From Fibrobacteria bacterium (GTDB taxonomy: Bacteria > Fibrobacterota > Fibrobacteria > UBA11236): a stretch of DNA of 64,000 bases. The notes under the pieces were generated by a model. It searched no databases, was not told the DNA's origin, and saw only the letters and a list, made by a program, of their open reading frames with translations. Of this stretch, positions 1-64,000 are shown piece after piece (within the stretch, counting starts at the first letter, position 1; each line of letters begins with the position of its first letter). The stretch is taken from contig DATENA010000068.1 of NCBI GenBank assembly GCA_035275285.1, forward strand, positions 303 through 64,302, read 5' to 3'. Made by a program: the position numbers and the translations under genes.

Positions 1-285
1 GGCTTCTTCAACGAGGTCATCAAAGGCCGCCGCCGCCTCAGTCCGGCCGCGGCCGCCAAGATGGCCATGGGCCTGGACCTTTCGGGAGAGGAATCCGAAT
101 ACTTCCAGGCCCTGGTGGAATATGCGGAAACCCGTGAACCCCGGGCCAAGCTGGCGGCGGGCGATCGCCTGGCGGCCCTCCGCAACCGGAAGCCCATGGA
201 GGCGCCGGATAAGAGCGGGGAACCCGGGCAGGCCGCGCGCCAGGTTCCTCCCGGGAATCCGTCTTCCTTCACGGACCATTTTTAG
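1..285 (+). CDS. TIGR02147-family HTH protein, 5'-partial and apparently C-terminally truncated
   Basis: Frame is open from base 1 (GFFNEVIKGRRRLSPAAAAKMAMGLDLSGEESEYFQALV). It aligns with the N-terminal HTH of the intact paralogue at 18330 and stops at 285. Confidence 0.7.
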   Translation, partial: GFFNEVIKGRRRLSPAAAAKMAMGLDLSGEESEYFQALVEYAETREPRAKLAAGDRLAALRNRKPMEAPDKSGEPGQAARQVPPGNPSSFTDHF

Positions 286-494
286 CAGGGGCCGGCTTCA
301 AGGGAAGGACGAGAGCGCATACGCGCCCTTCCCCTCCGCGGAAACCTCCCAGCGTGCCGAATAGCAGGTGATGTGGGGGTTGGCCGCCGGCCCTAGGGTA
401 TCCTGCACGTTACCGGATCCGATCCAGGGATTCCCGCCCCGGGCGCCGATTCCGCGTCCCCCCGGGGCGATCCGGTTCCGGGATCCCGGCGGAG

Positions 495-917
495 CTACTC
501 CGCGAAATTCACCATGGTCATCTTCGCCCAGGAGGATCCCAGGCGGGAAACCGCGTCCAGGCTTTGCAGCAATTGGTTTTTCGAGAAGGGCTTGGCGAGA
601 TAATCCGCGTGCGGCGGCAGCAGGCCGTGGCCGGTAAGCAGCTTCAGCGGATAGCCGGACATGAACAGGACCTTCATGGCCGGCTGCAAGCCGACGAGCC
701 GGTTCGCCAGATCGCGGCCTTGGAAGGGCGGCAGGATGATATCGGTAAGAAGGATATCGATTTCGGAGAAAGGAGCGGAAGCGAGCTCCACCGCCTCCTG
801 GAAGCCGGAAGCGGCCATGCATCGGTATTCCGTGCCGGACAGCTGTTCCTCGAGGAGCTTCCGGATGTCCGCATCATCATCCACCGCCAGAAGATTTTTT
901 TGCGCCAATAGTACCAC
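495..917 (-). CDS. Single-domain response regulator (receiver only)
   Basis: Receiver motifs AVDDD, LLTDIILP (phospho-Asp), VLFMSGY, LAKPF. Probable GTG start at 917 after a purine-rich RBS; the ORF track extends to 971. Confidence 0.9.
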   Translation of the reverse strand: MVLLAQKNLLAVDDDADIRKLLEEQLSGTEYRCMAASGFQEAVELASAPFSEIDILLTDIILPPFQGRDLANRLVGLQPAMKVLFMSGYPLKLLTGHGLLPPHADYLAKPFSKNQLLQSLDAVSRLGSSWAKMTMVNFAE

Positions 918-1116
918 GGTATTATCCCCCCTAGACGGGAAATAAATTTTGCAGCGTAGAGATGGGAACATTTTCCGGTGGCACTAATCCCTTCTCGCGC
1001 TTCCAATACTCCGCAACCGGCCGGAAGGGGCGCCATCCGACCGTCCGGGAGCAGGGGCCCTGCCGAAAGGCCGCGGCAGGGTTCCCTCGCCTTCCGGAAA
1101 TCCAAGAGAGGAATAC

Positions 1117-1509
1117 ATGGACAAGATCCTAAGCGCCGCGGGCGCCAAAAGCATTTCCATCCTGTACACGGACGGCGAAGCCAAGCAGCTGGCCGATTTC
1201 GTCAAGTGGGATCTCGAGTGGCTGCTTGAAATCAAGATCGCGACCGCAGAGATGGCTCCCGTGGGGACGGCCCCGCCCGGCGTCAGCCAGGTCGTCGTCA
1301 CCATCCTGCTTACCCCGTTCATGAAAACCGCGTGGAAGGCCGTCATCCATTCCATGAAAAGGGGTTTGTCGAAGCACGCCGGGTCCGGCGTGGGAGGCCG
1401 CCTGATCCTGAGGGATCTCTCGGGCGCGATGCAGGCCAGCTTCCTTTTCCAGGGGTTCTCCGACATGGTGGGGATAAGCGATTCCATCAAAACGATGCTC
1501 ACCGCATAG
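1117..1509 (+). CDS. Hypothetical protein (130 aa)
   Basis: RBS-like AGAGGA before the ATG, coding-like composition, no family recognised. Confidence 0.65.
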   Translation: MDKILSAAGAKSISILYTDGEAKQLADFVKWDLEWLLEIKIATAEMAPVGTAPPGVSQVVVTILLTPFMKTAWKAVIHSMKRGLSKHAGSGVGGRLILRDLSGAMQASFLFQGFSDMVGISDSIKTMLTA

Positions 1510-1747
1510 GCCGGAAAAGAATTCCGATAAAATGCTATTGTGCAAAGCGTCACGAATATATTTTTGTCTTGATTTTAGCCGGAGCCCCGGGAATCCGCTA
1601 TTTCCGGGCCTTCGGCCGGGGATCCTGGGGATCCGCCCGACCGTCCCGATGCGCACTTCGCGCACGGGATCAGGCCGTTCGTCCGCAAAGCCCTCCGAAG
1701 GGGTTTTTCGCCGTGTAAATTTCACGGCCACAACCTCTGGGGGCACC

Positions 1748-2671
1748 ATGGTCCGGATAGCGGCTTGGAATGCAGGGAAACTTTATGCCGACCTATACCG
1801 TCGGCACCGGGCGCAGGTGTACAGGCAGTGCCTGTCCCTGGTCCGGGATCAAGAGGAGGCTTCGCAATTATGCCAGGATGTATTCCTGAACGCCATCCGG
1901 AGCTGGTCCGGGTTCGCGGGGCGTTGCCAGCCGTCCACTTGGCTCATTTCCATCGCCCGCAATGCCTGCCTGCAGCATTTGCGGAGGAAAAAGCTGTACG
2001 CGGCGCGCCTGCAATTGCTTCCCTACCAGGCGACCGGCATGTCCCAGGGCTGCGGCCTTTCCCTGGAGGAAAAGGTCCTCACCGCAGTGCAACTGGGCAG
2101 GACCATGGCCGCTGCGACCCCGGCCACGCGCAGGATCCTCTGGCTCTACTACAAAGAAGGGCTCACCCAACTCGAAATCGCGTCCGTGATGGGCTTGTCC
2201 CGCTCCGCCGTCGGCAAGGTGCTGGCGAAGGTGAACTCCGAATGGTCGCGGGCGCGCCGAAAAGGGCGTCCGGGGAAAGGAACGTCTTTTCCACGTGATC
2301 CTGAACCTCCAGCCGGCGATACAAGATGTCAGGGAGGCCCTTTTCCAGGGGCAATTCCAATTCGCGGAATCGATCCTCAAGCGGCTTTTCGAGGGAACGG
2401 AAAGCGCCAGGGAGATAACGGCCAGGCAACTCGAGAAGGCCGCCCGCGATCGCTGGAAGAAATTCCACCCCTGGCACCTCCACACGGCGGTGGATCCTTT
2501 CCTGGCCTTCCTGCACGCCCATCCGGAAGCGATCCCGGAGACGAGCGTCCAGGGGAGCCGGTTGCAAATCCTGGCGCAAGCGGTGATCCAGAACGGATCG
2601 GAAGGGTCCGATGGGCTGATCCCTTTGCGGGAAGTGGTGGAGGATCTGTACGACGGTTTCCTCAGCGATGA
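1748..2671 (+). CDS. ECF sigma-70 family RNA polymerase sigma factor (true end possibly 2298)
   Basis: Region 2 (LYRRHRAQVYRQC...QDVFLNAIRSWSGFAGRCQPSTWLISIARN) and region 4 (LYYKEGLTQLEIASVMGLSRSAVGKVL). As written, the frame runs 377 nt into the next gene. Confidence 0.85.
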   Translation: MVRIAAWNAGKLYADLYRRHRAQVYRQCLSLVRDQEEASQLCQDVFLNAIRSWSGFAGRCQPSTWLISIARNACLQHLRRKKLYAARLQLLPYQATGMSQGCGLSLEEKVLTAVQLGRTMAAATPATRRILWLYYKEGLTQLEIASVMGLSRSAVGKVLAKVNSEWSRARRKGRPGKGTSFPRDPEPPAGDTRCQGGPFPGAIPIRGIDPQAAFRGNGKRQGDNGQATREGRPRSLEEIPPLAPPHGGGSFPGLPARPSGSDPGDERPGEPVANPGASGDPERIGRVRWADPFAGSGGGSVRRFPQR

Positions 2672-3767
2672 TTTCCGGGAACGGATCAAAGGCCCGATGC
2701 GCGGCAGCGGCTTGATGCCGCCGCTGGTGGAATGGACTTTGGCCCCGGATATGCGCCCGTTCACCTTGGACGAAAGGCGGCTGAAGAAGCTGGGCGTCCA
2801 TTGCGGCGTCATCGGCATGCCGAGGTCTTTCTCGCGGGGCGGGCTCCTGGTATGGGCCTCCCTGGCGCATGAAGTGTGCGGGCATGCGGTGCTGAACGCG
2901 TACCCCGGGGCGCTGGATCCCGTCCGCGCGGAAGTGAACGCCGCCCTGAAGCGGAGGTTCGCCGCGGGTCCCGCCGCCCAGCTTCCCGAATATTGGGACC
3001 GGTGCTTCGAAGAGGCGGCCGCGGACTGCCTGGGAATATTGCGGCTGGGACCGGCCATGGCCGTGGGGTTCATCGGCGCCTTCCGGAGCGGGCGCGCTTT
3101 CCTGGCGGAAAGGAACGGCGCCGCGTCGCTCTCGCCCGGGCTGGGCCGGGAGGATTACGATCGCCACCACCCTTCGGACCTGTTCCGGGCCTTGTTGATG
3201 ACTTCCCTGTGCGGCCGCCTGGCCTTCCGGAAAAGGCAGGAATGGAAAAGGATCCTCATGGCGGAGATCGCCAAGGACTTCGGACCGGCCGCGCCGGGCG
3301 GCATCCCTTGGGAGGACGTCCGGGAGTCGACGGAAATATTCGCCGGATCGTTCCTGGATACGCCCATGGAAAGCTTCTCCGGGCTCTCCATGGGCCGCCT
3401 GCGCAATTGGAGCGACTGGGACGAAGCGACCGCGGCCGCAACGCAGTCCCTGATCGCGATGGAACGGAGGGAAGCCTCCGCCCAGCGGCCCACCGGCCTC
3501 CACGCCACCCACGCGCTCGCCGCCGCCATCCTCCTGGCGGCCTCCGACGGGAACCGGATCCGGATCCCCGTCCTGTTCCGCAGGCTGATGAGCCTGCTCA
3601 AATCCATCCACGCCGAGAAACGGCCGGCCCCGTCGCCCATCGTCCCGGTGCGCGCGCGGCTCAAGCCGGAAAGGAGCGGACCATGTAGCACCCGAACGGA
3701 CCCAAACCGGAAGAAAAACGGAAAAAGACACCGACATCATTCATCATGTAGGCAAATCAAGGAGTAA
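2295..3767 (+). CDS. Uncharacterised zincin-like protein with HExxGH motif (putative metallopeptidase/hydrolase)
   Basis: HEVCGH at 2868-2885 and EEAAAD at 3009-3026; GTG start. Activity is inferred from the motifs only. Confidence 0.7.
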   Translation: MILNLQPAIQDVREALFQGQFQFAESILKRLFEGTESAREITARQLEKAARDRWKKFHPWHLHTAVDPFLAFLHAHPEAIPETSVQGSRLQILAQAVIQNGSEGSDGLIPLREVVEDLYDGFLSDDFRERIKGPMRGSGLMPPLVEWTLAPDMRPFTLDERRLKKLGVHCGVIGMPRSFSRGGLLVWASLAHEVCGHAVLNAYPGALDPVRAEVNAALKRRFAAGPAAQLPEYWDRCFEEAAADCLGILRLGPAMAVGFIGAFRSGRAFLAERNGAASLSPGLGREDYDRHHPSDLFRALLMTSLCGRLAFRKRQEWKRILMAEIAKDFGPAAPGGIPWEDVRESTEIFAGSFLDTPMESFSGLSMGRLRNWSDWDEATAAATQSLIAMERREASAQRPTGLHATHALAAAILLAASDGNRIRIPVLFRRLMSLLKSIHAEKRPAPSPIVPVRARLKPERSGPCSTRTDPNRKKNGKRHRHHSSCRQIKE

Positions 3768-3772
3768 GCATC

Positions 3773-3994
3773 ATGTCCAAGCTCATCTCATTCGCGAACG
3801 ACATCTTGAACTCGGAATCCCTCCAGAAGGATTTCATGCAGGACCCGGAACAGGTCATGAAGGCCCGCGGGCTCTCGGGCGAACAGATCGCCATGCTCAA
3901 GGATAGGAAGAAGACGAACGCCATCAAGGCGATCACCGAAGAGCTCAATTCCTATGAAAAGGTGCTGAAGAACACCCATCGGAATTCCTGGTAG
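3773..3994 (+). CDS. 73-aa peptide with LigA-like/borosin-binding-domain leader and C-terminal Trp; putative RiPP precursor
   Basis: Strong AAGGAG RBS at 3759-3764. Leader pattern F..D....DFMQDPEQVMKARGLSGEQI; short tail ending NSW. The ORF is well supported; the precursor role is inference. Confidence 0.75.
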   Translation: MSKLISFANDILNSESLQKDFMQDPEQVMKARGLSGEQIAMLKDRKKTNAIKAITEELNSYEKVLKNTHRNSW

Positions 3995-4044
3995 GCCCGG
4001 ACCCGGGACCTCCTTCAACTCGAACCCCGGCGGAGACGGACACC

Positions 4045-5103
4045 ATGCGCATGCCCTGGCCGATTGAAAACACTTTCGAACTGCTGCGGGCGGACGCGCC
4101 GGACGAACTCACGCCGGGCGATTCCCTGGCCCGGATGCAAGCCCATCTGAAACGGCTTCCTCCGGGCTCTTCTTCCTATTTCCTGGAATGCAGGCTCGCC
4201 AAGGACGACGACCGGGTCGATTTCGGCGCCTGCTTCCGGTCGCCGCTGGATTCCGCCACCGCCCCGGCCGGAAAGCCGGGCTTCGCGGCGCCTTCCGGGA
4301 ACCGCCCCGAGGACAAGGCCTGGGAGCCCGTGAACCGGGCCTTCTCCCTGTGGGCCTCCCGGACCTCCGGACTGCGGAACCGCGTCCCCTACATCTGGAT
4401 TGAAATGGACCAGGCCGGCCCGCAGCCGGGGGCCGCCGTCCCCGGCTTCCTGTTCTGCGTCGACCCCTCCCTGGCCCGCGTCCCGGAACGTTTCCAAGCC
4501 GGACCGGACGGCCGAAAGGACTTGCTCGCCATCGCCCGGGAAATCGAAAAGGCGCTGTTCGGATCCGGACTCCCGGCCGGGTGCGGCAAGACGTTATGGG
4601 ACTGCCTGACCGCGCTGCCGGCCGAAGGCCGCATCCTGCACATCTCGGCGATGCCGTCCCGGTCTCCGGCCGCCCTCAAACTGAACATCTGCATGCCCAA
4701 GAAAGCTTTGTTCGGGTTCCTGAGGCGCATCCGCTGGCCCGGATCCCCCGCGGAGCTGGAAAAACTTTGGGAGGCGTTCCATCCGTTCATGAGCTGCGCC
4801 AAGATCGATCTGGAAATCAGCGCCGGCGTGTCCCCGCGCCTCGGCTTGGAACTGCATCCCTACAATACGCCGAGAACGGCGCGGAAAGCGGCCCTCCTGC
4901 GCCTGGCCCGCTCCGGAAGCGCCCAGCCCCGCAAGGCCCGCGCCCTGGCGGCCTGGTGCGGCAACGTCACGCGCATGTTTCCCGGGCATCGCTGGCCCAC
5001 GCACATGGTCAAGGAATTCGGGCTCAAGCTCGTATTCGCGGAAACGCGGCCCCTGCAGGCCAAGGGGTACCTGGGGTATTATCCGATCTTCTCCCTGCGC
5101 TGA
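4045..5103 (+). CDS. Putative PT-barrel (ABBA-type) aromatic/peptide prenyltransferase-like protein
   Basis: Motif order FLECRL..VDF, WIEMD, ISAMPSR, RWPGS, KIDLEI...PRLGLE, KLVF...AKGYL matches an uncharacterised family that I associate with the PT-barrel fold. Not confirmed by search. Confidence 0.5.
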   Translation: MRMPWPIENTFELLRADAPDELTPGDSLARMQAHLKRLPPGSSSYFLECRLAKDDDRVDFGACFRSPLDSATAPAGKPGFAAPSGNRPEDKAWEPVNRAFSLWASRTSGLRNRVPYIWIEMDQAGPQPGAAVPGFLFCVDPSLARVPERFQAGPDGRKDLLAIAREIEKALFGSGLPAGCGKTLWDCLTALPAEGRILHISAMPSRSPAALKLNICMPKKALFGFLRRIRWPGSPAELEKLWEAFHPFMSCAKIDLEISAGVSPRLGLELHPYNTPRTARKAALLRLARSGSAQPRKARALAAWCGNVTRMFPGHRWPTHMVKEFGLKLVFAETRPLQAKGYLGYYPIFSLR

Positions 5104-5113
5104 TGCGCCTGCC

Positions 5114-5134
5114 GCCTTTCCCGATCGGAAAGGC
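5114..5134 (+). promoter_or_regulatory. Intra-operon stem-loop (possible mRNA stabiliser or attenuator)
   Basis: GCCTTTCC-CGATC-GGAAAGGC is a perfect 8-bp stem; there is no long U tract. Confidence 0.4.
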
Positions 5135-5164
5135 TTCCCTCCCGAAACGAAAGGAATCATAGAC

Positions 5165-7681
5165 ATGATCGACAATAGAGCCTTGGATCCGACGCCGGAA
5201 TGCTTCGAAGCCTGGTTGATGGGCACCAAAGGCGAGAACGCCGAGGAGCTCGAGAACCTGGTCGTGGAGGCCGTACGGGACACGGCGTATTGGAGGCGGC
5301 ACGTTTTCCCCATGGATCCGCGGCATATCACCGAGGAAATGAAGGAATCCCCGGAATTCAAGCGCTCGGTGGTCAGGCTGAGACAGGAATTCCAATCCCT
5401 TCTATCCTATCTGAAGCGATCCGTGCCCGCCTTCAGCATGAGATATCAGGCCCATATGGGCTGGGATCTGCTCCTGCCGGGCATGCTGGGATATTTCGCG
5501 GGGATGTTACATGGATCAAACAACGTCGCGTACGAAGGGGCGCCCGCGACCACGGTGCTGGAATCCATCGCCGCCCAGGACCTGTGCCGGATGCTCGGGT
5601 TCCGGCCCGCGGACGGCTTGCGCCCCTGGGCCCATTTCACCGGAGGCGGGACCCTGTCCAACATCGAGGGGCTTTGGGCGGCCAGGAACGTGAAATTCCT
5701 ACCTTTTGCCGTCAAGGAAACGTTGCAAGCCTTCGAACGGGAATTCCGCGCGAGCGGCGACGTCCACGGACTTGAGAACATGGCCGAAGCCTTGCGTCTG
5801 GAAGTAGCCTGCCGGCGGCCGGGAGAATTCCGGACCAAGAGCGTCCCCTTCGGCGTACTGACCGCTTGGGAGCTTCTCAATATGGGAGTGGATGAAGCCT
5901 TGGCGCTTCCCGCGAGGGTGGGAGCGATCCTGGACGAAGACCCGGCGGGTCCGGTCCGGGAGCGGTTCGATTCGGCCCTGATAGCCAACGATCTGAACTC
6001 CCGGGGGCTGCGCGCCTTTCCCGCGCCCGGCACGGACGGCATAGGGGGCGCGCCGGTAGTGCTCGCCGCCGGCACGCGCCACTTTTCCATCGAAAAGGCC
6101 GCCTGCCTGCTGGGCATGGGGCAGGAGAACGTGCGCAACGTCTTCGTGGACGAATCCGCCCGCATGGACATGGGGCACCTGGACGGGATCCTGGCCGACT
6201 GCCTGGAACGGCGGATCCCGGTGCTGGCCGTGGTGGCGACCCTGGGGACCACGGAAGAAGGCGCGGTGGATCCCCTCAGCGACATCGTGCAGTTGCGGGA
6301 CAAGTACCGCATGCTGGGCCTGGACTTCGCCCTGCACGTGGACGCGGCCTGGGGAGGCTATCATGCCAGCATCCTGCGCGAGGACTTCCCGATGGACGAC
6401 GTGCTCTTCGTGGTGCCCGCCCAGGAGGACGCGCCCGGCGCGGCCAAGCCCAACCTGCAGGATACCTTGGGCGGGGCCAGGGAGGCGGGCACCCCTTCCC
6501 TGGGCCTTTCCCGCTACGCGCGGCTCCAATACGGCGCCCTGCCCCACGCCGATACCGTCACGGTCGATCCCCACAAGCAGGGCCATATCCCGTTCCCCGC
6601 CGGGGCCATCTGCTACCGCAATTCCGCCCTGAGGAACCTGGTGCGCTTCGGAGCGCCTTACCTGGGCGCCCTCGTGCCGCAAGCCATCCGCCAGGCGGAC
6701 GGCGCCACCGATCCCTTCATGGGCATCTACGGCGTGGAAGGCTCCCGGCCCGGCGCCGCAGCGGCCTCGGTGTTCCTGACCCACCGGCTGGTCAGGCCCA
6801 GCAAGAGCGGATACGGCCGCCTGATCGGCATGGAGATGTTCAATTGCAAGAAGGTATTCGCGTTGATCTCGCGCTTGAACCCGGGCGGCGAGGACTGGAT
6901 CGCGGTGACGCTCGCCGGCGCGGCGGGCCGGGAGGAGGCCTGCCTGCGGGCCGACGCCCTGGGGAACGCGGAAGCCGGCCGGGACCCGGAACTGCTGACG
7001 GCCATGGAAGAGATGGGCCCGGACCTGAACATCCTGGCCTACCTCTTCAACTTCAAGGCCGCGAACCGGTTCAACCAGGACCTGGGCCTGCTGGCGGCCT
7101 TCAACCAGGCCATTTACGACAAGATCCGCCTGCGTCCGGAAAGGGAATACGCGGAGCACAAGCTTATCGTCAGCCAGACGCTCCTGCTGGGGAGGAACTA
7201 CGGTCCACGCTTCCTGAACGGCATGCTCGCGCGCCTCAACCTGGGACTGCGGGCCAACCCGGAGAATTGCGGGCATATCAACCTCTTCGCCCTCCGTTCC
7301 ACCGTGGCCAATCCCTGGCTCACGGATACCGTGGAAGGCTCTTTCCTGCCGCATTTCCGGGAGGAACTGCGGGCGGCCGTCCGGCAGGGACTGGAAGAGG
7401 TCCTGATCATACGCAACGTGATGGAGGAGCTCAAGCGGGAACGCAGTCCTTTGCTGGGGGACCCGATGCTGCCGATCCGGCTCGTTCCCTTCGCGCCGGA
7501 CCTGCTGAGGGGAAAGCTCCCGGAGGAATTCGTCCCTCCCGGAGCGGAAGGGGAAGGCTTGCGCGCCGAAGAGCCGTGCACGCACATGGTCCGGACCCTG
7601 CTGCGCCGGGGCCGTGGCGCGCAGGCGGAGGATCTCCCCGGGGAAGCCCTCAGGAAGTTCAACGAGGTCCAGGCCCGATGA
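5165..7681 (+). CDS. Group II PLP-dependent amino-acid decarboxylase, tyrosine decarboxylase-like
   Basis: TyrDC-type N-terminus (LMGTKGENAE...AYWRR), NNVAYEGAPAT, GGTLSNIEGLWAARN, HVDAAWGGY, PLP-lysine motif VTVDPHKQG, GVEGSRPGA. Confidence 0.9.
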   Translation: MIDNRALDPTPECFEAWLMGTKGENAEELENLVVEAVRDTAYWRRHVFPMDPRHITEEMKESPEFKRSVVRLRQEFQSLLSYLKRSVPAFSMRYQAHMGWDLLLPGMLGYFAGMLHGSNNVAYEGAPATTVLESIAAQDLCRMLGFRPADGLRPWAHFTGGGTLSNIEGLWAARNVKFLPFAVKETLQAFEREFRASGDVHGLENMAEALRLEVACRRPGEFRTKSVPFGVLTAWELLNMGVDEALALPARVGAILDEDPAGPVRERFDSALIANDLNSRGLRAFPAPGTDGIGGAPVVLAAGTRHFSIEKAACLLGMGQENVRNVFVDESARMDMGHLDGILADCLERRIPVLAVVATLGTTEEGAVDPLSDIVQLRDKYRMLGLDFALHVDAAWGGYHASILREDFPMDDVLFVVPAQEDAPGAAKPNLQDTLGGAREAGTPSLGLSRYARLQYGALPHADTVTVDPHKQGHIPFPAGAICYRNSALRNLVRFGAPYLGALVPQAIRQADGATDPFMGIYGVEGSRPGAAAASVFLTHRLVRPSKSGYGRLIGMEMFNCKKVFALISRLNPGGEDWIAVTLAGAAGREEACLRADALGNAEAGRDPELLTAMEEMGPDLNILAYLFNFKAANRFNQDLGLLAAFNQAIYDKIRLRPEREYAEHKLIVSQTLLLGRNYGPRFLNGMLARLNLGLRANPENCGHINLFALRSTVANPWLTDTVEGSFLPHFREELRAAVRQGLEEVLIIRNVMEELKRERSPLLGDPMLPIRLVPFAPDLLRGKLPEEFVPPGAEGEGLRAEEPCTHMVRTLLRRGRGAQAEDLPGEALRKFNEVQAR

Positions 7682-10600
7682 CCGAACCCCGGGACGGCTA
7701 CAAGGTGTTCGATACCGTGCGGGACGGAAGGTCGACCCTGCTGGTCCGTTGCGTGCGCGTGCGCGACAACCGGCGGGTGATGCTGCGGATCCCCAAACCC
7801 GACCACCCGGGCGGCGAAGGGCTGCGCGGCCTCCGCAATGAGTTCGAGATCACCCAGGGCCTGGACGTCCCCGGCGTCCTCAGGGCCATGGAGATCGATC
7901 GCAACGGCCGGATGCCGGCGCTGGTGCTGGAGGATTTCGACGGGATGACCGCGCGCCAATCCCTGGGCAACCGCGCCATGGAAACGGAGAGCTTCCTGCG
8001 CTTCGCTTTGCAGTTGACGGAGATCCTGGCGGGCGTGCACTCCCAGGGCGTGGTCCACGGGGGATTGAACCCGTCCTGCATCCTCCTGTCCCGGAGCGAC
8101 GGCACGGTGAGGTTGACCGGGTTCGATCAGGCGTTCGGACCGGTGCCGAGGCAGGCTTCGATCACCTGGGACGGGGAACCGGGGGACAACCTGGCCTACA
8201 TCTCCCCGGAACAGACCGGCCGGTTCGAGGGCCTGGTGGATCACCGCACGGATCTCTACTCCCTGGGCATCCTCTGGTATGAAATGCTGGTGGGCATGGC
8301 TCCCGTCCAGAGCGAGGACGAGGGCGAAATCGTGGCCTTCCACCTGGCCCTGGAGGCCGTGCCGCCCTGCGAGCGGAACCCCGCCGTGCCCAGGATCCTT
8401 TCGGATATCGTGATGAAGCTCATTTCAAAGTCCGCCGACCAGCGCTACGCCAGCGCCCGCACCCTCAAGGCCGATCTGGAGCGGTGCCTGTGGGGCCTGG
8501 AGAATTTCCGGACCATCGAGCCGTTCCCGCTGGGCCAGGGGGATCTGCCCGAACGCTTCCCCTATCCGCAAAAGCTTTACGGACGCGAGCAGGAGATCCG
8601 CAGGCTGGTGCAGGGCTTCCAGCGTTCCCTGGACGGCGGCCGGGAACTGATCCTGATCTCGGGACCGGCCGGAGCGGGGAAGTCCTCCCTGGTCCAGGAG
8701 CTCCGGTTCCACGTGGGCAGCAAAGGCGGCTATTTCTCGGCGGGCAAATCGGACCCGCTCTCGCGGGAACTCCCCTATAGCGCCGTCACCCAGGCCTTCC
8801 GGGGCCTCATCCAGCAGATCCTGACCGAGAGCGAGGAGCGCCTGGCCGGTTGGCGCAACGATCTGCGGGAAACCCTGGGCGCTTCCGCCCGCATGCTGGC
8901 CGACGTGGTGCCCGAACTGGACCTGCTGATCGGGAAGCCCCCCGGCATGGCCGGCCCGGGACCGGCCGAGGCCCAGGGCCGGATGCATTTCACCTTCCTG
9001 GCCTTCTTCTCCGTATTCGCCAAGCGGGGATACCCTTTGGTCCTGTTCCTGGACGACCTGCATTGGTCCGACGTGGCGTCCCTGGACCTGATCAAGGCCA
9101 TCTTCTCCATCGATTCGGATTCCCGGCCCATGGTCATCGGCGCGTACCGGGAGAACGAGGTGGGCCAGGGGCACGCCTTGTCGGCCATGATCCGGGATCT
9201 CCGGAAAAAAAAGGTGCCCATCTCCACCATCCCGGTCCACCCGCTCCCGGTCGGATCCCTCAACCGATACCTGGCGGACCTGTTCCGGTGCCGGCCGGAA
9301 CACAGCCTGGACCTGGCCATGGCCGTGCACGGGAAAACCGACGGCAATCCTTTTTTCGTGATCGAATTCCTGAAGGCGATCCAGGGAGAAGGCCTCCTCA
9401 TCGCCCCTTCCGGTCCCGCCGGACGGGAAGACTTTCCCATCCGGCGGGACCGATGGCATTGGAATCTGCAAGGCATCCGGAAAATGCGCATCACGGAGAA
9501 CGTGATCGATCTGATCGTCAACCGGCTGCGGGCCCTGTCCCCGGAAACGCAGCGTTCCCTGGCGCTGTGCGCCTGCCTGGGAGGGAGGTTCGACCTGGAG
9601 GACCTGGTCCTGCTCGACGACAGGCCGGAGGCGGTGGTCTTCGCCGGCCTCGCCAAGCCCGTGGAAGAAGGCTGGCTGGTCCCCGAATCGGAGACGGGCT
9701 TCGCGTTCCAGCACGATCGCATCCGGCAATCCGCCTATGCCTTGCTCTCGCCCGCGGAGAAGGCGGCGACCCATCTCCGCATCGGCAGGGCCCAATTGGA
9801 TCAGGCGCGCCCGGAGGCCCTCGACGATTCCGTGTTCGAAATCGCCGGGCACCTCAACCGGGGCTGGACCGCGGGAGCGACGGAAGCCGAACGGCGCCTC
9901 TATGCGGACATCAACCTGCGCGCCGCCCGCAAAGCCGTGGCCGCGGCCGCCTTTTCGGAGGCATTGGTCTACTTCGGGGCCGCCATCGACTTGCTGGGCC
10001 CGGGGAAAAACGCGGCCGGGATGGCCTACCCCTTGTTCCTGGGAAAAGGGGAATGCGAATACCTCAACGCGGATTTCGCGGTGGCCAGGGCCAGCTTCGC
10101 CAAGGCCATGGAGGTGGCCGAGACGCCGCTGGAAAAGGCGTCGGTGTTCGCCGCCCGGGCCCGCATGAGCGAGCACGCTCTCGACCATGCCGCCACGCTC
10201 GAGGACGGCATCCGGGGGCTGCGCATGCTGGGCATAAGCATGCCCGCCTCGCCCGGCAAGGCCCGGCTGGCGTTGGAACTGCTGCGCGTCCTGGCGGCCA
10301 AGGGCCTGCGCGGACCCGCGGAACTGGCCCGCATCCCCGATCGCTGGACGCCGGAGGCGGCGGCCGGCATGGGCCTGCTGACCAACCTCTGGTCCATGGC
10401 CTTCCTGACCGCGAACACATCGCTGCAAGGGATGGTGGTGCTGAAGATGCTGCTGGGAAGCCTGCGTTACGGGAACTCGGACGTTTCCGCGGTGGCGTAC
10501 GCCTGCTACGGCGTGCTCCTCTTCTCCGTATTCAGGAGGGCCGGGGTCGGGGAATCCTACTGCCGCATGGCCATGAGGCTCGCGGAAAGGTATCCCAACC

Positions 10601-12678
10601 CTTCCGCCAAGGGCAAGGTCTACTTCATCTACGCCTCTTTCTTCAGCCCTTACAACCATTCCCATCAGCGGACCCTGGAATACCTCCGGGAAGCCTTCCG
10701 CCATTGCATGGAGGGCGGGGACCCCGTCTATGCCGGATACTGCAACGACGTGGTGCTCTACATCATGCCGTTCTCCAGCTTCACCTTGGAAGACATCGAA
10801 GCGGAGGCGGACCGGATCGCCGGTTTCGCCTCGGGCACCGAGAACAAAGGCAACGCGGAAACCCTCCTGGTGGCGCGCAGATGGATGGACCTGTTGCGCA
10901 GCGATGCGTCCACCTGCCTCGCCCGCCTGGAGGAAGGGCGGACGTTCGAAGATCAACTTACGGATCCGATGGAAAAAGGCTATTTCCAGATGCTGGAGAT
11001 CCAGATGCTGGTGCTCTTCCGGCGCTACGGCGAGGCGCTTCGCGTCTCGGAGCGGCTGCGCGGGTGCCCCATCATCGATCCCGCGGGAGGTTTCCGGCCC
11101 TTCTATTGTTTCCACCGCGTGCTCATCCTGTCCGCCCTCCACGACGTGCTGCCGCGGAAGGAAAGGGGAAAGCGGCGCCGGGAGATGATCGGCCACCGGG
11201 ACCGGCTGGGAAGCTGGGCGCGGCGGAGCCTGGAGGGTTTCAGCCATATGCATGCCTTGGCCGAGGCGGAAATCCGCAAGCTCGACGGGGACATGGCCGG
11301 AGCGCAGGCGCAATATGCCCGTTCCCTGGCCTGCGCCCGCGCGCAAGGGTACCTGCAATTCGCCGCCCTGGCCGCGGAAATGGCGGGACGCCTGCATTCG
11401 GAATGCGGGGATCCGGCCAAGAGCAAGGAGTTCCTGCGCGATGCGTACCACGGCTATCTCGCCTGGGGGGCCCCGGCCAAGGCCCAGGAACTCGCGGCTT
11501 CCCATCCCGGCGTGGTGAACGTAAAACCGTTCCGCGTCCCGGCGGATCCGCCCGATCGGGACGGCAACGGGAGCGCGCTCGCGTCCTGGCTCCGGCCCCT
11601 GGACCTGAAAGCGATCCTGAAAGCCTGCCAGGCCATGTCCGGCGAGCTGGCCATGAGCAAGCTTCCCCGGAAACTGCTGCGCATCATCCTGGAAAACGCG
11701 GGCGCGCAAAGGGGCGCCCTTCTCCTGGAGAAGAAGGGCCGCCTGATGGTGGAGGCGCTGGAGAGCCTGGACCAGGAGGGGTCCGAACCTTTCCAAGCGG
11801 TACCGGTGGAGGAGTGCGGGGAATTGTCCGCGGCCATCGTGCACTACGCGGCCAGGACCGCCAAACCCGTGATCCTGGCCGATGCTTCCCGGGAAGGGAT
11901 CTTCACCGGCGACGGGTACGTGCAGGCGCGCAAGCCCAAGTCCGTCCTGTGCATGCCGCTGATGAACCAGGGGAAGACGGGGGGCATGCTGTACCTGGAG
12001 AACAACCGCATCGCGGACGCCTTCACGCCCGACAGGCTGGAAGTGATGGAAGTACTGTGCGGCCAGGCCGTGGTCTCGCTCGCGAACGCGGGTTTCCACG
12101 CCATGCAGATGGAGCTGCTGCAGGGGAAGATCAAACCGCATTTCCTGTTCAACGCCCTCAATTCCATCGCCCATCTGACCAAGCTCGATCCGGGCAACGC
12201 CGAGGAAGCCATCCTGCAGCTCTCCCACCTCTACCGGTACATCCTGGCCGCCTCGGAAAACAAAATGGTGAAGCTCAGCCAGGAATTGGAAATCATCAAG
12301 GCCTACCTCTTCATAGAGAAAATGCGCTTCCAGGACAAGCTTGAATTCTCCATCGTCACGGAAGGCGACATCGACAGCGTCACCATCCCGGGCCTCATCA
12401 TCCAGCCCCTGGTCGAGAACAGCATCCGGCACGGCGTCTCCCCGAAAATCGGCGGGGGCAAGGTGACGGTCCGCGCCGAGATCGGGGACTCGATCTGCCG
12501 CATCACGGTGGAGGACGACGGCGTGGGCTGGGGCAAATCCCATCCGGGGGGCGCGGGCTACGGCCTCAAGAGCATCCAGGAGCGGCTGCACCTGGTCTTC
12601 GGCAACGAATATTCCTTCGGCATCCGGCGGGAGGGCGGCGTCCTGGTGGAGTTCTCCTTTCCGGTGGCCAGGCCCTGA
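7678..12678 (+). CDS. Hybrid sensor: Ser/Thr kinase-like + AAA ATPase + helical region + GAF + LytS-type His kinase/HATPase (1666 aa)
   Basis: ATGA overlap with the upstream stop. Kinase fold with YISPEQTGR and DLYSLG; Walker A GPAGAGKS; Walker B LFLDDLHW; GAF (SVLCMPL...LYLEN); H-box KPHFLFNALNSI; QPLVENSIRHG; GYGLKSIQERL. Confidence 0.92.
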   Translation: MTEPRDGYKVFDTVRDGRSTLLVRCVRVRDNRRVMLRIPKPDHPGGEGLRGLRNEFEITQGLDVPGVLRAMEIDRNGRMPALVLEDFDGMTARQSLGNRAMETESFLRFALQLTEILAGVHSQGVVHGGLNPSCILLSRSDGTVRLTGFDQAFGPVPRQASITWDGEPGDNLAYISPEQTGRFEGLVDHRTDLYSLGILWYEMLVGMAPVQSEDEGEIVAFHLALEAVPPCERNPAVPRILSDIVMKLISKSADQRYASARTLKADLERCLWGLENFRTIEPFPLGQGDLPERFPYPQKLYGREQEIRRLVQGFQRSLDGGRELILISGPAGAGKSSLVQELRFHVGSKGGYFSAGKSDPLSRELPYSAVTQAFRGLIQQILTESEERLAGWRNDLRETLGASARMLADVVPELDLLIGKPPGMAGPGPAEAQGRMHFTFLAFFSVFAKRGYPLVLFLDDLHWSDVASLDLIKAIFSIDSDSRPMVIGAYRENEVGQGHALSAMIRDLRKKKVPISTIPVHPLPVGSLNRYLADLFRCRPEHSLDLAMAVHGKTDGNPFFVIEFLKAIQGEGLLIAPSGPAGREDFPIRRDRWHWNLQGIRKMRITENVIDLIVNRLRALSPETQRSLALCACLGGRFDLEDLVLLDDRPEAVVFAGLAKPVEEGWLVPESETGFAFQHDRIRQSAYALLSPAEKAATHLRIGRAQLDQARPEALDDSVFEIAGHLNRGWTAGATEAERRLYADINLRAARKAVAAAAFSEALVYFGAAIDLLGPGKNAAGMAYPLFLGKGECEYLNADFAVARASFAKAMEVAETPLEKASVFAARARMSEHALDHAATLEDGIRGLRMLGISMPASPGKARLALELLRVLAAKGLRGPAELARIPDRWTPEAAAGMGLLTNLWSMAFLTANTSLQGMVVLKMLLGSLRYGNSDVSAVAYACYGVLLFSVFRRAGVGESYCRMAMRLAERYPNPSAKGKVYFIYASFFSPYNHSHQRTLEYLREAFRHCMEGGDPVYAGYCNDVVLYIMPFSSFTLEDIEAEADRIAGFASGTENKGNAETLLVARRWMDLLRSDASTCLARLEEGRTFEDQLTDPMEKGYFQMLEIQMLVLFRRYGEALRVSERLRGCPIIDPAGGFRPFYCFHRVLILSALHDVLPRKERGKRRREMIGHRDRLGSWARRSLEGFSHMHALAEAEIRKLDGDMAGAQAQYARSLACARAQGYLQFAALAAEMAGRLHSECGDPAKSKEFLRDAYHGYLAWGAPAKAQELAASHPGVVNVKPFRVPADPPDRDGNGSALASWLRPLDLKAILKACQAMSGELAMSKLPRKLLRIILENAGAQRGALLLEKKGRLMVEALESLDQEGSEPFQAVPVEECGELSAAIVHYAARTAKPVILADASREGIFTGDGYVQARKPKSVLCMPLMNQGKTGGMLYLENNRIADAFTPDRLEVMEVLCGQAVVSLANAGFHAMQMELLQGKIKPHFLFNALNSIAHLTKLDPGNAEEAILQLSHLYRYILAASENKMVKLSQELEIIKAYLFIEKMRFQDKLEFSIVTEGDIDSVTIPGLIIQPLVENSIRHGVSPKIGGGKVTVRAEIGDSICRITVEDDGVGWGKSHPGGAGYGLKSIQERLHLVFGNEYSFGIRREGGVLVEFSFPVARP

Positions 12679-13457
12679 TGGTCTACCGCACCTTGATCGT
12701 CGAAGACGAGAAGAACGCCCGGGACCGGCTGCGCAGCCTCCTGAAAGGATGGGAAGAGCTGATTGAAGTGATCGGGGAAGCGGAGAACGGGCCCGAAGCC
12801 ATCCGCAAAATCAAGGAGATGGACCCGGACCTGATCTTCCTGGACATCAAGATGCCGGGCATGGACGGGTTCGACGTCATCCAGAACCTCGAAAAGCAGC
12901 CCATCATCATCTTCACCACCGCTTACGATGAGCACGCCCTGGAAGCCTTCTCCACCAACGCCATCGGCTATCTGCTCAAGCCCGTGAGCCACGAGGACAT
13001 CGGCAGGACGTTCAAGAAGCTGATGAACCTGGAAAAGCAGGTGTCGGAAAAGAGCCACCGGGGCGACCGGGACAAGCGCAGCGACGAGACCGTCCTGTCC
13101 CTGGTCCGGGAACTGCTCGTGCCCCAGTACCAGAACATCATCTCCTGCAAGGTAGGGGACAAGCTCCAGTTCATCAAGACCCCGGAGATCCTCTATTTCA
13201 AATCCGACAACCGCTCCACCTTCCTGTTCACCAGCACGGGCAAGAAATTCATCGTGGACGCGCCCTTGATCGAAATGGAGAAACGGGTCAACCCCAAGGA
13301 ATTCATCCGCATCCGCCGGGGGACCATCGTGAACCTCGCCTGGATATCCGAGATCCGCAGGACGTACAACGGAAGGCTCAAGGTCATCCTGATGGACAAG
13401 CAAGGGACCGAGCTGGAAGTCAGCCGGGGATACGTGGACGCGCTCAAGGCGTTCTAG
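12678..13457 (+). CDS. LytTR-family DNA-binding response regulator
   Basis: Receiver (IVEDE, IFLDIKMP, FTTAYD, YLLKP) plus LytTR domain (FIRIRRGTIVNL, EVSRGY). TGATG overlap with the kinase gene. Confidence 0.95.
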   Translation: MVYRTLIVEDEKNARDRLRSLLKGWEELIEVIGEAENGPEAIRKIKEMDPDLIFLDIKMPGMDGFDVIQNLEKQPIIIFTTAYDEHALEAFSTNAIGYLLKPVSHEDIGRTFKKLMNLEKQVSEKSHRGDRDKRSDETVLSLVRELLVPQYQNIISCKVGDKLQFIKTPEILYFKSDNRSTFLFTSTGKKFIVDAPLIEMEKRVNPKEFIRIRRGTIVNLAWISEIRRTYNGRLKVILMDKQGTELEVSRGYVDALKAF

Positions 13458-13484
13458 CCCGGGGCGTTCCGGAATCACCCCGGG
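13458..13484 (+). terminator. Possible terminator hairpin after the LytTR gene
   Basis: CCCGGGG...CCCCGGG inverted repeat immediately after the stop; no U tract. Boundaries approximate. Confidence 0.3.
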
Positions 13485-13725
13485 AGTGGATCTCTGCAGA
13501 ATTCCTCGCCCGCCCCCCTCCGGGCGCGCGCATTGCCGTTACCCTGGCCCACAGAGCATCCACCCCAGGTCCGCTTGGGTTTCTTGAGCCTTTGAAAAGC
13601 GGGAATCCGCGGTGGGAAAAACCCGCCGGCAGGTTCATTTTTCCTTTTCGGCCTGCTTTTTCCGGGCCATGAGGATATTTTGGAAAGGTATTCGCATCGA
13701 GGGTTCATCGGGGGGAAGCAGCGTC

Positions 13726-16700
13726 ATGAAAAGCGTCAAGCTGGGATTTTTCTTTTTGGTCATTTTGCTGGTCAAGCATGCGGCCGCGCAGCAGATCATT
13801 TTCAAGCCGCCGCGCCCCACCAACATCTGGAAAGCGGACACGCTGTACATCGGCGCCTCTTTTACGCGCAACTCCTTCGATCCGGTTTCCGTCTGGCTCA
13901 TCGGCAATCAAGCCGGCTGGGTGGGAAGCCTGTATTTCATCGTGCCCAAGACGAACGAAGAGGTCTTTCTCTTCACCAACAAGGGCACCACGAACGTGCG
14001 CAACGTCCTGAGCGACAAGTACGATATCCCCGTAGGCGATACCGTGTACTTCCTCTACAAGGTGACACAGCCCGCAAAGGACAATAACCCGAGCGAAGCC
14101 AGCCGCCTGCCCAAATACACGGGCCCCAACATCCCGGGCGAAAGCAAATTCGTCACCCAGCCCGCCAGCGCGGCCTACGGCCACCGCTGGTCCGTGGCCG
14201 GCCGCGTCAACGACAGCATCGTGCAATTCGGGTTCGAGGACAACGTCAACCCCGCGGGGGACACCCACCCTTCGGACATGGACTTCGACGACATCGTGTT
14301 CGGCACCACCCTGTCGCTGGCCAGCGAAGAAGTGCAGCCGCACATCTCCTTCACGGACAAGGCGGGGAACATCCTGGCCCCCGGAGCCTTCTATTCCCCC
14401 GAGAACGACACCATCTACGTCACCTACACGGATGACTATGTCCGGGCCAACCTGTCCAAGGACATCGTATTCAACGTCAGGAACCGCAACGACCTGGCCG
14501 CAGCGGACCTGGACACCTTCTCGGTGGTCTCCGTTTCCCATAACGGCGCCGTGGGTACTTGGAAGCTGAAGGTTCCCATCCAGGAGAAGCCGGGCATTCC
14601 GGGGGACAAGCTCCTGCAATCCTTCTTCCTGGGCGAGGTGACGGCCACCGTCAAGACCCACAACCGTTTAGGCGCGCCGGACAACAATTCCGTATCGGCC
14701 AACCTCAAGGTGGCCTATCCGGACAAACCCGAAACCGTTACGATCCTGAACTGCGCCGATTCGGCCGCGGACATCGTCCGCACCACCAACTGCATCCGGA
14801 TCAAGGCCGGGGACCAGAGCTTCACCCGCGGCCAGGACACCGTCTGGGCGGAAGTGAAATGCGACGGCTCCGGGGACATCATCGGCAAAGTGCCCTTGAT
14901 CGAACAGACCGGGGGCGGATACGTTTCCGGGAACATCGTGAAGAACGAGACCAATCCGCCGGTCAGCGATCAAATCCTCTCCTGCAAATCGAGCGACAAC
15001 GTCACGGTCACCTACGTGGACGAAGTGTACAACAACCGCGTCACGGACAAGAAGACCTTCAGCGGCAATGCCGCGGAAGGCTTCACCTACGTGGAAACCG
15101 CGGCCCCCGGCACCGTGATCACCCAGATCACGGACGGCGCCGCCCCCACCTTCACCGCCGTCGTCAAGGCGCCCACCCCCACCGTGGACGTGGTCGATCA
15201 GATCAACGTGGTGATGACCAGTTCCCAAGGGGACATCGAAACCTTCAAAGCCACGGAAACCGGGCCCAATACCGGCGTCTTCACCGTGGACATCCCCTAT
15301 GGGTTCCAGACCATCCCGGTCGTTTCCGGTTCCGGCAAGGTCGACGGGTTCCTGGATCCCACCCAGACCGTCACAGGCGTGGCCGTGACGGGCGTGGCCA
15401 CCGTCAACAATAAGGAATACACGGCGGCCATCACCCTGAAGCCCGCTTTGAACGCGGTCAAGAATGCCTATATCAAGGACGTGGACGGCGACGGCCGCGG
15501 GGACAAGGTGTACATCGTGTTCAGCCGCCCCCTGGAAGCCTTGCCCGCCACCCTGACGCCCACCTATTGGAACGTCGGCGGGGATCCGAACTTCGACAAT
15601 GCCGCCCCTCCGGTCCTCTCCCTCCTGGACGGCGCGCTCAACACCCTGGTGGCGGATTTCTCCGCCGCTCCTTTCCCCAAGGGGGCCACCTCCATCCCGG
15701 CCACCGCCCAGAAGCCCTATGCCACGCTCCCCGGCGACCCCATCTTCGGCGGCCAGAAGCCCGTCATCGCGGACTCCATGGGACCCATCATCGTGGCGGC
15801 GGTCATCAAGCCTTTCAACAACCTCACGGTGGTGGCCGGCAGCACCGAGCTGAACGTGGACACCCTCCGGATCACCCTTTCCGAAAGCATCAAGACCCAG
15901 GGGGGCATGCAGGGCCTGCTCCGGTTCTCCAAGACCGTCAACGGCGCATGCACGGATTACGCCCATTCCGTGCCCGTGGTCCCCAATGCGGAACCCACCA
16001 TCAACCCCGACGGTTCCTACACCTTCCTGATCGCCGCCGGCAAGGGCCCTTCGCCCCTGGCCGGGGATTGCGTGTACGTCAATGTGAACGGAACCTATAC
16101 GGATCTGTTCGGCAACCTCCCTCCCGAGCACGGCGAACCCATCCAGGGTCCCAAGCCGGCCCGGGAGATCGAGCTGTTCCGCGGTTATCCTCCCGTCGCC
16201 GGCATGAATCCCAGTTCGCCCGGGTTCGTGGTGGTCAACAACGATCCCCAGTCCGATCTCGGCAGCGAATATTCCACCAAGTCGGGCGCGGGATACCAGA
16301 CCAAATGGGTCCCTCCGGCGGACTTCCCCACCGGCGCGTACGATGCGGTGAAGAACCCCTACGTTCCCGTGATTCCCGGAGCGATTACGGCCCCGGTGGA
16401 GCCGGGCAAGGATGCCGGGACTTTCTCCGTCATGCCTCCGGGCATCAGCACGGTCCAGGTCATTTCCACGGGCGAATACATCGCCGACGTGGCCATCTTC
16501 GACAACCTGGGGAATTTCGTCAAGAGCTTCAAGCAAGCCTTCGGATACCGCGGGGAGCTGAACAACCAGGAACGCGCCGCCAAGCGCGGCCTGGTCAGCT
16601 ACCTGGTCTGGGATCTGCGGAACAACAGTGGCCAGAAGGCCGGGCAGGGTGTCTACGTATGGAAGGTGGTGTTCCGCTTCAAGGCAGGCAAGCAGGAAAT

Positions 16701-16734
16701 CCGCTACACCCGTACGGGCGTCATGAGAAACTAG
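13726..16734 (+). CDS. Large secreted Fibrobacterota-type protein with DUF4114-like motif and T9SS/FlgD-like C-terminal domain
   Basis: Sec signal (MKSVKLGFFFLVILLVKHAAA), GFEDN...DMDFDDIVF, AYIKDVDGDGRGD, C-terminal IFDNLGNFV...WDLRNNSGQKAGQGVYVWKV. Confidence 0.8.
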   Translation: MKSVKLGFFFLVILLVKHAAAQQIIFKPPRPTNIWKADTLYIGASFTRNSFDPVSVWLIGNQAGWVGSLYFIVPKTNEEVFLFTNKGTTNVRNVLSDKYDIPVGDTVYFLYKVTQPAKDNNPSEASRLPKYTGPNIPGESKFVTQPASAAYGHRWSVAGRVNDSIVQFGFEDNVNPAGDTHPSDMDFDDIVFGTTLSLASEEVQPHISFTDKAGNILAPGAFYSPENDTIYVTYTDDYVRANLSKDIVFNVRNRNDLAAADLDTFSVVSVSHNGAVGTWKLKVPIQEKPGIPGDKLLQSFFLGEVTATVKTHNRLGAPDNNSVSANLKVAYPDKPETVTILNCADSAADIVRTTNCIRIKAGDQSFTRGQDTVWAEVKCDGSGDIIGKVPLIEQTGGGYVSGNIVKNETNPPVSDQILSCKSSDNVTVTYVDEVYNNRVTDKKTFSGNAAEGFTYVETAAPGTVITQITDGAAPTFTAVVKAPTPTVDVVDQINVVMTSSQGDIETFKATETGPNTGVFTVDIPYGFQTIPVVSGSGKVDGFLDPTQTVTGVAVTGVATVNNKEYTAAITLKPALNAVKNAYIKDVDGDGRGDKVYIVFSRPLEALPATLTPTYWNVGGDPNFDNAAPPVLSLLDGALNTLVADFSAAPFPKGATSIPATAQKPYATLPGDPIFGGQKPVIADSMGPIIVAAVIKPFNNLTVVAGSTELNVDTLRITLSESIKTQGGMQGLLRFSKTVNGACTDYAHSVPVVPNAEPTINPDGSYTFLIAAGKGPSPLAGDCVYVNVNGTYTDLFGNLPPEHGEPIQGPKPAREIELFRGYPPVAGMNPSSPGFVVVNNDPQSDLGSEYSTKSGAGYQTKWVPPADFPTGAYDAVKNPYVPVIPGAITAPVEPGKDAGTFSVMPPGISTVQVISTGEYIADVAIFDNLGNFVKSFKQAFGYRGELNNQERAAKRGLVSYLVWDLRNNSGQKAGQGVYVWKVVFRFKAGKQEIRYTRTGVMRN

Positions 16735-16744
16735 GCCGCCGGCC

Positions 16745-17371
16745 TCATCTCTCCGCAGGCGGTTCCACCACTTCGGAAATGCCTTCGAGGAACTCCGCTT
16801 TCAGATAGCGTACCCGGTCACCCAGTTCGTTCACTTCCGATTGCAAACGCTTCCAATCGAGAATGCGCACGGTCTCCCCCAGGGGTCTCTTCAGCAGGCG
16901 GTACACCGGCCGGTTGATTTCCGCCAGCAGGCCCGCCTTCAGCCCGGGCAGGGAGACCACGTACAGGGCCGCTTTGAGTTTGGGATGCAGGGCCAGCAGG
17001 TCCGCCAGCCGGCGCAGGCCTTCCCACCAGCCGGTCCCGGTCTCCATCACGAAGGCAGCCACCGGCTCGCCCCCGTGCATCCACACCACGTCCAGGCCCT
17101 CCAGGGCCTTGCCCACGGCGGCATCGGGGAAGGCCGGCGCCGCTTCCGCGGCGGCGCCCGTTTCCGGGAACGCATCCTCCCGGGGAGCGAGCAGGGTCAT
17201 TCCCAGGTTACCCCCCAGGGCCCCCAGCAGTTCCCGGGCCCCGTCCCGGTCGAAGGCGGCTTCGCCGTCCGCGAGGCCGGAAGCCGGGCCGGCCTGGGGA
17301 ACGGAGACCAGGCCGAGCCTGGAAGACAGGATGAGATTCAGGGAGCCGGAGACGGGTGCGCGAGCGATCAT
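16745..17371 (-). CDS. Hypothetical protein with degenerate restriction-endonuclease-like (PD-(D/E)XK) C-terminal domain
   Basis: LDVVW...AFVMET...EGLRRLADLLALHP...EINRPVY resembles the IDVLW..AFEVE..SGLLRMADL pattern, recalled from memory. Confidence 0.55.
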   Translation of the reverse strand: MIARAPVSGSLNLILSSRLGLVSVPQAGPASGLADGEAAFDRDGARELLGALGGNLGMTLLAPREDAFPETGAAAEAAPAFPDAAVGKALEGLDVVWMHGGEPVAAFVMETGTGWWEGLRRLADLLALHPKLKAALYVVSLPGLKAGLLAEINRPVYRLLKRPLGETVRILDWKRLQSEVNELGDRVRYLKAEFLEGISEVVEPPAER

Positions 17372-17407
17372 GGAAGGTTCCTTTCCAGGGATGAAGGGTC
17401 GCTCTCA

Positions 17408-17436
17408 AGTATAATGCCCAAATGTGCAGTATGCAA
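17408..17436 (-). promoter_or_regulatory. Sigma70-type promoter for the 16745-17371 gene
   Basis: Minus strand reads TTGCAT-N17-TATACT, about 37 nt upstream of the ATG. Confidence 0.45.
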
Positions 17437-17469
17437 GGGGCTTTTTCCGGGCTTATTTGTTTCCGTGGC

Positions 17470-18063
17470 CTAAAGCGATATCCCCTCCGCGAAGGCGCCC
17501 GGGAACTTCCGGCGCAAGCGCTCCACGATCAGGCAACGGGCCCGGTGCAGGCGCACCCGGATCAAGGTCGGGGAAATGCCCAGGGCTTCGGCGGCCTCTT
17601 CGCCGCTCAGGCCTTCCAGGTCCCTGAGCCGATAGGCTTCCCGGTACAGGGCGGGGATCTCTTCCGCAGCCTCCCCGATCCAGCGGATCAGGCGGGATTG
17701 ATGCAATGCCTCGTCGGCCAAGGGCGCGGGCGATTCCCATTCCCGGCCCTGCGCCTCCGCTTCCGGAACCGGGAAGCCGGGCTGGTATTTTTCCGAGAGG
17801 CGATCGCACACTTTGTGGTAGGTCAGAGAATACACCCAGGTGGTCAGTTTCGACTTGGCTTCGAAGCGGGGCAAGGCCCGGTGCGCGGCCAGGAAGGTTT
17901 CCTGCAGGACGTCCTGGACCAGCTCCGGATCCCGGAGGTAGCGGCCGACGTACCGCGATAGCGGGGGGTGAAGGGCGCGCACCAGTTTCCGGAATGCCCG
18001 GGACGCGGCCGGAGCCCCGCCCAACAAGGCTTTCAGGAAGAAAGGGGAATTGATTTCCTGCAT
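17470..18063 (-). CDS. ECF sigma-70 family RNA polymerase sigma factor
   Basis: DVLQETFLAAHRALPRFEAKSKLTTWVYSL and YRLRDLEGLSGEEAAEALGISPTLIRVRLHRAR. The start could alternatively be 18135. Confidence 0.9.
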   Translation of the reverse strand: MQEINSPFFLKALLGGAPAASRAFRKLVRALHPPLSRYVGRYLRDPELVQDVLQETFLAAHRALPRFEAKSKLTTWVYSLTYHKVCDRLSEKYQPGFPVPEAEAQGREWESPAPLADEALHQSRLIRWIGEAAEEIPALYREAYRLRDLEGLSGEEAAEALGISPTLIRVRLHRARCLIVERLRRKFPGAFAEGISL

Positions 18064-18329
18064 CGGATCGGGGGGGCTTTTCACCACCTTCACCGCCACT
18101 TCCGTCCCCGCCGGTCTCTCCGCGGCTGCTTCCATCCGAATCTCCTGGTCCTTGGGTCCGCCGTCCTGCTCCCAAGATACCCGGAGGCGGACCCGGGCAT
18201 CCACGCGGGATGGCGATTTCCGTATACATTTGTTAACGGGCAATGGGCCCGTGGGGTGGCGGTTCCGGCCCCCTTTAGGTATACTGGAATAACCGCTTCA
18301 CCGTCCAACCCAGCGGTCCGAAAAAGACC

Positions 18330-19169
18330 ATGAGCCCGGAAAAACCGGAACCGGAAATCCTGCACTACTCCAATTACCGGACGTACCTGCAGGACTATTA
18401 CGAGTACAAGAAGGCCGAACAGCCGGTCTTTTCGCACCGTTATTTCGCCCGGAAGGCGGGGATCACCAGCCCGAACTATCTGAAGCTGGTCATGGACGGA
18501 AAGCGGAACCTCACCAAGAAGACCCTGTTGAAATTCGCCACCGCCTTGGGGCTCAAAGGAATGCGCGCCGAATTTTTCGAGAATTTGGTATTTTTCAACC
18601 AATCGGCCTCCCTTCCCGAGCGGAACAGCTACTACGGGAACATTCTCAGGGTGCGCGCGAAAGCCGGATTGCGGAAACTGGACGAGGCCCAGTTCCAATT
18701 GTTCTCGGACTGGCGGCACATCGTCGTCCGGGAATTGGCGGCGGCGAAGGGCTTCCGGCCGGATGCGCGCTGGATAGCCAAGAAGCTGGGCAAGGTCATT
18801 TCCGAGAAGGAGGCGGAGGAATCCTTGAAGCTGCTGTCCATCCTGGGCCTGCTCAGGAAAACCGCCAACGGGTTCATGCAGACGGACATCAACATCACCA
18901 CCTCCGATGAAGTGCGCTCGCTCCTCGTCAAGAACTACCACCACCAGATGATCCGCATGGGCGCGGCGGCTCTGGACACCCTGCCGGCCTCCCGGCGGGA
19001 CATCTCGTCCATCACCATCCCCATCCATCCCAAGGATTTCCCCAAGCTCAAGGAGCAGATCCAACTGATGCGCAAGGAACTATTCAACATGAGTGCCGAA
19101 CAGGGCGCCGGCGAAGACGTCATCCAGGTGAACATCCAGCTCTTCCCCCTCACCGGGCTCCAGGGTTAG
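18330..19169 (+). CDS. TIGR02147 family protein (HTH + DUF4423-like domain)
   Basis: YSNYRTYLQDYYE...FSHRYFARKAGITSPNYLKLVMDGKRNLT, W.H.VVREL, YHHQMI, RRDISSITI, QVNIQLFPL. Confidence 0.92.
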   Translation: MSPEKPEPEILHYSNYRTYLQDYYEYKKAEQPVFSHRYFARKAGITSPNYLKLVMDGKRNLTKKTLLKFATALGLKGMRAEFFENLVFFNQSASLPERNSYYGNILRVRAKAGLRKLDEAQFQLFSDWRHIVVRELAAAKGFRPDARWIAKKLGKVISEKEAEESLKLLSILGLLRKTANGFMQTDINITTSDEVRSLLVKNYHHQMIRMGAAALDTLPASRRDISSITIPIHPKDFPKLKEQIQLMRKELFNMSAEQGAGEDVIQVNIQLFPLTGLQG

Positions 19170-19172
19170 CCC

Positions 19173-19898
19173 ATGGCCCGCCCCCGGAAATGGCTGCTCC
19201 TTTCGGCGCTGCTTACGGTCTGCGCTTGCGGGGATCGCCTGGCCGGCACCGAAGTGGGGAACCCGGAATTCACCGTGGCCGCCCGTTTCGGCATCGTGGA
19301 CACGGACGCCTCCGCCTCCATCCCGGAAATGAACCTGAAGGTGATGGGACTGGGCTGGACCGTGGGAAAGGATTCCGCCGCCTGCTGGAACGAGCCGGAA
19401 GGCCATATGGTGGACTTCGCCGCGGATGCGCCGGCCCCGCTGCCCGCCGTCACCGTCCGCAAAGCCGATTGGTCCCGGGCGGAAATGCTGTTGCAGGCCC
19501 CCTCGGAAGACCAAGCGCCTCCGGGGAACGCCACGCTTCCCGATTCGGTCCCGTTCTCGGACTGGTCCGATCCCAGGTACATCAAGCTGGTCAAGATCAC
19601 GAGCGCGGACACCGTGCGGGCCCTGTTCCGGATGCCCCCGGACCTGCGCATCAGGCTGGGATTCGGCAAGGCCGCCATCGGCGCCTGGCGGAAGGACGCG
19701 GACATCACCGTGACGGTGATGTTCGACGCGGGCAAGTGGGCCGCCGGCCTGGGCGCGCAGGCCGGCTTCGCCTTCCGCGAGGATGGGAAACATGCCCGCT
19801 ACGTATTGCTGTCCCCCGAGGAGAACGTCCCCGTTTACGCCGCCATGAAGGCGTCGTTGCCGGGGTGTTTCATGGCCGACGCGGCCGACATGCTCTGA
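19173..19898 (+). CDS. Putative lipoprotein with GTEVGNP motif
   Basis: Lipobox-like LTVCAC followed by GDRLAGTEVGNP; 3 nt downstream of the TIGR02147 gene. Confidence 0.75.
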   Translation: MARPRKWLLLSALLTVCACGDRLAGTEVGNPEFTVAARFGIVDTDASASIPEMNLKVMGLGWTVGKDSAACWNEPEGHMVDFAADAPAPLPAVTVRKADWSRAEMLLQAPSEDQAPPGNATLPDSVPFSDWSDPRYIKLVKITSADTVRALFRMPPDLRIRLGFGKAAIGAWRKDADITVTVMFDAGKWAAGLGAQAGFAFREDGKHARYVLLSPEENVPVYAAMKASLPGCFMADAADML

Positions 19899-19913
19899 TC
19901 CCCCGGCCCGGTT

Positions 19914-20798
19914 TCAGGCGATCTTGACCGAAGTCATGGTAAGGGAGCCCGCGACGGCCTTGTCGTTGAACAGCGTCGCGTTCTCCCCCTTCTCCTGCAA
20001 GCCCAGGGCGTACAGCAGCGGATAGTAATGATCCGGAGTGGGGATCGCCAGTTCAGCCGCAGCGCCCAGGTTCCGGTACTCGATCAGGGCCTCATGGTTC
20101 CGCTCGCGGATATGCTTCGCGAACACGGATTTCATTTCCAAGGCCCAATCGAACCCGTATTCCGGATCGTCGCTGCGACCGAAGGCTATCCTGCCCAGGT
20201 TGTGCACCATGTTGCCGCTGCCCAGGATCAGGATCCCCTTCTCCCGCAGGCCCGCCAATTCCCGGCCCAGGTTGTAATGGTACCGGGGCGGTTTGTGATA
20301 ATCGATGCTCAATTGCAGCACCGGCACGCCGGCATCCGGATACATGCGGCGGATGACGGCCCAGGCGCCATGGTCCAGCCCCCATGCGTGATCCATCCCC
20401 ACGGACAGGGATTTCACCGCGTCCCGCACCTCTCCGGCCACGGCGGGGCTGCCGGGGGCGGGATATTCCACGTCGAACAGGGCCTTCGGGAACCCTCCGA
20501 AGTCGTGGATGGTCTTGGGCCTTTCCATGGCCGTTACGAACGTGCCTTGGGTGAGCCAATGGGCGGATATGCACAGCACCGCCTTGGGCTTGGGGATCTC
20601 CCCGGCGAGCTTGGCCCAGCTCCCGCTGAATTCATTGTCTTCGATGCCGTTCATTGGCGATCCATGCCCGATGAAAAGCACGGGCAGTTTGCCGCCCTTT
20701 TCGAGGCCGGAGGCGGCCGTGTTCAATGCATTGAGGTCCATGGTCATTGCCGCCGCCGGGATGAAGGGAAGGGATGCGAGAAAACCTCTGCGTTCCAC
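19914..20798 (-). CDS. ygiD: 4,5-DOPA extradiol dioxygenase (LigB family)
   Basis: LFIGHGSPMN, ISAHW, TIHDFGGFP, WGLDHGAW, SGNMVHNL, IPTPDHYYPL. Confidence 0.93.
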   Translation of the reverse strand: MERRGFLASLPFIPAAAMTMDLNALNTAASGLEKGGKLPVLFIGHGSPMNGIEDNEFSGSWAKLAGEIPKPKAVLCISAHWLTQGTFVTAMERPKTIHDFGGFPKALFDVEYPAPGSPAVAGEVRDAVKSLSVGMDHAWGLDHGAWAVIRRMYPDAGVPVLQLSIDYHKPPRYHYNLGRELAGLREKGILILGSGNMVHNLGRIAFGRSDDPEYGFDWALEMKSVFAKHIRERNHEALIEYRNLGAAAELAIPTPDHYYPLLYALGLQEKGENATLFNDKAVAGSLTMTSVKIA

Positions 20799-20815
20799 GT
20801 CTGCATGCTAATATA

Positions 20816-20825
20816 CGTTATAACG
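20816..20825. promoter_or_regulatory. Palindromic candidate operator upstream of ygiD
   Basis: CGTTATAACG is a perfect 10-bp palindrome 18 nt upstream of the 20798 start. Confidence 0.4.
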
Positions 20826-21060
20826 ACTATCCTTTCAACATATTTACGCCTTTTCCGAATCCTGTTTCCTCTCCGGAGATTGTTGAACCGGGAATTCCGG
20901 AACTTCAGGGCGATCGCTCACGCGGATTTCTTCAAAATCCGCCAAATACCCTGGGAGAAAGAGACCCGCACGGCTTTCCGCCGGTCCCGGCAGGACCGAT
21001 AATCAGATGAACGGAAACGGGAGTTGGGGTAAACTATCTTTGGTGGCTTCCCTGTCCGAT

Positions 21061-22707
21061 ATGCAAAAAACCAATCCGGAGAGAATGCGGAAACGCAGCA
21101 TGGGAATCCGGGCCGTCGCCTGCCTGTTCCCGTTGCTGGCATCCTGCCTGTTCGAAACCAAGGAAATCGATCCCCGCCGGCCCGGGTACCTGAACCTGGA
21201 CCTGGTGCTGCGACCCAACTCCGGCACCCTGTTCAAGACCGCCTCCGCCGATACCCTCTTCAGGCTGGATTCGGTGATCATCGTCCTGAGCGCCACCGGA
21301 GCGGCCACCATCACCAACCGCTATGCGATATCCGGCCGCGCGGACAGCGGCAACATCGTCGTTTCCCCTAAAATCTTCGCCCTGGCGCCCCTGCGGATCT
21401 GGAAAGCGAAAATCCTTTCCGTCGACACCACCTTGAACCCCTCCCGCAAGGACACGGTGCATATCGATTCCGTCAGCTTCGGCATCAATCCGGGCGACAC
21501 CGCCTACGTGACCAAGACGGTCAATCCGGTCTTCTCCATCCTGCGCGCGCGTCTGGTCTCCAACAGCGCGGCCTCTCTCGCCAACAACGTCAAGTACCTG
21601 CGCATCCGCGTGGACGGGACCGTGCGCGACTCGACCCCCATGGGACCCAACCTCCGCTTCGTGGACTTCGGCAACGGCACCACCGGATGCGCCGTGGGCG
21701 ATTCCGGCGTCATCCTGCGCACCACCAATAGCGGCGCCAATTGGGCCGCGGCCACCAGCAACACCACCCGGAACCTGCATGGCGTGAACTTTCCCGGCGC
21801 CAATACCGGCTGGGCCGTGGGCGCCGGGGGAACCGTCCTGAGCACGAGCACGGGAACGTCCTGGTTTTCCGTATCCAGCGGCACCGCGCAGGATCTGAAC
21901 GCCACCTATTTCAACAGCAACAACACCGGCTGGGCCGTCGGGGAAGCCGGCACCATCATCAAGACCACCAACGGCGCATCTTTCTCGACGCTGGCCAGCG
22001 GCACCGTCCAGGAACTCAACGGCGTCTACTTCACCAACTCCAGCACGGGCACGGCGGTGGGAAACGCCGGGACCATCCTGCGCACCACCGACGGCGGAAG
22101 CAACTGGTCCGCCCAGACCAGCGGCACCACGGAGAACCTGAAGGGGGTCTTTTTCCCGTCCTCGACCCTGGGGTTCGCCGTGGGGAACGGCGGCGTCATC
22201 CTCAAGACCACCAACGGCGGCAGCGCCTGGACCCCGTTGGCCAGCGGAACCACGGCCGATCTCAGCGTGGTCTTCTTCACGAGCACCACCGCGGGGTACA
22301 TCGCCGGCGAAGGCGGCGTGCTGCTCACCACTTCGGACGCTACGACCTGGACGGCGAGCGCGAGCGGCACGGTGCAGAACCTGAACGGGTTCGCTTGGAC
22401 CACCAACGAGAATACCGCCGTCGCGGTGGGGAACCTGGGTTCCGTGGCCCGTTCGACCAACGGCACGGCCTACACCCATCAATTGATCGGGACCAAGCTC
22501 TTCGACGTCCACCTGACGTACAAGTACTTCACGCCCAACGTGTCCCATACCCTGGTGATGGACGCCATCGATACCCTCTCGGGCCCTTTGCGCGGCTATC
22601 AGGCCACCAAGGCCGTCTTGCTGGCGCCGGGCAAGGACACGACGGTGACGCCGAATTCGAGCCTGGCCAAATGCGGCTATTCGGGCACGTCCGCCTGCAC
22701 GCCTTGA
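21061..22707 (+). CDS. YCF48-related 7-repeat beta-propeller lipoprotein
   Basis: Lipobox LLASC; seven ~40-aa repeats of the form G.AVG..G.IL.TT.G..W...SGT...L..V.F. Start uncertain (21061, 21085 or 21100). Confidence 0.85.
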   Translation: MQKTNPERMRKRSMGIRAVACLFPLLASCLFETKEIDPRRPGYLNLDLVLRPNSGTLFKTASADTLFRLDSVIIVLSATGAATITNRYAISGRADSGNIVVSPKIFALAPLRIWKAKILSVDTTLNPSRKDTVHIDSVSFGINPGDTAYVTKTVNPVFSILRARLVSNSAASLANNVKYLRIRVDGTVRDSTPMGPNLRFVDFGNGTTGCAVGDSGVILRTTNSGANWAAATSNTTRNLHGVNFPGANTGWAVGAGGTVLSTSTGTSWFSVSSGTAQDLNATYFNSNNTGWAVGEAGTIIKTTNGASFSTLASGTVQELNGVYFTNSSTGTAVGNAGTILRTTDGGSNWSAQTSGTTENLKGVFFPSSTLGFAVGNGGVILKTTNGGSAWTPLASGTTADLSVVFFTSTTAGYIAGEGGVLLTTSDATTWTASASGTVQNLNGFAWTTNENTAVAVGNLGSVARSTNGTAYTHQLIGTKLFDVHLTYKYFTPNVSHTLVMDAIDTLSGPLRGYQATKAVLLAPGKDTTVTPNSSLAKCGYSGTSACTP

Positions 22708-22727
22708 CGGGCCGGCCGAAGCCTCCG

Positions 22728-23792
22728 TCAGGGACGGCCCGCGGTCATCCTTTTGTATTGCGTGTACCGGCCGGAGGCGTTCACCACTTCGAGTTGATAG
22801 AGGTAGTCCCGCGTCGCGAGGCCCAGGGAGCCCAGATGCACGCGCATGGCATGCTCTTCGGCGGCGAGGCCGCGCGCCGGAATGGAGGCTACCTGCTTGC
22901 CGGAAAGGTCCCGGATGTCCATCACCACGTCCGCGCGTTGCTTCAGCGAAAAGGGAATGGTCACCTCGCCGAAATGCGGATTGGGGAAGGATTGCCCCAA
23001 GGCGAATTGCGCGGCGTTCAGGCTTTCGAGATGCCCCAGGCCGGCGGTGCCGGTCCCGTTCACGGAAACCTCCAGGTAGGACTCGTACCCTCCCGTGGCC
23101 GCATCGGCGGTGAGGCTGGCGAGCTGGAATTGATACCCGTTATTGAACACCGAGTCGCCGGCGAAGGACGTGGGGTCCGCTCCCTTGGAGTATACGGCGG
23201 GGTTCGCGGCGTACACGGCGTTCTTGGCCGCCACGTCCCAGGTCAATTGGGAAATGGCCGCGTAGGAGGAACTGACGTACACCTGGAAATGGATATGGGC
23301 GATGCGGCCGTTGTACCAACCCGGAAAGATCGTCGTGAACGCGACCTCGCCGGACGCATCGGCCACCTGGTAACCGCGCAGATACGTCAGGCCGGCCTGG
23401 CCGGGGTTCATCTGGTTGTCATAGCCGGAATAATTGCCATCTTTGTCGCAATGCCAGACGTTGACCCGCACGTCCGGCATGGGGGCGCAATTCGCCATGC
23501 CCAGGACCTTCAGCCTGAGCTTCAAGGGAACCCCGGTCCGGTTTTCCCGGATGTCCTGACGCAGATAGAACGCATTGGCCGTCAAATCGAGCGGGAACGG
23601 GCCCGCCGTTTCACCAGGGATCAAGGCGCAGGCGGCGGACGCGGATCCGGCCGCCCGGGACCCCGCCGCGGCCTTTCCGGCCGGAATCAGGGAAGCGGCG
23701 CCCATCAGGCCGGTGAACTTCAGGAAATCCCTCCTGGCGTTCGTTCGAATATCGCTGGTTCGGGAATCGCTGATTCCGGCATCTTTCGTCAT
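22728..23792 (-). CDS. Intradiol ring-cleavage dioxygenase-like protein with Tat signal and T9SS-like C-terminal domain
   Basis: RRDFLK Tat motif; ETAGPFP, VWHCDKDGNYSGY, LRGYQ, TIFPGWYNGRIAHIH; C-terminal QSFPNP...IRDLSGKQV...YLYQL. Confidence 0.87.
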   Translation of the reverse strand: MTKDAGISDSRTSDIRTNARRDFLKFTGLMGAASLIPAGKAAAGSRAAGSASAACALIPGETAGPFPLDLTANAFYLRQDIRENRTGVPLKLRLKVLGMANCAPMPDVRVNVWHCDKDGNYSGYDNQMNPGQAGLTYLRGYQVADASGEVAFTTIFPGWYNGRIAHIHFQVYVSSSYAAISQLTWDVAAKNAVYAANPAVYSKGADPTSFAGDSVFNNGYQFQLASLTADAATGGYESYLEVSVNGTGTAGLGHLESLNAAQFALGQSFPNPHFGEVTIPFSLKQRADVVMDIRDLSGKQVASIPARGLAAEEHAMRVHLGSLGLATRDYLYQLEVVNASGRYTQYKRMTAGRP

Positions 23793-24058
23793 GGCGTCCT
23801 CTCCCGGTGCATCCGCCTATCCGGCGTCCGTCCCACAAGAATACACTTTTACGATCGCCCGGGGCACCCCGACTTGCGGGGCAGGGGGAGGACAAAGTGT
23901 CCCCAGGAGCCACGCTGGAACCCGCCGGGCCGCGAAGCTATTTTCATTGAAAGGGGAGGTCCTCCGACCCCCGCCCGCTTTCACCTTGAAGCCCGCTCCC
24001 TTCCCATGGGTGCCGGCCTTCGACCCCGGCGCCGCGCGCCGCAACCAAGGATGGATCC

Positions 24059-24454
24059 ATGCCCGAAATTCCAGCTACGCAAGCAGCCACGGCCGCCGGA
24101 AACGCGGGGGCCGAAGTGCGCCGGATCATCGAAAACATCAAGTCCAGCCCCCACTCCGAACCGATGCGCCGCGTCCGGGGAAGCTATCTCTTCGACGTGG
24201 AAGGAGCGGGAAGGTGGCGGATCGGCGTCGACCATGGCAAACTCGCCGTGGAAGAGGGCCGGACCGACGCCGATTGCATCGTCCGCACCGATGCGGACTA
24301 TTTCCTGCGGATCGCGACCGGGAGGCAGAACCTCGTCACCGCGGCCATGCAGGGAAGGGTGGAGATCGAGGGCGACATGGCGCTCGCCCAGAAACTGAGC
24401 GGAATCACGCCTTCCCCCCGACAGGGCGGAAGCCAACCACGAGGCAATCCATGA
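24059..24454 (+). CDS. SCP2 sterol/lipid-binding domain protein
   Basis: YLFDVEGAGRWRIGVDHG...ADCIVRTDA...G..N.VTAAMQGRVEIEGDMALA. Confidence 0.88.
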   Translation: MPEIPATQAATAAGNAGAEVRRIIENIKSSPHSEPMRRVRGSYLFDVEGAGRWRIGVDHGKLAVEEGRTDADCIVRTDADYFLRIATGRQNLVTAAMQGRVEIEGDMALAQKLSGITPSPRQGGSQPRGNP

Positions 24455-26529
24455 GCGTACCTGCCACAGTCAGCATGCTGGAAGGGGACACTTTCGTCGT
24501 CAGCGACGGCCGCGGCGACATCGACGCGTCGCCCACCGAAACGCAAGGCCTGTTCCAGCACGATACCCGGTTCCTCTCCCGCTGGGTGCTCACCCTCGAC
24601 GGAAAGCGGCTGCATCCGCTCTCCACCGACGATATCCAGTATTTTTCCATGCAATTCTTCCTGGTGCCCGGCACGGGCACCATTTACGTGGATTCCAAGC
24701 TGTCCGTCATCCGCAAGCGGGCGGTGGGCCGCGGATTCCGGGAGGAGATCGAGATCCTGAACCATGACAACCGGCCGGTGGACCTCGAAGTGGCCTTGTC
24801 CGTGGGATCGGACTTCGCCGATCTCTTCGAGGTCAAGGACGCGCTGGCCAAGAAAGGCGAGCTGTACCAGCGGACCGACGAAGGCGTGCTGGTGCTCGGG
24901 TACCGCCGGGAGAAGTTCGTGCGCGAGACGCGCATCGAAAGCGATCCTCCCTATTCGCTCGGCGATGGGAAGATCGTGTTCAAGGCGCATATCGGGCCCC
25001 ATGGCGAATGGAAAGCCGCCCTGAACGTCATCGCCGTGGAAGGGGGCGCCGCCGCGCGCGCGATACGGCCCAAGTACAAGAGCACGGAGGCCGAAGCCCG
25101 GCCCAACGTGGGGGGAACCCTCAAGGATTGGCTCGACCGGGCGCCGAAGATATTGACCTCCTGGCAGTCCCTGGGCCGCACCTACAAGCGCAGCCTCATC
25201 GACCTGGCCGCGCTGCGTTTCTTCCCGGGCCTGGCTCCCGGCGATGCCATGCCGGCGGCCGGCCTGCCCTGGTTCATGGCCATGTTCGGCCGGGACAGCA
25301 TCCTCACCAGCCTCCAGGCGCTCCCCTTCGCTCCCGAACTCGCGCGGACCACCTTGCGCGTCCTGGGGGCGAGGCAAGGCACCCGCATCGACGATTTCCG
25401 GGACGAGGAACCGGGCAAGATCCTGCATGAGTCCCGCTGGGGCGAACTCACCGCCTTCGAAGAACGGCCCCATTCCCCTTATTTCGGGAGCGCGGACGTC
25501 ACGCCGCTGTTCCTGGTCCTGCTCGACGAGTACGTCCGCTGGTCCGGCGACGCGGCCCTGGCCGCTTCCCTGGAGGACGAAGCCAGGGCCGCCCTGCGCT
25601 GGATCGACGCCTACGGAGACCGGGACAACGACGGATACGTGGAATACGATCGCCGCAACGCCAAGACGGGCCTGGAGAACCAATGCTGGAAGGATTCCTC
25701 CGATTCCATCGCCTTCGCCGACGGGCGGCTGGCCGAAAGGCCCATCGCCACCTGCGAAATCCAGGGATACGTCTACGATGCCAAGATCCGCAGCGCGCGG
25801 CTGGCGCGCGAAGTCTGGAATGACCCGGCCTTCGCCGGCAAGCTGGAGCGGGAGGCGGCCGACCTCAAGATCCGCTTCAACGCCGATTTCTGGATGCCGG
25901 ATCGGCGCTGCTTCGCGCTCGCGCTCGATCGCCGCAAGAACCAGGTCGATTCCATCACCTCGAACATCGGCCACCTGCTCTTCAGCGGCATCGTGGACGC
26001 CGACAAGGCGGACGACGTGGTGGGCCATTTGCTGGGCGACGCCTTGTATTCCGGCTGGGGCGTGCGGACCATGGCCGTGGGCGAAGCCAGGTACAACCCC
26101 ATCGGCTACCACGTGGGCACGATATGGCCCCATGACAATTCCATCATCGCCCTGGGGCTGATGCGGTACCGCCGCCACGCCGAAGCGTCCCGCATCGCCT
26201 ACTCCATCCTGGAAGCGGCGAGTTATTTCAACCACCGCCTGCCCGAGGCGTTCGCGGGGTATCCCCGCCAGGAAACCCAATTCCCGGTCGAATATCCCAC
26301 CGCTTGTTCGCCGCAAGCGTGGGCCTCCGGCGCCCCGCTGCTGATGCTCCGCGTCCTGCTCGGACTCGAGCCCCTGGGAGAGCACCTGGTGGTGGAACCC
26401 GTCATCCCCGCCGAAATCGCCCATGTCGGACTGCTCGGCATCCCGGGACGCTGGGGCCGCGCCGATGCCTTCGGCCGCGGACGCGTCGACCTGGGCGCGC
26501 CGGCCCAGTTGGAGCTTGCGCTGGTCTGA
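24451..26529 (+). CDS. Amylo-alpha-1,6-glucosidase / glycogen-debranching family glycoside hydrolase
   Basis: ATGA overlap with the SCP2 gene. N-terminal DTRFLSRW domain, AAGLPWFMAMFGRDS, EEPGKILHE, NQCWKDS, YHVGTIWPHDN, RLPEAFAG, ACSPQAWASG. Confidence 0.92.
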   Translation: MSVPATVSMLEGDTFVVSDGRGDIDASPTETQGLFQHDTRFLSRWVLTLDGKRLHPLSTDDIQYFSMQFFLVPGTGTIYVDSKLSVIRKRAVGRGFREEIEILNHDNRPVDLEVALSVGSDFADLFEVKDALAKKGELYQRTDEGVLVLGYRREKFVRETRIESDPPYSLGDGKIVFKAHIGPHGEWKAALNVIAVEGGAAARAIRPKYKSTEAEARPNVGGTLKDWLDRAPKILTSWQSLGRTYKRSLIDLAALRFFPGLAPGDAMPAAGLPWFMAMFGRDSILTSLQALPFAPELARTTLRVLGARQGTRIDDFRDEEPGKILHESRWGELTAFEERPHSPYFGSADVTPLFLVLLDEYVRWSGDAALAASLEDEARAALRWIDAYGDRDNDGYVEYDRRNAKTGLENQCWKDSSDSIAFADGRLAERPIATCEIQGYVYDAKIRSARLAREVWNDPAFAGKLEREAADLKIRFNADFWMPDRRCFALALDRRKNQVDSITSNIGHLLFSGIVDADKADDVVGHLLGDALYSGWGVRTMAVGEARYNPIGYHVGTIWPHDNSIIALGLMRYRRHAEASRIAYSILEAASYFNHRLPEAFAGYPRQETQFPVEYPTACSPQAWASGAPLLMLRVLLGLEPLGEHLVVEPVIPAEIAHVGLLGIPGRWGRADAFGRGRVDLGAPAQLELALV

Positions 26530-26559
26530 GAAGCCGTCCCCGAATCCGGGGCGGAACGG

Positions 26560-26594
26560 AACCGCCCTCCCCGTTTCCGGAGAGGGCGGTTTTT
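26560..26594 (+). terminator. Intrinsic terminator between convergent genes
   Basis: AACCGCCCTC...GAGGGCGGTT stem followed by a T run. Confidence 0.7.
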
Positions 26595-26639
26595 CAAAGG
26601 CATGCTTTTCAGCCGTGCGCCGGAAGCGCCGGCCATGTC

Positions 26640-27197
26640 TTAGGCGGTCGCCGGGCGGGCATGGCCGCCGCGGTAGCCGCGCAGGTTGAAGGAAATGATG
26701 ATGTACGCGATGCCCGAAATCAAGGCGTAGATGCCCACGAACAGGGCGATGGACAGCAGGCCCCAACCCGGGTGGGCCAACAGCATCCCCCCCAGGAGGA
26801 TCCCGGCCGCGCCGGCGAGCAGCAGCATCCAATCGATCCCGCCTTCCCTGCGATGGACGATGGCTTGGTAGAGATGGACCCCTCCCATGACCACGGCCCA
26901 GACGGCGGCCAGCGAGAGCAGGACCAACGTCGTGAACATGGGCAGGGCGAAGGCGATGATCCCGACCGCGATGCTCAGCAGGCCCGCCAGCGCCATCCAA
27001 TATTGCTTGAGGGAAAACCCCAGGTAAACGGCCAGGCCGCCTTCGATCACTTCATAGAAACCGAAGAGCAGCGCCAAGGCCAGCAATCCGATTCCCGGAG
27101 ACATGATGGCCATGATCCCGAACACGACTCCCACTATCCCTCGCAACAGCAGCACCCACCGGGAGGCCGCCTGATTCATGATTCCGTACCCGTCCAT
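26640..27197 (-). CDS. HdeD/DUF308 family membrane protein
   Basis: W.LLLRGIVGVVFGIMA...PG..LLAL..LFG; two DUF308-like repeats, about six hydrophobic segments. Confidence 0.88.
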   Translation of the reverse strand: MDGYGIMNQAASRWVLLLRGIVGVVFGIMAIMSPGIGLLALALLFGFYEVIEGGLAVYLGFSLKQYWMALAGLLSIAVGIIAFALPMFTTLVLLSLAAVWAVVMGGVHLYQAIVHRREGGIDWMLLLAGAAGILLGGMLLAHPGWGLLSIALFVGIYALISGIAYIIISFNLRGYRGGHARPATA

Positions 27198-27231
27198 GGT
27201 ACCCTCCTTTTGAACGATTTACCGATCGGCA

Positions 27232-27246
27232 TGGATAGCCTATCCA
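27232..27246. promoter_or_regulatory. Palindromic candidate operator upstream of the HdeD-like gene
   Basis: TGGATAG-C-CTATCCA is a perfect 7-1-7 palindrome 35 nt upstream of the ATG. Confidence 0.45.
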
Positions 27247-27298
27247 ATGAATAACGCATTTTTTCGGGAAAAGAGCATGCGGCGGCGAACTCGCCAAG

Positions 27299-27328
27299 TG
27301 CGTCCGATTTCTTGCGTCCGATTTCTTG
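27299..27328 (+). repeat. 14-bp tandem duplication abutting the TA promoter
   Basis: GCGTCCGATTTCTT at 27300-27313 and 27314-27327; the second copy overlaps the -35 box. Confidence 0.9.
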
Positions 27329-27367
27329 ACCGAAATTCAAAAAAGGAGTATAATCTAGACTGTCTAG
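27326..27367 (+). promoter_or_regulatory. Sigma70 promoter and operator of TA module 1
   Basis: TTGACC (27326)-N17-TATAAT (27349), followed by the palindrome CTAGAC-T-GTCTAG (27355-27367). Confidence 0.8.
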
Positions 27368-27391
27368 CTTGAATTCAAATCGAGGTGATTT

Positions 27392-27631
27392 ATGACATGG
27401 CAGCTTCAGGAAGCGAAAAACAAACTCAGCGAGGTCGTGGATCAAGCCGTCAAGAATGGGCCTCAAGAGATAACCCGGCATGGGAAAAAAACCGCCGTAA
27501 TCCTTTCCATGAAGGATTACCGTAATCTCCTCGGCCGGAAAGGCAATCTGGCCGACTTTTTCCGCGGCTCCCCCCTCGGACAAATCCCCTTCGGGCGGAA
27601 CAAAGACCTTCCCAGGAGCGTGGAGCTGTGA
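27392..27631 (+). CDS. Phd/YefM family antitoxin
   Basis: WQLQEAKNKLSEVVDQA...GPQEITRHGKKTAVILS; GTGA overlap with the toxin gene. Confidence 0.92.
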   Translation: MTWQLQEAKNKLSEVVDQAVKNGPQEITRHGKKTAVILSMKDYRNLLGRKGNLADFFRGSPLGQIPFGRNKDLPRSVEL

Positions 27632-28050
27632 AGTACTTGTTGGACACTTGCTTGGTTTCGGAATTGGTCAGGAAAAAACCGAACCCCAAAGTCGTGAAAT
27701 GGGTATCGGAATGCGATGAAGAGCTGACGTTCTTAAGCGTGCTTACCTTGGGTGAAATCCAAAAAGGCATTGCCAAGCTCGGGGATAGGAAAAGAAAGTC
27801 CGCATTGCAGATGTGGTTGGATTCCGACCTGCGCATCCGATTCGAAACGAGGATCCTCCCGGTTACTGAAGACGTCGCGCAAACGTGGGGCGTTCTTCAA
27901 GGAGAAGCGGAAACGAAAGGAATCGGCATTCCGACCGTGGATGGTTTATTGGGCGCTACGGCAATCACCCACAATCTGACCGTGGTAACGAGAAACACGA
28001 TAGACATCGCCAAAACCGGGGCCAAGATCCTGGATCCCTGGAATTCCTGA
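27628..28050 (+). CDS. vapC: VapC PIN-domain toxin
   Basis: YLLDT..VSE, SVLTLGEI, D.L.GATA..HNLTVVTRN. Confidence 0.93.
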   Translation: MKYLLDTCLVSELVRKKPNPKVVKWVSECDEELTFLSVLTLGEIQKGIAKLGDRKRKSALQMWLDSDLRIRFETRILPVTEDVAQTWGVLQGEAETKGIGIPTVDGLLGATAITHNLTVVTRNTIDIAKTGAKILDPWNS

Positions 28051-28164
28051 CTCTCCTGTCCTCCATTGCCCCGGGAACGCCATGGCCGCCCGCTTTTCGC
28101 CTTGGGCGCCGGTCGCCCGCGGGAAATAGGGTCCGCGCGGAAAGCGGGTTTCCGGAAGCGACGC

Positions 28165-28539
28165 CTACAGGCTTGAGACGGCGCGTTGGACCGCCGTCCG
28201 CAAATGCTGCAGGTCGAACGGCTTGGAAAGGAATTGCGCGTCCCATTCGAGGATCAGGTCGGCGATTTCCTTGGTAGGGGCGAATCCGGACACGAAAATG
28301 ATCTTCACGTCCTGGTTTTCGGACTTGATGGATTTGGCCATTTCGATCCCATCCATGATCGGCATCTGCACGTCGGTGACCAGGACCGAAATCGGCTCCC
28401 CGGAATTCCGGAACAGGTCCAGTCCTTCCCGGCCGTTGGTCGAGGTCAGGACCGGATATCCGGAACCCTGGATGACCAGGGAAGCCAGGTTCAGAACCGA
28501 CGGTTCATCATCTACGACAAGGATAGGGGCCAAATTCAT
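28165..28539 (-). CDS. Single-domain response regulator (receiver only)
   Basis: VVDDE, LVTDVQMP, IFVSGF, LSKPF. Confidence 0.9.
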   Translation of the reverse strand: MNLAPILVVDDEPSVLNLASLVIQGSGYPVLTSTNGREGLDLFRNSGEPISVLVTDVQMPIMDGIEMAKSIKSENQDVKIIFVSGFAPTKEIADLILEWDAQFLSKPFDLQHLRTAVQRAVSSL

Positions 28540-28572
28540 GGTTCCAAATTAGTTTCATGGTTCCAAATTAGT
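28535..28572 (+). repeat. 19-bp perfect tandem duplication over the response-regulator start
   Basis: TTCATGGTTCCAAATTAGT at 28535-28553 and 28554-28572. Confidence 0.92.
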
Positions 28573-28624
28573 TCATACCGGGGTGAAAGAGTACAAAACC
28601 CGTTGTTTCCGGGACCCAATAACC

Positions 28625-29845
28625 TCAAGTTTCGGCCAATTTCCCTTTCAGGAAATCCAATTCCGCTTTGGAGGCGGTCAATCCCAGGGCGGCGGAAAAA
28701 TGCTCGCGCGCCAGGCCCTTCTCCCCGGTGCGGGAATACAGCTCCCCGAGGGTGGCGTGCAGCAGGTAATACCCTTTTAGGCGGGGATGGGCTTTCAACC
28801 CGTTCAGCATGGCTATGGCCGCTTCCGGCCCCTGCGTTTGCGACAGGATGATCGCCCGGTTCAATCCGATGATGGGGTTGTCCTTCATTTCCGCCAGCAC
28901 CGCATAGAACCGATCGATGACCTCCCAACGGGTCGAGCCGAAATCCTTCGCCGAGCAATGCTCGGCCGCGATTCCGGCCTCCAGATGGTACTCGGAGAGC
29001 GCCTCCCCTTGCGCCGCCTCGGACAGGTAGAAATGCCCCCGGCGGATGAGTTCCCGGTTCCACAAGGAGCGGTCCTGCCGGTGGAAGATCACCAAGGCGC
29101 CTTTATCGTCGATGCGGCTGTCGAAGCGGGCGGCATGGAAACACATCAGGCTCATCAGGGCCAGGGAAGCCCTTTGCCCCGGAAAGCCCTCGATGACGAG
29201 CCCGCACAACCGCATGGCCTCGCCGCAGAGATCCTTGCGGATGAGGAAATCGGGATGGGAGGAATTGTAGCCCTCGTTGAAAAGGAGGTAAATGCAGGTA
29301 TGCACGCTTTTGATGCGTTCCCCGAACGATTCGTCCGCGGGGATTTCCAGCGGAAGGTTCCGCCTTTTGAATTCCCGCTTGGCTCGCAGCAGCCGTTTGT
29401 TCACCGCGGCTTCGTTGGAAAGCATGGCGCTCGCGATCTCCTGCGCGCCGAAGCCGCACAGGATCTTCAGCGTCAGCGCCAGCCTGGATTCCGGGGGCAG
29501 GCTCGGGTGGCAGCAGACGAAGAACATCCGCAGCATGGAATCGCCTATCTGCTCTTCCCGGAAAGACCCCTCCAATTCCTCCGGCCCGGGAAGATGGAGT
29601 TCGATGGCCTGCGCATGCCGTTCCAGGAATCGATCCCGCTTGAGCCGGTTGAGCGCCTTGCGCTTGGCCACGGTCATGACCCAGGCGCTGGGATTGTCGG
29701 GAATGGCCCCGAAACTCCATCGATTGAAGGCTTCGAGCAAGGTCTCCTGCACCACGTCTTCCGCCAATTGGAGATTGCCGATCCCGAAGATCTTGGTCAG
29801 GAGGGACACGATCCTTCCCGCTTCATGGCGGAAAAAATGTTCCAT
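28625..29845 (-). CDS. ECF42-type sigma factor with DUF6596/TPR C-terminal extension
   Basis: FFRHEAGRIVSLL...AEDVVQE...W...IPDNPSAW, LRMFFVCCHP, YLLFNEGY, NRAI...GP, YYLLHAT.GEL; adjacent DGPF protein. Confidence 0.9.
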   Translation of the reverse strand: MEHFFRHEAGRIVSLLTKIFGIGNLQLAEDVVQETLLEAFNRWSFGAIPDNPSAWVMTVAKRKALNRLKRDRFLERHAQAIELHLPGPEELEGSFREEQIGDSMLRMFFVCCHPSLPPESRLALTLKILCGFGAQEIASAMLSNEAAVNKRLLRAKREFKRRNLPLEIPADESFGERIKSVHTCIYLLFNEGYNSSHPDFLIRKDLCGEAMRLCGLVIEGFPGQRASLALMSLMCFHAARFDSRIDDKGALVIFHRQDRSLWNRELIRRGHFYLSEAAQGEALSEYHLEAGIAAEHCSAKDFGSTRWEVIDRFYAVLAEMKDNPIIGLNRAIILSQTQGPEAAIAMLNGLKAHPRLKGYYLLHATLGELYSRTGEKGLAREHFSAALGLTASKAELDFLKGKLAET

Positions 29846-29907
29846 TCGGAATCCGGAACGGTCCCCGGATCCGGGCCGTCCCGGACCGGGGGCTCCGCCG
29901 GGACCCG

Positions 29908-30243
29908 CTACATCTTCCCTAATTTCCGGACCTCCAATTGGCAATGGTCGATCAGCGGGCACTCCTTCGCGAACTCCACCGCCTCGTCATAATCCTTGGC
30001 CAGGACGATGACGTACCCGCCGATGATTTCCTTGGATTCCAGGAAAGGGCCATCGGTGAGAACCGTTTTCTTGTCCTTCACCAGGCGTCCGGTGCCGGGT
30101 TCCAGCGGCGCCCCGCCCTTGTAGCGGCCCGCCTGGGTCATTTTCTCCATCCAGGGACGGTACGCGTTCATGCGCTTTTCCATGGTTTCCGGCGTGACGT
30201 TCGCATAATCGTAGCCCTTGATCACCAACATGAAATCTTCCAT
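29908..30243 (-). CDS. YciI/YCII-related (DGPF) protein
   Basis: VLTDGPFLESKEIIGGY...AKECP...EVR; RBS AAGGAGA upstream. Confidence 0.92.
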   Translation of the reverse strand: MEDFMLVIKGYDYANVTPETMEKRMNAYRPWMEKMTQAGRYKGGAPLEPGTGRLVKDKKTVLTDGPFLESKEIIGGYVIVLAKDYDEAVEFAKECPLIDHCQLEVRKLGKM

Positions 30244-30296
30244 TTCGCTCTCCTTGTTCAGGGGTTCAAGGCCCAGTATCGGGCCCATTATCCCTA

Positions 30297-30324
30297 TGAC
30301 AATCGGGATTGCCCGTTCAGGACA
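30297..30324 (-). promoter_or_regulatory. Possible ECF-type promoter for the YciI-ECF42 pair
   Basis: Minus strand reads TGTCCT-N16-TTGTCA, similar to TGTC-type -35 and GTC-type -10 elements of autoregulated ECF loci. Loose match. Confidence 0.3.
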
Positions 30325-30484
30325 CTTTTTTTCGGCCGCCCGTCGGATGCCTTCGCAAACTTAGCTGAAATCCCCTGAAATGGCGATTTCCCCGCATTTT
30401 TGCTGAATTATCCGCCCTCATTTAAACCCCTCGAAATTCCCTTTACTGAATGCTTGGACCGCCTGGGGCGGCCTCGAAGCCGGC

Positions 30485-30533
30485 TTGACTGACCATGGGC
30501 CAGAATGTACACTAGAGTACAGAAATCTGTACA
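30485..30533 (+). promoter_or_regulatory. Sigma70 promoter and operator of TA module 2
   Basis: TTGACT (30485)-N17-TACACT (30508); palindrome GTACAGA-AA-TCTGTAC (30517-30532); three (T/A)GTACA cores. Confidence 0.8.
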
Positions 30534-30545
30534 GAAGGGGAAATC

Positions 30546-30776
30546 ATGAAAACGACCAACTTTACCGAGTTCCGCAAGCATGCAGCCGAGTTCCTGGATG
30601 AGGTTGAAAAGGGCGAGGTCGTCCGGATCTTGAGACACGGCAAAGCCGTGGCCGATATCAGCCCCATTCCTGTGGAGGATAAACCCTCCTGGAAAAAGGC
30701 GCCGCCCCGGATCCCTTTGAGCGGCGCCTCCCTGTCCAAGGCCATCCTGCAAAACCGGAAAGACGCCGCCAGGTGA
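30546..30776 (+). CDS. Phd/YefM (prevent-host-death) family antitoxin
   Basis: TEFRKHAAEFLDEVEKGEVVRILRHGKAVADISP. Confidence 0.92.
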   Translation: MKTTNFTEFRKHAAEFLDEVEKGEVVRILRHGKAVADISPIPVEDKPSWKKAPPRIPLSGASLSKAILQNRKDAAR

Positions 30777-31189
30777 AGGTCTTCTTCGACTCTTCGGCCT
30801 TGGTCAAAAGGTATGTCCCCGAAAAAGGAACGGATGCGGTCTTGTCCCTTTGTGAAAAGGCCGGCGAGCTGGGGTTATCCGTGATCTGCTATCCGGAAAT
30901 CATCTCCGCCCTGTGCCGGTTGCGTCGGGAAAAGCGGATTGAAGGCGCTCAGTACGTGACCGCCAAGCGGGGTATCGCCCAGGATCTGCGGGACGCGGCC
31001 TTGTGCAATATCACGGAGACGACGGTGCTTCAATCCATCCTCCTTCTCGAGGAGAACACCTTGCGGGCCATGGATGCCTTCCACGTAGCCGCCGCTTTGG
31101 AATGGGAGGCGGATCTCTTCGTCTCCAGCGATCTCCATCAGATCAAGGCAGCCAAAAAGGCGGGGCTTGCGGTCCGGTCGGTTCCTTGA
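30773..31189 (+). CDS. vapC: VapC PIN-domain toxin
   Basis: FFDSSALVKRY..E.G, EI.SAL.R, LRAMDAFHVAAA, FVSSD. Confidence 0.93.
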   Translation: MKVFFDSSALVKRYVPEKGTDAVLSLCEKAGELGLSVICYPEIISALCRLRREKRIEGAQYVTAKRGIAQDLRDAALCNITETTVLQSILLLEENTLRAMDAFHVAAALEWEADLFVSSDLHQIKAAKKAGLAVRSVP

Positions 31190-31636
31190 ATCCGAGTCTT
31201 GATGAAGTTTTTCGAAACGCATTTGCGCCCCTTGGAGCGGCTGCTTGGTCCGGCGGGGAGCTTTTTCCAACCCTCGCCAAGCGCTTCTTTTTCAGACACG
31301 GGGATGGCATCCTTGATCGCGTCGGCGACGTCTTTGGGGGCGGGCGAATATTTCTTCATGGTCTTACCGAATTATCATACCGGGCCTGGCCGTCGCGCCA
31401 GCCTCCGCAAATGCGGTGTCGTGCTTATCGTTATTGGCTTCATCCTTGGTGCCGTCCCAGATGAAATGAAGCACGGTTCCGTCTGGGCAGGTGTGGGAGT
31501 GATACATCCCTTGGTTCACCGTAAAAAGCGTCTGGCCGGGAAACGGATCAAGGGGCAAAGGGCGCGTACTTCATTTTTAATTCAAGTTTTGAAAACTGGA
31601 ATGGATCTTAAAATGCATTCTAAATAGTGATTCCAA

Positions 31637-33781
31637 TCAGGGTACTGTATGCAACAATAGCAACTGCCCACCCTGCACCAGGTTCTGCCCTTTCGGCACT
31701 TCCTGGAGGGTCCCCACCGCCGGATCGGCAACGCTATGGGCCTGCACGTTGATCAGAAAGGCCCCGGCGCCGAATGCCGCCGAAGCATCGATCACACCAC
31801 TGGTTTCCCACGCGTTTTTCAGTCCATCGGGCCGCAATGCGGCAGGCACCGCCGTAACGTCCACTTCGGCCAGCTTGGCCAAGCTCCGCTGTGCGATATC
31901 CATCATCCATACCGCCGGCGGCCGGTGCATGGCCAGATTGAAATCCTCGCAGATTACCATCTTGCCCGAAGCGGTGACGTCGATATTGTCCGGGCTGACG
32001 AAGCCGGTCGCCGAGTCTCCCTGGGCGATGATTTCCAGCTTCGGCGGGTTGCCGGCACTGAGCGGATCGGTCGGATCGAAGCTCAATTTGTAGATGCGGC
32101 CCAGGCGGTTGCGGGAAGACCTGGGATCCCCCGTGGTCGCGAAGTAAAAGACGCCTTTGGCATTGCGGTCGTAAGTCCCATCCTCGATGCGGTCGAAGTT
32201 GAAGGAACTGTCCTTGCCGTCCGCGCTGACGGCGCTCCAAGCCTGCAAGGTGGCCGCGGAAACGGAAGCCAGGGGAGAAGCCGGGGATGAAGACGTGGCG
32301 CTGCCGGGCCGTCCCCGCAGCGGGTCCACCCAGCGCCCTGGCAGCGTGCCCGCGGTAAACCCGCCTTCGTCCCTCTTTCCGGTGGTGGCGAAGACGTACA
32401 GCTTTCCCCCGGCCAAACCGTTCTCGTAAATCGGGTCCGGCGTGCGCAGATCGCGGAGTTTGCGGCCCACGTACAGGTAAAGCTGGCTTTCCCGGGCCGG
32501 ACCTTCTTCCAAGGCGAAGGCCACGGTGCGGTTGGAATCCAGGGTGGGCACCACGACGATGTTTTCGAAAGCCATTTTGCCGAAATCGGAAAGGAGAGTC
32601 GCCTTGTTGTTCACGATGGCCACGGCCTGGGGGCCCGAGCGGGAAAAGGCGAGCGAGTCGGGGGATTCCTCGCCGGTCAGGTAGATGGGAACCGACAATC
32701 CCTGGGCCGGTCCGGCCAGGAAGCCGGAACAGAAGCGGCTGAAGGTTCCCGGAGTAGCGGAAATGTTACCTAAGGTGTAGGCGGATTCGAAGGCATAACG
32801 GCCGGAATGCACCCGGGCCGTCGCCTTGTCCAGGATGTATTCCGATATATAGGCTCCCTGTCTGGCCGGGCCGGTGACCAAGGCATGGGTCGACTCCGTG
32901 GAGGTGATTTCGTGGTTCATCACCAGGCGGAGGGTTTTGCCGTCGCCGGGATACAGTCCTAGGCCATCGGGTATGCCGCCCATGCGGAAGGCCTGGAGGG
33001 TATCGCCGGTCATGGGGACGCTTTCCCCCACGGTCAACAGGGGCGTAATGCGGACGCCCGGGCCGATGGCCTTGAGGTAGGGAGGATCGTCGGTTTGCAC
33101 GGAGATCAGGCTGTCCGGAACGAGCACCAGCCCGGGAAGGGTATCGTTCTCCACCAGGACTTCTTGCCGGACGCTCCGGTAGCCGGATTTGGATACCAGC
33201 AGGGTATCGACGTCCGTGGCCGCCACCTTGGCGAGTTGGTTCAAGGGCACCTGGACGAGTTTCAGGCCGGGCGCGCCGGTTTTCTTCCCGATGAAAGGGA
33301 TCCTATGGTAATAGGAGCGCGGGCCGATTTCCAGGCGCATGCCGTAAACGCCTATCTTCAGTTGGCTTCTCATGCCCGCCAGGGGCGAAAGCCCGTACAG
33401 GCCGCGCGCCAGGTCCTGATCGAGGACCCGGGCGACTTCGCGGCCCGCGAAATCGAACACGGTGAGCCGGACGTGGGCGCGGAGCGTCAGCACGTGGAAA
33501 GCCAGCTTTTGGCCTTCCACCTGGAACAGGTCCTCGGGGCGGACCCTCCGGTCCGAGGAGAGGGGGCTCTCCAGCCGGAAAACCCCGGAACCATCGGTGA
33601 TGGCCGCGATCCGCTTTTGCTTGAGCTGCACGGTAACGCCCGGGAGCGGGCGGCCGGCTAGGTCCACGACGGAGCCCAGCATGCGGGAAGGCGTTTCGGA
33701 GGGTGCCGAGCCCTGGGCCCGGGAAATAAGGCAGGCAGCCAGGATCGCAAATGGAATGAGTCGGGAGTTCATGAGGTTCAT
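31637..33781 (-). CDS. phoX: PhoX/DUF839-family alkaline phosphatase with N-terminal carboxypeptidase-regulatory-like and Ig-like domains
   Basis: GIPDGLG, VMNHE, FSRFCSG, TGEE, AFEN, RIEDG, SPDNI, ICED, WETSG, INVQAH. Confidence 0.82.
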   Translation of the reverse strand: MNLMNSRLIPFAILAACLISRAQGSAPSETPSRMLGSVVDLAGRPLPGVTVQLKQKRIAAITDGSGVFRLESPLSSDRRVRPEDLFQVEGQKLAFHVLTLRAHVRLTVFDFAGREVARVLDQDLARGLYGLSPLAGMRSQLKIGVYGMRLEIGPRSYYHRIPFIGKKTGAPGLKLVQVPLNQLAKVAATDVDTLLVSKSGYRSVRQEVLVENDTLPGLVLVPDSLISVQTDDPPYLKAIGPGVRITPLLTVGESVPMTGDTLQAFRMGGIPDGLGLYPGDGKTLRLVMNHEITSTESTHALVTGPARQGAYISEYILDKATARVHSGRYAFESAYTLGNISATPGTFSRFCSGFLAGPAQGLSVPIYLTGEESPDSLAFSRSGPQAVAIVNNKATLLSDFGKMAFENIVVVPTLDSNRTVAFALEEGPARESQLYLYVGRKLRDLRTPDPIYENGLAGGKLYVFATTGKRDEGGFTAGTLPGRWVDPLRGRPGSATSSSPASPLASVSAATLQAWSAVSADGKDSSFNFDRIEDGTYDRNAKGVFYFATTGDPRSSRNRLGRIYKLSFDPTDPLSAGNPPKLEIIAQGDSATGFVSPDNIDVTASGKMVICEDFNLAMHRPPAVWMMDIAQRSLAKLAEVDVTAVPAALRPDGLKNAWETSGVIDASAAFGAGAFLINVQAHSVADPAVGTLQEVPKGQNLVQGGQLLLLHTVP

Positions 33782-33837
33782 ATAAGTTCGGCAGGTTCGC
33801 TTAAAACAGGGGATGGCCGCTACGCTGCGGAAAAAAA

Positions 33838-34431
33838 TTAATCCTTTACTCCTTTTCCACCCTTATTGTCTTCGAACCCCCAGATCTTGCACCCTTGCGG
33901 ATCCACGTAGATGCTTTGCACGAAAAAGATGCGCTGCTCCGAGTTCGCCGTCCAATCCTTGACTTGGATCTCGATGGCGCGCAGGATTTTTCCGCCCCCT
34001 TCCACCGGCACCGGAGGTTTGGTGGCTTTCCAGGAAAGCAACTCGAGGTTTTTTCCGCCATATTTTCCCAAGCTGCGATACATTAATTTCCCATTGTCCA
34101 TGTAGTAGAATTCCCGGGCGAAATTCACTTGGGCCTCGCCGGCGTTTTTCCCCTCGGGGGTTTTCAGGTAAATGTCCTTGAGTTGTTCGGGGTTGGGGCT
34201 CATCAGGATCAGGCCCAGGGTGTCCCGGTTTTTCAGCCGGGCTATGGCATTGCGTAAGAGCTGGTCGGGCGAACGCGCGACCCGGCCCAAGCGGGGAATA
34301 CTGTCTTCGAGGATGGAAGAAGAGGCCGGGAGCGGCCCGGGGGTCCCCCGGACGCTCCCGACGGAAAAGAGCAAAAGGCCGCCTGAAAGGGAGAGGAGCG
34401 CGAACGCTTTCCGGAGGGTCGTCGTTTCCAT
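33838..34431 (-). CDS. Hypothetical secreted protein
   Basis: Signal peptide-like N-terminus (METTTLRKAFALLSLSGGLLLFSVG); lies between the beta-helix-Ig gene and phoX in the same orientation. Confidence 0.7.
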   Translation of the reverse strand: METTTLRKAFALLSLSGGLLLFSVGSVRGTPGPLPASSSILEDSIPRLGRVARSPDQLLRNAIARLKNRDTLGLILMSPNPEQLKDIYLKTPEGKNAGEAQVNFAREFYYMDNGKLMYRSLGKYGGKNLELLSWKATKPPVPVEGGGKILRAIEIQVKDWTANSEQRIFFVQSIYVDPQGCKIWGFEDNKGGKGVKD

Positions 34432-34466
34432 GTTCCCCTTGTTCCTTTCAGGCAAAGCCATCGGAT

Positions 34467-37400
34467 TCACTTCAAAGCGTTGAAGACGACGCGGGCGGAG
34501 CGGCCCTTGTCGCCATTGGACAACCGCACGATATGCACCCCGCGCAGGTTGCCCATGGGGATGGTATTCTGCCCCTGCATCAGATTCACATTACGCGCTC
34601 CGAGCGGACGGCCGGAAAGGCTCCAGACGGCCACGTTGACCTTGCCATAGCCCGCGGATTCCAGGACCAGATCCTGCCCACGGCTCGTGACGCCATGGAT
34701 TTCGGACAGGTCGTGCAGGGGATTGGCGAGGGCTACGGGAGGTGCGGCGGGCTTGATGACGAAGGACAATTCCTTGACGGTCACCCTGGGGTCCATGAGG
34801 TGCTTATCCTTGGCCCGGGCGGTGTAGGTATAGCTGCCGGCCATGAGGCCGGTGAGCGGGACCGAAAGGACGCCGTTGGTGCTCGTGCCCACAACCTTGC
34901 CGTTGAGGAGGATTTGCAAGGTATCGATGCCGTTCGGATCCTCGGCGAGTGCGTGCAGGGTGAGAGAGGCGGGGGCGCGCAAGGTATCCGACTCATTGCT
35001 CCGGGTGAAGGCCAGCGAAGGCGCAACATTGGGCGCGGGGGCGGTCACAACGACTTCCAGCTCTCGGGTGGACACCTTGGGATCGGTTGGGTGCTTGTCC
35101 TTGGCCCGTACGGTATATTTGTAGGTACCGGCTGCCTTGTTGGCGATGGGAACCGACAGGGTGAGTTTGGTGCCAGTGGCGACGACCTCGCCGTCCAGCA
35201 GGACTTGCAAGGTATCGATGCCGTTCGCATCGTCGGCGGTGGCGAGCAGGGTGAAACTGGCCGGGGCGATCAAGGTCTCGGTGTTGACCAGGGTCAGGCT
35301 AACCAGGGCAGAGTCGACGTTTTCAACGGGCGGGGGTTCATGCACGATAACCGTCAGGGTCCCAGTCACGGTTTTGGGATCCGTGGCATGATTGTCGGTA
35401 GCCTTCACGGTGTAGGTATAGGTGCCGGCAACCTTGCCCGTGAGGGGTACCGACAGGGAGCCGGTGTTGGACCCGCCTAACACGGTGGTACCCTCCAGGA
35501 TTTGCAGGCTGGCGATGGCGCCATCCGTATCCGTTGCGGTGGCGTTCAAGGTGAAGCTGCCGGGGGCGATCACTACCTCACTGGGGCCTTCCAGGGTCAC
35601 CGTTGGGGGAACATTAGGAGGGGGTTCCGCGACGACAACGAGCAATTCCTGGCTCGACGTCTTGGGATCCGCGGTATTGGCGTCCTTGGCACGGATCGTA
35701 TACGTGTAAGTGCCCGCCGCCAGGTTGGCGATATCGACTCCCAGGGCTCCGGTGGCGTTCGAGCCGAGCACCGTGTTCCCCAGGAGGATTTCCAAAGAGG
35801 CGATGCCGTCCACATCCGTAGCGCTCCCGACGAGGGTGAAGCTGGCCGGGGCGACCAGGTTTTCCGCGCCGGTGCGGATCAGGCCCACCGTCGGGGCCGG
35901 ATTGGCGACGACGACGGACAGGTTCTGGGTCGTGGTCAGCTTATTGAAGGCATGGTTGTCCTTGGCGCGCACCGTGTAGGTGTAGGAGCCGGCCGCGACG
36001 TTGGCGGTATCGAAGGAAACCGAGCCGGTCGTGCTGGAAGCCACAACCGTTTCCCCCTTGAGTATTTCCAAGGTGGCGATGCCATCGGCATCCGTGGCCG
36101 TCGCTTTTAGGGTGAAGGAGGCGGGGGCATTCAGATCGCCCTCGGTGCGCGCAAAGGTGACCGCAGGCGGGCCCGCGTTCGGGGTATCGCCCAGGGGGAA
36201 GTCCATGGTGCCCGGCAGGGTCCAGTCCTTGTACCAGAGATCGCCGTCCACGATGGCGCCGGCCTTGGCCGCGATGATTGCCGGGTCCGAAGGCGACAGA
36301 TCCTTGTAAAGGCCGAAGCTATGGATCGAATCATAGGGAACCGCCTTGAAGTATTTCTTCAGAACGTCCTGCAACAAAGAGACTTGCGCCAGCGAGTCGT
36401 CGCGATTGCGGACGCCGAGAGCCGTGACGTCGATAAGCTTTTTCCAACGGCCGGTGATGAAGGCATCCTTGAATTCGAGCTTGGGCACGGGCGCGGTGAT
36501 ATTGGAAATCACGAAATCGCCTTGGGCGCGGAGTGCCCAAACGGACGCGCTGTCGGGCGTGATGCCTCCGGCCACCATGACCACTTTCTCATAAGTGCCG
36601 GCGCAGTCTTCCTTGGCATCCATCACTCCGCCCGCGCCGCCGTTGTCGATGAGGGTGAGGTGTGACCAATGGAGTTGGGACTTGCGGGGTTCGCCGCCCT
36701 GGGAACTGCTGCACTCGATGACGTTATCGCCCACGGGTTCAAAGGGGAGCAAGCTTCCGACACCCCTTTCCCGAGGGGGTTCCACTCGCTGGATGGCGAT
36801 CATGTAATCGATGGTTCCGCTGTACCCGTGATCGATATCGTAGCTGTCGTCCGTTTCGTTGGTCACGATCAGATGGTCGGCATTGGCCGCGCCGCCGAAC
36901 CATTCGAAGCCGTCGTCATCGCCGCGATTGACCTGGACATGGCTGATCTTCGTCTTGCGGCCCACCGCGCACAGGGTGATGCCGTTCAGCTCGCGGTCGA
37001 CCATGATGGGATAACCGGGTCCGTCCAGGCGCACGTAGGTCAGCACGCCGGAAGAATCATCATCGTCTCTTCCCGTGAACCTGGCCCAGGTTAAGGCTTC
37101 GTATTGGAAGTTAGGCGAAGGATTACGTGGATCCACTTGGTTGCTGATTCCTTTTCCCAATAATACGATGCCGCCCCATTGCCCGCGTTCGGCGCCGGGT
37201 TCACCCCGGAAGGTGATGGGTTGATCCTTGGTGCCGGCCGCGACCAACCATGCACCGCGGTCCACCAACAAGGTGCCGCGGGAGGTCGGATCGGCCTGAA
37301 TGTAGGTTCCCGGGTCGATGGTAAGCGTGACACCGGCCTTGACGATGGTAAACCCATTCAGGATCCAGGTTGTGTCATTGGTCAAGCGTGTATTCACTAC

Positions 37401-37556
37401 AATGGAATCGGCCGGAATGCTGCCCGTATGCAGTTTGACGGGAATATTCTTCTTCGGCCTTGATTCACCCTCATCACCGCGAGCTAAACCTGATCCCAGG
37501 GTCGCCGCTAGGGCTCCGGTCAGCAAGAAGGGTTTAAGGAAAGTCGTTTTGAACAT
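34467..37556 (-). CDS. Secreted beta-helix protein with five Ig-like repeats and T9SS-like C-terminal domain
   Basis: TLTIDPGT, GQWGGIVLLG, DDDSSGVLTYVR, ELNGITL, DDGFEWFGG, DDSYDID; five repeats of APASFTL.ATA.D.DGI..L.I...G..Y.YT.RAKD. Confidence 0.85.
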   Translation of the reverse strand: MFKTTFLKPFLLTGALAATLGSGLARGDEGESRPKKNIPVKLHTGSIPADSIVVNTRLTNDTTWILNGFTIVKAGVTLTIDPGTYIQADPTSRGTLLVDRGAWLVAAGTKDQPITFRGEPGAERGQWGGIVLLGKGISNQVDPRNPSPNFQYEALTWARFTGRDDDDSSGVLTYVRLDGPGYPIMVDRELNGITLCAVGRKTKISHVQVNRGDDDGFEWFGGAANADHLIVTNETDDSYDIDHGYSGTIDYMIAIQRVEPPRERGVGSLLPFEPVGDNVIECSSSQGGEPRKSQLHWSHLTLIDNGGAGGVMDAKEDCAGTYEKVVMVAGGITPDSASVWALRAQGDFVISNITAPVPKLEFKDAFITGRWKKLIDVTALGVRNRDDSLAQVSLLQDVLKKYFKAVPYDSIHSFGLYKDLSPSDPAIIAAKAGAIVDGDLWYKDWTLPGTMDFPLGDTPNAGPPAVTFARTEGDLNAPASFTLKATATDADGIATLEILKGETVVASSTTGSVSFDTANVAAGSYTYTVRAKDNHAFNKLTTTQNLSVVVANPAPTVGLIRTGAENLVAPASFTLVGSATDVDGIASLEILLGNTVLGSNATGALGVDIANLAAGTYTYTIRAKDANTADPKTSSQELLVVVAEPPPNVPPTVTLEGPSEVVIAPGSFTLNATATDTDGAIASLQILEGTTVLGGSNTGSLSVPLTGKVAGTYTYTVKATDNHATDPKTVTGTLTVIVHEPPPVENVDSALVSLTLVNTETLIAPASFTLLATADDANGIDTLQVLLDGEVVATGTKLTLSVPIANKAAGTYKYTVRAKDKHPTDPKVSTRELEVVVTAPAPNVAPSLAFTRSNESDTLRAPASLTLHALAEDPNGIDTLQILLNGKVVGTSTNGVLSVPLTGLMAGSYTYTARAKDKHLMDPRVTVKELSFVIKPAAPPVALANPLHDLSEIHGVTSRGQDLVLESAGYGKVNVAVWSLSGRPLGARNVNLMQGQNTIPMGNLRGVHIVRLSNGDKGRSARVVFNALK

Positions 37557-37686
37557 AGTGGAAGCCTCCCATGGCTTTGTGGTTATCGGAATCCGGCCCT
37601 ACGCAAGAGATACCAGCGGAACAAGCCAGGAAAATTTGGAAAACGCTGTTTCCAATCGGGCCGATACGTGTTACGGCATCGTTCCA

Positions 37687-40600
37687 TTAAAACAGGCGCG
37701 CGTAATTGACTTCGATCCAAATGCCGTCCTGTATGCGTTCAACGGTTTGGTAGCGGCTGACGTTCCCAAAAACCTCCTGATACTGTCCAGGTGTTACCGA
37801 ATGGTAAGGAATTTGATCGTTGTTTTCCTTCACCCGCAATTCCTTCGATTGCATCAGCCAGTTTTTCACGCGCACGCCGAGCTCATTGCGTTTCCACCAG
37901 GTGAGGCGGTGCAACGATTCGAGGCTGGCGAAGGGTTTTTCCGTGATATCCGGCAATCCCATGGTCCCCGCATACCGGATGCGCTCCCCGGCTTTATTGA
38001 AGAGCACCGCATTCAGGAATGCGAATGGCCCGGCTTCCGCCTCGTGGGTGACGGACCCGTTGATCAGGTACGGGGCCTGCCCGACCATGGGCCGGCGGTA
38101 ATTCGTGTTTTGCAGATTCTGGGTGGTGTCTTCCCGGATGCGGACTTCGGATTCCATCAGGGCGAAATTCCCGGAAAGCATTAAGCCTTTCAGCCATGGG
38201 ACGGATGCGCCCAGTCCCTCCAGCAGGCCTCCGGGATTCAGGACGGCTTCGAATTCGACTCCCTTCACGTAAGCGCCGTTGGCATTTTGATAGGATTCCA
38301 CCTTATTATTGTCGATCGTGGTTTCCACCGGACGGGTGAAGTCCTTGTAAAAGAGCGAGGCCGAAAGGGATTGCTGGAAAGGCAGATACAGATCGGCGCG
38401 GGCGTCGAAATGGGCGATTTGGGTCTTTTTCAAATCCGGATTGCCTGTAATGGTGCGCCCGCTGACGTAATCCGCAAAGGTGTAGGGGGCCACTTCGCGG
38501 ATTTCCGGGTGGACCGCGGTTTGGGCATACTGCCAGCGTAACTTCAAAGCTTGTATCGGCTTGACCCACAGCCCGGCCGTGGGATAGGCGCTCCACTCCC
38601 TCGTCTTGCTATGGATATCGCCATACCCCTCTCCACCCCCCGTATAGGGCGCCACCAAGTTGAAATCGAACCATTCCCCGCGTACTCCGCCGTCGATCCC
38701 GATCGGCATGCTCCACAAGCGCGCGGAAACCGCGCCGGCGAGGTAGGCCGCGGCTTTGATTTCGCTGGCGTCATAGGTGTCCCGATCTTTCGGGGACGTC
38801 GCGAAGTCGGAAACCCTTTCCTGCATATCCAGGGTCAAAGCCTCCGGCGCGCGGATCTCTTCCAGCGTTTTTCCCGTCAGCGTCCGGCGGTCCGCGTCAT
38901 AGGAATAGCGGGTGGCATTGAAGCTGCGTTTCCTGCCGTTCCAGGCCAAGCCGGCGTTGAAGTTGGGAAGCGCGAGATGGGAGAAGAGTTGGCTTTCCGT
39001 TAGAAAGGTATCGCGCGCCGAATATTCCGGGGGGATGACCAGGACGCCGTCGAGCCGCGCCGCGGCGGCCTTTTCATCCAGCGTTTCGAAAATGCGGGTA
39101 CCCCATACGTCGTTGTTGGCGAAGGTCAAGGGTTGAGTAGTGTTCACCGCGGTCTGGCTATAGAGGTAGCGGCGGCTGTCCGGAGTTTCCCCGGTGACGG
39201 CGGAGAGCCCCGCGGCCCAACTCACGGAATCCAGAAGCCCCACTCCTACGTAGGCCTCGCCTCCCACCTGGCTGCTGATCAGGCTCCGGCGGCTGAATTC
39301 CAACAAATAGCGTTCCTCGTACGGCCTGTCCTGGGGAATGAGGCCGCCGCCTCGGTCGGATTGGTAGCTGCGGGACATGAGGGTGTAGTCGGTGCCGATG
39401 TTGATGGCGAAATTCTTCCACCACACCGACCAATCCGGGTTTTCGTAGCGCATGTTCAGCATGCCGCTCAGTTGGGCTTCGTAGCTTCCCCGGTTGATCT
39501 GGGCCGCGATATTGGGTTGGAGCGAACGCACGGGGGTGGTGACGGGACCGGAGTCGGTTTGCACCGTATCGAAAAGCTGGGTCCGGATTACGACCTCTCT
39601 TTGGAACAGAGGGTGGAAAACCGTGTCCTTGACGAAGCTATAGGCGGCGACCACGTCCTGCTTTTCGATCAGGTCCTGATCGTATTTGTTTTTGAACCCG
39701 GCGGTGGCGAGGTATCCGAATTTCCCCCCGCCGCCGGCCGGGTACACGTTGCCGCCGGAGATGGAGAAATTGGTGGGATTCCGGACGCGAGTGGTGTCGA
39801 TGGCATAGGTATTGGACAGTGCGTTGGCCAATTGGATGCGTTCTTCCGGGGTGTATCCCGGCAATCCCCGGCTGCGGGCATCCTGGGCCTGGGCTTCGGT
39901 GTATCCTTTGGGTATCAAAAGGGGGAACCCGTCCGGGAGGGAGCGCGTGCCGTCGTCGAAGCCCCAAAAGGTGTTGCCGCCATCATAGGCCATACGCCGG
40001 TTGCCGACCTGCCATCCGGCCGGGAGAGCTTTCGGGGCCCGGCCGTTCTTGGGCGACTCGGCCATGTAGGCTTGCAGGTAATCGGCGCTATCCATGCGCC
40101 CATAATAATGGTTGCCGGTGGACAGGCTGACCTTGAAGAAAGCTTTCTCGGGAATGCCTTTGGTGACGAGCGCCACCGAACCGCCCGCGAAATCGGAATA
40201 CAGATCCGGGACGAAGGTTTTATAGATGGAGAAGCTTTCCAGCGTTCCCGCCGGGAACAGGTCCTGCGGCACCACCCGCTTGTCCTTTTCCGGCGAAGGC
40301 ACCGGCAGGCCGTTCAAGGTCATATTGGTGTAGCGTTCGCCCAGACCGCGCACATACACGTATTTCCCGCCCACCAGGGAGGTGCCGGTGATGCGCCGGG
40401 CGATGGCGCCGGCGTCCGAATCGGTGGTCTTGGCGATTTGCTCGGCGGACACCCCTTCCATCACCCCCGCGGCCTTCTGGCGCTTGGCCAGCAAATCCTG
40501 GGCGCTGCCCGCCTTGCGTTCCGTTTTCGCCTGGACCACCTGGCCTTTCAGGACCCGTCGCTCCAGCCGGATTTCCAGGACGCGGTCTTCCCCGGCCGCA

Positions 40601-41151
40601 AAGGTTTCCGGGTCCAGGGCCTTGGACTCGTAGCCCTTCCGGTATGCGGAAATTCTCCACGTGCCCGGCGCGATCTCCGTGATGCGGAACAGTCCCGCCT
40701 CATCGCTGGGCGCGGAAAGGCGCAGGCTGTCCCGTTGCAAGATCACGGTCACCTTCGCCACGGGTTTCCCGTCCTCGGCGCTCAGGATCACGCCATGCAG
40801 CATGGCCCGATCGGCCCTGGTTTCCGGCTTGGGAGGGCGGGCGGAATCGGCGGCGATCCCCGCGGAAGCCCCGGCCGCGGCGCCCGGTGCCGTGGAATCG
40901 ACGGCTATCGCCGCCGCTTCGGCGGCGCTGTCCGGGGACGGCCCGGCCGCTTTATCGGTATGCGTCGGGACCTTTTCAGGCAAAGTGTCCGCCACCAGGG
41001 AGTCCAGATTGCGGACAGGCACATCGGCGCGCCAGGGCGGGGTCTCCTCTTGCATCGGCTCCGCTGCGGCCAAGGCTCGCCCGGTTCCGGCCAAGATCGA
41101 GAAGAGGAAAAAGAGGGGCTTCAGAACGCGCTTCAACGTGGCGGGGAACAT
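37687..41151 (-). CDS. TonB-dependent receptor with N-terminal carboxypeptidase-regulatory-like domain
   Basis: Plug region (SAEQIAKTTDSDAG...YVYVRGLGERY..TLNG...PSPE...VPQDLFP, DFAGG), NPDLKKT, QAPYLIN, terminal aromatic residue (YARLF). Confidence 0.93.
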   Translation of the reverse strand: MFPATLKRVLKPLFFLFSILAGTGRALAAAEPMQEETPPWRADVPVRNLDSLVADTLPEKVPTHTDKAAGPSPDSAAEAAAIAVDSTAPGAAAGASAGIAADSARPPKPETRADRAMLHGVILSAEDGKPVAKVTVILQRDSLRLSAPSDEAGLFRITEIAPGTWRISAYRKGYESKALDPETFAAGEDRVLEIRLERRVLKGQVVQAKTERKAGSAQDLLAKRQKAAGVMEGVSAEQIAKTTDSDAGAIARRITGTSLVGGKYVYVRGLGERYTNMTLNGLPVPSPEKDKRVVPQDLFPAGTLESFSIYKTFVPDLYSDFAGGSVALVTKGIPEKAFFKVSLSTGNHYYGRMDSADYLQAYMAESPKNGRAPKALPAGWQVGNRRMAYDGGNTFWGFDDGTRSLPDGFPLLIPKGYTEAQAQDARSRGLPGYTPEERIQLANALSNTYAIDTTRVRNPTNFSISGGNVYPAGGGGKFGYLATAGFKNKYDQDLIEKQDVVAAYSFVKDTVFHPLFQREVVIRTQLFDTVQTDSGPVTTPVRSLQPNIAAQINRGSYEAQLSGMLNMRYENPDWSVWWKNFAINIGTDYTLMSRSYQSDRGGGLIPQDRPYEERYLLEFSRRSLISSQVGGEAYVGVGLLDSVSWAAGLSAVTGETPDSRRYLYSQTAVNTTQPLTFANNDVWGTRIFETLDEKAAAARLDGVLVIPPEYSARDTFLTESQLFSHLALPNFNAGLAWNGRKRSFNATRYSYDADRRTLTGKTLEEIRAPEALTLDMQERVSDFATSPKDRDTYDASEIKAAAYLAGAVSARLWSMPIGIDGGVRGEWFDFNLVAPYTGGGEGYGDIHSKTREWSAYPTAGLWVKPIQALKLRWQYAQTAVHPEIREVAPYTFADYVSGRTITGNPDLKKTQIAHFDARADLYLPFQQSLSASLFYKDFTRPVETTIDNNKVESYQNANGAYVKGVEFEAVLNPGGLLEGLGASVPWLKGLMLSGNFALMESEVRIREDTTQNLQNTNYRRPMVGQAPYLINGSVTHEAEAGPFAFLNAVLFNKAGERIRYAGTMGLPDITEKPFASLESLHRLTWWKRNELGVRVKNWLMQSKELRVKENNDQIPYHSVTPGQYQEVFGNVSRYQTVERIQDGIWIEVNYARLF

Positions 41152-41242
41152 GGCGGGGAATAGTACCTTGTGGTAAATTCAAAAATATTTCCAACCTGTT
41201 GCCGCCGTTCCAGCCGGGACCGCCGGATCTGCGGCATCGCGG

Positions 41243-41278
41243 AAAAAAAAGGACCGGAGGCCCTGAGGCCCCCGGTCC
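41243..41278 (-). terminator. Intrinsic terminator after the 41309-43066 gene
   Basis: Minus strand GGACCGG...CCGGTCC stem followed by T8. Confidence 0.85.
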
Positions 41279-41308
41279 GGAGAGAACGTCGATCAGGAGA
41301 TCAACCGA

Positions 41309-43066
41309 TTAGGGGAAGGTTTCCCAGTAGGTGGTCTCGTCGATGATCTGGCCGGTGGCGGCGATCACCAGCTTCACGCGCAAGCTGTGCTTGCCCGAGG
41401 CGCCGAAAACGGCGCCGGTCTGGCCGGCCGCCTTGTAGACGCGATCGCCATTGGCGAGGACGGTGGGGAAAGGGAAAATGCCGCTGCGGAAGGTCGAGCT
41501 CACGTCCGCGCCGTCCAGGTAGGCCTCGGAGGCGTTCACGTTGATCGCGCCGTTCAACCCGGTCTGGGTCATCACGAAGTCCCAGACGCCGGGCTTCCAC
41601 AGCTTGGCGGGGACGGATTTCGAACCGCCGGCGGGCTGGAAGACGATGTACTTCTTGGCGATGCCCATCTGGGAGACGGCGGTCCAGCCGTCCGTCCAGG
41701 CGGCGGCGGTGGGGCTGAAAGCGCCGGCATAGGTCACGTTGTCGAAGAAGGCATCGCCCATCTGGTGGTGGGCGCCGGTCACGGCGGGGCTGGTGGGGGC
41801 GGGACGCGGATCCACGGTGTTCAGCCTCCAGTTGGAGCCGTTCGGCATGCTGTTCAGCAGCGGATTGACGTATTGGTTGTCGTTGCCGTCCACTTCGGCC
41901 GCACCGTTGCCGCCGATCATCATGTCGCTGAGGCTGCCGCCGATCCAGTTGCCGAAGTTCCAGACATAGTTGGCTTCGAAGTTGAGCAAACCGTTGTTGA
42001 CCTTGCAAACGGCGTCGCAGGCGAGGGAGCCCTGCAACTCGAAGCGGCCCAGGTTCTGGGGGAAGTTCGCGAGGATCATGTTCTTGAAGTCGCCGCCGGT
42101 GCCGTCGCGCAAGCGGAAGGCCAGATCGTTCACGAAGGTGAAGCCGGAGGGCACGGTGGAGCCGTTGCCGATGAGGGTCAGATTGGAGAACTTGGGGCTG
42201 GAGTACTTGGTGGTGTCGGTCAGGCCGGCGCCGGCGCCGCCGCTGTTCAAGGGGAAGGCGAAGCCGTCGCCCTCGATGGCCTGGTTGCCGTTCGCATCCG
42301 GGTTGGCGTTGCTGTACATCATGAGGCCGTACTGCAGCTTGCCCCTGAATCCGAAGTCGAAGTCGAAGCCGTCGTCGTTGCCGTAGGCCGAGACCAGGTA
42401 CTTGGCGTTGACCGTGCCGCCGAACCATTCGAAGCCGTCGTCGCCGTTGGCGAACACTTCGATGTGGTCGATGACGGTCTTGCTGCCCACGCCGCCGAAG
42501 GTGAGGCCGTTGATCTCGTTGTCGTTGCCGATGATCTTGCCGCCATGCCGGATGGAGACATAGTGCATCTCACCGGAGCTGTCGAGGTCGTTATGGCCGC
42601 CGTAGGCGCCGCGGGGTTCGTTGTTGATCCCCTCGATGTAAGCAGAGTCTTCGGAAATGGTGGCATTGCCCAGCAGGATGATGCCGCCCCACATGTAGCG
42701 ATCGAACGGTCCCAGGTCGGTGGGATCGTCCTCATTGTCCAAAACGGTGGTGAACAGGATGGGGTCCGCGGCGGTGCCGAGGGCCTTGATCTTGCCCCAA
42801 CGGGTGATGACGAGCACGGAAACGTTGCCCTGCTCGCCCAGCAAGCCCTTGACGACGGTTCCGGATTGGATCACGAGTTCCTGGGGGCAAGCAGCGCTCT
42901 GTCCGACGAACACACGGCCGCTCAGGTGGTACACCGTATCGCGGCTGAAAGTCGAAGTAGCAGAGCAGGGAAGGCTGGCGTTGCTGATCACTTTGATCGG
43001 CTTGGCCGCGAACGCGCTTGCTGCTGCGGCAAGAGCGGCGCATGCGATTAGTTTGGCGGATTTCAT
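41309..43066 (-). CDS. Secreted beta-helix protein, paralogue of the 34467-37556 N-terminal domain
   Basis: Signal peptide MKSAKLIACAALAAAASAFA; WGGIILLG, YGGHNDLDSSG, NEINGLTFGGVG, DDGFEWFGGTVN, DDGFDFDFG, YAGAF, WTDGWT. Confidence 0.88.
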   Translation of the reverse strand: MKSAKLIACAALAAAASAFAAKPIKVISNASLPCSATSTFSRDTVYHLSGRVFVGQSAACPQELVIQSGTVVKGLLGEQGNVSVLVITRWGKIKALGTAADPILFTTVLDNEDDPTDLGPFDRYMWGGIILLGNATISEDSAYIEGINNEPRGAYGGHNDLDSSGEMHYVSIRHGGKIIGNDNEINGLTFGGVGSKTVIDHIEVFANGDDGFEWFGGTVNAKYLVSAYGNDDGFDFDFGFRGKLQYGLMMYSNANPDANGNQAIEGDGFAFPLNSGGAGAGLTDTTKYSSPKFSNLTLIGNGSTVPSGFTFVNDLAFRLRDGTGGDFKNMILANFPQNLGRFELQGSLACDAVCKVNNGLLNFEANYVWNFGNWIGGSLSDMMIGGNGAAEVDGNDNQYVNPLLNSMPNGSNWRLNTVDPRPAPTSPAVTGAHHQMGDAFFDNVTYAGAFSPTAAAWTDGWTAVSQMGIAKKYIVFQPAGGSKSVPAKLWKPGVWDFVMTQTGLNGAINVNASEAYLDGADVSSTFRSGIFPFPTVLANGDRVYKAAGQTGAVFGASGKHSLRVKLVIAATGQIIDETTYWETFP

Positions 43067-43328
43067 TCTATCTCCTTGGCGTGCTTCGGAGTCATTTCCT
43101 AGCACGGAGGGTAAGAAACCTATAAGATGTTGCAAGGAGATTATGGTAATGTGCGGAAATTGATGGGTTCCGTTTACAGTCGCGACATTTTCGGCGCCCG
43201 GCGGTTGCTTACTTCCCGGCCCGAGGGTGCCGAATGCTTCCAAATTATGCCGATCCTTTCGAATCGACAAGCGAAGGGAAAGGCGATATAATCTTGTGAT
43301 TGTCATGGGGTTTTAAACGGGTTTGCAA

Positions 43329-45485
43329 ATGGCTTCAATACGGTTTCGATTTCCTTGTTTCCCGGTTCCCGGCGCCGTATGCGCCGGCTTGCTCGCCCTT
43401 GTCTTGCCGGCATCCGCCCAGCGCGTGCCGGCCGCGCCCGATTCCCTGTTCGCGCACTTGAACCCGGCCCATCCCCGCCTGATGATCACCGAGACGGCGC
43501 TCCAGTCCATCCGGGACCAGGAGAAAGGCGACGCGAGCGTGCAAGAAGCCCTGCACTACCTCCGGAAGCGGGCCGACAGCCTCCAGGGCATTCCGCCCTG
43601 CGCCTACCGGCTGGCATCGGGGGGTTCGCTGCTGCAAACGAGCCGCGAGGTCCTGGAGCGGATTCTCCTTCTCGGTTTCCTGGCCAATCTCGACCGCAGC
43701 GCGAAATACGCCGACCGGGCGCTCCGGGAACTGGATTCCGCGTCCCGTTTCCCGGACTGGGGACCCACGCGCTTCCTGGACGTGGCCGAAATGGCCGCCG
43801 CATTCGCCGTCGGCTATGATTGGCTCTATTCCCGCGCCACCCCCGCCCAGCGGTCGGCCATCCTGCAAGCGATCAAAAGCAAAGCCTTCGATCCGGCCGC
43901 GGCCGAATACGACCAGCGAAAGTGGTGGGTGGACTCCAAGTCGAACTGGAACGCCGTATGCAACAGCGCCATGGCCATGGCCGCGCTCGCTTCGGGAAAC
44001 GACATGCCCGCCGCGAAATCCCTCCTGCACCGTTCCCTGCTCTCCCTCCAGGGGTCCGGGGCCTTGAACGCCTATGCGCCGGATGGGGCCTATGCCGAGG
44101 GGATAGGCTATTGGTGCTTTTCCACCCAGTACCTGTCCATGCTGTTCGCCTCCCTGCAAACCGGCCTGGGGGACGAGTTCGGCCTGTCGCGGCTGCCGGG
44201 CATGGCGGAGACGGGTCTGTTCCCCATCTATAGCGAGGGTCCCACCGGCCGCATGGTGAATTTCGGGGATGCATCGGACGGGCCGATTTATCCGTATTGG
44301 ATGTCCGGCTTCGCCCTGAACTTCAAGCAACCCCTGTACGCTTGGTTCGCCCAGAAGCACAGCGGACTGCACGTATTCGATGTTCTCTGGTACGACAAGG
44401 CGGCCAGGAACGCGGGACCGGCGTTGCTCCCGCTCTCGAAGCGCTTCCGCGGCTCGGAGCTGGCGGTTTTCAAGAGTGCCTGGGGCGACAGCAACGCGTC
44501 TTACCTGGCGTTCAAATCCGGCAATCCGGCCTCCGAGCATTCTCATCTGGACGTCGGCTCCTTCACCTTCGAAGCCCTGGGAAAACGCTGGGCCGTGGAC
44601 CTGGGGCCTGACCGCTACGGTTTGCCGGGCTATTTCCTCGACTACGACGATAGCGTCTCGCGCTATACCTATTATCGGGTCCGGGCGGAAGGGCACAATA
44701 CCCTCACCCTCAATCCCGGAATGGCGCCGGATCAGGAACTTTCCCCGTCAAGCACCCTGGTCCGGTTCGATGCCGCCCAGCAGGTCGCGGTCGGCGATCT
44801 GACATCGGCCTACGCCAAGCATGCCGTCAAGGTCCTGCGAGGCGTCTCCCTACAGGCAGGGGGAAGGGCGATGCTCCAGGATGAAATGGAACTCCGCGCT
44901 CCCGGCGAGGTCTGGTGGCGCATGCATACCGAGGCCGCCATAACCGTGGAACCCGGGGGACGCTCGGCGATGCTGGCCCAGGGCGGCAAGCGGGTTTGGG
45001 TCTCCTTGCTCGGTCCCGTGGACGGCATGGTCTTCTCTTCGCTGAAAGCCGGGCCATTGCCGGGCACGCCCAAGCCGGCGGGCCAGGACCCGAACGCGGG
45101 CGTTTCCGTGCTGGCCGTCCATCTCACCCAAATCCGGCAGGCCAGGATTATCGTCTGGATGGTGCCCCTCCGGGAGGGCGAATCCCGTCCGGCCGTGTTG
45201 CCTTCCGTGGAGCCTTTGGGGATCCTGGCCGGCGCCGGGGAGAAGTCCGCCGTCGGTTTCCATTGGAACGCGGATGGATTGAATGTGGAACTTTCCGAAA
45301 CCGGCCCCTTTCAGCTCAAGCTTTTCAGCGCCCGGGGAGGATTGCTCCGGGAACTCCAAGGCATGGCCCCGGGACGCTTCGACGTGAATCCGGGAAAAGC
45401 GGCCCAAGGCCCCCTGCTGGTTGATTTTCGCATGGAAAACGTGCGGAAAAGCATGGTCTTGCCGGGGATTGTAACCGTTCCTTAA
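43329..45485 (+). CDS. Heparinase II/III-family polysaccharide lyase-like protein, secreted
   Basis: HPRL, NWNAVCN, DGAYAEG.GYW, NFGDA, HSHLDVGSF, RAEGHNTL; T9SS-like tail (LFSARGGLL). Confidence 0.87.
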   Translation: MASIRFRFPCFPVPGAVCAGLLALVLPASAQRVPAAPDSLFAHLNPAHPRLMITETALQSIRDQEKGDASVQEALHYLRKRADSLQGIPPCAYRLASGGSLLQTSREVLERILLLGFLANLDRSAKYADRALRELDSASRFPDWGPTRFLDVAEMAAAFAVGYDWLYSRATPAQRSAILQAIKSKAFDPAAAEYDQRKWWVDSKSNWNAVCNSAMAMAALASGNDMPAAKSLLHRSLLSLQGSGALNAYAPDGAYAEGIGYWCFSTQYLSMLFASLQTGLGDEFGLSRLPGMAETGLFPIYSEGPTGRMVNFGDASDGPIYPYWMSGFALNFKQPLYAWFAQKHSGLHVFDVLWYDKAARNAGPALLPLSKRFRGSELAVFKSAWGDSNASYLAFKSGNPASEHSHLDVGSFTFEALGKRWAVDLGPDRYGLPGYFLDYDDSVSRYTYYRVRAEGHNTLTLNPGMAPDQELSPSSTLVRFDAAQQVAVGDLTSAYAKHAVKVLRGVSLQAGGRAMLQDEMELRAPGEVWWRMHTEAAITVEPGGRSAMLAQGGKRVWVSLLGPVDGMVFSSLKAGPLPGTPKPAGQDPNAGVSVLAVHLTQIRQARIIVWMVPLREGESRPAVLPSVEPLGILAGAGEKSAVGFHWNADGLNVELSETGPFQLKLFSARGGLLRELQGMAPGRFDVNPGKAAQGPLLVDFRMENVRKSMVLPGIVTVP

Positions 45486-45555
45486 CCTCCCGAATTCCGC
45501 TTTTTCTAATTTCCCATCCTGCATCTTCGCTTCTTTCTGTAGAACAGGTATTCCC

Positions 45556-46884
45556 ATGAAGGCTAAACTGAGCGGCGTGCCGTTCCTTTTCGGAATTCCC
45601 GCGCTTCTATGGGTGGCCTGTTTGTCGCGCCCGGACACGAATGAGCCGGAGCTTCCCGTCCGCCCGGAAGACAGCACCCTGGTGGGCTACCGTGTCCGCT
45701 CCTATTTCAACAGGCCCATCGAAAGCGAATGGAAGCATGTGTTCGGGCGCGGCTCCATCCAGTCGGAATCCGTCCAGTACGTGCAACCGCCCACGTCGAT
45801 CCGCCTCATCGGCGAGCCTTTGCCTTCCATCACCATCGAGAAACTCCTGAACCCTCCCGAGAACGTCTGCGGGGACGTGAACGTTTCCGTCAAAGTGATG
45901 GCTCCTTCGGATTCGAACCTGAACTCGGTGGAGCAGCTTTCCATCATCCTGATCGGCGGGAAAGACCTGGCGGACAGCGCCAATTACAGTTTCGACCACT
46001 TGGTCCGGAACCATCATCTGGTCGATGCGAACCGGTGGACCCGGCTCAACTTCGCCATGCGCACGTTCAACAGGTCGCGGACCTTCGATTGCCGTAACGT
46101 CTCCCGCGTCCGGATCCGGCTGAGGGCCTTGGCCGGCACGGTCGATACCATGTATTTCGGGGAATTCGGATTCTATCCCTCTCCCCTTTCCGAGGCCGCG
46201 CTCATCCTCACCGAGGATGACCAATGGGCGGATTTCGATACCAACGGCGTCCCGGCCATGCGGAAACACGGGTTCCCGGGGACGATCTACGTCAACGGCG
46301 GGTTGCTGGGGGCATTCAATAAAATGACGTTGGAACGGATCAAGACCTTGCAGGACAGCGGCGGCTGGACCATCGCCAGCCATATGTGGATGCATGATTC
46401 GATCACGGCCTTGAGCGACGATTCCGCGGACCGTTCCCTGAAAAGGAACGCGGAATTCCTGGAGGAAAACGGGTTCACGGGCTATCGCCATTTCGCCTAT
46501 CCCTACGGTCTCGTCGACGTGGAAAAGGATGCGGTGGTCAGGCGGAATTGCGAATCGGCCCGCTTGACGGTAGGCTGGCCGCAGGGCGAAGCCATCCCCT
46601 ATTTCGATCGGTATCGCTTGCGCGTGCTGGGCTTCCTGGAAGGCGGCGTTACCTTGGACATGGCCAAAAGCGCTATCCGGCAATTGGTGGAAAACAAGAT
46701 GGCGGGGATCCTGGGAGTCCATCAGATTGTCCTGGAAGGCCCCCTGGACACCCGGAAATGGTACCGCGAAGATTGGGAGGCCTTGATGGACTACGTGAAG
46801 TTCTACGTCGATCAGGGGCGGCTCAAGCTGTACACCCTCGAGCAATTCGCGGCGAAAACCCGCATGGTCGATCAAGCCCGGTAG
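45556..46884 (+). CDS. Polysaccharide deacetylase (NodB/CE4-like) lipoprotein with N-terminal carbohydrate-binding-like domain
   Basis: Lipobox LWVAC; LTEDD, ASHMWMH, HFAYPYG. Confidence 0.75.
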   Translation: MKAKLSGVPFLFGIPALLWVACLSRPDTNEPELPVRPEDSTLVGYRVRSYFNRPIESEWKHVFGRGSIQSESVQYVQPPTSIRLIGEPLPSITIEKLLNPPENVCGDVNVSVKVMAPSDSNLNSVEQLSIILIGGKDLADSANYSFDHLVRNHHLVDANRWTRLNFAMRTFNRSRTFDCRNVSRVRIRLRALAGTVDTMYFGEFGFYPSPLSEAALILTEDDQWADFDTNGVPAMRKHGFPGTIYVNGGLLGAFNKMTLERIKTLQDSGGWTIASHMWMHDSITALSDDSADRSLKRNAEFLEENGFTGYRHFAYPYGLVDVEKDAVVRRNCESARLTVGWPQGEAIPYFDRYRLRVLGFLEGGVTLDMAKSAIRQLVENKMAGILGVHQIVLEGPLDTRKWYREDWEALMDYVKFYVDQGRLKLYTLEQFAAKTRMVDQAR

Positions 46885-46920
46885 CGCGCATGCGCCTCCC
46901 GCGTAGCGCACGCGCTACCG
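46879..46920. terminator. Hairpin between convergent genes (possible bidirectional terminator)
   Basis: CGGTAGCGCG...CGCGCTACCG is a perfect 10-bp inverted repeat. Confidence 0.5.
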
Positions 46921-46927
46921 GCGCTTT

Positions 46928-48442
46928 TCAGCGGGGCTCGGAAGCCGGGTTCTTGGCCATCATCCGCTGCCTCATCCGCCGCCATCTGTCCGCGGCGAAG
47001 TTCCGCGCCTGGCGCAACTCGCCATGGCGCAAGAGATCCCGCAAGGGTCCGACAACCAGGAACGAGAACAGGATGGGAATCTGGACGGCCGGTGAATCCC
47101 ACTTCTGCAACGCCGCGAATGCGGCCAATGCGGACAGGAAAACCGTTCCGCCCCGCCGCCACAGATAAGGCACGGGATAGCTGCCCTGGGCCAGGAGGAA
47201 CGTTCCCGCCAGGTACAGGAAGTACGCGGCGGCGGCGGCGGCGGCGGCCCCCGTCGCGCCATGGCGCGGGATCAGGATGAAATTGAAAAGCAGGTTGAAA
47301 ACCGCCGCTCCCGCCATGATGCCCATTTCCGCGACCAGCTTTTTGCGCAGATGGATCCCGGCCGATACGCAGTACTGGATGCCGTTGAACATGGCGGCCA
47401 GCACCAGCAGCGATACCACCGGTCCGGCGGCGTCGTATTTCCCGCGTCCCAGGAAATGCAGGAGCGGCAACCGCAGGATCTGGAGGAGAAGGAAAATGGA
47501 AACCATGAGCAGAAAAAAATAATGGGTGACGCGGGCGAATATCCGCGGCGCGTCCGGCTTTCCGGCCAGCGAATAGAAAAACGGCTGCCAGGCATACAGG
47601 AAAGGCACCAGGAGCAGGATATCGATGATGGCGGCTACGCGCGCGCCCATGGAAAAGAAGCCCACTTCGGAAAGGCCGTGCCAATGCGGAAGCATGTACC
47701 TGCTCGCCACTTCCAATACCCTGCGGCTGAGCAGGTTGGGAAGCATGGGCAGGCCGAAGGCGAAAAGCGGGGCCAGACGTCTCCACTCCCAATTCAGTTC
47801 CAGGTTCGGCAGCAAAATCGGGACCAGAATTGCTCCGGTAACGCCTACTCCCAGCAGGTTTCCCCATAGCATCCCGGACAAGCCCCATTTGAGGACCACG
47901 ATGAAATAGAGATTACCTCCCGCGATCAGGGCAAAGGTAGCCAGGGACCAGGCGGCGAACGCGCGCGAGCGCTGCTGGGTTTTGTAAAGCTGGAGCGGCA
48001 GCCCTTGCAGGACCAGCGCCAGGTTGAGCCAGGCGACCATGCGGATCCACTGGGCGTTGCCTTCGTTCCGGAAAAGGCTCCGCGACAATGGCTCCGCGAA
48101 AATCAGGAGGAGAACGGTGACAACCGCCAGGACCGGTACCAGGAAGGTGACGAGCGCCCCCATCAGCTTCCTGCGTTCCGCCTCGGGCAGGGAGCCTCCG
48201 TCTCCCGCGGAGCCGGTACCGGCCAGGTAGAATCCCCGCACCAGTCCCTGGGGCAATCCCAAAGAGGCCACCAGGGACAGCGTAATGGCCGTCTGGTACA
48301 GCATATCCATGGCCCCGAACTCGGCCGTGGTGAAATAGGCGGCGTACAGGGGAATGAGCAGAAAGGACAGGCCCCGCTGCAGGAAATTGGAGGCCATGTA
48401 CACGGCGGAATGCCCGAGGAGCTTACCGATTCGATCCAGCAA
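46928..48442 (-). CDS. wzx: Wzx-type polysaccharide flippase
   Basis: FLLIPLYAAYFT.AEFG, LFAFGLPMLP, VGFFSMG, NL..NFILIP..G..GAA; many TM segments. Confidence 0.9.
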   Translation of the reverse strand: MLDRIGKLLGHSAVYMASNFLQRGLSFLLIPLYAAYFTTAEFGAMDMLYQTAITLSLVASLGLPQGLVRGFYLAGTGSAGDGGSLPEAERRKLMGALVTFLVPVLAVVTVLLLIFAEPLSRSLFRNEGNAQWIRMVAWLNLALVLQGLPLQLYKTQQRSRAFAAWSLATFALIAGGNLYFIVVLKWGLSGMLWGNLLGVGVTGAILVPILLPNLELNWEWRRLAPLFAFGLPMLPNLLSRRVLEVASRYMLPHWHGLSEVGFFSMGARVAAIIDILLLVPFLYAWQPFFYSLAGKPDAPRIFARVTHYFFLLMVSIFLLLQILRLPLLHFLGRGKYDAAGPVVSLLVLAAMFNGIQYCVSAGIHLRKKLVAEMGIMAGAAVFNLLFNFILIPRHGATGAAAAAAAAYFLYLAGTFLLAQGSYPVPYLWRRGGTVFLSALAAFAALQKWDSPAVQIPILFSFLVVGPLRDLLRHGELRQARNFAADRWRRMRQRMMAKNPASEPR

Positions 48443-48452
48443 TGCGGCCCTG

Positions 48453-49679
48453 CTATCCGGCTGCCGGTGAGCGCCGGGGATCCAATCGGCGGAACAGTTC
48501 AGCGTACTTCTGCGCGATGCCCTCCCAGCGATACCGGCGATGGGCGATATCCTTCACGATGGACCGTTGCCCGTCCCATTCGGATTGCGGGACCTTGAGG
48601 ATCAACTCGACAAGGGAAGCGACGTTGTGGAAATAGCGGACGCGGTTTTCCGTGGTGGCGCGATTGTAGACCACGTCGAAAGCGGCGATGGGCAAGGAGA
48701 GGTTCATGGCTTCCACCAGGGACGGGTTGGTGCCTCCCGCGGAGTGGCCGTGCACGTAATAGGAGCAATGCGCCCTGATCACGTTCAATTCGACCGGATC
48801 GTAGATGGCCTCGAGCAGATGCAGATTGGGATAGAGTTCATAACGTTTTTTCAATTCCCTTCCGTACTCGCTGCCTTTCCAATTCCCCACGAAGACGAAT
48901 TCGGCTTCCGGCACCTGATTGAAAGCGTAGAGCAGGAGTTCCGGGTTATTGTCCATCTGGATCCGGGCCACGGCGAAGGCGTAGGGGCGGTCGAGGAACG
49001 GGTATTTCCCCGACAGCTCCCCGGAAATGCCCGGCTTGGTGGTTTGATCCCCTCCGTATTCGATAAGCACGCTCTCCCGGCCGTATGCGGTGCGCATATA
49101 ATCCGCGATGCCCTGATTGTCGGTCACGTTCAGGCGGGCGGTCCGCACGGCTGCCGATTCGAAAAGGCGCAGCAACCTTTTGGCGAAAGGCCCCCACTTG
49201 CTCCGCTGCCAATCCAGGCCTCCGATATTCAGAATGCTGGCCTTTTTGAAGAAGCGGCAGAACGGCATGGCCAATCCGCCCGAAACCCCCAGGACCAGGA
49301 GCAGGTCCGAATGCCTCCAGGCATGCGCGAAATTGAGGAAATCGAAACAAATGCTTTGCGCGCCGTTCGCCTTGAAGGGGATGTACACCAGGCGCGCGTT
49401 GAGATAGGTCTTGGGCTTTTCGGCATAATCGGGGCCGCTGCAATACACCGTGAATTCGAATTCATCGCCCAGGTATTCCACCAGGTACCGGGCCAGCGTT
49501 TCGAATCCGCCATACCGCGCGGGGAGCCCCATGGTCCCGATGATGGCCACGCGCAATGGGGATCTGCTCTGGACCTTGGGAGGGGTTGCCGCGGGCGCGT
49601 TTGTCTCCGGCGGAGGCGGCGGGCGCAATAAGTCCGGGGTCACCGGCGGGATGCCGGCTGTCGAGGCTTCCGGGTTCAT
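48453..49679 (-). CDS. Glycosyltransferase family 4 with DUF1972 N-terminal domain
   Basis: IIGTMGLPARYGGFET, LDWQRSKW, YVHGHSAGGTNPSLVEAM. Confidence 0.92.
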   Translation of the reverse strand: MNPEASTAGIPPVTPDLLRPPPPPETNAPAATPPKVQSRSPLRVAIIGTMGLPARYGGFETLARYLVEYLGDEFEFTVYCSGPDYAEKPKTYLNARLVYIPFKANGAQSICFDFLNFAHAWRHSDLLLVLGVSGGLAMPFCRFFKKASILNIGGLDWQRSKWGPFAKRLLRLFESAAVRTARLNVTDNQGIADYMRTAYGRESVLIEYGGDQTTKPGISGELSGKYPFLDRPYAFAVARIQMDNNPELLLYAFNQVPEAEFVFVGNWKGSEYGRELKKRYELYPNLHLLEAIYDPVELNVIRAHCSYYVHGHSAGGTNPSLVEAMNLSLPIAAFDVVYNRATTENRVRYFHNVASLVELILKVPQSEWDGQRSIVKDIAHRRYRWEGIAQKYAELFRRLDPRRSPAAG

Positions 49680-50548
49680 CCGCGCACCAGCTTCAACGTC
49701 TCGGCCATGTGGTCGCGGGTGGAGGCCCCGAATACGATGGACTTCAGGCCCTGCCCTTTCACGTACTCGATGGCCTCGGCCGGGGGAATGGCTCCCGACG
49801 CGTAAACGGACATGGCGGTCATCGGATACTTGGGCCGGCGGAAGTAGGCCTCGTATTCCGCGGGTCCCGGGCTCATGAGGTAGCCGATTTTATTGAAGTT
49901 TCCGCAAATGGTCGCATTCTCGATCCCGCATTCCTGCAGAAAGGCCGCGAGGCGGGGCACGTTCATGGTCAGGAACCCGGGGACGGCTGCGTATTTCTTT
50001 TCGATGTACTGGCAGTAGGCCGTGAAAATGTCCTTGAACTTGAGGCCCAGCAGAAGGTCGGTGATGATGTTCTGCAAATACACCACCTTGAAGTCCAGCT
50101 TGCGGAAAATCCTCATTTCCACGTCGATCAACATCTCCATCACCTTGGTCATGTCGCCGGACAAGGCGGAAACGCTTTTCCCGGCCATGCCCAGGAGGTT
50201 CCACGCGGATTGCCCGGAAACCACCTCCTGGATGGCTCCGAGGATCCCTTTCTCCGCCACCAGGTTCGCGTACTTATGCGGGTAAGGGATGGAAGGATAG
50301 AGCGCCAGGTCCTTGAACTCGGAGCGGTGATCGCGGAAGTAGTCGCAGATGAGCCCCGCCTTCTCATTGGCGTTGAGCATCACGGCCCGGATGCCCATAT
50401 CGTACGCGGTATGGTAAGCGCGGTATATTTTCCGCATATCGTTGAACCGCCCGGCAAGCTGCCGGGCCTTTTCCTGGGACATATGGTTGATCCCGAAAAA
50501 CTGGTTATCGCCCAGGATCAGATCGTCGAGCTCGAGCGCGGCGCGCAT
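49676..50548 (-). CDS. Conserved hypothetical protein (aldo/keto-reductase-like N-terminus)
   Basis: LILGDNQFFGINHMSQEKA, SIPYPHKYA, NFNKIGYLM, SIVFGAS; ATGA overlap with the GT gene. Confidence 0.75.
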   Translation of the reverse strand: MRAALELDDLILGDNQFFGINHMSQEKARQLAGRFNDMRKIYRAYHTAYDMGIRAVMLNANEKAGLICDYFRDHRSEFKDLALYPSIPYPHKYANLVAEKGILGAIQEVVSGQSAWNLLGMAGKSVSALSGDMTKVMEMLIDVEMRIFRKLDFKVVYLQNIITDLLLGLKFKDIFTAYCQYIEKKYAAVPGFLTMNVPRLAAFLQECGIENATICGNFNKIGYLMSPGPAEYEAYFRRPKYPMTAMSVYASGAIPPAEAIEYVKGQGLKSIVFGASTRDHMAETLKLVRG

Positions 50549-50549
50549 T

Positions 50550-51587
50550 TCAAAGTCCTCCGTGCTTGGGGCTGTCGGCGAAAATCACGTCGATGATCTC
50601 CTGGGTCAGGGCCGCATCGGCGAAGCTGCTCTGATTGGCCAAGCCGGGATCCAGCACGCAATCCACGAAATGGTAGATTTGGCGCGTGAACTCATTGCCC
50701 CGCACGTAAAAAGGCACGTTGTTGAAAAGATCGGTGATGTAAATGGTGTTCCATCCCTGGCGGTACGCGCCCTTTTCCCGTTTCATGTACACTTTGAGCT
50801 CGTGGTTGTCCGCGACGATTTTCCCCTCTTCGCCCAGGATTTCCACCTTGTTGCCGGGCTTGCGGCAGCTTTCGTCGCTCCAGTTCACGTATAAGCCGCC
50901 GACCAGGCCCTGGGGATAAAGCAAGGTGGCGCGCACTGCATCATCGGTGTGGGTCGAATACAAAGAGCTGAGATGGGACCCGATGATCTTTTCGGGCCGT
51001 CCCATGAAAAAAACCGCCAAATCGATGGCATGCGATCCGAAATCGTAGAGGCAACCGCCTCCGTTTTCCCGCTTTGATCGCCACCCATTGCCGGAACTCT
51101 TCTGGATCACGGTCCGGCCGAACATCTCGGAGCGGAAGCTCAGCACCTTTCCGATCATCTGCCGATCCAAGAGCGCCTTGGCCTTGATGAAGACATCGTT
51201 GAATCGGTTGACATACCCGACCTGAAGCGCCAGGCGCGTTCCGTTTCCCTTGGACGCGACCCTCTCCAGGATGCGCCGGGCCTCGATCGCGGTGAGGGTG
51301 AACGGCTTTTCCACGAAGACGGACACATCGCGTTCCACCGCCGCTTCGATCATTTCGGTATGCAGGTTGGGCGGCGTGCAGATGAGGACCAGGTCCAGTT
51401 TCTCCCCGGCCAGCATTTTCCGATACTCGCCGTATAGCTTGATGTCGGGACGGTAGCGGGACAAGGATCCGGTCACCACGCTGGAATCATCCGTAACCGC
51501 CGCCACCTCCACCTGGGGGTGGCTGCCGAGCAGGGCGAAATGCGTCATTCCCATCCGGCCGGCCCCGATGATGCCGGCCTTCAGCAT
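50550..51587 (-). CDS. Gfo/Idh/MocA family oxidoreductase
   Basis: GIIGAGRMG, ICTPPNLH, VFVEKP, QVGYVNRF, GGGCLYDFGSHAID. Confidence 0.93.
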   Translation of the reverse strand: MLKAGIIGAGRMGMTHFALLGSHPQVEVAAVTDDSSVVTGSLSRYRPDIKLYGEYRKMLAGEKLDLVLICTPPNLHTEMIEAAVERDVSVFVEKPFTLTAIEARRILERVASKGNGTRLALQVGYVNRFNDVFIKAKALLDRQMIGKVLSFRSEMFGRTVIQKSSGNGWRSKRENGGGCLYDFGSHAIDLAVFFMGRPEKIIGSHLSSLYSTHTDDAVRATLLYPQGLVGGLYVNWSDESCRKPGNKVEILGEEGKIVADNHELKVYMKREKGAYRQGWNTIYITDLFNNVPFYVRGNEFTRQIYHFVDCVLDPGLANQSSFADAALTQEIIDVIFADSPKHGGL

Positions 51588-51880
51588 GCGTTTCGACTCC
51601 AATTCAGGCGCCTGGCGGCCACGGGGGACCAGTGAAGAATCCTTACTAATCATGATGGATCAGCCTCATTGGAAAATTGCCCGATGCGCTCGGCGGCGCG
51701 AATCCTGGCGAATCCGCCAGTGGCTGAGGTGCGTCCGATTCACTCGAGCGAAAACAAGCCCGTGTAAAGATGGCAGATGGACGTTTCCACGATATTTCCC
51801 GGGCGTTTCCGGCGCATTGCGCCCGGAGGGACGGGAAATCATAACCGGGATCCATGGGAGAAAGGTCAGGGGGGCCGATT

Positions 51881-52705
51881 TCAACGCATTTTACAGTAGA
51901 AGAAACTGGCGTAGACTTCCAACCGGTCCCGGAAACGGTTGAAGCCCGGGGAGCCTTCGAGGCGCACCCATTTGGAATAGAATTCGCTTTGTTCCCCATC
52001 GGGAAAATATTTCCGGATGGTTTCGCGCATGGGTTTGTCGTTTTGCCGGAGGGACTCCACCACGTTGGCGGTGATGTCCCGATATTGAATCAGTCCCAAA
52101 TCCCAACCTTTGCTCAAATGGGCCTTTACCTGGAGCATCCCGAGTTCCGTGCGGTAATCCGTGAAAAGGAAATAGCCGCCTTTTCGGAGGACACGGCGGA
52201 CGCCGTCCAGAAAGCGGGGGAAATTTGGATAATCGTGCGACGATTCGACGTTAATGATGACGTCGAACGACTCGTCTGGAAACGGAAGCGCTTCGGCGTC
52301 CCCTTCCAGGTAACTCAGTCTGCCATGGTCCGCTTTTCTTTTGCACGCGTTGATGTTTTCCGAGGATAAATCCAGGCCGGTCACCGATTCCGGCTGGAAA
52401 TGGGAGGCGATATAGCGGCTTCCGCCCCCGCGGCCGCAGCCCACCTCGAGGATCTTCTTTCCGGCAATGTCGATCCGGGAAACCAGATGATGGTACATCT
52501 GCAGCCCATAGCGTGCGCTTTCGTCTTCGAGTTCCAGGCGCGGAGATTTTTCGTCCTTATCCACCGGGGCGTATCCCCAATTCATGAATGGAAAGGCCCC
52601 ATCCTTCATTTCCAGGGACCGGGAACCGTAAAACAGTTTTTGCCCGTTCTTGACCAGGTTCCGTCGCAGGTGCGGAAAAACCAGCAGCACCGAATCCTTG
52701 ACCAT
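51881..52705 (-). CDS. Class I SAM-dependent methyltransferase, Rv2952/lipid O-methyltransferase-like
   Basis: FMNWGY, LQMYHHL, ILEVGCGRGGG, GDAEALPF.DESFDVIINVESSHDYP, RVLRKGG. Start 52705 or 52786. Confidence 0.88.
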   Translation of the reverse strand: MVKDSVLLVFPHLRRNLVKNGQKLFYGSRSLEMKDGAFPFMNWGYAPVDKDEKSPRLELEDESARYGLQMYHHLVSRIDIAGKKILEVGCGRGGGSRYIASHFQPESVTGLDLSSENINACKRKADHGRLSYLEGDAEALPFPDESFDVIINVESSHDYPNFPRFLDGVRRVLRKGGYFLFTDYRTELGMLQVKAHLSKGWDLGLIQYRDITANVVESLRQNDKPMRETIRKYFPDGEQSEFYSKWVRLEGSPGFNRFRDRLEVYASFFYCKMR

Positions 52706-52769
52706 GCGCCTGATGGCGAGTTTCTGCCCATTTCCATGCCGGATCCTTTTTTTACAGACGTTCGAAAGC

Positions 52770-53990
52770 CTATGCCTGAGGAGCATCCGCGAGGGTCCGT
52801 TCGATGGTTTCGGCGGCCCGCGCCCAGGTGAAATGTTCCAGGACGAATTGCCGGCCTTCTTCCCCGCGGCGCCGGCAATAGCCGGGATTGCCCAAGAGCC
52901 GTTCGATGGCCGCGGTCAGGTCGGCCACCTGTCCCAAGGGAAAGTATTCCAACCGGTCCCCGAAAACGGAGCGGAAAATGGCCAAGTCGGAGGCCAGGCA
53001 GGGTTTTCCGAAATACAACGCCTGCATGGGCGGCATGCCGAAGCCTTCGAATTCCGTGGGATAAACGACCAGGTCGCATTGCCGGAAAAGGCTCCATAGG
53101 TCGCCGTCGGAAACGAAACCGTGAAAGTGGATGAATGGGGATCCGGCCGCCTGGGATTTCAGGCCGGCCATCTCCGGCCCCGATCCGCAAACGTGGAGTT
53201 CCACGGCATGGTCGAGACGCCGAGAGGCCGCGATCAGATCGTCGACATGTTTGCTCTTGACCAACCGCCCTACGAACAGCAGATGCTTGCGCGAAATGTC
53301 CAACCGCACCGGTTCGGTTTCGGGAGCCTGGTAGGGCATCTGTTCCGGATCGATGCCCGGATGGATCGGTTCCGCTACGGTTTTGCCGTCCAGCCAGCCG
53401 GAGTTGTATTCCCGGGACAAGGCCGAGTTGGGAAACAATATCCGGGATCCCAGGTAGGCCCGGCGCGTGGAGTCCCACAACCTGCGCGTAAAAGGGTCGG
53501 CGAAATTGCGGAACATTTCCTCGCCATACACTTCCCGCATCCAGGGAGGGCATTCGTAGACGAAATTGGCCACCGGGACGCGGAACGAGCGCCCCAAGGC
53601 TTCGGCCTTGATCGCGGAATAGGTCAGGAATCCCAGGATCCAGTCGGGCCGGAGCCGGCGGATCGTCCTGGGAAGCAGCCACCTTTCCCCGAAACGGGAC
53701 AGCATCCGATCCAATTTCGTCAGAATCCGGCCCCGCCTCGGCAGGTTCGGCCGGAAACTCAACGACAGGTTGGCGTCGGTCCGGACCCAATGCATGTCGT
53801 GCACCCCGTAAATATGGACGCTATGGCCGCGGCGGGCCAGGAACTCGCCGAATTTGTAGATGGCATAGCAACCGCCGGCGGCGGCATGGGGTTGATCGTT
53901 CTCTATGATGAACAGCAATCTCAAGACGGCCGTAGCCTTGGCGGTTTCCGGCCCCAAGGCCCGTTCGGTCGCTTCGGCGATCCTTTTCAA
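52770..53990 (-). CDS. Glycosyltransferase family 4
   Basis: FVGRLVKSK, EGFGMPPMQA..GKP.LASD. Confidence 0.92.
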   Translation of the reverse strand: MKRIAEATERALGPETAKATAVLRLLFIIENDQPHAAAGGCYAIYKFGEFLARRGHSVHIYGVHDMHWVRTDANLSLSFRPNLPRRGRILTKLDRMLSRFGERWLLPRTIRRLRPDWILGFLTYSAIKAEALGRSFRVPVANFVYECPPWMREVYGEEMFRNFADPFTRRLWDSTRRAYLGSRILFPNSALSREYNSGWLDGKTVAEPIHPGIDPEQMPYQAPETEPVRLDISRKHLLFVGRLVKSKHVDDLIAASRRLDHAVELHVCGSGPEMAGLKSQAAGSPFIHFHGFVSDGDLWSLFRQCDLVVYPTEFEGFGMPPMQALYFGKPCLASDLAIFRSVFGDRLEYFPLGQVADLTAAIERLLGNPGYCRRRGEEGRQFVLEHFTWARAAETIERTLADAPQA

Positions 53991-55255
53991 GCAGAAACCT
54001 CGGTTTCCCTGCCGGCGAATGCAAGGTGCGGTCGATTGGGGGCCTCGAAAAGCTTCCGGAACAGGGAAACGGATCGGACGAGATCAAAGTGCGCAGCGGC
54101 TGTTTCAGCTTCAATTCCAAACCGTTTCCGAAGCGTATCGTTTCCCATCAGTTCACCCATCGCTTCGGTCAAGCTGAGCGCCGATCCCGTTTGGAACAAC
54201 CGGCCGTCCACCCCGTCCCGGATCATCTCGGGGATGCCGTGCAGGGCGGGCGCGATGACGGGCAGACCACAGGCCAACGCTTCCAGGATGACGAAGGGCG
54301 AGCCTTCGCTGACGCTGGTCAGGAGGAATATATCGGCCCGGCGATATTCCAGCCATACCTCATCCTGGGGAATGGCTCCCACCAAGGTGACCCTGGTTTC
54401 CAATCCGAGCGTCCGAATCTGCGCTTCCAGGTCGGAGCGCAGGGGCCCCTCCCCCACCAGGCGCAGGTGGAACTCGAAGCCGCTGCGCGCCGCCTGGGAA
54501 CAGGCCTCCAGCAGCAAGTGCTGGGCTTTTTGCCAGATCAGGCGGCCCACTGAAAGCAGGCGCAGGGGAGACCGGCCGGAGAAGGACGCATGTCTGGCCG
54601 GGTTCCGCCCCTCGGCGGGGGGTATCCTGTTCCTATCGATGCCGAACGGAATGACGTGCAGGGTATGGCGCAGAGGCGCCGGAATCTTGGGTCTCAGGAA
54701 GGCGGCATTGTACTCCGTGGCCAGCCGCGTGAACCGGGCGTGGCCGAGCTTTTCGGCATGTAGGACCCGGTCCACGAAAATGTCGCTTCCATGCGCCGTC
54801 AGGCTATAGCTCATGCCATGGATCCGGTTCAGGAAATACGCGACGGACGCTCCGCCGAACAGGAAATGGGCATGCACATGGCGGCACCCGCGCTCCCGGA
54901 TTTCCGGATGGATGTAAACGGCTTCGGCGAAATGGTACAGGGTCCTAACCCGGTTCCGGATCCCCAGTCCGCGTTTGGCCAGAATCCACGCGATGCAGGA
55001 GAGGTAACTCCACGGTTTCTGCGCCAGGACCTTCAGATGCCGGGCGAAAAAAGGACCTTTGCGGATGGGAAAGATATACCGCGTCTCGCGGACGAACCGT
55101 TCGAAGGCGGAAGGATATTCCTTCGCGCCGGGTTTCTGCACGGCGAACAGGGCCAGTTCCGCGCCCTGCCTGCGCATTTCATCCACTTCGTCGTTGATGA
55201 AGGTACTCGAGTACTGCGGGAAGGTGTGGATGAGGTAGGCCATCATTTGCGCCAT
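53987..55255 (-). CDS. Glycosyltransferase family 4 (WcaL-like)
   Basis: MAYLIHTFPQYSSTFI.DE, HVHAHF, SLTAHGSDI, SVGRL..QK, SEGSP..ILEALA. Confidence 0.92.
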   Translation of the reverse strand: MAQMMAYLIHTFPQYSSTFINDEVDEMRRQGAELALFAVQKPGAKEYPSAFERFVRETRYIFPIRKGPFFARHLKVLAQKPWSYLSCIAWILAKRGLGIRNRVRTLYHFAEAVYIHPEIRERGCRHVHAHFLFGGASVAYFLNRIHGMSYSLTAHGSDIFVDRVLHAEKLGHARFTRLATEYNAAFLRPKIPAPLRHTLHVIPFGIDRNRIPPAEGRNPARHASFSGRSPLRLLSVGRLIWQKAQHLLLEACSQAARSGFEFHLRLVGEGPLRSDLEAQIRTLGLETRVTLVGAIPQDEVWLEYRRADIFLLTSVSEGSPFVILEALACGLPVIAPALHGIPEMIRDGVDGRLFQTGSALSLTEAMGELMGNDTLRKRFGIEAETAAAHFDLVRSVSLFRKLFEAPNRPHLAFAGRETEVSA

Positions 55256-56355
55256 GCCAGCAACTCCAATTTCAGCGCGATTTGGGAAAGGTCCTGGGGA
55301 GTGATCACCTTGCGCGGCACCAGGAACGGATCGTCTCCGGGACGGACCGCGCGTTCTTCCGTGGTGACGGCCAATTGCACTCCCGGTACGCGGTCCGGGC
55401 CAAGCGGCCCGGCCGGGCCGGCAGGCTCGGCCGCTTCTCGACGCGAGGAGGTCCGTTCCAGGTCCGACAAGACCTCGTGCGGATACCCCGAAGCCCCTCC
55501 TACGTCCATGGATTCGCCGAATGGATACGCGAAAAACCGGACGTCGAATCCCGCGCCGGCAAGGTCCGTCAGCCCGCCCAGTATTTCCATCCGGCATTCC
55601 GGGGCGGGAATCCGGGCCAGGGAGGGATGGCTGCGGGTATGTCCGCCCAATTCGATGCCGCGCCGCGCCGAATCCAAGGCCTCGGCGAGCGTCATGGTCT
55701 CGCAAGGTGCGGCCACGGCCTCGGACCCCGCCTGGTTGGCCTGCAGCCACTCCAGGAAAAGCCCGCGGGTCGGCGTATCCAATCCCTTGGAGCAATCCAG
55801 GATCCGTTGCAACCCGGCCTTGCCGGAGTTGCCCGGGTCGTCCGCGAACGCGTCCAAGGCTTCGACCAATTCTTTCGGCAGTCCGGCGGCGGCATCCGGG
55901 GCCGGAGCTTTCCCGTTCCAGAGCTTGAGCCGCATCCATAGGACATCGTACCAATAGGGGAGGCGGTCCAACAGCGGACCGGTGGAAATGAAGTAGGTGG
56001 CGGGTAATCGCCTGGAGTTGAGCAACGGCAAAACGATGTGATAGTTGTCGGCATACCCGTCATCGAAGGTCAACGCCACGGAGTCGCGCCGCAGGGTTTC
56101 CCGCCCGGCAAGGTAACCGGCCACCTTGGCCAGGGGAAGGACGTCGAATCGGCACGCGTACCAATCCAACTGTCGCGCGAATTCGGAAGGCGTCGCCGAA
56201 AGCGCGGGTTTTCCGGGATCTTCGTCGACCCGGTGATAGCACAGGACGATAAGCCTGGGGCCCCGCAAGGCGCGTCTCAGGATCCCGGCCATGCGGATCG
56301 CTCCGGCATGCCGGAGCCACCAGGCCAGGAGTCGTTTGCTTGCGGATGCCCTCAC
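55243..56355 (-). CDS. Polysaccharide deacetylase family protein
   Basis: VLCYHRV, LTFDDGYADN, ELGGHTRSH, FAYPFG; probable GTG start at 56355 after GAAAG. Confidence 0.88.
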   Translation of the reverse strand: MRASASKRLLAWWLRHAGAIRMAGILRRALRGPRLIVLCYHRVDEDPGKPALSATPSEFARQLDWYACRFDVLPLAKVAGYLAGRETLRRDSVALTFDDGYADNYHIVLPLLNSRRLPATYFISTGPLLDRLPYWYDVLWMRLKLWNGKAPAPDAAAGLPKELVEALDAFADDPGNSGKAGLQRILDCSKGLDTPTRGLFLEWLQANQAGSEAVAAPCETMTLAEALDSARRGIELGGHTRSHPSLARIPAPECRMEILGGLTDLAGAGFDVRFFAYPFGESMDVGGASGYPHEVLSDLERTSSRREAAEPAGPAGPLGPDRVPGVQLAVTTEERAVRPGDDPFLVPRKVITPQDLSQIALKLELLAWRK

Positions 56356-56635
56356 CTTTCGATCCGTCCCGGTTTTCGGCCGTTTTCCTTCGAAGAAACT
56401 GGGACGGGGATGAAGTTCGACCGCCGAGCACTCATTCAAAAGAGACAAAATATACCTGCAGATGGGAGGGGATTGCTCCGGGGTCGAAACGGGAAATCCC
56501 CTGTTCGCCGATTTGAAATCAGTTCGCAATCACCGTAAAATTCCTGGAAGCGTTTCCGCCGAAGAGGATCAAGATCGAAGCAGAGATCGATTCTCCGAAT
56601 CGCACGGTTTGCTCCATTGAGGGATCTCTACCCCG

Positions 56636-57604
56636 CTACATCGGGGAATAGACGCCGAAGGTATAATTGGCGCGGGGCAGGGTCTTCAGGTATTCCTTTT
56701 CGAATTCGAAAAGCGCGTCCAGGATATGATTCGAGGCCTCGTTCTCCAGATAATGGTGGACGGTTCCCTTCAAGACCGGGGCCAGCAGATCACCGCCTAT
56801 CTTTTTCTCTTCGAGGACATGGAACCGTTCGCCGATGGCCGGGAGGATTTCGCCGGATTTAATCCCTTCCGACGGATCGGACAGATACATTCTGACGTAT
56901 CCCGGCGCCCATATCCTGCTTTTGAGGATGGAGGTCCGGTAAAAAGTGCGATGGGACCGGGGAATCAATTCAAGGGCCTGATTGCATTTCCGGACATGGC
57001 TTTCGGTATATTGGTACCGGTTCGGCCCCGTGAATTCGACGATGACCAGCAGCCCGTCCTTCTTGAGATAGGTTTTCACCTTTTCCAGCAACGGGCCGAG
57101 ATTGTCGAAATGATGCAGGCAACTGTCGAACAACACGATATCGTATTTGGTTTCGACCTTCAGGTCATAGATATTCCCTACGGAAAACCGGATATTGGCA
57201 AGATTCAAGGCCACGGCTTTTTTCGTGGCCGCTTCGATTCTCGTGGGTGAGATGTCATATCCATCGATGCGCTCGAAGGCGGGGATTTTCGCGAACTGGA
57301 TTTCCTTGATTCCGGCCCCGCACCCGGGGGAGAGCATATGGATGTTCGTCCGGCCTCGGAAATATTTATCGACCACGTACTGGGCATAGCCGAGATTCTC
57401 GTCGCCGGTCATGTTTTTCTGGACATATTTCTCGACCTGCGGCAGGTCATACCAATTGATCAACATATTGGTGTGTTTGTTCCACCTTGCGAGGGTCCTG
57501 CTTTTGCCGGAAATCCGCAAAGTCCTCAGAATGGTCTTGAAATAGGACCATTTCGCCTGCAGATAAAAGTCCTGGAAATCCGCAGGGGTTATCACCCGAA
57601 TCAT
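56636..57604 (-). CDS. Class I SAM-dependent methyltransferase
   Basis: LSPGCGAG, GYDISP, YDIVLF.SCLHH, LKKDGLLVIVEFTGP, DPSEGI. Confidence 0.88.
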   Translation of the reverse strand: MIRVITPADFQDFYLQAKWSYFKTILRTLRISGKSRTLARWNKHTNMLINWYDLPQVEKYVQKNMTGDENLGYAQYVVDKYFRGRTNIHMLSPGCGAGIKEIQFAKIPAFERIDGYDISPTRIEAATKKAVALNLANIRFSVGNIYDLKVETKYDIVLFDSCLHHFDNLGPLLEKVKTYLKKDGLLVIVEFTGPNRYQYTESHVRKCNQALELIPRSHRTFYRTSILKSRIWAPGYVRMYLSDPSEGIKSGEILPAIGERFHVLEEKKIGGDLLAPVLKGTVHHYLENEASNHILDALFEFEKEYLKTLPRANYTFGVYSPM

Positions 57605-57888
57605 AGTTCCCGCCCCCGTTCCGGCTTCTCCGAAGCTCGTGGAAAAAATGGGTTCCAATCGTCCATGCATCCGGACGCATCGTAGCCGAGCAATCATAGC
57701 AAAATCGGTGGATGGCCCGACGACCGGACCGGATCGAAACACCTTCTCCACGCAATCGAAACCGCTCCCGCTTACCATCCTTCCGGTTTTCAACAGCTAT
57801 CATCAGCAGATCACCGCGGGCTATGCGGTGAAGCCCGTCGGCCCTGGTTCGCCCTGACCTTCTGGGTTTCAATCAGCATACCCGCGCA

Positions 57889-60029
57889 GTGGAAGCGGTC
57901 CCGAATGGAATCCCCGACCTGATCGACAAGTATATCGAAAGGTATATGGTCAGAGCGGTTGAGGTTCCTTCCCTGTACGGCGGAACCTCCGCTCCCAAGG
58001 TGGATATTCTCAACTTCGGGTATGGCTTCGAAGGATATTTACGAGAAGGGATTCCGAACATCCAGGTCCTCAACAACGTCATTTTCGGCACCTCCACCCT
58101 TTTGACCATCACCTTCCCGCCTTATTGGACCAGATCCGGATACCGGCCCCAACCCCGCAATCCCGCGATACCATGCCCGGTATTGCTGCACGGAAACGGC
58201 TATGGAGTGGAAAACAACAATGAACAATACGGGAATCCCAACCGTCCCGGAATGCAAAACCCGGATCCGAACGACGTGCTCAACGTGGCCATGGCGCATA
58301 AAAAGGGTATTGGCGTGATTGCCGTTTATATCAACAATGGCGGCCGGGAATCCCAAGGGATAAACTATGGCCTGTTGGACGCGATTAAGGGCTTTTTCCA
58401 ATCCGGCGCTCCCGCCTTTGGCGCGGACATTTCCAGGATAATCGCTTTCGGCGGTTCACGGGGAGGCGGAGAAGCGGCCGTTTGGGGGACCTTGACCACC
58501 CCGAACGGAATGAACGTACGAACCATCCTCTCCTCGGTTCCCCCGGTCCGGATGGCGAGTTCCGCAGAGCTTTCCTTGTCCACTTTTCCCGGGTTGGGGG
58601 GGCCTTCATGACCGGTCTGAACTCGGCCAATGCGTGGAAGGTCGACTACGCGGGAATGACCCGGACGGAAAAAGCCCAAGCGGTTTCCAGAATCATAGTG
58701 GGAACGCCTCCCAATGCCCCCTTGTCCGACGCGGACAACAGATCCACCTATGGCTTTATGCGTGATCCTCAATCCGGGAACGCATTGAAAGCGAAATCCA
58801 TGCATTTTGCCACCGGAAGCCATGACTCCTTTTTTCCTTTCGGCTATTTCCTGGAAATGGATAATAAGCTCACCCAGGATGAAATCGGGCATACCACCCT
58901 GATTTCATATGTGGCCGGACATGCCGTTGAAACCGAGTGGGCCGACTTCGAGGCCGCGATCGACAATCTTTACGCTGCAGTTCCGCCGGTGGTGACCGGA
59001 ACCCGCCGGAAATTCATCATCCCGGAAAAAGTGCTGTTCACAGAGACCAGCCCGAGTCTCCAGCCCGGCAATGTCTGGATCCTGAGCCCGGAGCTGATTG
59101 CCAATCCCATCCTCAGCAACCGACCCGCCTATTTCGGCCTGCCCGCCCCCACGCCGGAACAACGGGCAAGCCTTGCCGCGAATCTCGGCTTTTCGGCTTC
59201 CGTGCCCTTGATCATCATCAAGGACAAATCCTTTGAAATCTCCCTCTCCGGCCAGGCCGGAAAAACCTGGGAGGTCCGGGCCCGGTTGGACGCGGGATAT
59301 GCCGACCTGTACAAGGTAACCGGCCGATTCGGGGATCCCGAGATCGAAATCTACTCGAACCTGGAAACCCCTCCCCCCGCGCCCGTCAAGGAATATGGAT
59401 CGGAGTTCATGTTGTTGAAAGGAATCAGCTTCGCGGAGCTATTGCCGGATGTGGAATGGGAGTTCAAATATGACGGCCGGGAAGTGCCCAACCGGTTCTC
59501 CCCTCAGGTCTCCCAGACGCTGAGAACCGTGGGCCGCCCGGATCCCGATCCCGAACCCTACCATTTTCTGCGTACGGTATCCCGGATCTACGCGAGCGAA
59601 GCCGGTTTTTCGGAAAACTCCTACTATCGTCATGGCAGGTTCAACCCGGCGAATAACGGAGTGGATCAATTCCATACCCTTTTGTTTTCGCCGAATCAAA
59701 AGGCGACCTTGTACCAATCCATCTCGATTCCGGCCCTATCCAAATCCACGCCCGGCACTCTCGGGTTCCGCATTTGGCCGTACTGCACCGGATGCAGCGC
59801 TCCCGACTTGAACGGGGTCCGCTTCGACGGCGATTTGGATTCTTTGCGCTTCGATCTCCGCTTCCAAAACGGAAACGCCATCCCTCATGGGACCATGAAC
59901 CGATTCACGGGCGAGTTCTCCATTCCCTATAACCAATTGCCGGATGCGTCGGGATTTTATACGGCCTGGGTTACCGACGGCAAAGGGGGAACCGACAGTT
60001 CCACCTTCTTCGTGCAGATCAACCCCTGA
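57889..60029 (+). pseudogene. Frameshifted alpha/beta-hydrolase with C-terminal Ig/cadherin-like domain (ORFs 57889-58611 and 58608-60029)
   Basis: GGSRG nucleophile elbow in ORF1; candidate acid and His (TGSHDSFF, AGHA) in ORF2; junction at a G7 run (58596-58602), where G8 fuses the frames. Confidence 0.65.
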
Positions 60030-60270
60030 TTCCCGCAACCGGGACGGGAGAGTCGGGATGGACGCGATGGAAATTTTCAAGCCGGTTGCGGATTTCATAC
60101 GCGTTACAAACGGCCTTCCTTACCCCATTCCGTCTGTCCATCGGCAGGGGAGGCTCCCAAGCCTTTTGATTCCTAGCCATTGCACTGCCATCCGAAACAG
60201 GAATATGCCTTTACGCGGACCAACCGGCCATTTTATATCTCTAGCCGGAATTTCGGAATAAAGGTGAGTC

Positions 60271-61449
60271 ATGAACATTGATCGCGATATCCTTTGCGAG
60301 CCGGCTGACCTGGTCCTTGAGGCGCCGGTCCGCAACCGGTCGGCGGAACCGCTGAGCGTCCGCCTTTTCCCCCGCGAATCCAAGGACGCCTTGCGGGACA
60401 AATGGCGCGAGATGGAGGCGGTCTCCGAGCATACCTTTTTCACCTGCTGGGATTGGATTTCCGGCTGGCTGGACACGGTATCCGCGCAGATCCTGCAATG
60501 CGAAGTGCATGCCGGCGAGGAACTGGTGGGCCTGGGTCTTTTCGTGGAAAGGCGGGAGCGGCGCATGGGTTTAATCCCCTTCCGGAGGCTGTTCCTGCAC
60601 CGGACCGGCGAACATGCCCTGGACCGCATGTGCATCGAATGGAACGACCTGCTCATCCGCCCCGGGTTCGAGGAAGGCGTGCGCCGAAGCCTCGTCGAGG
60701 TGCTCACCCGGGAGCCGCGGGGAGCGGACGAGGTCGTGTTCGGATACACGCCGGAGGGCCATGATCGCGGCGTCGCGGGGCCCGGTTTCGTTTCCCGCAT
60801 AGGTTATACGCAGGCTTCCCCGTGGGTGGACCTGGCCCGCGTGCGGGCGGAGGGCGGCTTCGACAATACGTTGTCCCACAAGACCCGCGCCAACGTCCGC
60901 AAGAGCCTGCGCAAGGCGGAGGCCCTGGGAAGAATCGAGCTGCGCAGCGCGGCGACCGCGGGAGAGGCCCTGGACTTCTTCCGGGAGGCGGGGCCCTATC
61001 ACATCGAACGCTGGAAGAACGGCAAGCCCGGCCGCCAAAGCGGCTATCTCAATCCGACGTTCCTGGCGTTCCATGAACGGCTGATCCCGGTGGCATTCGA
61101 TCATGGCCGCCTGGACTTCGTGAAAGTCACCGCCGGCGGCGTCCTGCTTGCCTACATGTATTTTTTCGTGTACCGCAAGGTGGTCCATTTCTACCAGTCC
61201 GTGGTCAATTTCGCCGGCCTGGAAAACGGGCAACCGGGGCTTATCGCCAACTATCTCTGCATCCAGAAATTCGCGGAACAAGATCTGGAGAAATACGATT
61301 TCCTGGCCGGCGATTCCCAATACAAGCGGGTCCTGGCGACCGACACCGCGACCCAGATGTACTTCCACTATCGCAAGCGGAGCCTGAAGATGGGCATGGT
61401 GGAAAGATACCTGGCCTGGAAGCACAAATCCCAAATCAAGCAGGAGTGA
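60271..61449 (+). CDS. GNAT family acyltransferase (CelD/BcsL-like)
   Basis: TFFTCWDW, EWNDLL, HFYQS, PG...YL, YDFLAGDSQYKR.LAT. Confidence 0.88.
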   Translation: MNIDRDILCEPADLVLEAPVRNRSAEPLSVRLFPRESKDALRDKWREMEAVSEHTFFTCWDWISGWLDTVSAQILQCEVHAGEELVGLGLFVERRERRMGLIPFRRLFLHRTGEHALDRMCIEWNDLLIRPGFEEGVRRSLVEVLTREPRGADEVVFGYTPEGHDRGVAGPGFVSRIGYTQASPWVDLARVRAEGGFDNTLSHKTRANVRKSLRKAEALGRIELRSAATAGEALDFFREAGPYHIERWKNGKPGRQSGYLNPTFLAFHERLIPVAFDHGRLDFVKVTAGGVLLAYMYFFVYRKVVHFYQSVVNFAGLENGQPGLIANYLCIQKFAEQDLEKYDFLAGDSQYKRVLATDTATQMYFHYRKRSLKMGMVERYLAWKHKSQIKQE

Positions 61450-62609
61450 TGACAATGGAATCCGCGCTGGCTTCCGTCGAGCTGACGTTCCAGTTCCTGT
61501 CCCCGGAGATCCGCACGCCTGAGCTCGAGGACAAGCTCCAGGCTTTCAAAGAGAAGTACCTGGGGGGGAGAGGCGGGCGCCGGTTCGCGGCCTGGAAATA
61601 CTGCCAGGGCGTCATCGACTCCGGCGATTGCGTGGTCTTCGCCTCGACGCCCGAGGGCGAGATAGCCGGCCACCTCGGCGCCGTCATGTTCCCTTCTGTC
61701 CCGGGATCCGGCGTTTCCCGGATGGCTTTGGGGACGGAATTCGTCGTCGACGAAAAATTCCGCGGCGGCAAGCATGACGTCATCCGCCGCATGGATACCA
61801 TGCTCGGAGAGCGCTTGGCGGGAAAGGGCGTGGAGCTGATGTACGGGGTGCCGAACAAGCCCGGCTACGTGGTGGCCAAGCGCCTCTACCGGCGAGTGGA
61901 CGGAGTGAAATGCGTGTACCTGTCCAAGGTCTTCACCCCAGCCCTGGCGGTTCCGGGCCGGTTCCGCAAAACCGCGCATACCCTGCTTTCCTTCTTCGCC
62001 CGGTCCCAACCGGCCTTGCTCCCTGATTGGGCATGGTCCCGGCCGAAGGCGTTCGAAGCGTCGGAGGTCGATGCTTTTTGCCTCGCTTTCGCGCGGAAGC
62101 TGGAATTCGGGACTTTCCGGAACGCCGCTTTCCTGAACTGGCGCTATGGCGGCGGGGATGGCTCCCGCTATGACAATGTCCAGATCACCGATCGCGGCAG
62201 GGTCATCGGAATCGCCGTGATACGCATGAACCCGCACCGCTGCGTGGGCGCTTTGCTGATGGAGTGCATGGCGCTCGATGACCAAGGCTATGATGCCCTG
62301 TTGGCCGTTTGCATGCGGTTCACCTACCGGCGCGCCCCCGCCCTCACCGTCTTCGGGGTCAAGGACTCCCTGGCATGCGAGGCCTATCTGCGGCATGGAT
62401 TCCGCCACAATGCGGACATACTGCGGGGAATCGAACGCGCGTTGTCATGGGTCCCCGAAAAGGCGCGCAAGCGCCTGATCGCGAAGGCGGAGGAGCATTT
62501 CCATCTGGACGATTACACGACGCTCTATTACTACCCCGATCCCACCCGTTCCAAGGAATTCTTGAAAGGGCGTTGGTACCTCTCCCTCGGGGAGAGATAC
62601 GGGTTTTAG
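61449..62609 (+). CDS. GNAT-fold protein
   Basis: AWKY, VVDEKFRG, LMYGVPN, RNAAFLNWRY..; overlaps the upstream stop. Confidence 0.75.
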   Translation: MTMESALASVELTFQFLSPEIRTPELEDKLQAFKEKYLGGRGGRRFAAWKYCQGVIDSGDCVVFASTPEGEIAGHLGAVMFPSVPGSGVSRMALGTEFVVDEKFRGGKHDVIRRMDTMLGERLAGKGVELMYGVPNKPGYVVAKRLYRRVDGVKCVYLSKVFTPALAVPGRFRKTAHTLLSFFARSQPALLPDWAWSRPKAFEASEVDAFCLAFARKLEFGTFRNAAFLNWRYGGGDGSRYDNVQITDRGRVIGIAVIRMNPHRCVGALLMECMALDDQGYDALLAVCMRFTYRRAPALTVFGVKDSLACEAYLRHGFRHNADILRGIERALSWVPEKARKRLIAKAEEHFHLDDYTTLYYYPDPTRSKEFLKGRWYLSLGERYGF

Positions 62610-62766
62610 GGAGAAACCGTTTCGCCATCCGATTGAAACACGAGCGAGACCCGTAGGGAACGCGCGAAAGCTCTTATCCCAGACATTGACCACTCCCGTT
62701 CGGTTGGCCGGTTCCGCGAGTCCCTGTTCGCGTCCATCGCCGCGGCGGAAAACAGAAGGTGAAGGC

Positions 62767-64000
62767 GTGAGAATCCTGTATTTCAACTATCAGATTTCTT
62801 CCTTCGCGTCCATCGTGCGTTCTTTGGAATATGCCAAAGGCGCCGCGGACGAAGGCCATGAGGTGGAGCTCTGCTACCTGCATCCGGCCTTCCGGCCTCC
62901 GGAATCGTATTATGATCTGATCGCGGCTTACGAATCGCCTCGTTTACGCGTCCGCTATCCCCCCCGCAAACAAGCCGCGGCCGGCGCCGTAAAGCGCCCG
63001 ATCCCTGGCAAGGCCGCGGACGGGAAGCCGGATCTGAGGGCCTTGTACCGGCAAATCGCCGTCTCCCCGAGGTTCATCCCGCAAGAGCTCAAGCTCGTCG
63101 ACCGATTCCGCCCGGACGTGCTGATGGCGCGTTCGGACCCGACCCTTTCCTTCATGGCGACCGCGCGACTGCGTTCTTTGCCTCTGGTCCTCGAGACCGA
63201 CGGGCCGGTCGAGGAAATGGACCGATATTGGGGAGTGGACTCGAGCTGGGTGCGGCCCCTGGATTCCTGGCGCGCGCGCCGGGCCGACGCCCTGCTCTAC
63301 ATCAGCGAGGCCTGCCGGGAACTATGGCTGAGCAAGCGCATCCGGAGGGAAAAATTGTTCTACACGCCGAACGCCGCCCATCCGGATCGCTTCCGTCCCC
63401 AGAACCCCTCGGTTCGCCGTGAGTTGCGGGCCAAGTTCGGACTCGACGGGAACGCCAAGGTCATCGGTTTTTCGGGGATCCTGCGCCCATGGCATGGCCT
63501 GGACAACCTCCTCGCGGCGGCGCTGCCCCTTCTCGAGGAAGACCCCGACGTGCGCATTCTCCTCATCGGCGCCGTGGACGGTCCCGGCGTCCTCGATCGC
63601 TGCGGCCTTCCCGAGGCCATCCGCAAGGAGAGGTTGGTATTCACCGGCCCCGTTCCCTACGCCCGGATGGGGGACCATATCGATTTGGCCGATTGCTTGG
63701 CATTGCCGTACGCCCATTCGACCCTTTTCCACTTCTCGCCGATGAAGCTGTTCGAGGGCATGAGTCTGGGAAAGGTCATCGTGGCACCGCGCATGGGGCA
63801 GATCAAGGAAATGCTCGGGGACCTTTCTTCGCCGGCCCTCTATGATCCCCACGGAGGCGTTGTCGCGTTGCGGGAAGCCCTCAAGGAAGGCTTGCGGCGG
63901 AGCTCCGCCGCAGCGGACGGGAAGGTGGCCGGAGCCGATGCCCGCGCCCGCATCGAGAAGGCGCATACCTGGGCCCATCGAGGCAAGGTGGTCTCACAAG
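62767..64000 (+). CDS. Glycosyltransferase family 4, 3'-partial (absent from the ORF track)
   Basis: GTG start after GAAGG. I translated it by hand, open to the window end: MRILYFNY..., IGFSGILRPWHG, FSPMKLFEGMSLGK.IVA, HTWAHR. Confidence 0.9.
   Translation, partial: MRILYFNYQISSFASIVRSLEYAKGAADEGHEVELCYLHPAFRPPESYYDLIAAYESPRLRVRYPPRKQAAAGAVKRPIPGKAADGKPDLRALYRQIAVSPRFIPQELKLVDRFRPDVLMARSDPTLSFMATARLRSLPLVLETDGPVEEMDRYWGVDSSWVRPLDSWRARRADALLYISEACRELWLSKRIRREKLFYTPNAAHPDRFRPQNPSVRRELRAKFGLDGNAKVIGFSGILRPWHGLDNLLAAALPLLEEDPDVRILLIGAVDGPGVLDRCGLPEAIRKERLVFTGPVPYARMGDHIDLADCLALPYAHSTLFHFSPMKLFEGMSLGKVIVAPRMGQIKEMLGDLSSPALYDPHGGVVALREALKEGLRRSSAAADGKVAGADARARIEKAHTWAHRGKVVSQ

Follow-up and report, generated by a model that had tools for sequence, protein, structure and literature searches.

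Positions 1748-13457 of the window (the whole 64,000-nt stretch of Fibrobacteria DNA that was analysed) carry seven plus-strand genes that are co-oriented and tightly packed. ORF reading and domain searches recovered all seven with the domains given in the original prediction. The features of the locus are as follows.

1117-1509, + strand: conserved 130-aa ORF upstream of the sigma factor (conservation at the same position elsewhere)
1748-2671, + strand: ECF-type sigma-70 factor, g1 (Sigma70_r2 1.5e-16, r4 1.2e-6, TIGR02937 3.6e-20)
2295-3767, + strand: 490-aa metalloprotein and putative releasing peptidase, g2 (HExxGH motif LAHEVCGHAV)
3773-3994, + strand: 73-aa precursor or scaffold peptide ending in ...THRNSW, g3 (GC3/GC2, dN/dS, AGGAG)
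4045-5103, + strand: 352-aa PT-barrel (ABBA-fold) protein, putative peptide Trp prenyltransferase, g4 (AF2 and Foldseek)
5165-7681, + strand: 838-aa group II PLP-dependent aromatic amino-acid decarboxylase of the PcncAAAD/TyrDC type, g5 (PF00282)
7678-12678, + strand: 1666-aa soluble sensor with pseudokinase, AAA_16 (STAND-like), GAF, LytS-type His_kinase and HATPase_c domains, g6 (Pfam)
12678-13457, + strand: response regulator with a LytTR DNA-binding domain, g7 (Response_reg 3e-24, LytTR 7.5e-21)
13564-13579, + strand: terminator-like hairpin after the last gene (consensus scan only)

Read directly, the junctions comprise a 5-nt gap between g2 and g3 with AGGAG 8 nt upstream of the g3 ATG, gaps of 50 nt (g3/g4) and 61 nt (g4/g5), an ATGA overlap (g5/g6), and a TGATG overlap (g6/g7). 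These agree with the predicted overlaps and short gaps, but the proposed GTGA overlap at 2295-2298 fails, its TGA (2296-2298) being out of frame with the sigma factor ORF. That ORF starts with the ATG at 1748, holds its sigma domains within residues 13-161, and as sequenced ends at 2671, giving a 125-codon overlap with g2; its true end is uncertain.

The cluster genes are probably co-transcribed. The ORF at 1117-1509 is possibly the first gene of the unit; it has no match in Pfam or NCBIfam, shares 32% identity (E 1e-18) with the ORF at the same position in lineage L006, and has a 130-aa counterpart there on the P0002 contig. The hairpin at 13564-13579 was the only well-placed candidate in a consensus scan in which terminator-like sites were not enriched relative to shuffles. 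In line with the stated lack of an exporter, the scanned neighbors (within ~13 kb downstream) include no transporter gene. The cluster has no gene for a prenyl-donor synthase.

The PT-barrel assignment of g4 was examined by structure prediction. The AF2 model (pLDDT 79, pTM 0.82) has the DSSP order (aabb)x5, corresponding to a five-fold alpha-alpha-beta-beta barrel, the repeat pattern of the ten-stranded antiparallel ABBA barrel. In a Foldseek search of the PDB, 50 of 50 matches with E <= 0.001 were ABBA aromatic prenyltransferases (best E 7e-7; probability 0.99-1.00, TM-scores 0.4-0.5, ~10% identity to known prenyltransferases). These included the indole and peptide prenyltransferases IptA, 5- and 6-DMATS, AmbP1/3, LimF, PirF, and DciF, and the predicted fold thus upholds the assignment. 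Seven members of the g4 family returned no relevant Pfam or NCBIfam match even at E <= 10, the curated prenyltransferase families (DMATS, Orf2/NphB, and cyanobactin F-type) included, and g4 gave no PDB sequence match as a single sequence or a profile. The family comprises 3817 representative clusters and has no Pfam or NCBIfam model. Invariant polar residues (E, D, H, K, R, and Y) occur with i, i+2 spacing on nearly every barrel strand, and the invariant positions include E48, D59, E120/D122, C138/D140, H199, K212/N214, D255, E269, K328, and K340/Y342. In ABBA prenyltransferases, basic and Tyr residues in the barrel lumen, with or without Asp/Mg, bind the prenyl diphosphate. Inactive PT-barrel proteins, such as PatF, also exist.

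Directly upstream of the PT gene lies g3, whose codon composition (GC3 0.84, GC2 0.30) and dN/dS of 0.11 against its L001 orthologue indicate a coding sequence under purifying selection. Its N-terminus carries an IniB_N/NHLP-like helical motif with sub-threshold matches only (IniB_NTERM 7e-5, LigA 0.008, NHLP clan 0.037), and hhalign comparison with NHLP relatives gave E 0.017 and a probability of 2.6%. The peptide at this position ends in ..HRNSW in the window and L001/L006, ..NEWFW in L015, ..LKKSW in L016, ..LKKYW on the P0016 contig, and ..YNDPW in L003. While the peptide bodies diverge beyond alignment, every readable one retains the terminal Trp, in line with its proposed role as the business end of the peptide. 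Peptides of the decarboxylase type lack a GG site and any other conserved motif for cleavage; conservation is confined to their last residue. Of the 11 gene calls ending in W across the DNA examined, 9 were such peptides adjoining a homologue of the 352-aa gene, compared with a background of 2/246.

A small precursor gene directly upstream of the PT gene, the pairing expected of a RiPP system, was found in the window, L001, L015, L016, and L003; it is likewise upstream in L009, L010, and L013, and within ~2 kb in Chloroflexota loci. Related PT-barrel genes without a decarboxylase adjoin NHLP-type precursors whose short cores contain Trp. For example, Chloroflexota relatives have an NHLP-like leader, GG, and then MIIMW, MIIVW, IAMIIW, or IGGMVTLW, while the peptides beside PT homologues in Vicinamibacteria and Myxococcus contain GG-KNGWCSPV and SCTWGANCGK, respectively. 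The Chloroflexota and Vicinamibacteria leaders, with their GG site, look NHLP-like, the precomputed match being only a weak one to NHase_alpha.

The decarboxylase g5 matched PF00282 (Pyridoxal_deC) at 1.7e-20 (73.5 bits, cut-off 27) and TIGR03811 at 3.8e-81, below that model's cut-off. Alignment to PcncAAAD of Psilocybe cubensis (6EBN; E 5.6e-102 over residues 12-683) and to 7CWX (1.5e-67) places it, with Enterococcus-type tyrosine decarboxylases, in the same group II PLP fold family. In the alignment with 6EBN, the DPHK motif of g5 and its Tyr at +28 fall on the DPHK and APY motifs, where the PLP His442-Lys443 pair and the catalytic Tyr471 lie (PMC13062060 numbering). The predicted catalytic residues are therefore intact, as anticipated for an aromatic amino-acid decarboxylase; PcncAAAD itself decarboxylates Phe, Tyr, Trp, and kynurenine (PMC13062060). 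Unlike PcncAAAD, g5 belongs to a small clade of six cluster-linked decarboxylases that is exclusive among the best 120 matches, the nearest protein outside it having an unrelated gene context. In g5 there is neither the calcium-binding C-terminal domain of the fungal enzyme nor the EF hands of many bacterial relatives.

No Pfam, NCBIfam, or PDB sequence match, nor any detectable peptidase relation, was found for g2. Among six homologues (four from databases, plus the L015 and L016 proteins), H192-E193-x-x-G196-H197, E240, D244, H292, H406, D374, and D376 are invariant. The zinc-site motifs of M49 (dipeptidyl peptidase III) are HExxGH plus EExx[A][ED]. In g2, H192-E-V-C-G-H197 is followed ~43 residues later by E239-E240-A-A-A-D244, an (E)ExxxD arrangement that would match the M49 pair, although E239 is not invariant among the six homologues. 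M49 itself gave no Pfam match at E <= 10 and no PDB sequence match. The protein is predicted to be all-helical, but its AF2 model is poor (pLDDT 53), and a fold search with this low-confidence query was uninformative. The HExxGH motif suggests that g2 is a peptidase, while its five other invariant positions (D244, H292, H406, D374, and D376) would also suit a binuclear redox or hydrolytic center.

The distribution of g2 follows that of the decarboxylase. The window, L001/L006, L015, L016, and the P0016 contig carry both genes, and 9/9 PT loci of other kinds carry neither. The P0002/P0014 contig has g2 and a cut-off gene after the PT gene, while the L017 contig lacks the upstream DNA where g2 would lie. 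Wherever a contig extends upstream, then, the decarboxylase co-occurs with the HExxGH protein. As this enzyme needs a free amino acid, strict co-occurrence is most simply accounted for by g2 being a releasing hydrolase. One contig carries an in-frame fusion of a g2 homologue with the W-ending peptide, an arrangement compatible with g2 as either a peptidase or an oxidase.

The domain order of g6 is Pkinase-AAA_16-GAF-His_kinase (PF06580, 1.5e-24)-HATPase_c (1.6e-5) by Pfam. Neither the HRD aspartate (VHGGLNPSC) nor the DFG motif (GFD) is preserved in its kinase domain, so that "pseudokinase", as it had been described, is a fair name. The sensor was also predicted to have no transmembrane segment, and this holds since no 19-residue window reaches a Kyte-Doolittle value of 1.6. 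At its N-terminus, Pkinase and AAA_16 domains stand in place of a 5TM-Lyt membrane sensor domain. The regulator g7 matched the BtsR and LytR models at 1.5e-43 and 4.7e-40, both below cut-offs. Together, g6 and g7 have a LytS/LytTR-type core, in which a PF06580 and HATPase_c kinase is paired with a receiver-LytTR regulator.

Synteny had been proposed as the check on this cluster, and the gene order does recur in other lineages. Five additional lineages (PT identity 34-65%) keep the succession of metalloprotein, small peptide, PT-barrel protein, decarboxylase, and sensor kinase, with decarboxylase identities of 43-60% across the cluster lineages. A LytTR regulator follows the sensor kinase in further lineages where the contig reaches that far. 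In L015 the decarboxylase is followed by the same sensor architecture, and likewise in L016 without the Pkinase domain; g7 is the conserved partner in both. The two closest lineages keep the ECF sigma factor, which L015 and L016 lack. Since its order is conserved in other lineages, the grouping is more than chance. The cluster, known from approximately six lineages, most of them on short metagenomic contigs, is rare but conserved in bacteria.

Known systems share parts of this arrangement. In PalPXQ of Paenibacillus alvei, a kinase is accompanied by an NHLP precursor whose C-terminal Trp is conserved and by a prenyltransferase requiring that terminus (PMC10853753). Like PalPXQ and the Bacillus ComQXPA system, the cluster combines a small precursor (its N-terminal domain here only possibly NHLP-type), a conserved C-terminal Trp, a (here candidate) prenyltransferase, and an adjacent histidine kinase. 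However, PalQ and ComQ are all-helical and related to isoprenyl diphosphate synthases, whereas the candidate here is a predicted ABBA barrel. The membrane kinase ComP and the LuxR-type regulator ComA contrast with the soluble pseudokinase-AAA-GAF-LytS kinase and LytTR regulator of the cluster. PalPXQ and ComQXPA also have no decarboxylase and no HExxGH protein. The predicted ABBA fold, the kinase without a transmembrane segment, and the LytTR regulator set the cluster apart from a ComQXPA/PalPXQ module.

The PT-barrel fold is instead shared with KgpF, PagF, LimF, and PirF of the cyanobactin F-family and the lanthipeptide enzyme MppC, whose acceptor is the Trp indole of a ribosomal peptide. MppC, an ABBA prenyltransferase with a RiPP Trp acceptor, depends on a Nif11-type leader (PMC12715784). 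Relative to these enzymes, g4 has no detectable sequence similarity and its putative acceptor stands at the extreme C-terminus of a peptide that varies elsewhere; macrocyclase and lanthionine synthetase genes are absent from the cluster.

In ammosamide biosynthesis, the C-terminal Trp of the scaffold AmmA is modified and then freed by metalloproteases (TldD/E-like Amm12/13 and M20 Amm19) for further tailoring (PMC12715798). The cluster resembles such pearlins in Trp chemistry at a scaffold C-terminus and metalloprotease release, both putative here. The modification would be prenylation rather than oxidation and amination, and the candidate protease has no relation to either TldD/E or M20. A PEARL (LanB-like aminoacyl-tRNA ligase) domain is found in none of the cluster proteins of the window and is not listed on homologous contigs, which sets the cluster apart from pearlins. 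Because its Trp is gene-encoded, the scaffold would be consumed, not recharged as in pearlins. A gene-encoded peptide is likewise sacrificed in PQQ and mycofactocin biosynthesis, where a dedicated peptidase excises one or two modified residues, C-terminal ones in mycofactocin. Those pathways parallel the one proposed here in this respect but use radical SAM chemistry, have no prenyltransferase or PLP decarboxylase, and yield redox cofactors. The enzyme set had been put forward as undescribed, and we found no paper describing it. The cluster nevertheless relates to known kinds, ComX/PalX Trp prenylation and ammosamide-type scaffolded Trp chemistry, and the concept has precedents in the Trp prenylation of PalPXQ and the scaffold-borne Trp release of ammosamide.

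We judge the chances about even that the cluster is a RiPP-like biosynthetic and regulatory module with chemistry centered on the final residue of a small, ribosomally made peptide. Its most likely output is a lipid-tagged amine (or peptide) signal derived from the terminal Trp. In the route we propose, g3 would present its C-terminal Trp to the g4 enzyme, which may prenylate the indole. From its motif and its co-occurrence with the decarboxylase, g2 could then cut the modified Trp off the scaffold. Because g5 requires a free alpha-amine, it would act on the released prenyl-Trp, giving prenyl-tryptamine as the presumed pathway product. The sensor kinase and LytTR regulator are co-conserved with the biosynthetic genes, and may regulate the module or react to its product, which the GAF/LytS-type kinase could sense; in the closest lineages, the ECF sigma factor may do likewise. 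That the Trp is prenylated on the peptide, released, and then decarboxylated, under regulation by the co-travelling sensor and LytTR genes, seems to us as plausible as not. Against this, PT loci lacking a decarboxylase show that sister systems can end with a modified peptide.

Such an end product might also apply here. The peptide would then be a prenylated pheromone like ComX or PalX, trimmed by g2 as a leader or maturation protease acting on the N-terminal part, while the decarboxylase separately turned a free aromatic amino acid into a second signal or a biogenic amine with no link to the peptide. PalPXQ and ComQXPA do couple a kinase with a Trp-prenylated peptide (PMC10853753). Sister loci without a decarboxylase have classical NHLP-GG-core precursors, and there the peptide itself is therefore the product. 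ComX-type pheromones, too, are hypervariable around a conserved Trp. We nonetheless consider this unlikely, given a decarboxylase clade dedicated to these clusters (among the best 120 matches) that strictly co-occurs with g2, peptides with no conserved cleavage motif, and a soluble sensor with no exporter found nearby. A lower probability is assigned to g2 being a metal-dependent oxidase, or another kind of tailoring enzyme, that acts on (prenyl-)Trp, with a different product and with the free amino acid of the decarboxylase coming from a housekeeping protease or elsewhere. Five invariant residues beyond H192/E193/H197/E240 exceed the ligand needs of a mononuclear zincin, no peptidase family matches g2, and its predicted all-helical structure recalls haem-oxygenase-like di-iron enzymes, which are all-helical. 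The M49-like motif pair and the co-occurrence with an enzyme requiring a free amino acid, however, argue for a releasing hydrolase.

It appears less probable still that g4 acts on a free small molecule, as DMATS enzymes do on Trp or tryptamine, with the peptide a regulatory or chaperone partner of, for example, the sensor or sigma factor. The Foldseek matches to free-Trp prenyltransferases (IptA, 5- and 6-DMATS) would fit, bacterial pathways from prenyl-Trp to small indoles exist, and a decarboxylase acting straight on Trp would require no peptidase. Yet the invariant C-terminal Trp and the Trp-containing NHLP precursor cores beside PT homologues in four other phyla would go unexplained, and neither g2 nor its fusion to the peptide would have a role. 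Chance neighborhood without joint function is extremely improbable. Co-transcription is only presumed, but the synteny data contradict this reading, since the order persists at the identities given above, the decarboxylase clade is exclusive to these clusters (best 120 matches), and the genes overlap or nearly abut.

Prenylation of the terminal Trp on its peptide remains our preferred account, and its fullest form is more tentative. Here, the peptide would be a PEARL-independent "one-residue donor" in several phyla, its Trp prenylated, clipped, and decarboxylated to a membrane-permeant prenyl-tryptamine that is sensed intracellularly. The components would be an orphan PT-barrel family, a metallopeptidase of a new kind, a soluble STAND-GAF-LytS kinase, and a LytTR regulator. 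If this possibility proves true, the cluster would represent a new class of indolamine signal in bacteria, made by a biosynthetic route that is itself new.

The original prediction described a seven-gene, co-oriented array, and ORF listing and translation recovered this arrangement on the + strand. Its labels for the sigma factor, decarboxylase, sensor, and LytTR regulator were backed by Pfam and NCBIfam matches.

Genes and features of the cluster in the window
ATG at 1748, ORF open to 2671, + strand: ECF sigma factor; Sigma70_r2 and r4 (Pfam/NCBIfam)
2295-3767, + strand: 490-aa HExxGH protein (g2), containing LAHEVCGHAV; no Pfam or NCBIfam match
3773-3994, + strand: 73-aa peptide with C-terminus THRNSW
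4045-5103, + strand: 352-aa PT-barrel protein; no Pfam or NCBIfam match
5165-7681, + strand: 838-aa decarboxylase; Pyridoxal_deC PF00282 (73.5 bits) and TIGR03811 (3.8e-81; tyrosine decarboxylase model, score under its equivalog cut-off)
7678-12678, + strand: 1666-aa sensor; Pkinase, AAA_16, GAF, His_kinase (PF06580, LytS type), and HATPase_c
12678-13457, + strand: 259-aa regulator; Response_reg and LytTR
13564-13579: terminator-like hairpin 3' of the last gene, the sole well-placed one

The ATGA (7678-7681) and TGATG (12676-12680) junctions were as predicted, while the other gaps measured 5, 50, and 61 nt. The proposed GTGA overlap at 2295-2298 could not serve as the sigma factor stop, as its TGA is out of the sigma frame. 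As sequenced, this ORF remains open to 2671 and overlaps g2 by 125 codons. Because relatives have sigma factors (204-234 aa) that stop where the next gene begins or close by, the 3' part of the window ORF would be either the product of an assembly indel (within a homopolymer-rich stretch at ~2250-2290) or a non-functional tail. Upstream of the sigma factor is a 130-aa ORF with no assigned function (1117-1509, + strand; 32% identity to L006:63-473), and the homologous contig P0002 carries a 130-aa ORF in the matching position. The unit may start at this ORF, ~630 nt ahead of the predicted coordinates. The locus was also present in DNA runs, all from rhizosphere metagenomes, and in no RNA run.

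Several further genes were recorded downstream of the cluster.

Neighbors downstream of the cluster
13612-16734, + strand: 1040-aa secreted protein, directly downstream; no Pfam domain, very weak C-terminal likeness to T9SS-sorted proteins (E 0.06)
17470-18243, - strand, and 28625-29962, - strand: two more ECF-type sigma factors, one with a DUF6596 domain
18330-19169, + strand: TIGR02147 'Fsuc_second' family protein (1e-83)
19914-20798, - strand: 4,5-DOPA extradiol dioxygenase, YgiD type (5e-92)
27392-28050 and 30546-31189, + strand: two Phd/YefM antitoxin and PIN-domain toxin pairs

The LytTR regulator may act on the gene of the 1040-aa secreted protein. The dioxygenase, an aromatic amino-acid-related enzyme, is separated from the cluster by 6.5 kb, and no evidence was found linking the two.

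Synteny had been proposed as a check on the cluster, and the result was positive, with the gene order recurring in several lineages. The closest complete cluster was that of a Fibrobacteres MAG (L015), whose 1598-aa sensor is identical in architecture to that of the window. Together with the TIGR02147 protein and the rhizosphere metagenome runs, this match points to a Fibrobacterota-like host. Chance juxtaposition of the cluster genes was rejected on this evidence.

Homologous loci, with identity of the PT-barrel protein where given
P0002/P0014 lineage, 65%: 130-aa ORF, sigma factor, g2, 73-aa peptide, PT-barrel protein, then a cut-off gene
L001/L006 lineage, 46%: sigma factor, g2, peptide, PT-barrel protein, 831-aa decarboxylase, pseudokinase
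L015 (Fibrobacteres MAG), 41%: g2, 53-aa peptide, PT-barrel protein, decarboxylase, 1598-aa sensor, LytTR regulator
L016, 34%: g2, 45-aa peptide, PT-barrel protein, decarboxylase, AAA_16-GAF-His_kinase sensor, LytTR regulator on the opposite strand
P0016 (JGI contig): g2, 328-aa protein, decarboxylase
L017: PT-barrel protein, decarboxylase, start of a long gene

To examine the PT-barrel protein, an AlphaFold2 model (pLDDT 79, pTM 0.82) was built on an alignment with relatives from a word-indexed search. The order of its secondary structure elements is that of five alpha-alpha-beta-beta units. Foldseek comparison with the PDB upheld the predicted PT-barrel label at the level of fold, as all 50 matches at E <= 0.001 were ABBA aromatic prenyltransferases. 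These included FamD1, AmbP1/3, CloQ, and NphB, the tryptophan prenyltransferases IptA and the 5- and 6-DMATS enzymes, and the peptide prenyltransferases LimF, PirF, and DciF, at ~10% identity and TM-scores of 0.4-0.5. Invariant polar residues occur at positions i and i+2 on almost all predicted barrel strands (E48, D59, E120/D122, C138/D140, H199, K212/N214, D255, E269, K328, K340/Y342), the pattern that would be expected of a functional barrel lumen.

By sequence, the family is an orphan, with no relation found in Pfam, NCBIfam, or the PDB, and in none of 20 sampled members was the barrel domain covered by Pfam or NCBIfam. The word-indexed search returned only 11 relatives (12 hits). This small size was corrected by an exhaustive profile search, which yielded 3817 representative clusters at E <= 0.001, of which 892 remained at 1e-30. 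A metagenome scan with a four-sequence alignment gave no matches. Some members reach ~700 aa and match the profile twice, as tandem barrels, while P0274 carries a fused 2OG-Fe(II) oxygenase domain.

The 73-aa ORF looks like a real gene, judging by its codon composition (GC3 0.84 vs GC2 0.30), an AGGAG 8 nt upstream, and a dN/dS of 0.11 against its L001 orthologue, for which dS is near-saturated. Its N-terminus bears an LxxFxxDPxxVMxxxGL motif with only sub-threshold matches to IniB_NTERM, LigA, and an NHLP-clan model. When the peptides ending in Trp (W-peptides) were compared with NHLP leaders by hhalign, the FxxxLxxDPxxVMxxxGL motif was aligned, but not significantly. The bodies of the W-peptides are unalignable apart from the C-terminus, where Trp is invariant: ..THRNSW in the window and L001/L006, ..DNEWFW in L015, ..RLKKSW in L016, ..RLKKYW on the P0016 contig, and ..RYNDPW in L003, a PT locus without a decarboxylase. 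On P0016 the g2 homologue and the W-ending peptide share one reading frame and were called as one ORF, while in L016 the two are separate genes.

Trp is the final residue in 11 of the 255 heuristic gene calls from all DNA analyzed, and nine of these 11 are W-peptides beside PT-barrel genes. Precursors beside PT homologues in other phyla also bear Trp in their cores. Those at Chloroflexota loci resemble the NHLP type, with a GG site and cores MIIMW, MIIVW, IAMIIW, or IGGMVTLW, while the Vicinamibacteria precursor reads GG-KNGWCSPV and that of Myxococcus dinghuensis has the core SCTWGANCGK. Together, the invariant C-terminus, the distribution of W-ending calls, and these cores argue that Trp, mostly as the very last residue, is the feature under selection in these peptides. 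A selected terminal Trp would match expectation for the acceptor of a PT-barrel enzyme.

The best solved relative of the 838-aa protein was 6EBN (E 5.6e-102, residues 12-683), the non-canonical aromatic amino-acid decarboxylase of Psilocybe cubensis (PcncAAAD), followed by Enterococcus- and Lactobacillus-type tyrosine decarboxylases. PcncAAAD acts on Phe, Tyr, Trp, and kynurenine, using His442-Lys443 and the loop residue Tyr471 (PMC13062060). In the window enzyme this site is intact, with DPHK and a Tyr at +28 aligned to these positions, so the protein is probably an active decarboxylase. In a neighbor-joining tree of the best 120 decarboxylase hits, the six cluster enzymes formed a dedicated clade without any other member. 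The nearest outsider among these hits (P0021) has an unrelated gene context. In group II PLP decarboxylases, the residue to be decarboxylated is bound through its alpha-amine as an aldimine. Such enzymes therefore need a free amino acid and cannot use a peptide-bound C-terminal residue.

The g2 protein belongs to a rare family, with four proteins (including that of the window) found in 5.8 billion, plus those of L015 and L016. A metagenome scan with the g2 alignment returned one 1.3-kb contig. Invariant residues are H192, E193, G196, H197, E240, D244, H292, H406, D374, and D376. The arrangement of HExxGH and, ~43 residues on, (E)ExxxD resembles the two paired motifs of dipeptidyl peptidase III (M49). 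Neither sequence nor fold tests supported membership in M49 (Pfam at E <= 10; PDB profile and fragment searches). The AlphaFold2 model, predicted to be all-helical, is poor (pLDDT 53, four-sequence alignment), and Foldseek searches with it gave no match below E 0.4. Given this model and the empty PDB, Pfam, and Foldseek searches, the peptidase assignment stays at the level of motif. The additional invariant His and Asp residues would be compatible with a binuclear, possibly redox, center.

Both g2 and the decarboxylase co-occur in every decarboxylase-type cluster with upstream DNA in the data, and both are missing from nine of nine other PT loci, which is clear comparative evidence pointing to a role for g2 next to the decarboxylase. 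The ~100 N-terminal residues of g2 were considered as an anti-sigma domain, since short g2 forms (L016, P0016) have no neighboring ECF sigma factor. This idea was rejected, as L015 has the extension and no sigma gene upstream.

The module also retains the sensor and LytTR regulator in L015 and L016, which makes them conserved components. In the sensor kinase domain, VHGGLNPSC replaces HRDLKPxN and GFD replaces DFG. With both motifs degenerate, the domain is a pseudokinase, as originally predicted, and no segment is hydrophobic enough for a membrane helix, in keeping with the proposed absence of TM segments. A pseudokinase-AAA protein also follows the PT-barrel gene in the decarboxylase-free L003 cluster. 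The regulatory link is therefore with the pair of peptide and PT-barrel protein, and not with the proposed amine alone.

PT loci without a decarboxylase had their own gene sets. The L003 variant (L003:6765-9807) encodes a 165-aa peptide that has two leader-like motif copies and ends in ..YNDPW, a PT-barrel protein, a 488-aa secreted protein without Pfam match in which SSCMGCH forms a CxxCH haem-c motif, and the pseudokinase-AAA sensor, with a Pkinase-receiver-guanylate cyclase gene upstream. Five Chloroflexota loci (L007, L008, L011, L012, L014) combine a hydrophobic core of 5-8 residues with PT-barrel and class I methyltransferase genes. This sister system suggests a lipopeptide product that would be prenylated and possibly carboxy-methylated, much as yeast a-factor is. 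In Vicinamibacteria, a cytokinin-dehydrogenase-like FAD oxidase (L010:7312-8724, - strand; FAD_binding_4 and Cytokin-bind) adjoins the NHLP-like peptide and PT-barrel gene. As such enzymes oxidize N-prenyl amines, its presence would fit prenyl chemistry at that locus. In M. dinghuensis (L009:6846-15147), two PT-barrel paralogues flank the 95-aa precursor. After them come a protein weakly resembling squalene-hopene cyclases, a PhyH dioxygenase, a JmjC protein, and a further 383-aa ORF. Here the PT family is predicted to be accompanied by a larger choice of tailoring enzymes.

Parts of this chemistry have precedents. In PalPXQ from Paenibacillus alvei, a kinase accompanies an NHLP precursor whose C-terminal Trp is conserved, and the prenyltransferase requires that terminus (PMC10853753). 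PalQ is all-helical and related to isoprenyl diphosphate synthases (PMC10853753), unlike the predicted ABBA barrel of the window. MppC is an ABBA prenyltransferase with leader-dependent action on Trp of a RiPP (PMC12715784). In ammosamide biosynthesis, a Trp on the scaffold C-terminus is modified and then freed by metalloproteases; that Trp is installed by a PEARL (PMC12715798), whereas none was found at the window cluster. Nor was a macrocyclase, lanthionine synthetase, or radical SAM enzyme found there, or, in agreement with the original prediction, an exporter among the neighbors scanned within ~13 kb downstream. A full-text literature search gave no paper on this enzyme set, and the original prediction likewise named no RiPP class that has it. 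Given these three precedents, we do not class the cluster as categorically new, though its enzyme set was not found described.

The most economical reading is a pathway of prenylation, release, and decarboxylation, to which we give an even chance. The 73-aa peptide would present its terminal Trp to the PT-barrel enzyme for prenylation, g2 would free the modified residue by hydrolysis, and the decarboxylase would convert it to a prenylated tryptamine, which may be linked to the GAF-containing sensor. We hold with considerably more confidence the narrower claim that the cluster is RiPP-like and that the terminal Trp is modified by its PT-barrel enzyme.

With this cluster, ribosomal-peptide chemistry would gain a new set of enzymes, comprising an orphan yet large PT family, a rare metalloprotein family, and a dedicated decarboxylase clade. 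If the full pathway is true, the peptide would be no more than an expendable carrier on which a small lipophilic amine is made, with no aminoacyl-tRNA ligase involved, and RiPP logic, pearlin logic, and biogenic-amine metabolism would be joined. Searching for a terminal Trp offers an easy route to mining genomes, and the rule might also provide a new tool for lipidating proteins at the C-terminus. Finally, tight linkage to a soluble multi-domain sensor provides a testable case that uncultured rhizosphere bacteria sense, in the cytoplasm, a metabolite of their own making.

Follow-up and report, generated by a model that had tools for sequence, protein, structure and literature searches.

Prenylation of the Trp indole of a ribosomal peptide has been described for several prenyltransferases (PTs) of the ABBA fold. 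MppC, from a lanthipeptide pathway of Moorena, is an ABBA PT that geranylates Trp in a leader-dependent manner; it accepts the full-length peptide but neither free Trp nor tryptamine, and reportedly lies within the cyanobactin PT family (PMC12715784). The account in PMC13290415, citing Hubrich et al. 2024, describes NctPC as an ABBA PT fused to an MstE-like cyclase, with a P domain that has low similarity to cyanobactin PTs and geranylgeranylates Trp; KgpF is cited in the same account as prenylating Trp. The cyanobactin F-family (PagF, KgpF, LimF, PirF, DciF; TIGR04445) shares the fold and modifies peptides, acting leader-independently on macrocycles formed by PatA/PatG-type proteases. A different fold is used in Paenibacillus alvei, where the PalQ/PalX/PalP system pairs a prenyltransferase and a histidine kinase with an NHLP precursor whose C-terminal Trp is conserved; PalQ strictly requires the Trp in this terminal position (PMC10853753).

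We analyzed a 64,000-nucleotide stretch of Fibrobacteria DNA (hereafter referred to as the window), in which a putative peptide Trp prenyltransferase gene lies within a block of seven genes:

1748..2671, + strand: ECF-type sigma-70 factor (Sigma70_r2 2.8e-17, Sigma70_r4 5.9e-7, TIGR02937 6.5e-21).
2295..3767, + strand: orphan protein of 490 aa, by its HExxH ... ExxxD signature residues a putative gluzincin-type metallopeptidase.
3773..3994, + strand: precursor-like peptide of 73 aa from the ORF list, ending ...KNTHRNSW, with an SD-like AAGGAG 8 nt before the ATG.
4045..5103, + strand: PT-barrel (ABBA-fold) protein of 352 aa with an ATG start, putative peptide Trp prenyltransferase.
5165..7681, + strand: group II PLP-dependent decarboxylase of 838 aa (PF00282 1.7e-20, 73.5 bits, cut-off 27).
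7678..12678, + strand: cytoplasmic sensor of 1,666 aa with Ser/Thr kinase, AAA_16 (STAND) ATPase, GAF and LytS-type histidine kinase domains (Pfam).
12678..13457, + strand: LytTR-family response regulator (Response_reg 3e-24, LytTR 7.5e-21), the last gene of the co-directional block.

The window PT would be a further variant of a kind already known from MppC, NctPC and KgpF, with PalQ as a functional analogue. Most likely it prenylates the neighboring peptide on its final residue with a lipid-like group, since it is predicted to have a PT-barrel fold and its family is almost always found beside precursor peptides with one Trp.

The preliminary description had placed an open reading frame at 4045-5103, and this frame is present on the + strand in a mechanically generated ORF list; the 50-nt distance it gave between peptide and PT genes was exact (intergenic gap 3995..4044). 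An attenuator hairpin was sought in this gap and not found (z = +1.8), and tRNA or Rfam elements were not detected across the window. Full-length homologues of the window PT in other metagenomes, at 63%, 45% and 33% identity, keep the same neighbors. The gene is therefore real, and a spurious reading frame is ruled out by these homologues and the conserved synteny.

Searches with sequences and profiles placed the protein in no catalogued family. Neither the window PT nor 10 relatives matched any Pfam or NCBIfam model, including PTase_Orf2, Trp_DMAT and LynF/TruF/PatF, and the 126 members of the family alignment likewise matched no Pfam or NCBIfam model, with no match to a PT family even at E <= 10. 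PDB sequences also gave no match to the window PT, whether searched with the single protein or with the 126-sequence profile. The few homologues named in their source records are all called "hypothetical protein", in line with the annotation that had been anticipated for the family. An exhaustive HMMER search nevertheless collected about 3,800 (3,817) clusters at 50% identity. The family is thus large and yet uncatalogued, and standard genome-mining tools probably miss it, as no Pfam or NCBIfam model covers these clusters. Close relatives were also looked for by scanning metagenome contigs: one scan (alignment A5) gave 153 pattern matches, 0 of them confirmed, and a repeat (alignment A1) gave two short contigs with uninformative flanks.

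An AF2 model of the window PT built from the 126-sequence alignment had a pLDDT of 91.4 and a pTM of 0.91. DSSP assignment of both independent AF2 models gave an H-H-E-E pattern repeated five times, i.e., the five alpha-alpha-beta-beta repeats that characterize a 10-stranded antiparallel barrel with helices around it. When the model was compared with the PDB using Foldseek, the best 37 matches (37-50 over two runs) were all ABBA/PT-barrel prenyltransferases aligned over their full length, after which matches fell off to E > 0.03. Among them were NphB/Orf2, CloQ, 5-/6-DMATS, DMATS1, AmbP1/3 and FamD1, as well as LimF, PirF, DciF, NotF and CdpNPT. The best structural matches were small-molecule ABBA PTs (E 1.5e-6 to 1e-4, probability 1.0). 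The ABBA/PT-barrel fold proposed from the sequence is thereby borne out, and the window protein is confidently predicted to be a member of this superfamily at the fold level. TM-scores were only 0.40-0.51 and rmsd values 7-9 A, and these values do not establish active-site equivalence with known PTs.

All of the motifs that the preliminary description had listed were found, each on a column conserved in the 126-sequence alignment: E48-C-R-L51, V58-D59-F60, W118-I-E120-M-D122, A202-M-P-S-R206, W231-P-G-S, D255-L-E257, P264-R-L-G-L-E269 and, towards the C-terminus, K328-L-V-F and A339-K340-G-Y342-L. The K-x-Y motif lies on the last predicted beta-strand (338-348), which agrees with the terminal-strand position first ascribed to it, and resembles the diphosphate-binding motifs of DMATS enzymes. 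In the same alignment conservation was 100% for E48 and D122, 99% for D59, R206, K328 and Y342, 98% for K340, 96% for E120, 94% for W231, 91% for G267, 85% for R50 and 80% for E269; K/R212, R/K265 and K297 are conserved as well. Two sets stand out, each 71-100% conserved over the 126 sequences: a basic/Tyr set (R50, R206, K/R212, R/K265, K328, K340, Y342) and an acid set (E48, D59, E120, D122, E269). Conserved polar residues alternate with conserved hydrophobic ones along the strands, and active-site-like conservation maps to their polar face; because of this alternation the conserved charged and Tyr residues should face the barrel lumen.

A PT-barrel fold could also serve without prenyl transfer, as an inert peptide-binding scaffold (like PatF) or in other Trp chemistry such as alkylation or cyclization. 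The absence of any sequence link to active PTs would fit such a role, and so would the conserved set itself, which is unusually acid-rich compared with ABBA PTs, five acids in the expected lumen-facing set being atypical; moreover, some family loci hold oxidases, CoA-transferases or methyltransferases instead of terpenoid genes. Nevertheless, Lys/Arg/Tyr and Asp/Glu positions that stay near-invariant over ~3,800 clusters favor catalysis over binding, and the 37 best PDB matches are without exception PTs. Among solved structures, we know of none with this fold that is anything other than a prenyltransferase or an inactive copy of one. The genomic links to MstE-like cyclases described below, which require a polyprenyl substrate, also speak against a non-prenylating protein, and we consider it unlikely.

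These links were found in two forms. Four family members (P0157, P0139, P0102 and P0047) carry fused N-terminal domains that match the QW repeats of squalene-hopene cyclase/drimenol synthase with E values of 3e-5 to 1e-4. The match emerged only with a four-sequence profile; searched by itself, the fused domain of P0157 had no Pfam or PDB match. An MstE homologue (E 2.8e-55) is encoded directly after the family member in Myxococcus dinghuensis. By fusion or by adjacency, MstE-like class II terpene cyclases thus tie the family to isoprenoid chemistry and lend indirect support to prenyl transfer. The window itself contains no terpene cyclase, and no prenyl-diphosphate synthase was seen among the scanned neighbors of the window PT.

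The preliminary description had also proposed the upstream peptide as the substrate. The 73-aa peptide has a helical N-terminal part with an F-x-x-D-P-x-x-V-M motif and a C-terminal ...THRNSW. Its orthologue at L006/L007 is 74% identical and also ends in THRNSW, and the L001 counterpart is a 165-aa protein with a duplicated leader-like module that ends in YNDPW; the C-terminal Trp is retained between peptides that are only 25% identical. Overall, a small Trp peptide adjoins a family member in 15 loci (the window, L006/7, L001-4, L005, L008, L009 and L010-L018); at least five lineages are represented (Chloroflexota, Dehalococcoidia, Vicinamibacteria, Myxococcota and that of the window). These peptides have a single Trp within the final 1-7 residues, mostly at the C-terminus, and are mostly of the NHLP type with a Gly-Gly site; short cores found beside the family include MIIMW, GWCSPV and HRNSW. 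In 10 NHLP precursors Trp is the invariant core column, and no other is. Thus homologues at 25-45% identity from other lineages adjoin peptides that share only the single core Trp, which, at the level of sequence, supports the peptide as the putative substrate. Both marks of a RiPP tailoring enzyme were found here, an adjacent precursor and an acceptor residue conserved in the core across relatives.

The window peptide itself is not statistically supported as an NHLP member. Its matches to NHLP/LigA/IniB-N models are weak and below cut-off (NF038399: E 0.037, 14 bits against a cut-off of 40), hhalign with the NHLP partners of distant relatives gave E 0.028 over 20 columns, and its sequence holds no Gly-Gly motif; it was accordingly not assigned to NHLP. 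A GG motif is present in the partners of distant relatives, together with weak precomputed NHase_alpha matches.

The lack of a significant NHLP match would suit an enzyme that prenylates a free small molecule (Trp, tyramine, or tryptamine from the decarboxylase), as DMATS or NphB do, with the 73-aa ORF unrelated to it. The presence of PTs for free Trp and other small molecules (5-/6-DMATS, DMATS1, NphB and CloQ) among the top Foldseek matches points the same way, as does a Tyr/Trp-decarboxylase-like gene immediately downstream. Such a reading does not account for the Trp peptide at 15 loci, most of which have no decarboxylase, for a C-terminal Trp kept at 25% peptide identity, or for the weak RRE-like N-terminal domain of one family member, and we regard it as distinctly improbable.

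The HExxH protein, the PLP decarboxylase and the giant kinase belong to the same unit as the PT gene. The order HExxH-peptide-PT-decarboxylase-kinase is kept at 45-63% identity in other metagenomes, and the trio of peptide, PT and kinase persists at 33%. The 490-aa HExxH protein has no Pfam, NCBIfam or PDB match and only 3 homologues among 5.8 billion proteins, in which H192, E193, H197, E240 and D244 are invariant. On two contigs, P0002 and L006, its gene adjoins a PT-barrel gene; on the P0179 contig it lies beside a 328-aa gene without a Pfam match and a PLP decarboxylase. A 488-aa secreted protein at L001 was considered as its counterpart and rejected as not homologous to it. In the sigma factor frame, the domains occupy about the first 185 codons and the tail overlaps the next gene; a sigma gene holds the same position on the P0002 contig.

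By sequence, the decarboxylase resembles enterococcal tyrosine decarboxylase but is not an equivalog of TyrDC (TIGR03811: 3.8e-81, 273 bits against a cut-off of 905; PF21391 6.7e-5). Its translation contains a D-P-H-K motif, which we take to carry the PLP lysine. Orthologues follow the PT gene at L006 (59.6% identity, 826 aa) and on the P0179 contig. The start of the sensor kinase gene overlaps the decarboxylase stop, and its product (Pkinase 1.1e-15, AAA_16 1.5e-35, GAF 2.7e-14, His_kinase 1.5e-24, HATPase_c 1.6e-5) contains no uncharged hydrophobic 20-mer. Homologous kinases follow the PT locus at L001-L003 (38.7%, 675 aa) and L006 (45.6%, 147 aa). The start of the LytTR regulator gene abuts the kinase stop, and a terminator-like hairpin is located at 13564-13579. 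A purely regulatory cassette built around the sigma factor, the kinase and the response regulator, in which the small ORF is an anti-sigma factor or adaptor and the PT and decarboxylase are metabolic passengers, would explain why three of the seven genes are regulators and why the small ORF weakly matches several unrelated helical families, but with the gene order conserved at the identities given above and gene starts and stops that abut or overlap it is highly implausible.

Leader-guided prenylation of the peptide at Trp73, followed by HExxH cleavage, decarboxylation and sensing, is the reading that we favor, with moderate confidence. In the route that we infer, the soluble window PT probably docks on the helical N-terminal part of the 73-aa peptide and probably moves a prenyl group (from DMAPP, GPP or a longer donor) onto the indole of C-terminal Trp73. 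The diphosphate would be bound by R50, R206, K212, R265, K328, K340 and Y342 on the barrel strands, and Mg2+ and/or the indole N-H by E48, D59, E120, D122 and E269. The conserved neighbors suggest the subsequent steps: the HExxH protein may cut off the prenylated Trp, either alone or as part of a short C-terminal piece, the PLP decarboxylase may convert freed prenyl-Trp to prenyl-tryptamine, and the GAF-containing cytoplasmic kinase, the LytTR regulator and the ECF sigma factor may sense or control the product. These downstream steps are drawn from three or four loci, since no decarboxylase is seen at the L001-type locus within the reach of the contig. A more tentative proposal, rather unlikely as a whole, is that the seven-gene block turns the genetically encoded C-terminal Trp of a scaffold peptide into a membrane-permeant small molecule, namely a prenylated tryptamine or something closely derived from it, and senses it through the cytoplasmic kinase and LytTR regulator, which would make it a peptide-derived indole-terpenoid autoinducer circuit.

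Compared with MppC and NctPC, the window PT shares the predicted alpha-beta-beta-alpha barrel and a Trp indole of a ribosomal peptide as the putative acceptor; many partner peptides in its family likewise have long structured NHLP/Nif11-type leaders. As far as its description allows comparison, NctPC has a further parallel in this family, which resembles cyanobactin PTs in sequence little or not at all and has some members fused or adjacent to MstE-like cyclases. In contrast to both systems, lanthionine synthetase and cyclase genes are missing from the window operon, the putative acceptor is the final residue of a linear peptide without a Gly-Gly site, and the PT is accompanied by an HExxH protein, a PLP decarboxylase and a giant kinase. 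No model of the cyanobactin PT family, to which MppC reportedly belongs, matches the window PT: cyanobactin PTs gave no sequence match even at E <= 1-10, and their conserved residue set differs. PatA/PatG-type proteases, the mark of a cyanobactin pathway, were absent among the scanned operon genes (1.7-13.5 kb). Small-molecule ABBA PTs (NphB/Orf2, CloQ, AmbP1/AmbP3/FamD1, bacterial and fungal DMATS) are 8-13% identical to the window PT with no profile-level sequence relation, and they use free aromatics, whereas the window PT family is genomically tied to peptides.

The PalQ/PalX/PalP and ComQ/ComX/ComP (Bacillus) systems follow the same logic as the window, with a precursor bearing a C-terminal Trp, a (putative) Trp prenyltransferase and an adjacent sensor kinase. 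However, PalQ and ComQ are all-alpha proteins resembling trans-isoprenyl-diphosphate synthases and not PT barrels, so any likeness is convergent. Membership of the window PT in the ComQ/PalQ family (FARM motif, isoprenoid-synthase fold) was rejected given its predicted alpha/beta barrel and the lack of a polyprenyl-synthase Pfam match, and the relation is one of functional analogy only. In addition, ComP and PalP are membrane kinases while the window kinase is a cytoplasmic STK-AAA-GAF-HK protein, and the PalQ/ComQ systems lack both a decarboxylase and an HExxH gene. Small molecules are built on the C-terminus of a scaffold peptide in the mycofactocin (MftA-E) and pearlin (3-thiaglutamate, ammosamide) pathways. 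The logic proposed for the window would be the same, with modification of the C-terminal residue followed by release by a dedicated peptidase. Unlike in those pathways, the window Trp is genetically encoded, prenylation and PLP-dependent decarboxylation are predicted, and radical-SAM or PEARL/LanB-like enzymes were not found among the scanned neighbors of the window PT.

Peptide prenyltransferases, especially Trp- and terminus-selective ones, are wanted as lipidation catalysts, as stated in the account cited above for NctPC (PMC13290415). The hypothesis can be put to a direct test with a family HMM, the natural substrate peptides listed for the family, and Myxococcus dinghuensis as a cultured host. 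What is unusual about the subtype in the window is that a C-terminal Trp occurs together with a giant cytoplasmic kinase, an amino-acid decarboxylase and a putative peptidase. If the route proposed here is true, indole-terpenoid amine signals would be built on ribosomal peptides as scaffolds; and if the autoinducer reading is true, soil bacteria would possess a new kind of circuit, operating through a PT-barrel family not covered by any database model.

The structure of the ORF 4045–5103 product was predicted with AlphaFold2. A shallow alignment of 12 sequences gave a model with pLDDT 79 and pTM 0.82, and an alignment of 126 sequences gave pLDDT 91.4 and pTM 0.91. The helix-helix-strand-strand order, which is the alpha-beta-beta-alpha signature, occurs five times. 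In Foldseek comparisons with the PDB, the top 50 matches of the first model and the top 37 of the second were all aromatic or peptide prenyltransferases. The best match of the second model was NphB/Orf2 (E 1.5e-6); others included 5-DMATS, AmbP1/AmbP3/FamD1, DMATS1 (TM 0.51), LimF, PirF, CloQ, NotF and CdpNPT, and beyond prenyltransferases the matches dropped sharply (E > 0.03, probability <= 0.25). The structural alignments covered the whole protein length, yet with TM 0.40–0.51, rmsd of 7–9 Å and identity of 8–13%, meaning that the topology is common with known prenyltransferases and the geometry has diverged. The PT-barrel fold put forward in the preliminary description is thus borne out by the models and is almost certainly correct.

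The gene belongs to a series of seven co-directional genes, abutting or overlapping, at 1748–13457:

1748–2671, + strand, ECF sigma factor
2295–3767, + strand, 490-aa orphan with HExxH...ExxxD (H192/E193/H197 and E240/D244 invariant in 4/4 known homologues)
3773–3994, + strand, 73-aa peptide (ORF list)
4045–5103, + strand, PT barrel (AlphaFold2 model, Foldseek)
5165–7681, + strand, group II PLP decarboxylase, 838 aa (PF00282, 73.5 bits; D-P-H-K motif)
7678–12678, + strand, Pkinase/AAA_16/GAF/His_kinase/HATPase_c protein, 1,666 aa
12678–13457, + strand, LytTR response regulator

The PT-barrel ORF (ATG start, 352 aa in the window ORF list) is separated from the peptide ORF by exactly 50 nt, as had been claimed, and an AAGGAG box lies 8 nt 5′ of the ATG of the peptide ORF. 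Every sequence motif quoted in the preliminary description is present in the translation, at positions that are conserved columns in the 126-sequence alignment, which rules out chance strings.

In this alignment E48 and D122 are 100% conserved, D59, R206, K328 and Y342 99%, K340 and K/R212 98%, E120 96%, W231 94%, K297 92%, G267 91%, R50 85% and E269 80%. Conserved charged and conserved hydrophobic residues alternate along each predicted strand. Because helices cover the exterior of the barrel, the charged residues would face the lumen, and E48, R50, D59, W118, E120, D122, K212, R265, E269, K328, K340 and Y342 should line it. Judged from sequence, the Lys/Arg/Tyr ring and the acids would suit the needs of a putative Mg2+-assisted diphosphate site, with an atypical number of acids.

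No match to the PT-barrel protein was found in Pfam, NCBIfam or PDB sequences. Ten relatives had no Pfam or NCBIfam match, the 126 family members gave none even at E <= 10, and the family profile matched no PDB sequence. A word-indexed search returned only 12 relatives. When 1.84 billion cluster representatives were searched exhaustively with HMMER, 3,817 matched the family at E <= 1e-3, 2,950 at E <= 1e-10 and 892 at E <= 1e-30. The protein is no orphan; it belongs to a large family that lacks a database model. Named source entries for relatives read "hypothetical protein", the annotation that had been anticipated. Several members carry extra domains. In P0150 the PT barrel is fused at its C-terminal side to a 2OG-Fe(II) oxygenase (PF13640, 3.7e-18), P0135 has a weak match to an N-terminal ThcOx/RRE-like domain, and P0014, P0017 and P0019 are tandem double PT barrels of ~700 aa.

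The 73-aa peptide ends in ...KNTHRNSW*. A 73-aa gene lies 9 nt upstream of the relative on the P0002 contig (63% identity to the PT-barrel protein), and at loci L006/L007 (45%) the peptide is 74% identical to that of the window, with the same THRNSW end. At L001–L004 (33%) the partner is a 165-aa protein in which the leader-like module is duplicated and which ends in YNDPW; at L001 (6765–7262, beside the P0004-type enzyme) this Trp ends only the second module copy. Distant relatives (25–36% identity; Chloroflexota, Dehalococcoidia, Vicinamibacteria and metagenomic bins) adjoin NHLP-type precursors of the classical kind, in which a Gly-Gly site is combined with a very short core: MIIMW, MIIVW, IAMIIW, IGGMVTLW, HHTGLWG, LSVIGTWN, RGYRGQGPNWF or (G/S/KN/KH)GWCSP(V/I). 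When ten such precursors are aligned, Trp is the sole invariant core column. Myxococcus dinghuensis encodes a peptide with the C-terminus ...AEGSCTWGANCGK 73 nt upstream of a PT-barrel member. Altogether, the enzyme is accompanied at 15 loci by a peptide whose only Trp lies at the C-terminus or close to it. We consider it likely that the substrate is the Trp peptide. Action on free Trp or tryptamine, in the manner of DMATS, is disfavoured, since the peptide association holds at many loci without a decarboxylase.

The window peptide resembles NHLP sequences weakly (NF038399, E 0.037; hhalign with the NHLP partners, E 0.028; common motif F-x-x-(L)-x-D-P-x-x-V/I), and its membership was not accepted. 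At L012 (Dehalococcoidia MAG DAOUKJ010000022.1, 8813–11138, minus strand) a single PT-barrel gene adjoins a tandem array of five NHLP precursor genes; their leaders are nearly identical and their cores hypervariable, 5–11 residues with one Trp each (RGYRGQGPNWF, HHTGLWG, IAMIIW, IGGMVTLW and LSVIGTWN). At the GWCSPV-type loci L016 (9085–14059) and L017 (9040–14210) two family-III CoA-transferases lie directly 3′ of the PT-barrel gene, and an FAD monooxygenase (FAD_binding_3) and an FAD_binding_4 oxidase also occur right after it. At MIIMW/MIIVW-type loci (L005, L008, L018) a class I methyltransferase stands between enzyme and precursor.

The N-terminal domains of family members P0157, P0139, P0102 and P0047 contain Q-x-x-x-G-x-W repeats. 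Searched against the PDB, their four-sequence profile matched squalene-hopene cyclases as well as drimenol synthase, with E between 3.2e-5 and 1.2e-4; as single sequences they gave a faint SQHop_cyclase match. In M. dinghuensis the gene starting 4 nt after the PT-barrel member matches MstE (E 2.8e-55) and a "prenylcyclase" (1.2e-45). MstE is a class II terpene cyclase with a single domain, and cyclases of this type require an aryl-polyprenyl substrate, which makes this pairing the strongest indirect support for prenyl transfer by the family. The compact cluster (L010, NZ_JAKCFB010000017.1, 5149–13147) encodes a pair of PT-barrel paralogues, a WelO5-like halogenase (9.6e-79), a JmjC protein, a DUF697 protein, two dioxygenase-like proteins of the PhyH type (one of the two confirmed by Pfam) and a small peptide that ends in SCTWGANCGK. 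In this cultured strain the gene set has the look of a route to a prenyl-Trp peptide that is halogenated and cyclised. A non-catalytic or non-prenyl role is the less probable reading, as these terpene-cyclase partners and the near-invariant charged residues argue against it. Prenyl transfer is the predicted activity, with reasonable though not high confidence.

Synteny extends to the rest of the window operon. L006 carries an HExxH fragment of 38% identity together with the peptide, the PT barrel, a decarboxylase (59.6% identity across 826 aa) and the kinase start (45.6%). The P0002 contig carries the sigma, HExxH, peptide and PT genes, and on a fourth contig an HExxH homologue occurs with a 328-aa gene lacking any Pfam match and a PLP decarboxylase. 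At L001 the peptide, PT-barrel and kinase genes are retained (kinase identity 38.7% across 675 aa), with a secreted 488-aa protein in the decarboxylase's place. This conserved biosynthetic gene order contradicts a purely regulatory cassette. The window decarboxylase is TyrDC-like, scoring under the equivalog cut-off, and the kinase sequence has no membrane-like segment. Among 5.8 billion proteins the HExxH...ExxxD protein has three homologues, which makes it a near-orphan, and it has no relative in Pfam, NCBIfam or the PDB; this cluster type occurs on all three homologue contigs inspected. Its GTG start lies within the sigma-factor ORF tail, which extends to 2671.

We propose that the PT-barrel enzyme would bind the helical N-terminal part of the 73-aa peptide, much as MppC binds its Nif11 leader (PMC12715784), and prenylate the indole of the C-terminal Trp. 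The HExxH protein may then free the modified residue or a short fragment. The PLP decarboxylase requires a free alpha-amino acid, so it would turn prenyl-Trp into prenyl-tryptamine after release. The cytoplasmic GAF-kinase with its LytTR partner, and the ECF sigma factor, may sense or regulate the product. The cleavage-and-decarboxylation route is tentative and rather unlikely.

Downstream of the operon, a 1,040-aa ORF (13612–16734) without Pfam match has a hydrophobic N-terminal segment and, by eye, a secretion sorting tail-like C-terminus of ~30 residues. Beyond it lie genes for receptors of the CarboxypepD_reg/TonB-plug type, for a PhoX-like phosphatase and for a Big_7 repeat protein. No tRNA genes were found across the 64 kb window, and no Rfam families at gathering score. 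Its GC content is 55–68%; the source sample was a rhizosphere metagenome.

In function, the system nearest to this one is PalX/PalQ/PalP, in which a Trp prenyltransferase and a histidine kinase accompany an NHLP precursor whose C-terminal Trp is conserved (PMC10853753); PalQ, in contrast to the window enzyme, has an all-alpha fold unrelated to the PT barrel (PMC10853753). As described in PMC12715784 and PMC13290415, ABBA enzymes prenylating Trp of ribosomal peptides are already known (KgpF, MppC, NctPC), so this activity is not new. What appears new, with the NctPC P domain compared by its published description, is that a very large sequence family escapes current models and that its members are systematically paired with tiny cores ending in Trp. 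A third novelty, confined to the window subtype, is that the PT barrel occurs together with an HExxH protein dedicated to the system, an amino-acid decarboxylase and a cytoplasmic kinase of giant size.

Follow-up and report, generated by a model that had tools for sequence, protein, structure and literature searches.

A PLP-dependent decarboxylase with a clade-specific C-terminal extension in a bacterial operon encoding a Trp-ended peptide, a prenyltransferase-fold protein, and a sensor

Results

The ORF at 5165-7681 (+ strand) of the window (the whole 64,000-nucleotide stretch of DNA analyzed here) runs for 838 codons with no interruption and is preceded by an AGGA-type ribosome-binding site ∼9 nt 5′ of its start. 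It is co-oriented and tightly spaced with genes for a HExxGH protein, a Trp-ended peptide, and a prenyltransferase-fold protein. The HExxGH gene (2295..3767, +) encodes a 490-aa putative metallohydrolase, assigned by its motif; no Pfam or NCBIfam family matched it, and its Atlas matches were confined to unnamed clusters with weak M48, U49, and zincin leads. It shares 36% identity with a syntenic 539-aa protein at the same-genus locus L003, where HETCGH aligns with its HEVCGH. The small ORF that follows (3773..3994, +) has an AAGGAG ribosome-binding site, and its 73-aa translation ends in ...HRNSW, with Trp at the C terminus. Counterparts lie at L003 (16331-16549, − strand, ending ...NEWFW), where the match is weak (30% over the N-terminal 37 aa, tblastn E 0.047), and at L093 (9651-9887, − strand, ending ...AIGW).

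The gene directly upstream of the decarboxylase (4045..5103, +) had been called a prenyltransferase in a preliminary description of this DNA, and the predicted structure of its 352-aa product agrees. There was no match for this protein in Pfam or NCBIfam. Its AF2 model (pLDDT 84.9, pTM 0.87) has the ABBA aromatic prenyltransferase fold; Foldseek matched it with probability 1.00 to PriB, IptA, 5-DMATS, and CloQ, all top matches being ABBA prenyltransferases, and VIA aligned 277-307 residues with MpnD, CymD, PriB, and IptA at Z 16-17. The protein is 41% identical to its syntenic L003 counterpart, and E120, R206, K328, K340, and Y342 are conserved columns of alignment A2.

On the other side of the decarboxylase lies a gene for a 1666-aa soluble sensor (7678..12678, +), in which Pfam domains delineate a degenerate Ser/Thr kinase, AAA_16 (STAND), helical repeats, GAF, a LytS-type His_kinase, and HATPase_c. 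The ATG of the sensor overlaps the TGA of the decarboxylase (ATGA), which constitutes translational coupling, in line with the earlier mention of a coupled sensor. The sensor is 45% identical to the syntenic L003 protein and 31% identical to the neighbor at a metagenome locus, L084. A LytTR-type response regulator, recognized by profile (12678..13457, +), overlaps the sensor stop codon, and a terminator-like hairpin is found 3′ of it at 13564-13579. As the preliminary description had stated, there is no amino acid/amine antiporter alongside: the window's 64.5-kb contig has no match to AA_permease_2 (PF13520), the two matches in the genome being on other contigs, and no transporters were found among the scanned neighbors within ∼20 kb of the decarboxylase. 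Its view that the operon is biosynthetic rather than devoted to acid resistance also holds: the context, with its prenyltransferase-fold and sensor neighbors, is a biosynthetic or signaling one.

Pfam PF00282 matched the 838-aa product with 73.5 bits (cut-off 27), and a Pfam profile search found this gene to be the only PF00282 gene in the genome. The TyrDC C-terminal domain, PF21391, gave a weak match over residues 617-741 (23.3 bits, cut-off 27.2). By profile, alignment, and AF2 model, we assign the product to the noncanonical aromatic amino acid decarboxylase (ncAAAD)/long TyrDC-like family and conclude from its sequence that it is a PLP (vitamin B6)-dependent group II amino-acid decarboxylase. 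The best solved relative by sequence was 6EBN (PcncAAAD from Psilocybe cubensis; E 5.6e-102 over residues 12-683), followed by the TyrDC structures 7CWX and 5HSI (E about 1e-67), with other characterized groups at 1e-18 or weaker; the models for the group II decarboxylases PanP, DABA, and GAD gave weaker but real matches. Structural comparison of the AF2 model (pLDDT 84.4) also put 6EBN at the top in Foldseek (E 4e-45, TM 0.72, 30% identity), and TyrDC reached a TM of 0.86 when normalized by target length, with 26% identity. The label "TyrDC-like" in the preliminary description was thus right about the fold and about group II membership, but it does not extend to orthology, since the TIGR03811 equivalog model for Enterococcus TyrDC scored 273.4 bits, under its cut-off of 905.3, and 6EBN is closest. 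The decarboxylase is nearer to the mushroom noncanonical enzyme than to TyrDC of lactic acid bacteria, of which it is no orthologue, and is a member of a broad, uncharacterized bacterial family of ∼740-aa proteins, for which the fungal PcncAAAD is the closest structure solved. We found no enzymology for bacterial members of this family in the literature that could be searched, and aromatic specificity is therefore extrapolated from PcncAAAD of the fungus and TyrDC of Firmicutes, to which identity is 26-30%.

Every catalytic element that we checked is there. Lys471 of the DPHK motif (codon 6575..6577, +), the PLP Schiff-base lysine, aligns with the DPHK of 6EBN and 7CWX and does not vary in either alignment A1 or A3; Asp393 (HVDAAWGG, the pyridine-N-binding Asp) and His157 (PLP stacking) are, among others, also invariant columns, invariance having been judged on 14- and 61-sequence alignments plus 6EBN and 7CWX. 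Tyr499 aligns with Tyr471 of PcncAAAD, and Val121/Ala122 align with Val131/Ala132; in PcncAAAD these are, respectively, the catalytic-loop Tyr and residues of the rim helix that lines the aromatic pocket (PMC13062060). Directly after Tyr499 the alignment reveals an insert of ∼10 residues (LGALVPQAIRQ; 6659..6694, +, together with Tyr499), which is confined to the clade defined by the C-terminal tail described below and is conserved there. The catalytic loop (residues 495-521) is disordered in the AF2 model, and the insert probably tunes loop closure to an unusual substrate. The position of the catalytic-loop Tyr is occupied across the wider family by Val in 58 proteins and Tyr in 25. Tyr is kept in the window protein and in five of the six other tail-clade members, and the same-genus homologue P0004 has Val. 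The presence of Val in P0004 and its greater frequency in the wider family mean that an amine versus an aldehyde outcome may vary among these enzymes, or that Tyr is not the universal proton donor.

The decarboxylase shares with PcncAAAD a long N-terminal PLP domain, the DPHK lysine, the catalytic-loop Tyr, and the rim-helix Val/Ala, as well as a noncatalytic appendage joined at the same C-terminal point. PcncAAAD is calcium-activatable and has a broad aromatic substrate range; its appendage is a domain of ∼300 aa with two β-barrels and Ca2+ sites, is essential for activity, and contributes acidic residues to Ca2+ site A. The window protein does not have this β-barrel domain: its chain ends 120 residues past NPW, and its appendage is ∼90 aa, predicted to be helical and partly disordered, with no homologue detected outside the clade. 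It differs further in being bacterial, in residing in an operon, and in the ∼10-residue insert after the catalytic Tyr. With the TyrDCs of Enterococcus faecalis and Lactobacillus brevis (7CWX, 5HSI), it shares the fold and the domain order, in which tyr_de_CO2_C is matched weakly and below its cut-off, but it is ∼220 residues longer, through internal inserts and the tail, and has no adjoining Tyr/tyramine antiporter. Cyanobacterial family members (for example P0006 and P0008, from Okeania and Oscillatoria) share ∼40% identity in the core and have a C-terminal module at the same position. In contrast to the window protein, which has no Pfam EF-hand match, their module is an EF-hand pair (PF13499), and the proteins belong to separate clades.

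The motif FALRSTVANPW spans residues 708-718 and leaves 120 residues to the C terminus, versus ∼30-35 in typical family members of 730-760 aa (alignment A1). The excess is therefore ∼85-90 residues, close to the ∼80 reported earlier, and we delimit the extension, from alignment, AF2, and phmmer, to ∼90 aa at residues ∼749-838 (7409..7678, +). The core and the tail have a GC3 of 0.84 and 0.82, respectively, and codon-position GC is equal across both. Modeling of the tail, as had been proposed, yielded helices to residue 758 and at 769-781, then an acidic, Pro-rich linker at 782-803 that is disordered by pLDDT, and finally a helical hairpin at 804-837. In this model the tail resembles a helical hairpin tethered by a linker that is variable and in part disordered. 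The terminal hairpin (7574..7678, +) carries the motif LPGEALRKF, conserved in the clade as L[PT]xxALxxF. Of the 121 family proteins retrieved, only six have this motif (P0001, P0002, P0004, P0009, P0025, and P0034). These carriers form a single clade with an SH-like support of 100 (FastTree), to which the loop insert is likewise restricted; P0020 (708 aa) is a tail-clade member that does not have the terminal hairpin. A word-indexed search with the catalytic loop alone (residues 486-535), run to list the clade, returned nothing useful.

The extension is not routine, its terminal hairpin being found in one clade that is tied to the operon. C-terminal add-ons of other kinds, namely cyanobacterial EF-hands and the fungal β-barrel domain, are borne by other clades, which marks the C terminus as a recurrent attachment point. 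When 1.84 billion representatives were searched by phmmer with residues 740-838, P0002 (E 7e-5) was the sole match beside one that we take to be compositional, and we rejected the idea that the tail is a widespread domain. The match taken as compositional was a multi-stretch hit to a 1035-aa protein. In the wider family, represented by 80 genome loci, nothing matched the query past about residue 766. We also rejected a degenerate EF-hand, as comparison with the EF-hand tails of the cyanobacterial proteins by hhalign yielded a probability of 0.03. An alignment of three tails was poor.

The order HExxGH protein, peptide, prenyltransferase, decarboxylase, sensor, regulator is kept in L003 with protein identities of 36-49%, and the order prenyltransferase, decarboxylase, sensor is also found on the metagenome contig L084, the sole locus found in the metagenome scan. 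All tail-clade members with readable context lie between a gene of the ABBA prenyltransferase fold and a pseudokinase-STAND-GAF-LytS sensor. P0002 is 60% identical to the decarboxylase of the window; a longest contig of 5096 bp is listed both for P0002 and for the prenyltransferase homologue P0123, so the two probably share one contig. Of 201 genomes of the phylum, 7 have the prenyltransferase family and 2 the decarboxylase. In the five other prenyltransferase-bearing genomes, we found neither a PF00282 gene nor a HExxGH homologue, and this joint absence makes the two genes look like a co-inherited add-on. Two of the five (G152 and G099) were examined, and in both the sensor and regulator lie immediately next to the prenyltransferase; G099 also has a peptide with a terminal Trp, in a genome with neither decarboxylase nor HExxGH protein. 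When the operon proteins were searched by tblastn against the 80 wider-family genome loci, the module was found in L003 alone, indicating that the wider family does not share the operon context.

Discussion

We judge it somewhat probable that this protein is an active PLP decarboxylase from a small clade specialized for a peptide–prenyltransferase–sensor operon, and that it takes the Trp of the peptide toward prenyl-tryptamine. The prenyltransferase would alkylate the terminal Trp of the peptide on its indole ring, the HExxGH protein, as a putative peptidase, would then cut that Trp off, and the decarboxylase would turn (prenyl-)tryptophan into (prenyl-)tryptamine and CO2. PLP chemistry requires a free α-amino group, and the decarboxylase would thus act only after Trp release. 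The sensor and regulator, which are co-transcribed, may respond to the resulting amine as their effector or signal. We infer the order prenylate, cleave, decarboxylate from gene content only, and a modified Trp is the most coherent substrate reading of the gene set.

The decarboxylase might instead stand alone and act on free cellular Trp, Tyr, or Phe, forming tryptamine, tyramine, or phenethylamine that is then prenylated or sensed directly, with the peptide unrelated to the substrate. The closest characterized relatives, PcncAAAD and TyrDC, do use free proteinogenic aromatic amino acids (PMC13062060), and PriB, IptA, CymD, and 5-DMATS, the top structural matches of the prenyltransferase, prenylate free Trp or indoles. 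We nevertheless consider this reading unlikely, if a serious one. The decarboxylase strictly co-occurs with the HExxGH protein, and both are missing where prenyltransferase, sensor, and regulator stand alone, as would be expected of a pair that first releases and then decarboxylates the residue. The catalytic-loop insert, conserved and particular to this clade, argues for a nonstandard substrate. A basic, acidic, or branched-chain substrate, with the likeness to aromatic decarboxylases reflecting the fold only, would accommodate the real matches to the PanP, DABA, and GAD models and the modest identity (26-30%) to characterized aromatic enzymes. It is, in our estimation, quite improbable, as the two best characterized groups are both aromatic (E 1e-102 and 1e-67 versus 1e-18 or weaker), the rim-helix Val/Ala pocket residues are conserved, and the gene lies beside those for a Trp-ended peptide and a prenyltransferase fold of the indole type.

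The chemistry could also differ, in that an aldehyde synthase acting by decarboxylation-dependent oxidative deamination would release a product of the indole-acetaldehyde type instead of an amine. Plant AAADs reportedly change chemistry on loss of the catalytic-loop Tyr (Torrens-Spence et al.), and the Val at this position in P0004 and most of the wider family would count in the same direction. So would the latent oxidative deamination of PcncAAAD on kynurenines (PMC13062060). The retention of Tyr in the window protein and nearly all of its clade makes an aldehyde product very improbable here. Finally, a classical TyrDC-type enzyme of acid resistance or proton-motive metabolism, with its antiporter encoded elsewhere, could draw on the two APC-family permease genes on other contigs of the genome. 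We rejected it on the TIGR03811 score, far under the TyrDC equivalog cut-off, and on the lack of a permease on the 64.5-kb contig. The gene also forms part of a regulatory/biosynthetic operon, to which it is coupled in translation, and just 2 of the 201 genomes of the phylum have it, so that such an enzyme is scarcely credible.

In its logic the operon resembles ComQXPA-type prenylated-tryptophan peptide signaling and the PalQ–PalX prenylation of a C-terminal Trp, in that a ribosomally made peptide in which a Trp is key goes together with a prenyltransferase and with a histidine kinase and its response regulator. PalQ illustrates that a C-terminal Trp can serve as a dedicated prenylation site (PMC10853753). 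ComQ and PalQ, however, belong to the isoprene-synthase superfamily, whereas the prenyltransferase of the window operon has the ABBA fold; neither of those systems has the PLP decarboxylase or the HExxGH protein present here, and the sensor differs from theirs in being a soluble pseudokinase-STAND-GAF-LytS hybrid. We tentatively extend the scheme to a route scaffolded on the ribosomal peptide, with prenylated tryptamine as the autoinducer for the coupled sensor and the hairpin tethering the enzyme to the sensor or another operon partner, a combination that we regard as doubtful at present. Were the autoinducer reading true, the amine would belong to a class of bacterial signal not seen before, and no earlier PLP decarboxylase would have worked downstream of a RiPP-type precursor. 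If the route itself is true, adding just two genes, one for a cutter and one for a decarboxylase, would suffice to convert a ComX-like prenylated-peptide module into a small-molecule amine pathway, and a large bacterial family that is related to the ncAAAD of psilocybin mushrooms and has gone unstudied would gain its first functional handle. A decarboxylase taking prenylated tryptophan would also serve the synthesis of substituted tryptamines.

The ∼90-aa tail sits where PcncAAAD has its essential C-terminal domain and the cyanobacterial proteins have their EF-hand pairs. Our best guess for its role is docking or regulation, whether it acts back on the lid of the enzyme itself or on a partner from the operon. 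With several regulatory modules (Ca2+ β-barrels, EF-hands, and a hairpin) attached at one C-terminal point, this family offers a test bed for the control of PLP decarboxylases by appendages.

The decarboxylase belongs to an ncAAAD-like clade

The decarboxylase gene (5165-7681, forward strand) is an uninterrupted 838-codon frame preceded by an AGGA-type ribosome-binding site, and its last 99 codons show the same codon-position GC pattern as the core (GC3 of 0.82 and 0.84, respectively). It is the sole PF00282 gene detected in the window's genome; the protein matches Pfam Pyridoxal_deC (PF00282) at 73.5 bits (cut-off 27), and the Pfam TyrDC C-terminal domain is sub-threshold at 23.3 versus 27.2 bits. 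The FALRSTVANPW motif (residues 708-718) is followed by 120 more residues versus ~30-35 in aligned ordinary family members (730-760 aa), so the excess is ~85-90 residues, in agreement with the roughly 80 reported in the preliminary description.

That description had also assigned the protein to the TyrDC pattern of Enterococcus and Lactobacillus. These TyrDCs are indeed its second-best solved relatives by sequence (~1e-67; all remaining ones are at 1e-18 or weaker), but the label proved too narrow. The Enterococcus-type TyrDC equivalog model gave 273 bits where its cut-off is 905, on which basis we rejected a TyrDC orthologue, and the top solved relative is PcncAAAD, the noncanonical aromatic amino-acid decarboxylase (ncAAAD) of Psilocybe cubensis (PDB 6EBN; E 5.6e-102, residues 12-683). 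The AlphaFold model (pLDDT 84.4, pTM 0.89) gave the same ranking by fold, with 6EBN first (TM 0.72, 30% identity) and TyrDC second (TM 0.86 normalised by target length, 26% identity). The wider family consists of ~730-760-aa proteins, ~40% identical to the query and annotated merely as "decarboxylase", from cyanobacteria, Planctomycetota, Myxococcota, Acidobacteriota, many Proteobacteria and some archaea; no characterisation of a bacterial member turned up in our literature search.

K471 (in DPHK), D393 (in HVDAAWGG) and H157 fall in invariant alignment columns, and Y499 and V121/A122 align with the catalytic Tyr471 and the pocket residues Val131/Ala132 of PcncAAAD (PMC13062060). With these catalytic elements intact, it is reasonable to read the protein as an active enzyme whose pocket is aromatic or hydrophobic, an extrapolation from relatives at 26-30% identity. 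We conclude that the decarboxylase is a member of an ncAAAD-like clade whose interest comes mainly from the pathway it appears to complete.

The decarboxylase looks like an add-on to a prenyltransferase-sensor unit

The operon lies on the forward strand and begins with an HExxGH protein, a putative metallohydrolase (2295-3767), followed by a 73-aa ORF ending ...HRNSW with an AAGGAG site (3773-3994), a 352-aa protein (4045-5103) and the decarboxylase. The ATG of a 1666-aa sensor (7678-12678) overlaps the decarboxylase TGA (ATGA), and a LytTR response regulator overlaps the sensor stop and precedes a terminator-like hairpin. The 64.5-kb contig has no gene for an APC-type permease (PF13520), in line with the missing antiporter first described; both PF13520 matches in the genome are located on other contigs. 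The biosynthetic context of the gene holds. The 352-aa protein has no sequence-family match in Pfam or NCBIfam, and its model (pLDDT 85) is an ABBA prenyltransferase barrel. VIA comparison with the indole prenyltransferases MpnD, CymD, PriB and IptA gave Z of 16-17 over ~290 residues, and all top Foldseek matches belong to the ABBA prenyltransferase family; therefore, the earlier label "prenyltransferase" is right at the fold level.

The sensor contains Pkinase, AAA_16, GAF, LytS-type His_kinase and HATPase_c domains. Canonical kinases carry a VAIK-type Lys, HRDLKP and DFG, and the corresponding sensor motifs read VMLR, HGGLNP and GFD; by these degenerate motifs, the sensor probably joins a pseudokinase to AAA_16, GAF and LytS-type histidine kinase domains. 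The sensor homologue of L084, a metagenome contig, aligns from the AAA_16 part onward only.

Among 201 genomes of the phylum, the decarboxylase occurs in two: the window's own and one same-genus MAG labelled Fibrobacteres. The syntenic locus of the latter, L003, keeps the full order (HExxGH protein, peptide, prenyltransferase, decarboxylase, sensor, regulator) at protein identities of just 36-49%; its small ORF, at the matching position, ends ...NEWFW and gives a weak tblastn match (30% identity, 37 residues, E 0.047). L084 has the order prenyltransferase, tail-bearing decarboxylase (P0025), sensor. The longest contig listed for both the decarboxylase homologue P0002 and the prenyltransferase homologue P0123 is 5096 bp, so the two are probably on one contig.

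The prenyltransferase family is found in seven of the 201 genomes, and across their whole genomes the five extra ones (90-100% complete) have neither a PF00282 decarboxylase nor an HExxGH homologue. We examined two of these five, at loci L092 (8716-15186) and L093; in both, a similar sensor and the LytTR regulator come directly after the prenyltransferase-fold gene. Of the four loci examined, three have a Trp-ended peptide: L093 encodes a 78-aa peptide ending ...AIGW 5' of the prenyltransferase (9651-9887, reverse strand), and none was found in L092. From these decarboxylase-free loci we conclude that the core unit is prenyltransferase, sensor and regulator, and that the decarboxylase and HExxGH protein appear to be a co-inherited add-on.

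We propose that the prenyltransferase would modify the peptide's terminal Trp, that the HExxGH enzyme would release the modified Trp, and that the decarboxylase would act last, forming (prenyl-)tryptamine. The argument for this order is chemical: the alpha-amino group of a PLP decarboxylase's substrate has to be free to form the external aldimine, which peptide-bound Trp cannot do, and we infer that decarboxylation comes last. A need for prior release would also explain the joint inheritance of cutter and decarboxylase. That the amine product feeds the adjacent sensor is speculation drawn from conserved adjacency and the ATGA coupling.

Several observations concern the flanks. A sigma-70 family ORF (1532-2671), in which regions 2 and 4 are complete by about residue 233 and ~125 further codons follow, overlaps the HExxGH gene start by 376 nt in another frame, leaving the sigma end or the HExxGH start uncertain; a sigma-factor gene also lies upstream of the prenyltransferase in L092. 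Directly 3' of the hairpin is a 1040-aa ORF (13612-16734) with no Pfam match, not conserved beside the module in L003. Among the genes further 3' (18330-19169, 19914-20798 and 22728-23792) are those for a DUF4423 protein, which belongs to a Fibrobacter-type family, for an extradiol dioxygenase of the LigB type and for a protein resembling intradiol dioxygenases; we found no evident link between these genes and the operon.

The C-terminal tail is confined to one clade

In the predicted model, the final core helix extends to residue 758 and is followed by a helix (769-781, pLDDT ~90), a disordered, acidic/proline-rich linker (782-803, pLDDT 53-60) and a helical hairpin (804-820 and 824-837, pLDDT 67-84). 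A phmmer search of 1.84 billion representative proteins with residues 740-838 as the query returned P0002 (60% identical, E 7e-5) as the only credible match; one further match was multi-stretch and regarded as compositional. In tail alignments made with MAFFT and by eye, conservation is confined to the final ~35 residues, which consist of an amphipathic helix together with the terminal motif L-[PT]-x-x-A-L-x-x-F. This motif occurs in 6 of 121 retrieved family proteins (P0001, P0002, P0004, P0009, P0025 and P0034), which together with P0020, as retrieved lacking the terminal hairpin, form one clade (SH-like support 100) on a long branch from the other 63 sequences in the tree. In the wider family, no match to the query extends past about residue 766 in any of 80 genome loci. 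Extensions of this kind are therefore not routine in homologues from unrelated contexts, and the tie between tail and operon holds in the clade members with readable gene context.

Across the wider family, the C terminus is a recurrent attachment point for different modules. A cyanobacterial clade bears an EF-hand pair there (P0006, P0008, P0011, P0012, P0018, P0019, P0022, P0026 and P0055), which suggests Ca2+ control arisen independently of the fungal Ca2+-activated enzyme. A decayed EF-hand as the origin of the tail studied here was rejected (hhalign probability 0.03). In PcncAAAD, the C terminus bears a beta-barrel domain of ~300 aa that binds Ca2+ and is essential (PMC13062060); each enzyme has a noncatalytic appendage at the corresponding position, the bacterial tail occupying the place of the fungal activity-controlling domain. 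This position, and a conserved hairpin predicted on a variable, partly disordered tether, suggest that the tail could be a docking or regulatory element, directed either at a partner or at the decarboxylase to which it belongs.

The tail clade has an altered catalytic loop

All tail-clade members share a 10-residue insert (consensus L-G-x-[IV]-V-P-Q-[GA]-I-x-Q) directly after the catalytic-loop Tyr position, within the loop that closes over substrate (residues 495-521, disordered in the model). Thirteen further positions, e.g., F89A, C160G and P310E, set the clade apart from 75 other family members. As sequence features, the insert and these positions indicate a probable change in substrate or in regulation. 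Among family proteins with a readable motif, 58 have Val at the catalytic-loop Tyr position and 25 have Tyr; the same-genus homologue P0004 (L003, 12814-15273, reverse strand) has Val. Because Val replaces Tyr in P0004 and most of the wider family, some members may produce aldehydes or use another proton donor.
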